Assembly: GCF_022045235.1 (NCBI RefSeq)
Contig: NW_027266268.1
Coordinates: 8,494,001-8,558,000 of the forward strand
Length of the DNA stretch: 64,000 bases
Direction of reading: 5' to 3'
From: Haliotis cracherodii
Taxonomy: Eukaryota
Below the pieces are notes generated by a model. It saw nothing but the letters and a program-made list of their open reading frames with translations. It was not told the DNA's origin and searched no databases. This document shows, in pieces, positions 1 through 64,000 of the stretch. Numbering within the stretch: position 1 is the first letter of the stretch; each line of letters begins with the position of its first letter. A program made the position numbers and the translations under genes.

Positions 1-127
1 CCCAATAATGCCGAGCTCCAGACAGGGTAACAACAAGTACCATCTTTTAACTTATTTTGGTACGACTCGAACCCCAGACCTTCCGCTCTCCGGGCGGACA
101 CTCTACAACTAGACCACGGAGGCGGTC
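1..127 (-). mobile_element. tRNA-derived SINE, family D (Meta-SINE-like), 5' part; runs off the window edge
   Basis: Reverse complement reads GACCGCCTCCGTGGTCTAGTTGTAGAGTGTCCGCCCGGAGAGCGGAAGGTCTGGGGTTCGA (pol III A/B boxes). Homologous to 53842-54160, 1812-1990 and 51945-52105. Confidence 0.75.
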
Positions 128-555
128 TGAAGTGTGAGGAAAGCCACGCAGTCATATCACATTTTGTTACGATTCCTATTAGAAAATTATATATTGTACC
201 ATACAGTGCATACGACAATAGACACATTCTTCCTGGAGGTTTTGCTGACACACTTCTATTAGTTCCAACCCTAACGACAAATATACTGACTCACAGTGCC
301 CGTCAAAGGCTGTGTAGGGCAGGCCAGGAACGATAACTCGTCCACAGTTAGGCGCCGGGAAGGTTCTTTCATATCCAAGCTGTTTAATAATTCTGAAATA
401 TAGAAGATTGTAAGCTCACACGCATGGAAATATATAGACTTTATTAGACCACTCAACCACATTTACATGACATGTGACTATAGTATTTGACTAAATAGCT
501 AAACGTTGTTATTATTAAGTATTTTCATAGGTTTAAATAGTCTCAAAATCACAAT

Positions 556-657
556 GTATTTTTCAAACAAGTATATATATATATATATATATATATATAC
601 TTGTTTGAAAAATACACAAAATATTGGTGTCACAGGAACTTTTGTAGTTGAGTATAC

Positions 658-688
<31 letters not shown>

Positions 689-780
689 TGTATGTATGTA
701 TGTATGTATGTATACTCAACTACAAAGGCTCCTGTGACACCAATAATTTGTGTATATTTTGTGTATTTTTCAAACAAGTA
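556..780. repeat. Fold-back inverted duplication around (TA)n and (TATG)n microsatellites
   Basis: 598-656 is an imperfect reverse complement of 711-780; 556-573 is the reverse complement of 598-615; (TA)n at 572-599 and (TATG)n at about 658-712. Confidence 0.85.
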
Positions 781-1745
781 AAGTTTGGTTTTCAATACTG
801 TAGTACATGTATGGAATCAAGTCACAAATACGCAACTGCTACAGATAAACATGCATTCCATGCAAAGTTTTGTGCAAACCCCATGCATTTCACTACCCAA
901 GAATGGATATAAAAACGTGCGTTAACGGGATTCCATATGCATTGTTTAGCATCGTGCTGACAACAACCACTCAGAAAAACAACAAAATTACGCGATTATT
1001 CAACATTACGAAATGCCCCGCCTGTCCGAAAATGAGCGTCTGCGTGCCATTGGTATGCTTGAAGCAGGATCGAGTCAACGTGATGTGCAAGACAATATAA
1101 CGTCCACAGAAACACCATTTGGTGTTTATGGCAACGTTGGCAACAGACGAATGCAGTCATAGACCATCCTCTGAGTGGCAGGCCGCGCGTAACCAATAAT
1201 CGACAAGACAACTGGATTTGAACAACACACCTACGAAATCGATTCCAGCCAGCAACAGTGACTGCGAGAAGCATCCCTGGCCTTCAACGAATATCTTCAC
1301 AAACCGTACGTCGCCGCCTCAGCACGTCTACAGTGGTGCAGACAGCGTCAACGCTGGACGGCCATGCAGTGGGGACAAGTTCTATTCACTGACGAGTCTC
1401 GTTTTCACCTCAGCCACTACGATGGACGGATTTGAGTGTACCGACGTCGAGGTGAACGTTACGCCAATCATTGTGTCATGGGAGAAGATCGGTTCGGGGG
1501 CGGCAGCGTTATGGTATGGGGTGGGATTACAGCAAGACAGAGGACCCGTTTGATAGTGGTAGAGGGAAATCTCAATGGACAGCGCTACCGCGACGAGATC
1601 ATCGGCCCTGTTCTACAGTTTTTGCGTCGTCATAGCCTAGGCATTACCTTTCAACATGACAACGCCCGGCCTCATATTGCTCGACTTGTTCAGGATTCTC
1701 TTCAACAAAACAACGTGAATGTCATCCCCTGGCCAGCACGCTCGG
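711..1745 (+). mobile_element. Degenerate Tc1/mariner DNA transposon (frameshifted, 3'-truncated)
   Basis: Pieces translate to MPRLSENERLRAIGMLEAG (from 1013), SGRPRVT, VLFTDESRF, GGGSVMVWGGI, FQHDNARPH and IPWPARS; the sequence stops before the PDLNPIE motif. Confidence 0.9.
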
Positions 1746-1811
1746 GGACTTGGTGTCATCATATCCCGATCACTGGTTTGACCGGTCTATATTCGATTCT
1801 TTACAGGTCAC

Positions 1812-1990
1812 TGGGTTCGATTCCCTTCCGCGTAATACCAAAATAAGTTAAAAGATGGTACTTGTTGTTATCCTGCCTGGCTAAAACAAGGACTGGTCGG
1901 CACGGGGTCAGTATATACTGTGTCTGAGTTGGATATTCATGTTATACTGCGGCATGGTATCTCAGTAGGCTAGCACTATAAAATGGGCCT
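1812..1990 (+). mobile_element. SINE family D fragment
   Basis: GGGTTCGATTCC B box, then AAAGATGGTACTTGTTGTTA...CAAGGACTGGTCGG...GGCATGGTATCTCAGT shared with 53842-54160. Confidence 0.65.
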
Positions 1991-2366
1991 CAGCTACAGC
2001 TAATGGTTTACTCCCATCATGTTTGGAAACATCCTCTATATCTCCATGGCCCGTATTTCGGGTTACCTACTGTAACCCCTGGATCCAACCCATGGTTCTC
2101 GCGATCCCAAATTATCGGCCCTTGATTTCCTTCGGCCGATTTGATTTGCTACACAACTCTGTCTAGAGGACCAATCAGAATGCGAGTACAAGCCAGCCTC
2201 AATGTTGGGTTGGCGATGTCAACATGGATAAGATAGAGTTTGCGAGATATCCAACATTGAAAAACTGTATGACACGCTAAAGAAAGCCCATTTCAAGGGA
2301 AATCGTATTACTGTATCATTGTATTATATACTCCCCGCCGAGAGAAACGCGAACCATAGAAACATA

Positions 2367-2538
2367 GTGAGTGTGTGAGTGAGTATGGTTTTACGCCGCT
2401 TTTAGCAATATTCCAGCAATATCACGGCGGGGGACACCAGAAATGGGGTTCACACATTGTACCCATGTCGGGAATCGAACCCGGGTCTTCGGCGTGACGA
2501 GCGAACGCTTTATCCACTAGGCTACCCGACCGCCCCCA
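2367..2538 (-). mobile_element. tRNA-derived SINE, family A
   Basis: Head GGGGCGGTCGGGTAGCCTAGTGG...GGGTTCGATTCC, body GTACAATGTGTGAACCCCATTTCTGGTGTCCCCCGCCG, tail GCTGGAATATTGCTAAAAGCGGCGTAAAA then (CTCA)n; several copies in the window. Confidence 0.85.
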
Positions 2539-3037
2539 TAGAAACATAGAGACGTATGTACGTAAAGAAGAGATGCTTCTGATGTGTACCGGCCCTTGAA
2601 GATCCGATCGGTTGGTTGGTTTGTTGTTTAACGCCGCACTCAGCAATATTCCATTCCGGGAACGCTGTTAACATTCTGCCAACCATAAATTTACTATTGG
2701 GTCAGTTTGACGGTGCACACAAAATATGGATCGACACTTGATATAGGCTATGTCTTAAATTAATAGCATGAACTATCTTGACTGAGGGCAGATTTTAAAT
2801 ATATATATATATATGTTACAGTCAATGTGTAAAATGTGATTCACTTATGCAATTTACAAACTGCCTAAATATTTCTGTCATTTTACAAATTGACTGAAAA
2901 ATAAGTCCAATTATATGACAGACTGACCAAACATTGCTAAGAAGGTCAAAACGGCTCAAAGACATCATCGACTTATTATGATAAGATTAGAATAAAATAA
3001 ATTATATATACATTGACGTCGGTTTTCTTTTAATCCT

Positions 3038-3197
3038 GGGGCGGTGGGGTAGCCTCGTGGTTAAAGCGTCCGCTCGTCACAACTAAGAATCGGGTTCGAT
3101 TCCCCACATAGGTACAATGTGTGAAGTCCATTTCTGGTGTCCCCCGCCGTGATATTGCTGGAATATTGCTAACAGCGGCGTTAAACCATACTCACTC
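3038..3197 (+). mobile_element. SINE family A
   Basis: Full-length copy, near-identical to 14032-14197. Confidence 0.85.
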
Positions 3198-3263
3198 TTT
3201 TTATCCTATGAATTTTAGTCACATGGTTATGAACTTAAGCATCAAAATGTTTAGAATTCGTTA

Positions 3264-3462
3264 TCATGATAAATAAATGGAAACTTGATATAAAATGGCT
3301 GAACTATTTCAGCTTTTTGTAAATTTCCTTCATGATAAATAAATGGAAACGTGATATAAAATGACTTAACTATTTAAGCTTTTTGTAAATTGCCTACATG
3401 ATAAATAAATGGAAACTTGATATAAAATGACTGAACTATTTAAGCTTTTTTTAAATTGCCTA
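3264..3462. repeat. Tandem repeat, about 66 bp x3
   Basis: Unit CATGATAAATAAATGGAAACTTGATATAAAATGACTGAACTATTTAAGCTTTTTGTAAATTGCCTA. Confidence 0.85.
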
Positions 3463-4070
3463 AGTGACAATTTCAGTCATTGTACACATTGACTGTAACA
3501 TATATTTCGCACTGGGGAGCGGACACTTCCGTCTTGGAATTAATCCCTGTCGTATATAACATTGGGTGCTTATCTAAATGATTCCAATACTTACAGACCG
3601 CCGTCATATAGATGGAATATTGCTGAGTTAAACGAGAAATACGCAAAACAAACATAAACAGAACCTTTAATGGAAACATTACGGTACAGTGTGACCTCGT
3701 TCCCTCACCGCCGAGAACAATCTACAGTGTTGTACGCGCCAGTTTTGAGAAAATCGGTATGATATAGGTGGAAAATGATGGTATTTACATCGACAAGCAT
3801 ATAGAGTGTTTTTGTATGTATGATAGTTACCTTGAAAAGCCTGTTGTCATCTTTGAGAAGAGAAACCGCGGGATAAACAATGACGTGTGTTCGGTTCCGC
3901 GTATCTGGGTCAAAGGTAAAAGTTCATGTTTATGTCACTGAGGCTCCTGGGATCGATGAGGCACAGCCAACACATCTGTTCCAGTATACTATGTATCGGG
4001 GTATTCCACGCTCGTATAACCTGTCGTGTACGTCATCAAGCGATTCACTGTTTATATCGATGCTAATATA

Positions 4071-4233
4071 CACAGGACAACGGATAGCCATACTATACTG
4101 ACTGTACTGATTACATTAAAAAAAGAGAAGGGAGGACACCTCCGCTGATCGAAAACCGAACAATGTTTCCATCCCATTTTTTTAATGTAATCAGTACAGT
4201 CAGTATAGTATGGCTGCTATCCGTGGCCCTGTG
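4071..4233. mobile_element. 163-bp MITE with about 55-bp TIRs and 8-bp TSD (CTAATATA); P- or hAT-like
   Basis: Ends CACAGG...CCTGTG; arm AGCCATACTATACTGACTGTACTGATTACATTAAAAAA and its exact reverse complement; CTAATATA at 4063-4070 and 4234-4241. Confidence 0.85.
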
Positions 4234-4466
4234 CTAATATAGTCCCGTGCTAGGAAAAGTTGAAAAGTTCGATGTAGGATAAAACTCTTAAATTCTTATT
4301 TATTTAGATTAAAAAAAATAAACATCTGAAAAATGAATATCTTCGTAGGATTTACACGAGCTGCGTGTAAAATAGTCAAATTAACATATTCAATATATCT
4401 TCGATTTGCAAAGCCAGGGATATTATTAAATACCCTGAGACCATTAGTCACCATAGCTTTGTTTTG

Positions 4467-4607
4467 GAGTGATTATGGTTTTACGCCGCTTTTAGCAATA
4501 TTCCAGCAATATCACGGCTTCACACATTGTACCCATGTCGGGAATCGAACCCGGGTCTTCGGCGTGAAGAGCGAACGCTTTAACCACTAGGCTACCCGAC
4601 CGCCCCG
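4467..4607 (-). mobile_element. SINE family A (internally deleted)
   Basis: Same head and tail as 2367-2538 with part of the body missing. Confidence 0.8.
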
Positions 4608-5494
4608 CTTCGTTTTGGAAGTGTCCCCGTTTTTCCAATCTCTTAGCACCCATTTCACCCACACAGGAGAGTAATAACTCCGATATTTGCACATGTGCAT
4701 TTTAGATATTCTCAATGTTGATTGGTCAGCCAGTACTTCATTTTTTACGACAATAACGTCATCCATTGTTAATGACGTCACAAACTAAGTACGTTACGTC
4801 ATCTGAAGAACAATATATTTCTTCCATTTTAGCTCGAAACATGCTACAAAAGTCAGTAATATACAGAATAACCTACAAAACACTCGCCTAAGGCTCAGGA
4901 TTAACGCCATTTATTTACTCGGGTAGATAATCCATAATTGGTCGTAGCTCGTTGGTTATTGTCTAATTATTAGTATGGTTCCATTCGAATCATGCCCCAA
5001 TCAGAGGTCTAATTTGTTTTGTTTAACGATTCACTCAGCTAGCTGCATGGCGATAGCCTATATATAATGGAGGCTAGACTAGACAATCCAGTGATTGATA
5101 TCGCGGGCAACGATCCTCGACGTAGGGGTATGTTGCCACGCCATCAACCAACTCACCAAGCCAGACCACCTGATCAATAATGTTGCATCTTACGGACTAG
5201 TACTGAGGTTGTTAAGGGCCAATTATGACACGGAATTCCAAAATTAGTGGCTTCCTACGACTGGCAGTGGGATCCTGGCGATACATTCTACCTCAGGAGC
5301 CAAACCAGGGACTTCTTGCATAGTTCATTCAGCTGATGGAGAAAGTGCAGTCTTGTTGTTTTAGACAGATGGCTCTTCCTGCTATAGGTACAACTAACCT
5401 TTGTCAGCTCCATGCATGTCTGTGGTCCTCATACAACTGAAATATAGCTTGCCTGCTGAGTATGTCAACATTCACTCACTCCATGTGGCTCTGC

Positions 5495-5680
5495 TTGTTT
5501 GTTTATTTGTTGTTTAACGCCGCAATCAGCAATATTCCAGCTATATGGAGGCGGTCTGTAATTAATCGAGTGATTGATTTCATAAGCATCGATCCACGCA
5601 GTTGGGATACGATGGCATGCATCAACCAAGTCAGCGAGCCTGACCACCCAACCCCGTTAGTCGCCTGTTAGTGCAAGCAT
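5495..5680 (-). mobile_element. SINE-like repeat, family B
   Basis: Reverse complement of the family B body (GGCGACTAACGG...GGTGGTCAGGCTCGCTGACTTGGTTGA...GCTGGAATATTGCTGA.TGCGGCGTTAAACAACAAA). Confidence 0.75.
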
Positions 5681-5910
5681 GGGGACACAGGTGTGTCGTC
5701 TAAAGCACAATCGCCAGAAACCTATGATTGTGGGTTCGATTCCCGATTCGCCCCGATTGTTTCAAGAATTTTCAGCACCATACCCGTGTTCGTGGGTTTC
5801 ACCAAAGTAGTAAACGCCACTTCGGGCTTTCCTGCCACATTTATCTGACATGAAGTGATTTAACTGGGATACTGTTGAAAGCGGGCGTTAAACTCATCTC
5901 ACTCAACTCA
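5680..5910 (+). mobile_element. SINE family C (V-domain-like), degenerate
   Basis: CCAGAAACCTATGATTGTGGGTTCGATTCC...CAGCACCATACCCGTG...GTGGGTTTCACC...CTTCGGGCTTTCCT. Confidence 0.7.
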
Positions 5911-7024
5911 AAACAATCTTAAACATAACATTTTAGTTGAAAACTAGAAAAGTGTTTGAAACAGAAGCAGACGATCCTAGAACGCCCTTAGAAATCATTA
6001 CACACAACCGCACATTTCCAGTGTGATATCATTATCTTCGGTTTGGTGAAATGCTTGCTTACATCACACCAGATTAAAGTATGTCGCCTCTGGCTAACAT
6101 CCCGAAGATTCCAAAGGCTTTCCCACTGAAGTTACAACAGTTCAACTCTAGTGGCATCGTCTCTGACTCAGAAAGTCGTATACCTCTAGTTATGTTATAA
6201 AAATGTTATGTCCACTTCCAGTTAAAATATATCCACTTCCAGTTAAAATATATCAAAGATATGTAGTGGGATCTAAAAAGAAAATGTCCTATACCTCCAG
6301 CTACTTTAATATAAGTAGTAATGGTTGCTTTGTTTGTTGTACCTTGTTTGACTCTGCACTCAACAATATTCCAGCCATATGACACTTAACGGCCTGTAAA
6401 TAATCGAGTGTGGGCCAGAAAATTCAGTTATTTCTGTTGCGAGCAACGATCCATACGACATACACCCGTCATTTCTGCTGAATATACGTAGGTTTCTTTG
6501 AAGAAATACTGTGTGGGGTTTTGGTTAAAACTCGAAATTTCTGAATCTTAGAAAGCTCCGACTGGCTCGCTCATACAAGACTGTCACAACTCTTCATACA
6601 AACGTAGTCAAATAAAAGAACTACAGCATGCACGTCTTTGATATTTACAGAACAAGCTGTTTGAAAATGGTAAAATACTTGGAAGGATCTTATGACCTTA
6701 TTCATAGGTCACTCCTTACCTATTCTTGGACCTGTCTTATGATATGCAGTGATCTGCAGTTAATGCTTCTTTGGTGAGGGAATTAAACCTTTTTACAGGT
6801 CACGATATTTTGAGGATGACACAACCCTTCACATCAGTGACCAAAAACGTTTCTCGGGACTAAAAAGAATACACATAATACATCCTCTTTCCTTTATGAC
6901 GTCTTCAGTAACAACCAAAATCACAGGGGTGGAAATGTCAGGAAGTCTGACAAAGGACAATGAAAACTTCCCTGCGAAAAATGAAATAAAAATCTCAACC
7001 TTGTCTTAAAATTAAAAAACAGTA

Positions 7025-7920
7025 ACTCTTTCACCACAATGCTGCCAAATGGTGTTGGTGTTAAAAGTGATGCTTTTACTACTATGCTACCCAATGTTCG
7101 TGTGACAAGCAACGCTTTTACCACAATGCTGCCAAATGGTGTTCGTTTGACAAGTGATGCTTTTAGAACATAAGGTACCCAATGTTCTTGTGACAGGCGA
7201 CGCTTTTACCATATGCTACCAATGATGTTTGTGTGACAAGTGATGCTTTTACCAATATGCTACCAATGATGTTTGTGTGACAAGTGATGCTTTTACCACA
7301 ATGCTGCCAATGATGTTTGTGTGACAAGTGATGCTTTTACCATATGCTACCAATAATGTTTGTGTGACAAGTGTTGCTTTTACCAATATGCTACCCAATG
7401 ATGTTTGTGTGACAAGTGATGCTCTTACCAATATGCTACCAATAATGTTTGTGTGACAAGTGATGCTTTTACCAATATGCTACCAATGTTTGTGTGACAA
7501 GTGATGCTTTTACCATATGCTACCAATGATGTTTGTGTGACAAGTGATGCTCTTACCAATATGCTACCAATAATGTTTGTGTGACAAGTGATGCTTTTAC
7601 CAATATGCTACCCAATGATGTTTGTGTGACAAGTGATGCTTTTACCAATATGCTACCAATAATGTTTGTGTGACAAGTGATGCTTTTACCATATGCTACC
7701 AATGATGTTTGTGTGACAAGTGATGCTCTTACCAATATGCTACCAATAATGTTTGTGTGACAAGTGATGCTTTTACCAATATGCTACCCAATGATGTTTG
7801 TGTGACAAATGCTTTTCCATTATGCTACCCAATGATGTTTGCGTGACAAGTGATGCTTTAACCACCATGCTACCCAATGATATCTGTGAGATAAGCAACA
7901 CTTTTACCAATATGCTATCC
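7025..7920. repeat. Minisatellite, 43-46 bp unit, about 20 copies
   Basis: Unit TGTGTGACAAGTGATGCTTTTACCAATATGCTACCAATGATGTT; degenerate at both edges. Confidence 0.95.
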
Positions 7921-8089
7921 AATTATTGAATAATAATCAGACAAGACAAATGAGATATGAAGTTTAATCATATTTTCATGGTATTTACAGTAATGTAGAA
8001 GCACATCACATATACATGAGAAATGGAACAGCACTTGATATTTGGGTCTACATGTCGCAGTGATGTTAAATGAAAATGATCTAGATTGT

Positions 8090-11000
8090 TCAGTCTCTCC
8101 GTAGTGGGAATTTCTCCACCCTCACGCCGTCCTTGGTGATGACGTTGATGACGATGCCGTCCCCTGTGTAGATGTCCCTCTCAGCGGCAGAGATAAAGAC
8201 GTCTTTAACGAGAGCTACACACTTCTCTTGTGAGAGGGGAACCTTGGTTACACCCTCTTGGTTCTTGAAGCCGATCTGAAATTATTAACATTATATAAAA
8301 CAATTTAGTACTTTGATGGTGTCTGCACTATTTCAGTCTGCGACTTTAGCCACGAGCCTGAAGCCGGAGTCTTGTAAACTTCTGTTCCGTCTATTAACTT
8401 CAGCTGATAACAGTCCATAAAATAACACTAAATTCTACTGAAAAGGTTGCTAGGGGCCATGTAAGGGCTAATAGTTTCAAAAGCTTTTGGTACAGACATG
8501 TACAACTGTTTGCTGCGACAACTGAATCTTGGCAACTGGTGTCACATAGTTACACAGAGGAAGGGAGGTAACTCCACCTTGTTACTCAAGCAAACCCAAG
8601 AGCATGAGAAAACCAGAGCAATCATAAAGATGTAAGGCAAATCGCCTTAAAACATTTATTCAGTCAATCTGACACTGCTTTTTTAAACACTATTTCTCTT
8701 ATATCACAGCATGACAATTAAATGAGAGGAAATCCTAATGTCATGCAGGCTGTAGATGATTACCACAGTATCAGCAATGATACAAGCAAATGATCATAAT
8801 CAAGGTGATCCAAGGTGCCACACAACCGGCCATGTCATTGCTCCACTTCATAATAATAACCTAATTTCAGGATGGGTAATTTCCCAACTTTACCAATTAC
8901 AGAGACAATCATTATATCACATATTCTTTCTACCGATGGGAACCACAGGTTTGTCAGGCCCAGTATGAGTATTTACAGATCCATATATTGATGACTGTGA
9001 CATGGAAGGACAACAAACTATACTTCCGTGTGTGTCCCTGACTCACCTGGTTGTCCAGGAGGGGCTGCAGCATGGCACTGGCTGACCCCCCAGCTCTGTA
9101 TGCTTCTCTCTCATAGGAGCCCACCGGGTCAAAACTGTACACACACCCTTTACCTGCAACACAACGGGAGTACAATTTACCTCGGAATGTACATCATGGT
9201 AGCTTTCCCTATTGAACATATTCAGCAAAATTACTAATATTCAATAAACTTAGTTGGCCAAGTTAATTTCCTTTTAGCATGTTTAACTTTACTGATTTCT
9301 CTGTCCATGTGCCAGGATGCAGGAGGCAAAATTGACATTGTGCTAATTGCCAGCTTACAGATACATAACGCCATATGTTGTATAATTTAGGGTATACATA
9401 TATTTTGTTCATCAATTTCCATTAAAAAGCCAAAATTAAAATAACTATAGTAATATGAAAGAATGTGGTGTTCTTGCCCTTCTTCTTGGTAGTATGTATG
9501 TACATTGTATACAATGCATTTGATCAATTATTAATTCAATGATTACCAGTTACTTGTTTGATTTTTGTAGATCCATCAAAATTGAGACTTTTGGATTGCA
9601 ATTTGTAAACCTAAACATGAATATGCACACTGCCTTAGCATGGTAAGATCTTACTTATCAATGTTTGACAAACATGTTCTACCTTCGTCGTCAAGACCTC
9701 CGATTATGTTGTAAACATAGTATGGAAAGAATCGTCTGTAGTACAACATTGTTGACAGCATAGCTGCTATAGCGGATGTCGTCATCTTCTTGTGGTGATC
9801 ATGGTCATAGATCTGAAGAAAACAGTTCAGGATAGCAAAAGAGGTGAGATGAAATGGAGGTTTAACGTCACGTTCAAGATTAATGCACTCATCTAGCTAT
9901 GTGAATGCCATGCGTGTCTGGACTAATGCCGGTTTTATGGTGCTTTTGTTTGTTTGTTGTTAAGCGCAGCACTCAGCAATATTCCAGATATATGATGGTG
10001 ATCTGAAAATAATCGAGTCTGGAGCAGACAATCCAGTGGGAGACATCATGAGAATCGATCTATGCAGTTGTGATATGACATGTATCAGCCAAGTCAACAA
10101 ACCTGACCACCCGATTCTGCTGCCTCTTATGACAGCCATAGTTGCCTTTTACGGCAAGCATGGGTTGCTGAAGACTCACTTTAACCGGATCTTCACAGGT
10201 ATTATTTAGTGCTAGACCACTGGAAAAGAAGTATTACCACGTATGAATGCAAAACCTATCTGGTCTACCAGAACTACAAAGCTGTGGACAGTTTTACAGA
10301 ACTGTTCTGAAATTCATTGAAAGGATTCGAATGACTACTCTCAGTCTCAGTCTACAAAGCATCGCTTAAAATGTCCTTGGTATATATACTCAACTTACTC
10401 TTTTGATATTTATGATATTGTCATAGGAATGAACTTACCTTTAATCTTGCCTTGAGAACTTTAGTAAGTGTCAATACATCACCATGGAAACCACAGGCAC
10501 CCAAAACAGTGTTATCAGTCCTGAAAAATTTATTATATGTTGTTATTTCTAAAGTAAATATTTTTGTACAGTTCATCTGTCCATTTTACAGTTAGTTTTC
10601 AAGAAGAAATGATTCCATTTCATGTTCCATTACGAACAGTGCAAAATCTATCAATAGACTAAAATAGAACATTATTTCATCTTCTTTCATAGACATATCT
10701 TCACTTCAAACAATGGAACTGAATGATATTGCAGGATTTTATTATCAATCAGATTCTCATGGTCCAAAGTGTGTTATTGAGTGAATGATGTGTAACATTA
10801 CATCAGTGCAATCTGTAAATATCAAGTCATGGCCAGAGATACCAGTGGTTGCAAAGCAATGACCAAAATATATACCTGGTATACTCAAAAAGTGTCATAT
10901 GACAGTAATATTTGTTAACAACATGACTTAGCTCCTTTATTGGGGATAAATCACTTTTCTGTATAATTATATTACTGTCGCAAATCATATATTTTCATAT

Positions 11001-12122
11001 TCCTTTACCAAGAATAAAAGTTAAAGATAAATATTATTGAAAGACAAACGTTCTGCCTGAATACAATAACCATAGGTAATGGTATACTTACATCTGATAG
11101 GTCTTGGGCATCTCTCTGGAGTGAATGGAGAATCCTTCACTCAGCCTAGTATCAGATGCAACCACTGAAAAATCCTCTCCCGCTATTGCCAGAACAGTGC
11201 TGAAAGACAACACAGCATGAAATATGTTTGTCATTACACTTACAGATGAGTGAGTGAATATTTGTCATATTATAGCATGGCAGCTCAATGTGAGTGAGTG
11301 AGTGAGTGAGTGAGTGAGTGAGTGAGTTGGGTTTAACGCTGCTTTTAACAGTATTCCAGTTATATCGCGGCGTATCAGCTTAATGTTGGAGGAAAGCCCG
11401 AAGTGATGCAGGTCTCAGACGTTTACCACTTCGGTGAAACCAACGAGCATGGGTATGGTGCTGACAAACCTAGTAACATAATCGGGGCGAACCCGGATTC
11501 GAACCCACAATCATTGGTTTCTGGCGTGCCCATTGGACGCAACTCTGCACAGCGAATCACAGCGCCTCAGACGACTGGGCCACCTGTGCCCCCCAGCTCA
11601 ATGTGAAAGGGGAGTTCAAAGTGATGTTGGTCAAATATACACTAACCACTCAGTGTCAGGTGACACAGCCAACCATGTCCCAAGGTGCTGGTATACAAAT
11701 GATGATAATCATCATAATCATGGTGAACATGGTGAATCTGGGATACAATCAAATCAAATCATAACATAGTCAGTACTACTACAACTACTAGATCTAGAGC
11801 ATTATCCATGTTCAACAAACGTTTGCTGCACAATTTTACTTCTTTGTTGAGGATGTGCTATTGGAACTCATACACTAAGTATGTGCCTCGATCAAATGTT
11901 GAGAATAGGCTACATGCTACATCGAAGCCTATCCAACATCATCATTCAACACTGTTCACGTCTTGCTTGTAGCCTATTAAAACCAAGTGTAAGTGTCCAA
12001 ATTCCTGCTTACCCTCCGTTAAATGTGTATGGGTTGAAATAAGCCTGCTTTGGATTCCCGTACTGATACATTTCTCCTCCTTCGGGATAACCCTGAACAA
12101 TTGCAGGATCCATCCTCAGCAT
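8090..12122 (-). CDS. PSMB1: Proteasome subunit beta type-1 (20S beta6, non-catalytic). Exons 12013-12122 (alternative ATG at 12113), 11092-11199, 10439-10520, 9683-9812, 9047-9153, 8090-8275; 237-240 aa
   Basis: All introns GT-AG with matching phases. Protein: ...[38 protein letters not shown]...[11 protein letters not shown]...[46 protein letters not shown]...[21 protein letters not shown]...[17 protein letters not shown]...LRRD*. ATTAAA poly(A) signal at 7963-7968 (minus). Confidence 0.97.
9945..10200 (-). mobile_element. SINE-like family B copy in PSMB1 intron 3
   Basis: Matches the family B consensus from CCTGTGAAGATCCGG to the (CAAA)n tail. Confidence 0.75.
11290..11593 (-). mobile_element. 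SINE family C, full length, in PSMB1 intron 1
   Basis: Head GGGGGCACAGGTGGCCCAGTCGTCTGAGGCGC, B box GGTTCGAATCC, (CTCA)n tail; CAGCTCAATGTGA flanks both sides (11281-11293 and 11594-11606), consistent with a TSD. Confidence 0.85.
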
Positions 12123-12387
12123 TTTCAAAGTATGACTTAGCTCTTCTGTTTGGGAAAATGGCAGACGAAATCTCGTTTCACTTGTCACGTGACCTGACCA
12201 TATTTGTTCGTTGACAAGTAATAAAGGACGATTTGTGCCTTTACTACTAAACGCACACTTAAAAAAGTAAATAGTCACGACATGGTTTATCGTAACACTT
12301 AAGTATAAGGTTTTCTTGGAGTCTTTATCTTTATCTTTTAAGACAGATCTCGCCTCTACGAGACTTCATAGAAGCGGCATATTCAGC
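12123..12387. promoter_or_regulatory. Bidirectional promoter and 5'UTR region shared by PSMB1 and LSM2
   Basis: Only 265 bp between the divergent start codons; contains palindromic E-box GTCACGTGAC (12184-12193) and ARE-like ATGACTTAGC (12132-12141). Confidence 0.75.
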
Positions 12388-26324: not shown

Positions 26325-26800
26325 AGATGTTTGAATCCCCATGTGAGCGTACTTTCTGATGACAATTTCTGTTTAACATAGCATGTGACCCCCTAAACAA
26401 GCCCTCAAGAACTTATTTACAACACTCCACCTCTGTCCCCTCTTCCCTTTTGTAGGAACAAGTTTGAATCCCCACCTGAAGCCAATTTCTGTTTATCATA
26501 GCATGTGACCCCCTAAACAAGCCCTCAAAGACTTATTTACAACACTCCACCTCTGCCCCCTCTTCCCTTTTGTAAGAACAAGTTTGAATCCCCATCTGAA
26601 GCCAATTTCTGTTTATCATAGCATGTGACCCCCTAAAGAAGCCCTCAAGAACTTATTTACAACACTCCACCTCTGCCCCCTCTTCCCTTTTGTAAGAACA
26701 AGTTTGAATCCCAAACTGAAGCCAATTTCTGTTTATCATAGCATGTGACCCCCTAAACAAGCCCTCAAGGACTTAAAAACAACACCAATATCTACCCCCA
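26325..26800. repeat. Tandem repeat, 120 bp x about 3.8
   Basis: GCCCTCAA recurs at 26401, 26521, 26641 and 26761 with near-identical sequence between. Confidence 0.92.
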
Positions 26801-27929
26801 GCCTTCTCACATTCACTCCCCAGTCTCTCTTCTGATCTCTCTACATATTTTGTTATCAGGGTACACTGTTCAGAGTGTGCAGGTTGATTTGTACAAAAGG
26901 TTTGATTTATATGCTCAAACCAAGTGTACAACTCCGTACAATGAAACCCTGATGTCACCCAGAGTTCTGTCCCTTGGTGTTATTTGAGGGGTCTGTCTTT
27001 TTAAAAATGAATAATAACCGTTAAACATAGTAATATGATATTCATACTGAATATGCCAAAAAACATATTGACAAAATATTATTACATAATAATGTTTAGT
27101 AAATGTAATTTTAGAATTCAACGACATAATCATGATAATGGATATTGTACATGTTTACATAAATATTTCTGTACAAGTTATTTGCAAGTTCCCTGCCTCG
27201 GGGAAATGATAAGACTGTGTATGTGTGTACTGTACATGTTTTTGTACAATTTTCTTCAAGACAAAATATTAATTTCACGAGTTTTTCAATCCAGTTTTGA
27301 TTTCATCAGTTTTTTTCCATACTGGACTCGCTGGAGTAACAAACTTATTATTTTTGTATATTCTATTGGACAATAGTTTTTCAATGGAGAGCCAAAACAT
27401 TTCGTTTCTCACCTGTTTGAATATTGCAGGACACACAGATAAATATATGGCAATTGTTATGTGACATTGCAATTATGTATATTTTTGTTTTTATAACTTA
27501 ATGAACAATTCTATGTTTTACCCTATCATTCCATGAATAAAGAAGTATTATAATTTGAAACTAACCCCGTGTCTAGTGATTTCACAACATGTAAAGTTGA
27601 TAGTACAATACTCCATAATAATGGTTTTGGTTGATTGTGTGTCATGATACGCTGTGTATCGTTGCTGACAATATCGATCACTTGATTTCTGGACCATACT
27701 TGATTATTTACAGGCCTCCATCATCTGAGATCCGGTGGTTGTGGTGTGGTACTGGACTGTGTCATCCTGTCACCATGACAACAGTCTCAGTTTACAACTG
27801 CCCCATTGGGATTCTGAGATAATTAGACCCCAGCAACGTCTGTGTGGTGGGTTATCAATGCAGAGTGATGTGTTTAAAATAAGATTGTTATGATGACACT
27901 CACTGGCCATGCTGTCAACTATTCTGCCA

Positions 27930-30810
27930 CAGAATCCCCACAGGGAGACAAGCATGGGGTACTGGGCATCTAGCCTGCCATGGAATCCCAACCGGGAGAC
28001 AAGCATGAGGTACTGGTAATCTAGTCTGCCCCTTAATCCCCACAGTTAGACAAGCATGAGGTACTGGGAATCTGGTCTGCCACTTAAACCCAACAGTAAG
28101 ACAAGCATGGGGTACTTGGAATCTAGTCTGCCACTTAATCCCCTCAGTTAGACAAGCATGAGGTACTGGGAATCTGGTCTGCCACTTAAACCCAACAGTA
28201 AGACAAGCATGGGGTACTTGGAATCTAGTCTGCCACTTAATCCCCACAGTAAGACAAGCATGGGGTACTTGGAATCTAGTCTGCCACTTAATCCCCTCAG
28301 TTAGACAAGCATGGGGTACTGGGAATCTAGTCTGCCACTTAATCCCCACAGTAAGACAAGCATGGGGTACTTGGAATCTAGTCTGCCACTTAATCCCCAC
28401 AGTAAGACAAGCATGGGGTACTTGGAATCTAGTCTGCCACTTAATCCCCACAGTAAGACAAGCATGGGGTACTTGGAATCTAGTCTGCCACTTAATCCCC
28501 TCAGTTAGACAAGCATGGGGTACTTGGAATCTAGTCTGCCACTTAAACCCCACAGTTAGACAAGCATGAGGTACTGGGAATCTAGTCTGCCACTTAATCC
28601 CCTCAGTTAGACAAGCATGGGGTACTTGGAATCTAGTCTGCCACTTAATCCCCACAGTAAGACAAGCATGGGGTACTTGGAATCTAGTCTGCCACTTAAA
28701 CCCCACAGCAAGACAAGCATGAGGTACTGGGAATCTAGTCTGCCACTTAAACCCCACAGTAAGACAAGCATGAGGTACTTGGAATCTAGTCTGCCACTTA
28801 AACCCCACAGGGAGACAAACATGGGGTACTGGGAATCTAGTCTGCCACTTAATTCCCACAGGGAGACAAACATGGGGTACTGGGGATGTCTGCCACGGAA
28901 TTCCCACAGGGAGACAAGCATGAGGTACTGGGAATCTAGTCTGCCACTTAAACACCACAGTAAGACAAGCATGAGGTACTGGGAATCTAGTCTGCCACTT
29001 AAACCCCACAGTAAGACATGCATGGGGTACTGGGTATCTAGTCTGCCACGGAATTCCCACAGAGAGACAAGCATGGGGTACTGGGTATCTAGTCTGCCAC
29101 TTAATCCCCGCAGGTAGACAAGCACGGGCTACTGGGAATTTAGTCTGCCACTTAATCCCCACAGTTAGACAAACATGGGGTACTGGGAATCTAGTCTGCC
29201 ACGGAATTTCCACAGGGAGACGAGCATGAGGTACTGGGAATCTAGCCTGCCATGGAATCCCCACCGGGAGACAAGCATGAGGTACTTGAAATCTAGTCTG
29301 CCACTTAATCCCCACAGGGAGACAAACATGGGGTACTGGGAATCTAGTCTGCTACGGAATTTCCACAGGGAGACAAGCATGAGGTACTGGGAATGTAGTC
29401 TGCCATGGAATCCCCAACGGGAGACAAGCATGGGGTACTTGGAATCTAGTCTGCCATGGAATCCCCACAGGGAGACAAACATGGGGTACTGGGAATCTAG
29501 TCTGCCACGGAATTGGCACAGGGAGACAAGCATGAGGTACTGGGAATCTAGTCTGCCATCTAATCCCCACCGGTAGACAAGCATGAGGTACTGGGAATCT
29601 AGTCTGCCACTTAATCCCCACAGTTAGACAAGCATGAGGTACTGGGAATCTAGTCTGCCATGGAATCCCCACAGGGAGACAAGCATGAGGTACTGGGAAT
29701 CTAGTCTGCCATGGAATCCCTACAGTGAGACAAACATGAGGTACTAGGGACCTTCTCTGCCGGGTAATCCCCACAGGGATAAAAGCATGGGGTACTGGGG
29801 ACCTATTCTGCGGGGTAATCCCCACGGGGAGAAAAGCATGAGGTACTGGGGATCTATTCCGCCCTAGAATCTCCACAGGGAGACAAGCATGCGGTACTGG
29901 GAATCTAGTCTGCCATGGAATCCCTACAGTGAGACAAGCATGAGGTACTGGGAATCTAGTCTGCCATGGAATCCCTACAGTGAGACAAGCATGAGGTACC
30001 GGGAATCTAGTCTGCCATGGAATCCCTACAGTGAGACAAGCATGAGGTACTGGGAATGTCTGCCATGGAATCCCTACAGTGAGACAAGCATGGGACACTG
30101 GAATCTAGTCTGACACCTAATCCCCACAGTGTGACAAGCATGAGGTACTGGGAATCTGGTCTGCCACGGAATCCCCACAGTTAGACAAGCATGAGGTACT
30201 GGGAATCTAGTCTGCCATGGAATCCCTACAGTGAGACAAGCATGAGGTACTGGGAATCTAGTCTGCCATGGAATCCCCTCAGGGAGACAAGCATGAGGTA
30301 CTGGGAATCTAGTCCGCCACCTAATCCCCACCGGGAGACAAGCATGGGACACTGGGAATCTAGTCTGCCATGGAATCCCTACAGTGAGACAAGCATGAGG
30401 TACTGGGAATCTAGTCTGCCATGGAATTCCCACAGCGAGACAAGCAAGGGGTACTGGAAATGTAGTCTGCCACGGAATCCCCACAGGGAGACAAGCATGG
30501 GGTACTAGGGACCTTCTCTGCCGGGTAATCCCCACAGGGAGAAAAGCATGGGGTACTGGGGACCTAGTCTGCCATCTAATCCCCACAGGGAGACAAGCAT
30601 GGGGTACTTGGAACCTACTCAGCCACGGAGTCCCCACAGGGAGACAAGCATGAGGTACTTGGAATCTAGTCTGCCACGGAATCCCCACAGTTAGACAAGC
30701 ATGGGGTACTGGGGATCTAGTCTGCCACGGAATCCTCACATTGAGACAAGCATGGGATACTGGGAACCTACTCAGCCACGGAATCCCCAAAGGGAGACAT
30801 GCATGTGATA
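27930..30810. repeat. Minisatellite, 51-bp unit, about 56 copies
   Basis: Unit GGGAGACAAGCATGAGGTACTGGGAATCTAGTCTGCCATGGAATCCCCACA (variant ...CCACTTAATCC...); it accounts for the 17-aa-repeat ORFs in the track. Confidence 0.97.
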
Positions 30811-31644
30811 CGTGGGATATATGAGTGCATAAAATTTAATGGTTCTCAAACAATACCATTCTAATACTTAAATCGCACAAGACTCAAAGGTATTAGTCAC
30901 GCGTCTCCAAATATCATTTTTTCCAGATCTACCGCACCTGATGAGCCAGGTATTTGTAGTCTCATCTCGGGTCTATATATGGACCCCATGTGCTTTTTGG
31001 GTGCCTAGTTCCAGAAATAGCAGATAACAGGCTGGGCCTGTCCCACACATGTCCCGCTCCCACACCCGGCATTGAACCACCATGGAGGCTTTTCACATAC
31101 TGTGTCTCATCATCGGTGAGTTTCTTTGGACAAACATTTAAAAACTGTTAATACTAATTGAAATCTTGACAGTCGTGTGGTATGCACTTTCTGTTGTGGA
31201 AGGGGTTGGTGGGTTGAAACAATGAACTGTATAAGTGAATTATTTTATCGACTCCTCGAGCAATATATGTCAGTTTTATAAGGGTGTGTCAGCTTATTGT
31301 AACACTATGAACAGACTTGCAGCGAACAACGAGCACGGGTATGGTGCTGACTGTACAATGAACATTTAAAGTGGTTCAAATTCGATTAGGGGATCCTTTC
31401 ACGGTGAGGCTACTCTTCAAGCCAAATTGCGGAGCCTTATATACACAGTCGAGCCTGACATGTTCCCTGAAACTGCTAATGACTAAAAGTACATACTTAC
31501 ATTAAAAAAGGTAAGTTATTAATTGAATCATTGAATAATCACAGGACAAGTTCAAGGCCAGATACGGTGGTCGCGAGGGTTCGAGATAATGCGGGGTTTG
31601 CGAGACACATGTGATGAACATCTCCAGCCACATGAAGCTGACGA

Positions 31645-32240
31645 ACCGTGATATATCCGAAATACTGTTTAATTGAGTGACACGCCGTGATATAACTGAA
31701 ATACTGTCCAAAGTGAGTGACACACCGTGACATATCTGAAATACTGTCCAAAGTGAGTGACACACCGTGACATATCTGAAATACTGTTTAATTGAGTGAC
31801 ACACCGGACATAACTGAAATACTGTGTAAAATAACTGACACACCGATATAAAACTGAAATACTGTTCAAAGCGACTGACACACCGATATAAAACTGAAAT
31901 ACTGCTCAAAGCGACTGACACACCGATATATAACTGAAATACTGCTCAAAGCGACTGACACACCCTCATATAATAACTTAAATACTTCTCAAAGCGACTG
32001 ACACACCGATATATAACTTAAATACTTCTCAAAGCGACTGACACACCGATATATAACTTAAATACTGCTCAAAGCGACTGACACACCGATATATAACTGA
32101 AATACTGCTCAAAGCGACTGACATACCGATATATATCTGAAATACTGCTCAAAGCGACTGACACACCAATACATAACTTAAATACTTAAATACTCAAAGC
32201 GACTGACACACCCTCATATAACTGAATACTGCTCAAAGCA
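31645..32240. repeat. Minisatellite, 40-bp unit, about 14 copies
   Basis: Unit GACTGACACACCGATATATAACTGAAATACTGCTCAAAGC. Confidence 0.92.
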
Positions 32241-32344
32241 ACCTCGATACTTCACGATTATTGCTCCCAACGGAAGAACATACTAGCTGAAGCACCTTGC
32301 ACCGTGCTCATCATCATCTGGTACAATAGCATCCCCACTCGATA

Positions 32345-35300
32345 ATGTGGTGATTTATACAATTGTCTGTTTTAGTTGGAGCTGCATTTGTTGTTGCACA
32401 GTTTCCGTTTCAACCACCAAATGGTAAGTATTATTATATATAGTACTTTTACTTCACCCGAAGGGTTCTACAGGGTAGCTGTAATTCTCAATACACAGCA
32501 CATAAACTCGATGCAGTGGTCGTTCAGATAGCCTCTCCTTGAAAAAACTGAGTCTACGCCGATTTGATAAGGCACTTCGCTTGATTGACATTCATTTCTG
32601 TTATTATTTACAGATTAAAATAATAAAATTGCAGCAATGAGGGTTTGGGTGATCCTGGCACAGTCAGGCTGGTTTGGCTCATCATCAGTCCAGGGCCCTT
32701 GCCCCCCTCTACAGCAGCCAAGACAGCGAAGGGAACTTCTCCCAGGAAGCGCTGCCTAGTCAAACCCAACCGAGAACTTTTCGGAGAATGTGAAGACTCC
32801 CCAACACTGCAGCCTTCAGCATTGTCAGACGGGCTGTATTCCCGGTAGCAAAGCCGAGTACTCTTCCAATGTCAGTCAACAAATTGGGAGGTACCAAACT
32901 TAAGCCACCGAAAAAAATGGGGCGTCGGACAACTTGGTACTTGGGATGCAAACGTGACATTTCAAAAGCGAGGTGTGCATATTTGCCATGTTTTACCCGT
33001 GTCGTGTCAATCACATTAGTGTCAAAGAGGGACAGAAAATTCAATAATATAAATGATTTCATTGGATTTATCATAACGGACAATCAGGTTTTTTTTGCCT
33101 GGATATGTCTGAAACAGTATACGGGCTTATTCCAAAGAATTTTGTATTTATCATTTTCCATGACACCCTCTACATATTCTGGGTCGTACCATGGATGGAC
33201 CACTGAGTCAAAACCATAAGCAAGGTGAAGACGGTAATAAAAGGATCGAGCCACTCCATCATGTCGCTTAAGATACTGTGTTTGTGCCAAAGCTGGGCAT
33301 CCACTGACAATGTAGTGGACAGACTCCTTAAATTCATTGCATAATCTACATTTTGATGCAAAATCACACATTGATGGTTTCGAGTGGGAAGTGACTGGTC
33401 TTGACCAGCAAACAGAAAGCATTCTGTTTCGTTTTTCGAACAAGCCGACTTCACCCAAGCGAAGGACTCTGCAGGGTTGCTGATCTCTACACACTGCACA
33501 CAAACTTATTTTTCTTCTTATTTTATTGATGATGAACCGACGAAGTAAGATGGTTAAAAAAATATAAAATACGATAATTGAAAAATAAATGAAGGAAGTG
33601 AAATCTAACTAAGATTATATTTCAGTTCCCTCGCAGTCCTGTCTGACGTGTACCTATCTGAGCGACCCAGCTGACTGCAAGCATTCCAAGAAGTGTTACC
33701 CTGGTGACGTGAGTTACAATGTTACAATGCTGCTACTTACCGATTCAATATGCAAACAATAATGGCATTCATGTACTATGTAATGCATGAATTTAAATAC
33801 AGTTAGACAGACCCGTGAAGATCCGGGGTAGAATAGGTCTTTAGCAACCAAAGCTTGCCGTAAGAGATGACTATGCTTGTCGTAAGAGGCGACTAACGAG
33901 ATCGGGTGGTCAGGCTCTACTACTTGGATCGATGCTCATGTTATGAATCACTGGATTGTCTGGTCAAGACTTGATTATTTACAGACCGCCGTCATATAGC
34001 TGGAATATTGCTGAGTGCGGCGTCAATCAATCAATCAATCAATCAATCAAATACAGTTAACCTTTTATCCCATATAACTAAGGGTATCTTTCTATCTCCT
34101 GGTTTAAGACCATCAGATCAAAAACTTTATTTTGAAATTTAAACAAACAAACAAACAAACAAATACATACAAATAAATAAATAAGGTATGATAAGGAGGG
34201 TAATGTAAAAACAGTAGAGACAATTATGTAGTTCTACCTTCCGATTCGTAATCCCATTCACTTATGTTTGGTAGAAGAGCAGATTCTTGAAATGTATATT
34301 TTATTTCAAATATTTAAATGTATTTATCACATGCCTACCGTGCATACGACTCTGTCTCTGTTTCAGTCCTGTTTCCTTGGCGAAGTACACGAGGCAGACA
34401 ATGAGACCTACTACATCCAGTATTGCTACCCTGAACCTGTAAGTCAAAATATATTTTGTCTCAGGAAATAATATGTGTCTTGCAAAATCACGCCAGCAAA
34501 GTGTTGAAGCATATTGTTGAAGGTATTGTGTGATGGCCCACGATTCGCTGTGCAGAGTTGCGTCCCTTGGGCACGCCAGAAACCTATGATTGTGGGTTCG
34601 AATCCCGGTTCGCCCAGATTATGTTTTTAGGTTTGTCAGCACCATACCCGTGCTCGTGGGTTTCACCGAAGTGGTAAACGTCTGAGACCTGCATCACTTC
34701 GGGCTTACTGGAATACTGTCAAAGTGGCGTTAATTTCAACTCACTCACTTTAAATCCAGCAGCATCGGATTGTATCGAAAAAACCCCATTTGTCCCAGAA
34801 AATGCTTGAAAAAACTCATACTGTTGCAATGAAAAGGAATTGTCTGCCACAAAAATACAGTATTTAAATAATATGTATATTTAAGCTCATAGCTTTAAGC
34901 AAATTAAATATCTGGTTTTGCAACTTAGGTGAAAAATATCTTCTCTCCATACAAAATCCCGGCGCCGTTAAACTCACTCACCCAAAATTCACCGTAACGT
35001 AGCCCTGGAACCTGATTCGAATTTCAATAATAAAGCAGTACATACATAATCAGTTACAGCAAGCAAAATAATGATAAATGGGCAAGTGATGTATACTAAC
35101 CACATACATGGCGTGATACAAACAACATCTAATAATGGTGCCTTCGACGAGAAAGCTTAAGTATGTTATTTCTAGAAACAAACGTTGTTGAACATACACA
35201 ACATGTATTTCGTCCCATTCGGGAATACGTATCTGAAATTTCAGTTGGTTGGTCTGTAGTAATAACTGATAGACTAGAAACGGAACAGTTAGAAACAGCG

Positions 35301-36926
35301 AGGGTGGCTGCATATCTTCCAACATTTTCCAAAGCCAGTGAACATTATGAGACAAGATGTTTACGTTAAGTATTAGAAAAACACAGACAGAAAAAAAGCT
35401 ATGCATATTCTACAAAATTATTCATTGCACCAAGATTATCTTCATGCCTTACCTGAGCTCCTTAGACAATTGAAACTTTCATTGATTGTAAACTACGAAC
35501 CAAATTTAATCGTTCAATCATCAGATTCAGAACAATAACTGTACAAAAACCTTCATTTATGTTAACAGCTTTGTGTGGAATCAGGGTGGCTCAGTCGTCT
35601 AAGGCGCCGCGATTCGCTGTGCAGAGTTGCGTCCCTTGGGCACGCCCGAAACCTATGATTATGGGTTCGAATCCCGGTTCGCTCGATTATGTTTTTAGGT
35701 TTGACAGCACCATACCCGTGCTCGTGGGTTTCACAGAAGTGGTTAACGTCTGAGACCTGCATCACTTCGGGCTTTCCTCCCACATTAAGCTGATACGCCG
35801 CGATATAACTGGAATACTGTTAAAAGTGGCGTTAAACCCAAACCCAATCAGAAGTAAGAGGAGCAAGTACATTACAAGTATTCAAAAAGAACATACGTCA
35901 GAAACAAAGCACTATGCCTTGTTTTTACCCGTCAGGAAACCGTTAACTTTACACGCAAGACTTCTTAACGCTGACGTTTTCAAGGCAAATCTTGTTAAAT
36001 TTGACTGTAATTGTGAATCAGAATCTGAAAATGTTTCCTCGAATGTCGCAATAACATTATATCGCTATAGCGTTTTCCAAATTTGGCATAAAATGTGGTC
36101 TATATACCATTCTATTTTGTGTCAATGAGTTCCAGGTAAATAGTTATAGTTTATCGACTAAAGGATTTAAATAGTTCATGGGTTTGTCTCCAAATATGTT
36201 TGTTGAAAATAATACTAATGTTTGCATATATTGATCTTTTGGACAAATTGTACTTTTAAAGAAAGGGCGAGATCGGCCCCTGGAGCTTTTCCCAATCCTT
36301 TTAACTGTATTCAATCAATAAATTATGTACAACACAACGAGTGTCACGTTGTCTAACACAGTCCAAGTGAACCTTTACAGTTCAACCATTTGCGACATCC
36401 CCGCTTGTAAATCATCGTGTTCTTACACAGTCCATGTGAACCTTTACATTTCAATCAAAGGCGACCGACGTAACATCCCTGTTTGTAAATCATCATTATA
36501 TAACGCAGTCCATGTGAACCTTCACATTTCAACCAATGGCGACCGATGTAACATCCCTGTTTGTAAATCATCATTATGTAACGCAGTCCATGTGAACCTT
36601 CACATTTCAACCAATGGCGACCGACGTAACATCCCTGTTTGTAAATCATCATTATGTAACGCAGTCCATGTGAACCTTCACATTTCAACCAATGGCGACC
36701 GACGTAACATCCCTGTTTGTAAATCATCATGTTCGGACACAGCCTATGTGAACCTTTACATTTCAACCAATAGCAACCGAGCTAACATTCCTATTTCCTG
36801 CTGTAGGGCTGTTTACAGATGAAGAGTCTGGTCGAGCAGGGGAACAACGAGCTCCGCGGCTACCACTTCAACTGGATCTCCTGCTGCAACACCGACGACT
36901 GCAACAACATGATACCTCAACCCTAG
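32345..36926 (+). CDS. Secreted Ly6/uPAR (three-finger) protein. Exons 32345-32423, 33626-33708, 34367-34438, 36807-36926; 117 codons with in-frame TGA at codon 3 (possible null allele or pseudogene)
   Basis: Spliced translation MW*FIQLSVLVGAAFVVAQFPFQPPNVPSQSCLTCTYLSDPADCKHSKKCYPGDSCFLGEVHEADNETYYIQYCYPEPGCLQMKSLVEQGNNELRGYHFNWISCCNTDDCNNMIPQP*. Ten Cys, CxxC start, CCxxDxCN end; donors GTAAGT, GTGAGT, GTAAGT; phases 1,0,0 match; no GPI tail. Confidence 0.85.
32470..33505 (-). mobile_element. R4/Dong-like non-LTR retrotransposon, 3' part (RLE endonuclease), in intron 1 of the Ly6 gene
   Basis: CRLCNEFKESVHYIVSGCPALAQTQYLKRHDGVA (CCHC plus RHD), KILWN, C-terminus LKAAVLGSLHILRKVLG ending at 32760; frameshifted; 32470-32600 is a second short fragment; homologous to 38600-39030. 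Confidence 0.8.
33809..34050 (+). mobile_element. SINE-like family B with (CAAT)n tail and TSD
   Basis: Full-length copy; AAATACAGTTA at 33795-33805 and 34049-34059. Confidence 0.85.
34535..34750 (+). mobile_element. SINE family C
   Basis: GATTCGCTGTGCAGAGTTGCGTCCCTTGGGCACGCCAGAAACCTATGATTGTGGGTTCGAATCC. Confidence 0.8.
35583..35845 (+). mobile_element. SINE family C, full length
   Basis: GGTGGCTCAGTCGTCTAAGGCGCC head, GGCTTTCCTCCCAC, tail CTGGAATACTGTTAAAAGTGGCGTTAAACCC. Confidence 0.85.
36345..36795. repeat. Minisatellite, 78-bp unit, about 5.7 copies, at the 3' end of Ly6 intron 3
   Basis: Unit AACGCAGTCCATGTGAACCTTCACATTTCAACCAATGGCGACCGACGTAACATCCCTGTTTGTAAATCATCATTATGT. Confidence 0.92.
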
Positions 36927-37544
36927 ACGCTAGTGGTCACGTTTACATTGCATGGCATGTTCATCTTAGTTCGTTATATGACGTCAGCCATTTTGTGCTT
37001 TTTGTGTGTAACTTTAATGTATTTTCAAATTTCAGTTGTTCGGTTTGGTTAAGATATTAAAAGAGATTTCAACAAAAAAAACGTTATCTAATCCTTCATG
37101 CTCAAAGAATATATTGTTTGTCGAAATCGCCCTTTTTTATAACGAAACAGTTCCCACCGTGTGTACAAGTAATTTTTCATCCCAAACTGGCTCCCACAGG
37201 AGATATCGCTTGGGTGAGATCAAGCGATTTATAACTTGTCCGTGAAGAGATCACCCGTTTAATAAACATACAGCTGTATTACACATCGTGTAATACCAAA
37301 ACGCGTGCTTTTGTACTCTTTTGAAACCTACCAACATCCCTTGGCTTATTCAACGACATTGCGTGTGGAGATGATAGATCACTGAGAGGAGCTTATGCAC
37401 GTTCGATTACCCCAGCAACCTTGTTGCTAAGCTGACGTCACATGGCATTGTTTCGTCGATGGGTCTTGAAATAAAATTCCAGAAATTACGTCATCGGGTA
37501 TTGTGACGTGATTGTAAACTTTGATCGCTCGTAAGTCTATGATG

Positions 37545-37703
37545 ACAGTTGTCTGTTGGGCACCCAGTTCTTCTTCAAACAGATGCAAAGGCAAAGAGTT
37601 GTCTCCTAACCAAGCGGATTAGGTCGCGATCTTCGCGTCCTGACGTCACACGAGGCCGTCCAGACCTTGGAAGGTCCTTTACCTCATGCCTTTGTCGATG
37701 TTT
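37545..37703 (-). mobile_element. Tc1 transposase N-terminal fragment
   Basis: Minus strand translates KHRQRHEVKDLPRSGRPRVTSGREDRDLIRLVRRQ (GRPR motif). Confidence 0.75.
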
Positions 37704-37736
37704 TCAGGGAACGTTTACTTTTACCTTTATATCGCT

Positions 37737-37738
37737 TA

Positions 37739-37780
<42 letters not shown>
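37737..37780. repeat. (TTA)n microsatellite
   Basis: About 14 TTA units. Confidence 0.95.
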
Positions 37781-38599
37781 CCACCAGCCTAAATAACATT
37801 ATCTTCCGTAAAAAAATTATATTAAGAACTAAGAGGAGCATTACATTCAGGGAAGTACGTATTAGACAATTCCCATGAATCTTAATTCGTTTCTTCTTAC
37901 CACAGTATTGAATTACTGGCATACTTTCATGAAACGTTATGTCACTATACACTTTTGAAAGTGTGAAAACGATTTGAAACAACTACCAGAACCATTTAAG
38001 TAACAAACCATATCATGATGTAAACAGTTTCTGAGAGAATATATGGAACTGCATCTTCCCGAGGCAAGGGAGTTAACTATGAAAGTCCAGTTTCCATCCT
38101 TGCCGAACTAGGCTGGTATTATGAAGTTACATTTTGGCTGGACTAACGAGTCTATGCATCGTCCAATCAAAATCGCGAACCGAAATCGAAATCAGGTTCG
38201 TAAACTGTCATGCAGATTTCGGTCGATTGCAGGATTTGTAAAGCATGCGCACCCCCAACTCGTTGTCAACAGATATTTTCTAAGTCTTTTCTAGTTTTAA
38301 ATCAAGGTGCTCACATGATTTGATACACTTCGCGATGTAAGACCCGTTTTATCACAATATAGATCTTGATTATCGATCAGATCGTCTAGTCTGGGCGCCG
38401 CCTTTTTTGTTCTCATTGTTTACATTGCGGAAGTAGGCTAGGGTAGAAAATAGGTCACAGCCTTGCTTCGATTAGGGAATTCCCTTTTCGCTTTTCGACT
38501 AACGGTTAAAGTAAGGGAACAAACATTTTGAATATGCCTACCAAGTAGAGGCTAGATGTACGCAGCAACAGTAACTGTCAGTAATGTCAGTAATTGTGT

Positions 38600-39875
38600 T
38601 ATACCATGGATGGAACTCTGTGTCAAAACCACAAGCATGACGAAGACAGTTATAAAATGATCGAGCCACTCCACCATGTCGCTTAAGAAACTGTGTTTGT
38701 GCCAAAGCTGTGCATCATCCACTGACAATGTGTTGAACAGTCTCACTAAATTCATTGCATATTATACATTTCACACTTTTATTTTGATTTATAAATCAAT
38801 GCAAAATTTCGAGTGGGAAGTGACTGTTCATGAGCAGCAAACAGAAAGCCTTCAGTTTTACTTTTCAGGCCAGCCGACTACATCCAAGCGAAGGACTCGG
38901 CAGGGTTGCTGATCCTCTCAAGACAATGCACATAGACTCGTTACAATGGTCGTTTAGGTAGTTTCTCCTTGAAAAACTGAGTCTTGTTGATTTGATATGG
39001 CACTTCGCTTGGCTGACACTCATTTCTGTACTGTTCAGCAGTACAGAACCATTAACAAAATCAACACTGACATTGAGATTATGTCCCACATCCTTGGCTC
39101 ATTTATGAAAACTGTGGAATGCCTTATTTTCATCATGAGTCTTGACATCCTTCACAAGACGATCATCAGACAAATAAACGTTTACAAAAGTGCACAATAC
39201 AATTCCATCATGAAGTACATCCACGTTAATTAAACCACGCCATCCCATTATGATGGGTAAATATATGCGTTTGAGGGAAGAGCGAGTGTAATGGGATCTA
39301 CTGTCTGACATGATTCTTTGTGTGAGGGTGTCAATACCCTGAATTTCTTGTTTCGCCTTATCAACAACACCAAAAGAATATGAAAGGACGGGTACAGCAT
39401 AAGTACTTGTGGCTTTAACTTCATTGCGAGGGTTCAAATCTGAAATCCAGATTTTCTTAAGTATCAATTTGTACTCTGCCCAAAGTGTTTCCTTGATATG
39501 GGCATTCTGAATCTTGCCCCTCCCCTGCATCCCTAAGTTCTTTAGTCTGACCTTCCATGAGATGGTCAATAACTCCAAGTGAACTGACCGATCCTCCTTC
39601 TTCTACCTTGCCACGTTTCAGATGAAGAATGGTGCATTTGTCAAGTCCAAAGACATGCCGATACCATTAGAAAAAGACCCGACACGAGGAATCTGTTTTT
39701 TAATGTGGCTCCTCCATTGGCAATAAGTTCAAGATCATCCATGTAAAGGAGGTGAGTAAGGGGTGTTGGGGATCTGTGCTGAGGCCCATGATGAAAATCT
39801 TCTTCTGTGCTAAACAAAAAGCTTAAAGGATTAAGGGACAAACAGAAAAGCAAAGGACAAAAAGAATCGCACTGA
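38600..39875 (-). mobile_element. R4/Dong-like non-LTR retrotransposon, degenerate RT through CCHC/RHD region
   Basis: CDSFCPLLFCLSLNPLS, LTHLLYMDDL, LNPRNEVKATSTYAVPVLSYSFGV, RIYLPIIMGWRGL; collinear with 33170-33500; 5' end abuts (TAA)n. Confidence 0.8.
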
Positions 39876-39910
<35 letters not shown>

Positions 39911-39998
39911 GCACTGAATTATTATCATTTTGCACTGAATTGTTATTATTATTCACTGAAATATTATTATATTCACTGAATTATTATTATTATGATAA
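39876..39998. repeat. (TTA)n tract interrupted by repeated CACTGAA motifs
   Basis: CACTGAA occurs five times between about 39870 and 39980, each followed by TTATTA-type repeats. Confidence 0.85.
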
Positions 39999-40179
39999 TA
40001 CAAGTTGACTTTATTTTTCGTTCAAGTTTGGGTTCATTACAATACAATGTTTTATGGGTGTTATGTGTCATTAATGATCAATGCAATGAATTTTGGCTGC
40101 ACCTGTTTCAAAGACATTTCTTAGTTGACGGGTGACAAAGTAGACACAGTTAATGGATAACAACTGTTTTATTTACTTC

Positions 40180-41150
40180 CAGGCGACTTTTCTACTCGAC
40201 CTTCTTCGAACAGCAAGTCCGCGCACCACCCACCCAACCCATTTCATGGTAAACAAAAGTCGACGACACCTTTGTCATCCTTAAACAAGACCAACCCTGC
40301 TGCTACAACATCTACCTGACATCATCCCCGAGTACAGTTCACCATTGAAACGGAAAAGAATAACTACCCTTTCTTGTCTCCAGAACCCCAACCAACAGAG
40401 ACCCGTGAAAATCCGGGGTAGAATAGGTCTTCAGCAACCCACGCTTGTCGTAAAAGGCGACTATGCTTGTGTGGCCAGGCTCGCTGACTTGGTTGAAGCA
40501 TGCCGTCGATCCCAATTGCGTGGATCGATGCTCATGATGTTAGTCACTGGATTGTCTGGTCCAGACACGATTATTTACAGACCGCCGCCAAACGTCTCTA
40601 CCCCCACCAATTGAGCCATCAACCTTCTTCTTCTGGCCCCAAATCTGAGATCGATCAAGTCTATACTCACCTCAGCAATTATCCACCCAAACTCGTCGAC
40701 AAAGTCATCGCCCTCCAATTTAGAGGGAAAAATCCCCACATCATCAGCCGCCTCCTCAAATAGCGAGTCAGTACTGACACCTACTTCACCAGATACACCA
40801 CCCTCAATACCCTTATGAGAGTTTACGGTAGAAACACGCCAACAACCTAAAGGTGTAGTTTATTAAATTGACTGTAACTGTGGACAATCCCATTTGGGTT
40901 AAACATTCCGCCATATCAACTCCAGAATCAAAAAGCACAAGACATCAACCATCAAATCAGACAGAAAATCAGCCACCTCGGACCACATCAGCAACTGGGA
41001 AAACGTCCAAATCCTATCCAACAACTTCCGCGACTTCACTAAAAGAAAACTAACAGAAGCAGTCCACATTCGCCACCACAAGCCATCAATCAACAGAGAC
41101 CAAGGTTATTTCATCCCATCCGCCAACTATGAATTCATTAAGCAATAATC
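40180..41150 (+). mobile_element. Degenerate Penelope-like element (RT plus GIY-YIG), interrupted by a family B SINE at 40398-40590
   Basis: Fragments translate to KVDDTFVIL, HPRVQFTIETE, KGVVY*IDCNCGQ, TRIKKHK and EAVHIRHHKPSINRDQG. Confidence 0.75.
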
Positions 41151-41846
41151 ACCCCACCTGAAAACTTGAAACTGTTTGATTGGCTTCCCATCTCACTGGC
41201 TACCCCATCTTGTGTTCGTTCTCCTTCCATCATGTTGTTACAGCATAACAGGCAGACATGAGGGTATTGCAAGAGAACACAGACTTTGTAGAATTTGAAA
41301 AACTGATTGTATTGAAGTTTTTTATGTGTATGTCCAGTATATAATGATTTGAGAGCGAAATATCTAAATAACTATTTCTACCACAACCCTAACGGTAACA
41401 AATTTTGCAAATTAATGACATGTGATTGTACAGAAACTGTGAGAAATTTATCAATGTCCATTTATCATGCTATGAAACTAAGAAAGTACTATAGGACTTT
41501 GGCCTCATCAGTGCCATGAATAAATATTGATTGAGTGAGCATTATCCTTCTGTTGGAATTATTTAATCTACTCATGTAAATCTCACTCATTTATGCAATT
41601 GTTGTTACTGTTAATCCACCACATACAATGTAAATTCTGTACCATGTTCATTATTCAGCCTTGCTTGAAAACAGTAGAAGGATCTATTCCGAAACGACGC
41701 CTGTACAGTAAAACACGAAGGTGTTACCCATAAATTTCGTCCACTTTGAAATATCACAATGTTCATTGTTAATGATGTTCACGATGACTGAGCACAATTC
41801 AATTGACACGGTTTCCGTTTATTCGGAACAATATTTTCTGCGAATG

Positions 41847-44800
41847 TCAGATTTGGAAAAAGGAGATGGCATTAGCAATTATCTTTGAAAGATCTTGTTT
41901 TACCTTGTACCATACAATCTCTGCAACCAGTATCAGGAAACTGCAGATCAGCCCAATTCCCACAGCAAAGAACATACTCTGGATCTTGATGAGTGACACA
42001 GCTTTAGGGAAACTCTCTACTGGACATTTGACCTTCGGGGCAGACTGAAGCCATTCTTGCATGGTACGCTGCAGGATACCACTGTCGCGTAGATGATACA
42101 TCCTGGCAGTGACAACGATTTACATAGGATTACATCCCAAGGATTACCAAACAAAAGAACGCTAACGGTCTAACGGTACAATGTAAAGCGTTGTCAAAAT
42201 ACACAGAAATCATCAGATGAAAACAGAGATTCTATTTATTGATGGAAAAGAAAATGACTTGACTATCGTTTTATAGGGGCAGTCAGATGGTACGACTAGT
42301 TTATTGTATCGGGTCAACAGCTATTCCAATGAGCACCAGCCTTGTAATATTTACATATCCATTTTACAACGATATGGCAAACCCTATAACTGAGTAAATA
42401 TGTAAAATAGTATAAATTGTCAGACCGGTAAATATTCATAATTCTAAATGAGGAAACTTCAAAATTAAACGTTAATGCAAGAGGATACTTCTGTGACAAT
42501 TTGAAAGAAAACTCGATGAGGTAATTAACTAAGTATTATTTAATTATTAATTAAATAAGTATTATGTACACTCATTATATTCGTCAATCTATTAAGTGAA
42601 CAAATGATCGATTCAGACCTACGTTTTTTCCAGATCCTGTTTGAAAGGAGAAGACTTTGGAAGATGGAAGGCTGTGTAGGAATGTCCAAATTTAGTGTCG
42701 AGTAATTGCAATCTGCAATCAGCATAGCTTAAAGGGACAATGACTGTGCCCGAGATGAAAGCGTATTTTCCCTCATGGACTCTTTGCAGGTGCTTGGTGA
42801 TGTTGATACCGAGTACGTCAGGATCTGTGACAGATAAGTCCCGGACTCGTTGTACGACACCCTTGATATCTGATTGCTTGGTATTCTGAAAATCATTGTG
42901 GAGTGGTCACATGTCTTAACACTAATCTAAATCTCTTTTAATGCAAACGTATGTATGTACAATAATTAGAACTGCGTTGCACATACCTATGTCTTGAGTA
43001 TTGCATGTAATCTATGTTCTTATGGGAAACAATCACGTGTATAGTGTAGACCTGTCAACTGTTCCAATCGTATCAAGATGATCCATTTTCAAGCCCCGTT
43101 TTTAATTAGATATTGTAGGTATTTGTCATCTAACACTATATTAAATATACCATGTACATCGACAGAACTGAAGCGAAATGGAAATCCTTTTCGTCTACAG
43201 AATGAAGACACAGTTGACATGGATTTCAGTTTCAAGCAAGTTGATAAGGGCACTAGCACCTGTACTGACCGTGAAGACCCGTGAAGAGAATAGGTCTCCA
43301 GAAACCCATGAATGCCATAAGAAGCGACTATGCTTATTGTAAGAGGTGACTAACGGGGTCGGGTGGTCAGGCTCGGTGACTTGGTTGACGCATGTCATGG
43401 TATCCCAACTGCGTGGATCGATGCTCGTGATATCAAATATTGGATTGCCTGGTCCAGACCGCCGGCATATAGCTGGAATATTGCTGAGTGCGGCGTTAAA
43501 CAACAAACATACTGTGCTGAAACGTCACAACTAAAGAGCAAGAGGGACTGAAATCCACAAGTCAACATTGTCTTCACTGTTAGTACATGCCACTTGAACA
43601 TACCACTACAGACGAAGAATCAATACATGGCTGGGTCACGTGTTCAAATTTTCACATTGAAAACACCCTTCCTTCGTTCTATTCGTGCTTTAGTGAAAAG
43701 TCTGTGCTGCAAATACTTGTGTCAATAAATGTAGGACATCGTATCTCGTTTCAAACACAGCATTATTGGAATTAAAGATTATTTGTGGGTGAAAACGAAC
43801 TGACACTCTATGTTCCATTCCACACAGTCAGTCATCCTTGAGGATAACACAAAACCATCTCTCAAGTTACATTTCAGGAGATATGGATATACCTCATGGA
43901 TGAATGGCTGTGTCCATAGCTATTGATAATTAGTCAAAACATTTGGGTAAGTTTTCTTCCAACTTTTTTAATTGCTCTTATTGAATTTTAATCTTTGTAT
44001 GATAGTGCAGAAAAAAAGTATTGACAAATGTGACATTCTTAAATTTGATATAAAAAATCGATTTAAAGAAATTACTAATTTAAATTCCAATAAAGGAGTT
44101 ATTAAAACAATGAAAGAAAGACGGGATAATATAACGGTGCCTCATATATGACCACTTGTTAAATAACGTTGACATTTTTTCTTTACCTGGAAAAGGTTTT
44201 GAGTAATGCTTGATGAATCGTAGCCTATTTTGTTGTCTTCTCTGGCTACAAGTTCAGTCAGGTTTGAAAATGGTGGCTTTTCTAATTTTATAGCAAATGT
44301 GGCCACGATGGTCCCAGAGTAGACAGCAGAGATAATGGTTGTAAACATCCACCATGCCGCAACAAAGATCCGATCCGAGTCATGTGATACATGTCTTTCT
44401 GATCCTGTATATGAAACGTGATTATAAGCAACACATTTATTCAAGTATTATACTCATTCACTCATAAAGTAGGGACATAAGCTATTAAGTCAAACAATTT
44501 GTTGTAGTCAAATAGATCACTTGACAAAAAACATTTGAATCTGGAACTTGCAAACCTATCCAAACCTAGAATAATACAAATATCTTCTTTCAAAATGTGG
44601 TTATCTTTTAGCATGCACTTAGAGACTATCTAATAGTCGATGTAATGTCGAACGACATTTTGTTGTAGATGAGTACGGGAGTGTGTGAATGTTGTTGAAC
44701 AGCATAATTAACAGCAATATTCGAGCTGTATGAAGGCGATAATATCCAAAAAATAAAGAGACGGAAAGATCCACACATTCAGTGTCGAATGGCGCGCAAT

Positions 44801-47800
44801 CAGCCAAGTCACAGAGCTTGATCATTCAATCAGTTCAACTTGATTCTTGTCACAGGAACCGGTTCAAAAATAAATCGGCGTGTGTGTTTGTGCGTTCGTG
44901 CGTTCGTGCGTTCGTGCGTGTGCGTGATAATTCTCCACAAGAAAAGATTCATCAATTGCATATTTCAATCTTTTTGCTTTATACATTATGTTTGATAAAT
45001 TTACTAAAAACATAAGAAGTATCTGCTAAACGCAGAGTACGAATCACAGTGGTTTACTGGTTGTTTTAACAACAACAGAACAATATATTCTTACCTTGCT
45101 TCAAGCAGGCCCCATATAGTTCAAATGTTGTTGATGTAACAGTGTCCATGTTATTTTTCCACGATGGGCACAGTTTTTCAGTTCGCAGATTGTGGTCCAC
45201 ATTCTTATCCTTGGAACTCAAATGCGACTTAATGAATCTCACAGAGGACAATAAGACAGTAGAAAAAAACAGTGACACTCCAAGCACAATAAAGACATGA
45301 GATTGGAACGGTCTGAGAAAGACCAGCAGATGGTCCTGATCAGGCTCTTCCTTCCTGAACAATACAATGCGTTTGTTCTCAAACACGGGTGGCAAGATGA
45401 AATCCGCCACAGAGTAACGGTCGATGTGGATTGTGATATGGTCAGCTGCCAAGTCGGCCTCCTGTGTTGACGCGCCAGGATGATTACATGAAATGAGTTT
45501 GACATAATATATCATAAACATTAATATCAACCGTAAAAAGACCACTGATGTCAGAATCAGTGACTGCCATATGTCATGAGTAAACACGTATGGAAATATA
45601 TGTATTTCTGGGCATGGTATAACATATCTAGACTAGTTTTAACTAAGCTTGGTTTTCATAACGATAAGGTAGCACCTGCCCTAGTCACTGTACAATAAAG
45701 CGATAAAACCCTTCCATGATCATAAGAAAGCTCTGCTAAAGAAGAGTCCAGGGTCAAACGCATGCAAAGGCAAGTCAATGATTCACCTGAACAAATATAG
45801 GAAGATATGGTACAAGACAAAATAAGAAATTGCATGGGACATAATTTTAGTCACCGATGCTTCAAGTGTGGAAATATCCTCCACGTGCCTACCATAAAAC
45901 TTTGTAAAAGGTTTACTTTGACCTTGAATGTTGTAACCCTAATCAAACGTTTGAGCAAGAGTCATGTGGTACTGATATGACGCTCTTAGTCGAGCAAGCA
46001 CGATTTCACGTCAAACGTGTACCAGAGGCATTAGCTGTTCGAATGTTGCTTGGAATATTTGGATTTTCTTAAACGTTTTTGTCACTTTCATAAAAGAGTT
46101 CTAAAAACAAATGAGGCGTTTTCCCTATTATCTTTTATTTCCATTTCCCTTGGGAAAATCAGTGGAGGGGAATTGGTTACTTGACAGTTTAATTTAATCA
46201 AATCATTGATATATCTTAAACGTTATTTATATCTGTTTTCAGTTTGCCAATCCGAGAAGAAATTTCGATTCACACGCATAAAGAAACAGATAAGTAAGAA
46301 GGGAAACACAACTGGTGCCCATGGGGATGCCTACTTATTGGCTAAATGTCCTATCTTCACATTTCAGATAGATGTTATTTATCAGGAAGTCCAACATGTC
46401 ACATATTACCTTCTCATGAAACCGCAGATGACATTTGTTTTCACGTTAGTCAAATTGCCCCGACCCTTAGAAGATAGAGATGACGAATTCCATAAGGATC
46501 AAAAGAGGCACTGGATATACATCCTCTTCCCTAGCAGGGATATCTGCCTAACAGAGGCACTGGATATACATCTACTTCCATAGCAGGGATATCTGCCTAA
46601 CAGAAGTACTGGATATACATCTACTTCCCTAGCAGGGATATCTGCCTAACAGAAGTACTGGATATACATCTACTTCCCTAGCAGGGATATCTGCCTTACA
46701 GAAGTACTGGATATACATCTACTTCCCTAGCAGGGATATCTGTCTAACGGAAGTACTGGCTATACATTTACTTCCATAGCAGGGATATCTGCCTAACAGA
46801 AGTATTGGATATACATCTATTTCCCTAGCAGGGATATCTGCCTAACATAAGTACTGGACACACATCTACTTCCCTAGCAGGGATATCTGCCTAACAGAAG
46901 TACTGGGCATACATCTACTTCCCTAGCAGGGATATCTGCCTAACAGGTCTCATATCTTGTAAACGTCAAAAGGTGAAATTTATACTTTGTAAACGTAACT
47001 TTTGAAAATTGTTGACAAATGGACGGGTCATGTGAACAACAAATAGCCAATCACATTACCGGAAAACTCTTCAAAACTTCAAAATAGTTTGTTCTATATA
47101 AACTACTGTATCACTAGCCTTGTATTACATATTGCCTGTACCAAGTATGGCATGTTCTTACTGGTCTGTCTCTACTTACCCTTCTCTGCAACATGCCGAG
47201 CACCCCTGTCCACGAACCATTCTTGTTCTTGCCCCATACACTTTCTCTTGGCGAGATGACCTCATAACTGTTATACGTAATAATAATAATTATATTGCTT
47301 GTTCAGAAGGTTAGAAATTGCATTTAATGCTTCTGTGAGCAGTCTGTTATATTTTCAAATAATACAATAAGAGAGAACCAGGAAGCACTAATGTGGGTCC
47401 AATAAATTTCCACATAGTGGAACATACTTTAATCTGCCTAACAAAACCACTTCAACCAAACAACATATGGGCAAGAAAGAGTATGTACGTCAAAAGTTGT
47501 GACATGTAGACACAAAAGGCAAGATCCGATGGAGTATGAGTTTCAAGCTGAGTATTGTCATACAATCGTGTGGATAGTTTCTTTTGTCTCTCTGAATCTT
47601 TATGCATAGATCTAAATATTAAACACATGAGGCGGTTTCACTTCTTTTTCTTTTAATTATTTCACACACTGCCTCCTCAGGAAACCTGAGATGACGTTTG
47701 CTTTTTTGACAAATCTTCCCGAACCTTAGAAGATAGAGAATTAACTTTACGTCTATGGACAACGTGTGACAAATAGATCATGGAACGAATTTTTCAGCGC

Positions 47801-50800
47801 AGGTGTGTCGTTAGACAAGGTGGTTAGCAAAGCCACTATTAGGATGAACAACTATTTTTTAATGATGTCAGTGCTTTATCAATTCAGCATAAGTTCTTTT
47901 GCAGGGTCTATTAATGCATGAAACAGATTCCCCATTTTCTATTTCTGTCTGTGCTGAATGCATGTTGAAATGCATACATTCAGTTCTAAGATTAAAATTG
48001 CGGAGATATATCACATTGCACCTTATTTTTTTTCATATCGGAGTCTCATATGTTTTAAGTTAAGATTGTGTGCAGCAACTTACAGATGTCCAAAGGATAA
48101 AGTTCACCTGAAATTTAGATTGACTGCCAACATCTGCAATATGTGGAGTGACAAGCTGGACACCTTCCGCTTGTTGACAATCTCGTAGCCATAGTTCCAT
48201 GGATGAGTCTGCAATTACACATATGGGTGAAGGTATGAGAGTTTACAAATATACAGCAACACAATCCTTTCCATAATCATAAGAAATCTCTGCTAATACC
48301 AGACTACACTGTACGATTACGGCGAGGTATGTGATTTTGAAATTCTTCTTTTGTACTGGACACCAAAGCTCTATAAAAAGCCGTACAATGAGGGATATAT
48401 TGGTGGGTCGAGCAAATGAACCGCCAAATCCTTGTCTCAAAGATGATCTAATCCTTAGTGGAATTATGAAAGGACTTCCTTAATATTCACAGAACGTATT
48501 TGAGAAGCAGAAAATACGATCAGTCCAATAATATAATGATGCGACAAGACTCTAACCTTTACAAAAATTAGGTAGCGTTAAGCAGTTGCTACATTTCGCT
48601 TAGCAGTTGCCCTGCTGATCTGTTTCTTAATGCGTATGAATCAAAGTTTCTTCTTGGATTGCTAAAATAAATACACAGGAATTTGGCCAAGACGTTTAAC
48701 TATTGCTTCAGGTACATAGATGATCTGATATTTTTCAATAGTGGTGAAATACCCAATTCCCTTCCTCATGAAGTAAAAGACAGCCTCTTATGATTCATAT
48801 TTAGATCTCTGTATAAAAATTGACTAAAGTGCAAGCGTTTGGTAAACTTTTAAGGAACAATCGAGCTTGCTCTCACGAAGATTTCAAAGAGCGTCATATG
48901 ACTCTTGCTCAAAAGTTGTTTGATAGTGTTGCAAAACAAAAGTGCAAACGATATTCCGCGACTAGGTCTTAAATTGAAGTTGCAAAACTTATTGAACACC
49001 TCTCGTATGTCTTTGAAACACTGCCATAGCCTTTCGGCATAGTAGGAAATGTTTTTTACATGCAAGTGAACACGCTCAGTTCTAATCTAACAGATAGAGT
49101 ACCAATGCACGGTGACTTGGCTGATGTTAAGTCATTATACCCTGGCGGAATAGGACGTGATGTTCTCGATTACTTACATGCCATGTAGTTTTGAAACAAA
49201 AACAAGAAACAACCCACCGAGTCACACATAACCGGTACGTTTTCTGCAGCTCTTATAATCTGCAGTAGGTTCTGCCAACCTGGATGTACGTGACTTAATG
49301 GATGGGGTACCTTCATGACGACTGTCAGTTGCCGGCCATTGTAACCGAACCTCACGTTGGAGAAAACTTCTGTGACATTTCCTTCTACATCAGAGAGAGC
49401 CACGTCCGCAAAAGCTCGTCCATTGGGGTGAATCATCAGTGTCCACATCCTTGGCTTTGTGAAATCTCCCTGTTATCAGACAACCATGTATACGTATGCC
49501 ATTGAATTATTAAAATAACTTAATGGTTGGGACAGTCAAGATACATTATAAATAATGTGTACAGTCCCTTTGAACTCAGAATAATTTATTAACACTTATA
49601 ACGTAATGTTACCACGATTCTCATTTGTTAATACTTATGCAAATTTAATAGACCATGACGACATACACGACTACTTCCTTTCCTACCCGTTACTGAATAA
49701 CAACCAACTATTTACAAGAATGTATGACAAGAAGGGTGACTTCAACCTTCACTTTATGCCGAACATAATTCCAGCAGATCTAACCTTTGTGTTCACATTT
49801 CACAACTTTTGAGTTAAAACTCGAGAATGGTCTTTCTACGAAGATGTCAAAGGGCGTCATATGACTCTTGACCGGGGTTACAACTTTAAAGGCTAAAGCT
49901 TTCAAAGGGTCTTATGGAAATGTGTAGTTTTGATGTATTGGTGACTCAAATGGCGTCTGGTGCAATTCCCTATTTTGACTTGTGTCATATGTTCCCGTGT
50001 TTTTTAGGAGAACGTTTGTCTTGTCTTTGGATGTTTGTGTGACTGTGACGGGTGCCGTCACTATTTGATAGCGAATAATAAACACAATCTCATGCTGATG
50101 ATAAAGTCGGAATCATAAAAAGGATTCTGCTTTCAGCAGAGATTTCTTATAATTATGGAAAGGGTTTTGATGCCTTTATGGAAATACCATAATGTCATCC
50201 CCTTTATCCTATATGTATTTTCTTACCCCTATACATATATAGTATATTTTTTTTTACCCCTATATATTGTATCTTATTTTCATTGTATCATGACACATAC
50301 GCTGGACTCATTCCCTATTGCAGCATTGATTTGAGTCCGGTTGAACATATAGCCGTCCAATCTTATCAAACTCGTGTGCGAGAGAAATCCGTTATCGGTT
50401 TTATCTTGCCACATACCTTAATGGAGGAGGAAGAACAAATAGCATGTATCAATGAAAGGTTCTGTCAAGGATGATAATGGAGGTGAATCAGGGATTCAAA
50501 ACTCGGATCATGGCAAATTATGAGGCGCCTTAGACAACTAATCATCAATACAATCAATACAATGCACTCTAAAATATTTAAATATTTGGCCGTTTTCACC
50601 ATTGAGGATGAAACTGGCACCATCCAACTGTTTAAAAAGAGCATACTTGTCCTGTAGGCAGTTCCAGCAGTGCCACATTCTCCAGTTTAATGTTGCTGTC
50701 CAGGAGTACAGGTAAATCATCTGATTTACCGACAACCAGCACCCGTGAGACGTGGCACCAGTCAACCGAGGAGTTGGATCTAGTTCCACAGATTCCAGAC

Positions 50801-51695
50801 TGGCTAAGAGAAACTAGTTTTCAATTTCATTCAATGATTAAACAGAAAGTGGACATTATTTTACGAGAGATAAAATGATTCTTTCACTAAGTTTCATCAT
50901 GATCTTTGCATTTTTTATAAAAAATATATAGAATTATGTGTTGTCGAAGACAAACGCATTGCTGGCTTTTGAACATGGGACCGATAAGAATTTTCTTAGC
51001 GCCCAAAAGTCACACGTTTTATATAACGTACAAGTATCGACTTAATGACATTCGAGTCTTAGAATTTATGATATTATTGGCTACAAATCTCTCATTTATC
51101 TAACACATTTCCCTAACATTGCAACTTAACTGCTTGAGGTCGTAACAACAACTGATAGTTTTAGACGTGTAAAATTTCTCTGCAACTCTGCTGTGCGGAA
51201 ATAATTTTGTGATGTTTCAAAAGCCTTGCTTTTATAGAAAATGATTGATGTAATGAAATATTACATGCTGAAGAAAAAAACATATGTTGTTTATATAGTA
51301 TGTGAAAAAGAAATCTTTATGAAATTATTTCTGCACTGACAAATTGTAGAAGGAAATATTTGGCAAAACAAACTCTCCCAACTTGCAAAGTCTCATACTC
51401 TTTACAAAAGGTTACAATGAATCCAATTTACGACTATTTGAGATTAGAACAAGTGGTAACTGAGTTCTTGTTTCGACGTTGTTCCCTATTGTGTTTTCCC
51501 ATGCGTGACGAACCAGTTGACGTAAGACCGAAACAGTGGTTGTGACGTCACAGAGAAGCAGCACATGGATGTGGGGCTGGAGGACATTCTCTACATCTCT
51601 CAGCATTGTCAGCAGGTCTTCCTCTTTTGAGGAGCTAATGTCATAGTCCACATAGGAAATACCTGATGTTTCCAACGAGTGGGGGAAGTGTACAC
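41847..51695 (-). CDS. Divergent ionotropic receptor (IR / variant iGluR) 1, 5'-incomplete. Exons 51514-51695, 50647-50799, 49311-49469, 48108-48208, 47180-47267, 45095-45461, 44187-44404, 42623-42885, 41847-42102; about 595 aa
   Basis: In-phase GT-AG chain. S1: FGYNGRQLTVV...LAVNLNFSYEVISP..VWG..NGSWTGVLGMLQRREADLA..ITIHIDRYSVADF; M1 after FLRPF; pore LKQG; M3 RIFVAAWWMFTTIISAVYSGTI; S2 GKYAFISG, AFHLPKSSPFK, DSGILQR; M4 FFAVGIGLICSFLILVAE. The two most 5' exon boundaries are less certain; the start exon was not found. Confidence 0.88.
43267..43508 (+). mobile_element. SINE-like family B in an IR1 intron
   Basis: GACCCGTGAAGA...GGTCGGGTGGTCAGGCTCG...GCTGGAATATTGCTGAGTGCGGCGTTAAACAACAAAC. 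Confidence 0.8.
46503..46946. repeat. Minisatellite, 49-bp unit x9, in an IR1 intron
   Basis: Unit AGAAGTACTGGATATACATCTACTTCCCTAGCAGGGATATCTGCCTAAC. Confidence 0.95.
48400..48850 (+). mobile_element. Degenerate reverse transcriptase fragment (Penelope-like); related piece at about 49690-49920
   Basis: FRYIDDLIFFN at about 48707-48740; SYLDL follows; LFTRMYDKKGDFN at about 49708-49746. Confidence 0.55.
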
Positions 51696-51944
51696 CTGAA
51701 ACGTATAATACATACTTAATATGAACGAGATTTAGGATTTTCAGTGATCCATTCATATAATTTTTACCTTTATTTTGCCTGCTACGCCTAATGGAATCTG
51801 TTTCGGCAGTAAATCGAAATGATTTTATATTTTCGTTTTTTGGAAAATAGTAGGAGTAGTTTATTCCGAGGTAATATAGTCCATAAGCCCAAGGTGCATA
51901 TTGAAAGAAACCGAGTGCGAAAGTATATTATTTTGAGACAGGTG

Positions 51945-51991
51945 AGTTGAAATTGGATTTAACGTCGCCTCCAAGATTATTGCACTTATAT

Positions 51992-52036
<45 letters not shown>

Positions 52037-52105
52037 TGCGTGCGTGCGCGCGCGCGCGCGCGTATCAAACCCCGGACCTTCCGCTCTCCGGGCGGACGCT
52101 CTACC
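51945..52105 (-). mobile_element. SINE family D with its body replaced by a (CA)n/(CG)n tract
   Basis: Head at 52070-52105 matches 70-127; tail matches the end of 53842-54160; alternating purine-pyrimidine run at about 51988-52065. Confidence 0.75.
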
Positions 52106-53841
52106 ACTAGACCACGGAGGTGGTCATTTTGAGACAGTCTCACTGATATGGCTTCATAAATATATATGAGAGGTGACAAGCGTTTCCAGATGGTTACATT
52201 TGATGATGACATAAACATATTAAATTTATGGATTGTTGGATAGCCATAAAACTTTAAAGGAAAGAACAATTGTAATACTTGATATTTGTTCCAAATGTGT
52301 AAGACGTGATAATCATCTTTTATCTAAGGCAATTTACAGATATTACATTATATCTCAATTCCAGCTTTTCCAATATACCTGCCAGTTTCTATTCATAGTT
52401 TATGAGAACCAGAACTGAACTGAGCAAGAGCACGTCTATATTTCAAATAGTTGACTCTGCGGATTTATAGTTCACTACCAAAAATTCGTACGAGTATCCA
52501 AGTGTTTATGTGGCATTTAATAATGCAGAAAGCCAATAGTTCTGTAACGAAAGTTCTAGTCTACCTAAAACTTTATTTAAAAATGTTCTTGCCATACAAA
52601 TCCGACTTCTTAGGCTTGAAATCTATGTTGAATCCTAGATGCCCAAATTTGACAACCAACGCTTTCATTGACTAGGATCGTATGTTTCCGAGTTTGTTTT
52701 ACGTGAACAGTTCACTTGTCTTTGCGTGTGTTTATGACGTGTGCCACCGGTGGGTCAGGGTACCCTTACCTTTTCGCTGACACATGGTATCATAACTCAA
52801 TCTGTTGTATGATGTATTGTCGGCGTTTAGCAGGAAACGTTTTCTCTTTTCACGAGAAACATGGTTTCATCACTGACTTCAGCGATCCGTTCATACTATT
52901 TGCACTCCTTTTTTTCTCCTTGCACAATGGACTTTGTTTCGGCGGATAATCGAGACTGGTTATTTACGTCTTTTAACAATCCAGTTACCTCTTCTAGATG
53001 ATCTTGGCAGTTGACTACTTCCATAATGTAACAACTGTTATATTTGGGATAACACTTTCTTAGTAAAGTACAGATTCTCGTACTTTTTGGGGTTGAGTCC
53101 CGTCCGGGACACATTCTTAAGGTGGGCCGTTGCATGATATTAAATTAATACGTGTCAACGTTTGACCTGCTTAAAGTTGTTTTGTTTAACTCAATTGGAT
53201 TATGCTATGGATCGCGTAGATGACTGCCTATATTCACACACGACATTGAAATTCTAAAAAAAGGTTTTAAACGGCAAGTAATAAATAAAATACTAAACTC
53301 GCCCCGTTCAGTACCAATTTAAATGCAACTCGTGAATAGTTCTGGTATCTGACTCGCTTTCGCTCGTAAGATACCAGAACTATTCACACGTTTCTTAAAA
53401 TTAGTATTACACGCGAGCTCGTTTAGTATTCTATATTTATTAGAAAAGTCATTTTCCGAAGCAAAGCTACTTGAATTACGTCTGGTAGGTACTAAGACTG
53501 GTACCAAGTTGTAAAACGATGCCTGCGCAACGCATCTACGAAACACTCCCAGTCTGCTTGAGGGAATCGTTAAACAACACAGTGTACAGCAGGCGATGCA
53601 TTGACTTAGCGAAGCACATGTCGTGAGAAATGGCTGTCACTAGCGATTTCTTGACATTCAATGTTGACAGTCGTGAAACGGAGGAGGGAGGGGAATAATT
53701 AGAGATAAGCAGTGGGTCTTCCGATAATGGACCAGCTGCTAATGCGCTTCAACTGATTTACCCACCTGAACCAGAAATAAAGGAAACCGGCTCGTCCATT
53801 TCATATTTAGGTCTATGCATAGACTGTTGGAAGCAGTCAAA

Positions 53842-54160
53842 GACCGCCTCCGTGGTCTAGAGGTAGTGCGTGCGCAAGGTCCAGGGTTCGATCCCCGGCT
53901 GCGTCACACCAAAGACTTGTTGTTACCCTGTCTGGTACTCGGCATTAAGGGGCTAAAACAAGGGCTGGTCGGCTCGGAGTCAGTATACTGTGTCTGAGTG
54001 GGGTATTCATGTTAAACTGAGGCATGGTATCTCAGTGTGCTCGCACTATAAATCGGCACCAGTCCGGACTACTTCAAGCAGCCACACACACACGTGCATG
54101 CACGTCCCTATATAAGTGCAATAATCTTTGACGCGACGTTAAACCATATTTTACCTCACC
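53842..54160 (+). mobile_element. SINE family D, near full length
   Basis: GACCGCCTCCGTGGTCTAGAGGTAG...GGGTTCGATCCCCGG head; tail GACGTTAAACC followed by (CCTCA)-like repeats. Confidence 0.8.
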
Positions 54161-54179
54161 TAATCAGTCAAAACGTTCA

Positions 54180-54820
54180 ATTGCGTATTTAATCCTCTCT
54201 ACGAAGATATTTACCATAAGAAATCATCTTTTGTTCCACCTCTCGGACCAAATCAAATCTTGCCTGCTTCTAATATTAAACTTCAAGATACAACTCCCAC
54301 TCAACATTCTTCATCCACTCCTTGGCAAATGGTAAAGCCAGTGGTAGACCTTATATTAACCAAACTATAGGAATCAGATACTAACCAATTAATTTACCAA
54401 CAAGAATACAACCAATTAAGAAATATTTTTGACACTTATAATATCTTCAAGATTACCAGATAATAATTCAATATTCACAGCAGAATCAAATGCCATTTTA
54501 ACAGCCATGAAATATATCACCAACCAATCTAAGCATAAACAGTTCATATTTTTTTCAGATTCTCTTTCGAAATTGTTGAACCGTTTAATGATCTTGCTAC
54601 TGGATAATACGATGTAGTTTTTTGTTGGTTACCCAGCTACGCTGGAATCATGGGTAACACAATGGCTGATGCTGCAGCTAAAGGAGTTCCCAGAACAATC
54701 TCTTATACCACTTCTACTTCTATACAATGGTTATAAACCTTTGATCAGATGTCACATCAAGGATCTTATGCAAAAGAAGGGGGACACCCATGTAAGTATC
54801 AATAAATTACATCAAATTAA
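54180..54820 (+). mobile_element. Degenerate I-clade LINE fragment (RNase H region)
   Basis: RLPDNNSIFTAESNAI, FFSDSLS, CWLPSYAGIMGNTMADAAAK, with stops and frameshifts. Confidence 0.75.
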
Positions 54821-55046
54821 TTCGCTGTGATTCGCTGTGATTCGCTGTGCAGAGTTGCTCCCCGTGTACATGCCAGAAACCTATTATTGGGGGTTCGAAT
54901 CTCTGTTCGCCCCGATTTCGTTTCTAGGTTTGTCAGCACCATACCCGTGCTCGTGGGTTTCACCGAAGTGATAAACGTCTGAGACCTGCATCACCTCGGG
55001 CTTTCCTCCCACATTAAGCTGACACGCCGCGATGTAACTCACTCAC
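54820..55046 (+). mobile_element. SINE family C, 5'-truncated, with ATTCGCTGTG triplicated at the junction
   Basis: ATTCGCTGTG x3 then the family C body. Confidence 0.75.
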
Positions 55047-55744
55047 AGGTAATATTGTCCTTTTAAAAAAATAAATAAATAAAATTACTTTATAAAAGTG
55101 TGTTATTTCAAAATTTGGTAGCGTTAATTAGTAAGTTAAATTGTCAGTTGCTGTACCCTTGAGGAGGGTAACGTAAAAGTATTGTACCTACAAGAGGGTA
55201 TGTAAGTTCCATGTCATTTAAAGTACTCACTCACTCACTGTAAACTATAAAATGTCCAGATGAGTTACACAATTAGTGAGGTTTTTATTATGTTATGTAT
55301 GCTTTTCGCAATCCCGCTCTATTGCTTGTTCAACAAACAATACACACAAAAATATGGATGGCCTGATAAGATATCTGCGATGCATAGCTGAAAACATAGT
55401 CGAAAACACATGGTGAACGAGAGTTTATATCTGAACACCTTGTCTATCACCGTGTGAAAAAGGTTTAACAAAAGCTCCAATCCATGCCCTCCAAAGTTCA
55501 GTGGAAATGACAATTTGGTTTGGTTTTATGTTCATGACAGTATATTGACCCTGTTTTAAGCAGAAATCTGAGAATGTTGTTGAAAATCCACACACAACAA
55601 AAACTTCCCAACTTTCTCGCTTTGGGGAGTTCAATCTAATATCATACTGGAGCAACATGATACCAAGTGTATTTCGATATTTAAATAAGCATTTACATGA
55701 AATGACGTTCCTAACTGTTTGCTGATGATACACCATTATCATTA

Positions 55745-56990
55745 TTGATCACCCATTATCAACAAGTAGTTCAATTAATCATGATTTGTAATGTATTTCT
55801 CAATGGACTAAAACTGGGAAAGTAAAATTTAATCACGATAAAACAGAAGCAATTCAATTTTCAAGAAAACGTAACGTCACTGTCCGGGCTGATCTGTTCA
55901 TGAATGATGTAAAAATAAAGAATGTTAATAGCCACAAACACCTCGGGCTAACTTTACAAAGTGATGGGCATTGGTATAGCCATATTGAAAATCTAACTGC
56001 CAAGGTTAGCTCATTGATAAATTGCTTTCGTAGTCTGAAATATCGTTTGAACAGACACAGTCTACATTCGCTCTATTGTTCATTCATATTACCCTTGTTT
56101 GATTACTGTGACTATATATGGAATAATTGCACAAAGGGTCAAGAATTGTCCTTAGAAATGTTACATCTAGATGCACTCAGGACAATATGTGGTGCCACGA
56201 GGGGCACGAGTCATACAAATTATATAACGAAACCGGTCTATCCTCTTTGGCTGAGAGACGATACTTTCACAAATTATGCATTTTATAAAATGGAAAGTGG
56301 GACAGCGCCAAGTTATTTATGTGATATGGTACCTGTAGAAACCTTGGATCACCCACATTATGAAACACGTAACACAAATGAATACTCTGAGCCTAATTGC
56401 CGAACTGAATTATTTAAAAAATCAGTTTTACCTTCCACAGTCTCCGCCTGGAATGTACCAGATTCTTCTTAGAGAGAAGCCCATTCATTTTCTCAGTTAA
56501 AAAAACCCTGTATAAGTGTAATCCTGACATATTTGAAAATATTGGTTCACAAAATTGAAAGATGTTTTAGCGATAATGCTGAATGTACATGTGCTTTTTT
56601 CAACAGAAGTGCTTTACACTACCTATTTACTTGCCCAACTTATACTGAGATTAGATCTGAAAGCTATCATTGTGTTAATGGATATGACCTACGAACCGTC
56701 CTGTTTGGTAACGTCAGCCTAGACAAAGAAAAACTGACTCTGTACATCATTTCTTCTCTATGAGCAAAAGAGTTGTCTAAACATATACTCTTATATAAAT
56801 CTCACTAACAACTGTTTTATCTTTGATGTACCACATATGACTTAATACCAAGTCTATACTACTAAATAATTATACTACTGAAACTTGTTCGGATTTTGTC
56901 GGGGAGATATATTTACGAGTATATAGGCTCTGCCTGTTTATCAATCCCCTTTCACTATACCAAGTGGAAATAAATATTGTTTAAAAAACT
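55745..56990 (+). mobile_element. Degenerate CR1/L2-like LINE, 3' part
   Basis: KFNHDKTE, HKHLGLTL, LYCSFILPLFDYCDYIW, RTELFKKSVLPSTVSAWN, C-terminal CTC...HYLFTCP; AATAAA near 56969. Confidence 0.75.
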
Positions 56991-59465
56991 TACCTAACTC
57001 AAGTTCACGTAAAACAAGAACGGACTGCCAGTTAAGAGCAATCAGAAGATTGACGAGCAGCATGGCCTTGGGTTGTTACTGATAACTGCGATAGTTAACT
57101 TCTGAATAGTTTTTAAATAGAGGAAAAGTGGAGGACCAGATATATATTAACAACCAATTAGATTGGAACGTTTGTCAACACATTAGCTAAACAAATAGAT
57201 ACTTAACTTTGAATGTAATCCTGATCCTATTTCGTATTTCTCTTTATCTGTTTACTTGTCCCTGTTTCACAGTACAGACTTGTTTGATGAGTTTTCCGAA
57301 GAGTATGGTCAACAGAGAATACAAATTAACATTACTGACAGAGACAGGCTGTTTTTGACATATTGATTTTCTCGTCAATGTTTAATAACCATATTACATT
57401 AAGTATATTTGTACTGTATTTACAAAGCCCTCCAACTGTGTGAAGTATAACCGGTCGCCTGGTTACAGGAGATAATGATCTGGAAACGACGATCATTATA
57501 TTGTGATAAGTGACTTTCATATTGCTCGTGGACTTGATATTTCGGATACAAATATGCTTATTCCAAAAGTACATACCCAAAGAACATAAAATGTTTGCAT
57601 TTTATAGAAGCATTTACACATTATCTCTTGTTAATTTCGGAGCGCTCCTTGGCAACCCCGGGTAGAATGTGTCCCCAGCACCCCATTGCTATTCTTAATA
57701 GGCGACTTCATAAGGCAAACCGTTTGCCGTGGGATGCGCTCCTGTGTCAGAGGTGGTCGGTGAGTCTGGTGGTTGAATGTCTCTTTTCCCAACACACCTC
57801 TTCGACCCTAACACCACCCAGACGGGTGGTATGATGGGCCAAGTTCTAGTCATCGACTGGATAGACCAATCCCTGTGCATTATATTTTGCTTGCACAAAT
57901 TTAATTCCTAATTTATTTTTGGGGGATATTGGTCAAACTACTTCACTACACATGTTGACTTACATTAAAATGTTTAATTTGCCTAGATCCGCATACCCAG
58001 GAGGCAGCATCTTATTGGGCAATCAGAGACTTTATGACATATACATCAAAGATCTTATTCTATGTAATACTCTCCCCCATATCCGCATGTCCATCCTGTA
58101 ACGCCCTCTCACTTCCTTAGAAAGTGCGGAGATAGCTGATAACATCATTACAGCAAAAAATGACCTGACATTGACGTCAGTTGACGTCAATACTCTCAAC
58201 ACCCATTATTTCAATAGAATAGGAGCAGATATAAGGCATTAGAGAGAACATTCACGTCAGTCAAAATCCTTTCCCTCACCATATCCTCAAGCATATCATG
58301 CGAATCACCGGTTTCAGTCCCCAACTCATCACCCAGGTCATCACAACTTCAGCTGTATAATCAAAGACCCCAACCCATACCCTTCAACGACTCCATGATA
58401 TTCCCATGTAAATGTAACGCTTGATCTATCGAACCAGTTCCTGCTTTTGTAAACCTAGTGCTAAAAACCTAGTGCCTAATCAATACCTGTCAACGGTCTT
58501 TTAATAAACATATGATTGAATATCCTTGTAGTATAGGGGTCTCTTCACTCTGCCATCACCTATTGTCATGTGTGTGGATTTGAAGAACAATAAGAGTCAC
58601 CAGGGCTCATCTCGACATTTTATTGCACATTGGTAGATAACTACACATGGTATACTGCATGTTATACAGACTATTTTAAGAATTCATACATTCATACATT
58701 GCACAGCAAATAATATGATGTGTCTACATGTCATTATAGCTTATTAATACATGTATTACTATATACACTACACAGCCCATAATAAAATTCAAAATTACAA
58801 ATTATAGCCCTACAAGATGTGAAACGGAACCTGCATATTGTGCACGTGTCTGGTCGGCGTCTTCAATGGCATACCACCAGACGTTGTCCGTGTCACCAAT
58901 CCTCACCAACGGCAAGACACAAGCACGTTTGACATACAGGTTCACGACTGGGTCAGTATTGAATTTTGTCTGTAGTCCAAATCTCTAAATGATTTAATAC
59001 TTTCATAGAGTAAAAACGACTTATCTACCATCAACCTGCTGCCTCATGAGATTAACTGTGTTCACTGTTAGGGACCTGTAGCTATTGATTGTCAAAGTGA
59101 GATCAGTTCACCTGCCACCTTTGGACATGCTCCCCTTCCTTGTGAAAACACCACCACTGTTAATCCCCACAAGCCTTGTGTCAAAGCTAGGATAAGCCGT
59201 ATTATATATGGCACCCTTGGTCTGAGTGTGAGGCAATGGTGTTGTTGTGTTGAAGTGAGTTATATCATTAAACGATGTCTTGAATACAAGATGTTTGAGT
59301 TTTGACATTATATAGATACGTGACTGCACGGCGTAGCGCGTGTGATTGTGAGTGTTCAGACATTATGATGTAATGTTTACATGTCTACTCAACCGTGATG
59401 ATCCGTGGTAGAATAGGTCTTCGGCAACCAATGCTTGCTTTAAAGGGCGACTATGCTGGTCGTAA

Positions 59466-60604
59466 TTGGTGTCACATTTACACGGACGGATCCTCAGATC
59501 CGACCTCCAAACACACGGGTTTCGGAGTCCATACCACACAACCAACTAAAACCACACAATCCTTCCGACTCCCAAATAACCAATCAATATTCACGGCAGA
59601 ACTAATGGGCATGGCCTCAGCCCTCCACAATCAAGAATCCAAAAACCACCAAAAAATCCTAATACTTACTGACTCCCTAAGTGGACTACAAGCCCTCCAA
59701 AACAAAAATACCAAAAACCGACCTAAATTAATGAATCAAATACTTAAAAGCTCCAACGACCTAACAAAAGCAGGCAAACAAATAACCTTCTTGTGGATAC
59801 CCGCCCACGTAGGAATATACGTTAATGAAAACGCCGATAAAGCAGCTAAACTGTCCCTCAAAATCCCAGAAATAAGCTTAAACTTACCCATCTCAAAATC
59901 AGAAATTAAAAGTGTAAACAAACAAAAAATCACAAAAAAATGGCATAACCTATATCTAAACTCAAATAGCCAAATCAAAAGAGTGCTCAGCAAACCACTA
60001 ACCAAACCAAAAATTCTCCATCCATCAAAAAAAATCGACAGAGTAATCACTAAACTCCAAACAGGACACACCAACCTAAATAACCACCTAAATGTTTTTT
60101 AAAAACACACTACAGGTAACTGCCCACACTGCAAACAACCAGAAACCCCAGAACACGCTCTCATCCACTGCACACACTACCTAACACATCGAACTGCATT
60201 ACAAACCACCCTCAATCTAAACAAGGCTCTCACTCTAGAAGCAATACTAAACCCACAAAATAAACTAGAAAACTTCAAGGCCTTAGGCGTATTCTTAATA
60301 AAAACGGAACTAATAAAACGCATCTAAAACCATAATAACCTACCAAATCAAAATCACATAAACAAACAATCATCCACCATACCCAGCTCCCTTAGTTCTC
60401 CTCCCCAACCCCATCGGCATCTATTCCAAATCTCAAAATTCCCAAATTCTATATAGGCAACCCCTAAAGCCCCCTCTTGGGTTGCACAGACCACCCTCGC
60501 CCCTTTCGGAAACACATTAAATGGCCTGGCCGGGCCCGTGTGCGAAATACGCATCAGTCGGAAAGCGCACGTTAAATCTCCAAAGTAAGTAAGTAAGTAA
60601 GTAA
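59466..60604 (+). mobile_element. 5'-truncated I/Nimb-like LINE (RNase H plus CCHC) with (GTAA)n tail, inserted into a family B SINE; TSD GTCGTAA
   Basis: IYTDGS, FTAELMG, LTDSLS, WIPAHVGI, NENADKAAK; CPHCKQPETPEHALIHC after a frameshift near 60100; TSD at 59459-59465 and 60605-60611; SINE halves at 59391-59465 and 60605-60625. Confidence 0.9.
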
Positions 60605-60689
60605 GTCGTAAGAGGCGACTAATGTCCACTAATCATTGACAGGTGTCCATACTTGCCATTTTTCATTAAAATTAAAACAATAGTGTTCC

Positions 60690-61065
60690 TTAGAAACTTT
60701 TCCTACCCATTCGAACTAATTTCCATGCCTGTTGTACCAAAGTCTTTTGAGTAAGATACCAAGAACGAGAGGACGATAAATGCACACCTAGATATTTATA
60801 ACTAGGGACTATGTCAATGACAGAATCTCCAATCCTAAACTTTTCATAAGATCTAAGTTTGCCGCCATTCCTGAATATAATCACTTTGCTTTTTTGAGTA
60901 TCAATAGTCAATTTCCATTTATCAAAATATCACAATACCACAACATCAAGACGTTTCTGTAGGCCATTAGCTGTTACATCTAACAAGATTATATCATCTG
61001 CAAACAATAGAATAAATAATTCAAAAGGACTTAAAGTAACACCATGAGCTCCCTCAAAATTCCAA
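60690..61065 (-). mobile_element. LINE reverse transcriptase fragment
   Basis: LFILLFADDIIL, KSKVIIFRNGG, YKYLGV. Confidence 0.75.
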
Positions 61066-62345
61066 AATTTCAGTGAGGTGGTCAATGGCCGGGATTTAAT
61101 TGATACGATTTAATCGATTGTATATTTATTTGTTATTAATTTTGATCATGTTTGTTTTATTCAAAACAATTATATACCTAACTGTTTTACTGTCCTTTGT
61201 CGACATATATTTTATAATGAATACCTTGTTTTCATTGCTTTTTCATATTGCCGATGCGATGTAAAATATTAACTCACTCACTCGATTTCGGAGCTGGAAA
61301 TATTTACAAAAGTAATGCCCTGAATATTGCTCTGAGATCGCCACAGATTGTTTCAGGTTTTCCAGTCCTTATAACGGACGCAAGGAAGGTTTGTTGGCAT
61401 TTTTGTACAATACAGGTTGCAAAAGGGACCACCTATCCCAAATGCGTGGACCGATGCTCATATAGCTGGAATATTGCTGAGTGAATGAGGCGTTTAAAAA
61501 CAAACAATCCTAAACATAGCTGACCAAGGAATATAAGCTTATATTTTAAACACACGCTTGTGTTTCCACAAATGGTCCAAAGTTCAAAAGTGCATTCATG
61601 CGAGGACAGCTATATATGTCCTTATAGATAGATCCTTTTGTTTGGCCTGGATATCATTACTCTACATCCGAAGAGACAGGTTTTAAGTATAATTCTTGGG
61701 CATATTTTCACAATTGACACTGGATGAAAATCGTGCCACCCTTTTCATAAACAAAGGTATTTATCGCGTATTTGCAGTAATCTTCAATCGTTTAAACACC
61801 ATCCTTCCAATAGTCAACTTTATGGGCAAATAATATTTCCGCACAAGCCCTTGGTGTCTATATTTCACAACTTTTAAGGTACAATCTAGCATGCTCTTTC
61901 TACCAAGATTTCAAAGATGATCATAACACTCTTTGATCAAGGTTTACAACATTCAAGGCCTCATTAAAGCTTTCGTAGACATGCGGATGCCATTTCCAAA
62001 TTTGACGTGTCAGTGACACAAATGGTGTCCGATGCAATTCCTAACTTTGACCTGTACCACATGTTCCCGTGTGCGTTTCAGATGAACACTTGACTTGTCT
62101 TTGCATGTCGCTGCAACGTATTTGTCTAAATTTTGTAAACATTTCCAGCAAGCCTCACCTTTGAATAAGGAGAAAGTCGTTGATGTTGATCTTTACTGAG
62201 CTTTCGCTGACCAAAATGTATTGCCGGGATCCTTGCTTCTAAGGAATTCAAAGGTTATATCAGCCCCCATCTCTGATTTCTTTACTGTCTTTTCCTTTTC
62301 CTTCAGACCCTCTCAAAACAAGGAGATGACGCTATGCAAACCCAT

Positions 62346-64000
62346 TTATCTTTGATAGAGTTTCTGTTTTATCTTATGCCAAACAATCTCTGCCATCAGC
62401 ACCATGGAACCACAGATCAATCCTATTCCCACAGGAAAGAAGATACTCTTGATCTTGATGAGTGACACGCCTCTAGGGTAATCCTCTTCCGGACATTTGT
62501 CACCTGGAGCGGACTGTGACAACTTTTGGGTTCGCTGCAGGATGCCACTATCGCTGAGAAGGGACATGCTGGTGAGAACAATATCAAACATATTATTTCG
62601 AAAGTTTACCATATTCAACAGAGTATGGAACGAATCATTGGATTCTATTCTAATTCTATTAGGTTCTTCAATGCACTGATGTCTCTGAATTACTGACTAC
62701 AGCTGACGAAACTCAATCACCCCTCCGAACGGAATATACCAATGTGGTGTGAACAGTCTAGGTAAGATCGACACTTTCCTTTCGGTATGTGTTTTAAAAT
62801 AATAAACACATCTACAGGATCCTACCTTTCTTGGAAATCTTGTTTGAAGGGGGACGACTTTGGAAGATGGAAAGCCGTTAAAGACGTATCTAGTTTGGCA
62901 TCAATCATTTTAAGTTTGCAATTTGAACTTTCCAATTGCGTAAGGAATACGCCTGATATGTAAGCGTATTTTCCCTCCCATACTTTTTGCAGGTGCTTGG
63001 TGGCGTTGCTGCTGAATACATCAGGGTCTCTGGCAGATAAATCTTGAACTCTTTGTTTGATTGCCATGACATCTGACTGAATTGAATTCTAAAATTAATA
63101 GAAAAACGGATTGGCTTGACTTTGTATCTTTAATTTGGTGCCAGAAATATTAATATGACTGCACTTAAGTCATTGGCGTTATAATATATGTAGATTTATA
63201 TTTCTAAACATTCTCCTTGTCATTCACTTTACCTGAAACAGATTTTCAGTGATGCTTGATGAATCGTAGCCTATTTTGTAGTCATTCCTGGCTGCTAACT
63301 CAGCCATGTTAGAAAATGGTGGCTTTTCTGATTTGACCGCAAATATCGCCATGATGGTCCAGCAGTAGACAGCAGAAATAATGGTTGTAAACATCCACCA
63401 TGCCGCAACAAGGATCCGATCAGAGTCATGTGATAATATTATTGTTGATCCTGTATGCAAAGTGGTACATATAAAGCACATAGTAACGACTGGGACACCC
63501 GTGCCCCCTTCTAAACAGTGAAAGTCCTCCAATCCTTTTTACCCATTATTATCCATTCATCCACAAGTGACAATTTATCTGGGAACAATGCCTATCCTTT
63601 TGAGGGGATTCACGTCAGTGTCGTATTGAATAGCAATATACAAAAGTCCCCTAACTACGTACACGCATCGGTAACGGAACAAAAAAAGACGGAACAATTC
63701 TTGGAAAATCTAAAATAAATACCAAATATAGGAAACCATAGGTTTTGTCAGTTTTAGTCTTGGAATGCTGCATTTGCTCACCTTGCTTCAAGGTGGCCCC
63801 ACAAGTGGCCAATGCTGCTGCTGTACCAGTCTCTATTGCACTGGTGTCGGCTGGACAGTTGATTTCTAATCGTATATTTCGTTCAGTTTCCTTGTCTTTT
63901 GAAGTCACAAGAGCATTAAATTCGCCCTTATTATGAATTAATCGTATAAAGGACAGAAGGATAATACATGTAATCAGTGACACACCAAACATACAAAAGA
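62346..64000 (-). CDS. Divergent ionotropic receptor 2, tandem paralog of IR1; 5' part outside the window. Exons 63782-64000 (partial), 63233-63450, 62826-63088, 62346-62568
   Basis: Same motifs (LKQG, SHDSDRILVAAWWMFTTIISAVY, GKYAYISG, AFHLPKSSPFK, DSGILQR, SLIKIKSIFFPVGIGLIC) and identical internal exon sizes (218 and 263 nt) to IR1. Confidence 0.88.

Follow-up and report, generated by a model that had tools for sequence, protein, structure and literature searches.

A five-exon abalone gene for a predicted secreted single-domain LU protein in Haliotis cracherodii

Gene structure and transcript evidence

The window, a stretch of 64,000 nucleotides of Haliotis cracherodii DNA, holds on its forward strand a real, spliced and already annotated abalone gene which is composed of five exons and not four. 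The features along the gene are given below in the coordinates of the window.

30974..30980, + strand: TATA-like element of a putative promoter, the sole TATA[AT]A[AT] match within 30901-31082
31049..31075, + strand: short upstream ORF of 8 codons in the putative 5′ UTR, closed by TGA and in frame with the main start, read from the sequence
31082..31115, + strand: coding part of exon 1 (34 nt), the best of the ATG-donor scan candidates; the model equals XP_071096368.1
32345..32375, + strand: 3′ end of intron 1, with the false start ATG at 32345, TGA at 32351-32353 and the acceptor AG at 32374-32375
32376..32423, + strand: exon 2 (48 nt, phase 1-1), end of the predicted signal peptide and Pro/Phe-rich mature N-terminus; contig joints in X2 and X10
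33626..33708, + strand: exon 3 (83 nt), LU cysteines 1-4; joints on both sides and RefSeq model match
34367..34438, + strand: exon 4 (72 nt), LU cysteines 5-6 and sequon Asn67; joints on both sides
36807..36926, + strand: coding part of exon 5 (120 nt), cysteines 7-10, CCxxDxCN, polar tail and TAG stop; joint and RefSeq model match
36927..37096, + strand: 3′ UTR with ATTAAA at 37056-37061; unspliced contigs of all four runs, motif in the sequence

When the five exons are joined, an open frame of 118 residues is obtained whose translation was found to have 0 differences in 118 from the RefSeq protein XP_071096368.1 (Haliotis cracherodii), the single protein out of 4 candidates found when the open frame that surrounds exon 3 was searched against proteins. 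This record is probably the annotation of the same locus and hence is not an independent observation, unlike the two orthologue models described below. An earlier note on this DNA had held the gene to be hidden and one that automated annotation could miss. This view has to be given up, as RefSeq has the correct 118-aa protein together with models in two other Haliotis species.

Sequencing runs were searched with positions 36797-37100, which listed 24 runs with the stretch present in 18; 14 of these 18 were guessed to be RNA and none was recorded as RNA. Contigs from four of the 24 runs (X1, X2, X4 and X10, from four studies and three organisms) were compared over 32240-37300 and were taken as RNA-type because their joints are spliced. 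All three junctions named in the earlier note were observed: 32423/33626 and 33708/34367 are each joined by contigs in three of the four runs and 34438/36807 in all four. The X2 contig carries a one-letter difference at 33708, at its second joint, which is the third letter of a codon for Asp. From 36807 the contigs of all four runs continue unspliced past the stop to 37043, 37073, 37073 and 37096, and no further 3′ exon was seen in them, including the downstream exon with a GPI or transmembrane tail that had been named as a refutation of the earlier reading. The ATTAAA within this 3′ UTR is likely to be the poly(A) signal.

The four-exon model proposed earlier is correct in its lengths (79, 83, 72 and 120 nt), its GT/AG ends and its phases, which sum to 354 nt, but its 79-nt first exon is false. 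In the frame from ATG 32345, TGA is found at codon 3 (32351-32353) and the model would thus encode a two-residue peptide. The X2 and X10 contigs were observed to match just 48 letters at the first joint, with 87 and 46 more 5′ letters respectively that are unplaced and outside the stretch, whereas the contigs of X1 and X4 stop too soon to bear on the left edge of exon 2. The depth in the first bin of X2 was 29, with 29.0 expected for a start from 32375 and 54.6 from 32345, and that of X10 was 12, with 10.4 and 19.7 expected respectively. The match lengths and the bin depths together make 32376-32423 an internal 48-nt exon and place the TGA in an intron. A pseudogene or null allele, as the four-exon coordinates would imply from the in-frame TGA, is therefore all but refuted: the two far-reaching contigs leave the genome at 32375/32376, and the five-exon frame is open and agrees with three species. 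Since the TGA codon is intronic, selenocysteine and an assembly error were both ruled out as explanations for it, and an alternative acceptor at 32400-32401 was ruled out by the 48 matching letters of the contigs.

Exon 1 was sought by scanning positions 1-32375 for an ATG followed by hydrophobic codons and a phase-1 donor. Among the 59 candidates, 31082-31115 ranks first in hydropathy and shares the top donor score. Its ATG at 31082 lies in an ACCATGG context, it encodes the first 11 residues of the predicted signal peptide and it ends at a phase-1 GTGAGT donor. The TATA-like element is located about 100 nt upstream, and the exon probably starts at or before about 31029. We infer the 31115/32376 junction from contig arithmetic and three agreeing gene models, and not from direct reads.

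The encoded protein and its predicted fold

The gene very probably encodes a secreted protein with a single LU domain, where secretion is predicted from the sequence. The only hydrophobic stretch is limited to residues 4-18 (hydropathy about 3), small residues precede Gln20, and the C-terminus is without any such stretch. A signal peptide of 19 residues would be cleaved before Gln20 and the protein released from the cell, leaving an acidic mature chain of 99 residues, about 11.3 kDa and a pI of about 4.6. The charged residues comprise 12 Asp/Glu against 5 Lys/Arg. All three Haliotis species retain the predicted mature N-terminal Gln.

LU domains consist of 60-90 residues with ten cysteines in consensus order (PMC6600238, in part). 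Their hallmark is a CCxxxxCN at the C-terminus, where the Asn that follows the tenth cysteine is not glycosylated (PMC4839075 and PMC6600238, in part). As the earlier note had described, ten cysteines, a CxxC near the start, a CCxxDxCN at the end and one NET sequon are all present. The cysteines run from Cys33 to Cys111 with a spacing of 2, 8, 5, 5, 17, 5, 23, 0 and 4, and all ten are kept in the three species. The CCxxDxCN motif occupies residues 105-112 and its Asn112 is outside any sequon. CCxxxxCN was found once in the six frames of the window, whereas 100 base-shuffles gave 0.12 per shuffle on average, and hence the motif is not due to chance. The N-terminal LxCxxC is well conserved according to PMC4839075 and is placed outside the consensus in PMC6600238 (both in part); in the abalone protein the CxxC is present and the Leu position is taken by Gln (Met in H. 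asinina). The ten cysteines would form five disulfides in the LU pattern 1-5, 2-3, 4-6, 7-8 and 9-10, and Asn67 may be glycosylated at its sequon. The chain ends in a polar tail followed by TAG, with the GPI signal and membrane helix absent, and the orthologues end at the same place. The tail is short and polar as claimed earlier, but it counts seven residues after the last cysteine, or six after the CN motif, and not six after the last cysteine.

The Pfam profile UPAR_LY6 (PF00021) was found to match residues 32-113 over profile positions 4-81 of 82 with 21.9 bits (E 2.4e-4), below its cut-off of 24.8. The H. rufescens orthologue also scores 21.9 bits, below the cut-off, and that of H. asinina scores 26.9 and lies above it. 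Toxin_TOLIP matches at E 0.0048, below its own cut-off. No Pfam domain is precomputed for XP_071096368.1, and no LU label was shown for any of the three RefSeq proteins. The earlier description of a secreted-type, GPI-less protein with a single LU domain is thus supported by the sequence and Pfam and, weakly, by the fold searches.

A three-finger fold is probable on the basis of the predicted models. Two AlphaFold models were weak, with a mean pLDDT of 56.7 and 56.1, and show a predicted helix between Cys7 and Cys8. With these low-confidence models as query, Foldseek gave no match at E 0.001, the best being Lypd6 at E 0.056. In two wide fold searches, LU-fold chains, identified from their entry titles and from the genes listed in the available part of PMC6600238, made up 16 of the top 20 rows in one and 12 in the other. 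The best matches are PSCA (Z 5.3, rmsd 4.2, 74 aligned) and Prod1 (Z 5.2, rmsd 3.5, 66 aligned), where an unrelated designed protein ties with the top Z of 5.3 at rank 3. The ten rows listed as Atlas neighbours were all Ly6/uPAR-like or three-finger clusters, the best at 0.88, and are taken as a lead only; CD59-, LYPD6- and Ly6-like clusters occur among them. A sequence search of the PDB gave no clearly related chain and no match to any toxin chain. Matches to Crossveinless-2 among PDB chains (E 0.05) span no more than four cysteines and were gone with a profile search.

Orthologues, copy number and genomic context

XP_071096368.1 belongs to a RefSeq cluster of 3 with XP_046366965.2 (LOC124142499, H. 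rufescens) and XP_067660898.1 (H. asinina), and all of them are named 'uncharacterized protein'. Identity to the H. cracherodii protein is 99% in H. rufescens and 86% in H. asinina. Only one of 118 positions differs in H. rufescens and it is located within the signal peptide, such that the mature chain is identical. The differences in H. asinina are distributed over the signal (4 of 19), the linker (2 of 13), the domain (8 of 80, with 72 of 80 LU residues identical) and the tail (2 of 6). The Asn67 sequon is kept there as NGT, and the H. asinina model has 12 extra N-terminal residues as it starts upstream of the shared Met.

Relatives of greater length were not found among 364 candidates, in a search that is weak for short cysteine-rich proteins. 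The suggestion that the protein is lineage-specific agrees with the finding of Haliotis orthologues only, but is weakened by this property of the searches. Two further candidates were set aside: the match to P0004, a SprB-repeat protein, was spurious, and that to P0005, a multi-LU protein, is limited to the last 30 residues. No literature was found on the accessions or on four of the protein's peptides, no abalone LU study was present among the literature matches listed for the topic, and the available part of PMC12514838 contains nothing on abalone.

The gene has one locus in its own genome. Its last exon matches itself alone, and the whole protein gives 13 matches, which comprise 4 of its own exons and 9 weak ones. 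The only related-looking match of these nine, L007 on another contig (C6), has LU-like exons with a donor placed as in exon 3 and is apparently part of a related multi-domain LU gene. Neither a tandem paralogue nor a second CC..CN exon giving an anchored form was found within the 64-kb window, and the closest of the listed CCxx[DN]xCN motifs on the same contig are at 4.42 and 10.26 Mb compared with 8.53 Mb for the gene. A PF00021 search of the genome gave no match even for the gene studied here and hence is uninformative.

Across the genome, the CCxx[DN]xCN pattern gave 562 matches at the DNA level against 301 for a reversed control, which suggests that LU-type ends are probably numerous. We hand-picked 18 motif sites on the gene's own contig among the first 100 listed. 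In none of the 18 is the frame continued by a hydrophobic tail, where the check for donors was rough and some sites could splice to an anchor exon, and ten of the 18 have W..[TS]SD in common and stop 13-19 polar residues beyond CN. Contigs C1 and C2 contributed their first 30 sites without selection, and these are mostly chance-like matches. A GPI-less LU end therefore appears not to be special in the abalone genome, because short-tailed LU exons that seem to lack an in-frame hydrophobic tail occur elsewhere on the contig.

Proposed function and comparison with known systems

The reading that we prefer, at roughly even confidence, is that of a soluble protein modulating a receptor of the animal's own cells, a reading which is based on family knowledge and on the conservation pattern. 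A soluble three-finger protein would bind a surface receptor of its own cells in a SLURP-like manner. The partner would most plausibly be a Cys-loop (nicotinic-type) receptor or an integrin, where conservation alone names no partner. Nicotinic receptors are acted on by two secreted LU proteins, SLURP1 and SLURP2 (PMC4839075, in part), and starfish Lystar5 has been suggested to bind an integrin-like protein (PMC11595613, in part).

Little is known of what invertebrate three-finger proteins do, and toxin, antimicrobial and repellent roles have been hypothesised for the secreted ones (PMC13719153, in part). A secreted innate-defence or mucus protein aimed at microbes or predators would fit a small, disulfide-rich and secreted-type protein that gives a sub-threshold Toxin_TOLIP match, but it is unlikely given an acidic chain, a single conserved copy and no sequence match to PDB toxin chains. 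This acidity sets the abalone protein apart from cationic lytic peptides. The acidic chain and its one kept sequon, together with an invariant N-terminal segment that is rich in Pro/Phe and encoded by a separate exon, would also suit a structural or matrix-associated protein of shell, mucus or basement membrane that binds extracellular proteins without signalling. This role is quite unlikely, as the accessions and peptides were found in no paper.

A pheromone or gamete-recognition protein, comparable to salamander PMF or fish Bouncer, is very unlikely, although three-finger proteins have been repeatedly co-opted into vertebrate reproduction (PMC8830517, in part). PMFs are hypervariable and highly duplicated according to the same source, whereas the abalone gene has one copy. 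Its mature chain is also identical in H. cracherodii and H. rufescens. Rapid divergence between these two species is a feature of abalone gamete proteins. The earlier note had suggested a pheromone, mucus or defence protein; we found no evidence for these, and a single-copy, conserved and acidic protein argues against the fast-evolving pheromones or toxins among them. A further reading, also very unlikely, is a Haliotis-wide water- or mucus-borne signal, or else a soluble protein that modulates an ion channel of molluscs, either of the nicotinic type or one of the ionotropic receptors encoded next to the gene; an N-terminal pyroglutamate would protect it. If true, no other gastropod three-finger protein would have a known target within the literature searched.

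For the functions of invertebrate three-finger proteins, a small, single-copy, conserved and predicted soluble protein in a farmed mollusc genus offers a convenient test case. The earlier gene model is corrected, and a family name is now attached to three 'uncharacterized' RefSeq proteins; the protein itself was already in RefSeq and the family is very large. A mollusc survey counted 2086 three-finger proteins (TFPs) in 25 genomes, or 83 per genome, and secreted ones are present already in sponges (PMC13719153, in part). The gene is hence not surprising, with dozens of such genes per mollusc and short-polar-tailed LU-type exons on the same contig.

Snake three-finger toxins and PMF have in common with the abalone protein the probable fold class, the predicted secretion and the lack of an anchor, with a weak Toxin_TOLIP score and low-ranked Atlas rows. 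They are duplicated, fast-evolving gland products, whereas the abalone has a single conserved gene for an acidic protein and nothing points to toxicity; in place of a duplicated, hypervariable family, one locus and 1 difference in 118 positions between two species were observed.

The protein resembles SLURP1 and SLURP2 in its predicted signal peptide, its one 10-Cys LU domain, the Asn after the tenth cysteine and the absence of a GPI signal, and SLURP-1 and -2 are found among the fold matches at Z 3.3-4.3. In contrast, it has no detectable sequence similarity to them and differs by a 13-residue Pro-rich segment before Cys1, by Gln for the Leu of LxCxxC and by the predicted helix between Cys7 and Cys8. 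The abalone gene has five coding exons compared with the typical three (PMC4839075, in part), and its LU domain is split across three exons by two phase-0 introns, unlike the SLURP genes. Among invertebrates, Lystar5 was found on the cell surface (PMC11595613, in part), unlike the predicted soluble abalone protein, whereas the domain and the class of architecture are the same in the abalone protein and the invertebrate three-finger proteins (Lystar and the mollusc TFPs).

Repeats and variation in the LU gene

Several classes of repeat were found in the introns of the LU gene, the five-exon gene for a likely secreted Ly6/uPAR protein, and directly upstream of its inferred promoter (window coordinates):

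27919-30817, 51-bp minisatellite (57 copies), directly upstream of the inferred promoter
31651-32239, tandem array of a 40-bp unit (14.6 copies), inside intron 1
33810-34050, 34540-34710 and 35584-35841, very abundant short interspersed repeats, introns
36395-36796, tandem array of a 78-bp unit (5.2 copies), inside intron 4

The minisatellite produces long open frames that are spurious. Contig depth over the interspersed repeats was far greater than that over the exons of the gene. Sequence around the acceptor of the last exon resembles a degraded 78-bp unit of the intron 4 array.

At position 34403, sequencing run X1 shows a difference in the first base of codon 68, which encodes the middle residue of the sequon and is also variable in H. 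asinina.

Other LU-type exons in the genome

A scattered family of LU-type terminal exons, marked by a W..[TS]SD..C motif together with short polar tails, was found on C5, the contig bearing the LU gene (for example, loci L047-L053, L057, L058 and L062). Fifteen copies of the C-terminal motif CCxx[DN]xCN fall within a stretch of about 100 kb on this contig (12.20-12.30 Mb), which suggests multi-domain genes or a cluster. On another contig, LU-like first-half exons alternate with last-half exons (C6:32293000-32299000; L007 and L045), and one exon in this region is 48% identical over 23 residues to exon 3 of the LU gene, with which it also shares the donor position.

Other features of the window

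1436-1843, 55792-56469 and 59374-60099, mobile-element remnants
33087-33608 and 39102-39602, minus strand, mobile-element remnants
20381-22306, plus strand, 642-codon open reading frame encoding a GH31 glycosidase domain (E 7.9e-25)
42622-51927 and 62349-63538, minus strand, exons of two apparent tandem ionotropic (glutamate-receptor-like) genes

Among the five remnants, Pfam matched a DDE transposase-like domain at E 0.0027 and an RNase H domain at E 1e-18; the others look, by eye only, like retroelement pieces. The GH31 frame has a hydrophobic N-terminal stretch and is apparently a single large exon.

In the two apparent ionotropic-receptor-like genes, the pore exons (44145-44447 and 63227-63538, minus strand) exceed the Pfam Lig_chan cut-off and lack the SYTANLAAF motif. 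The two genes possibly encode chemosensory receptors.
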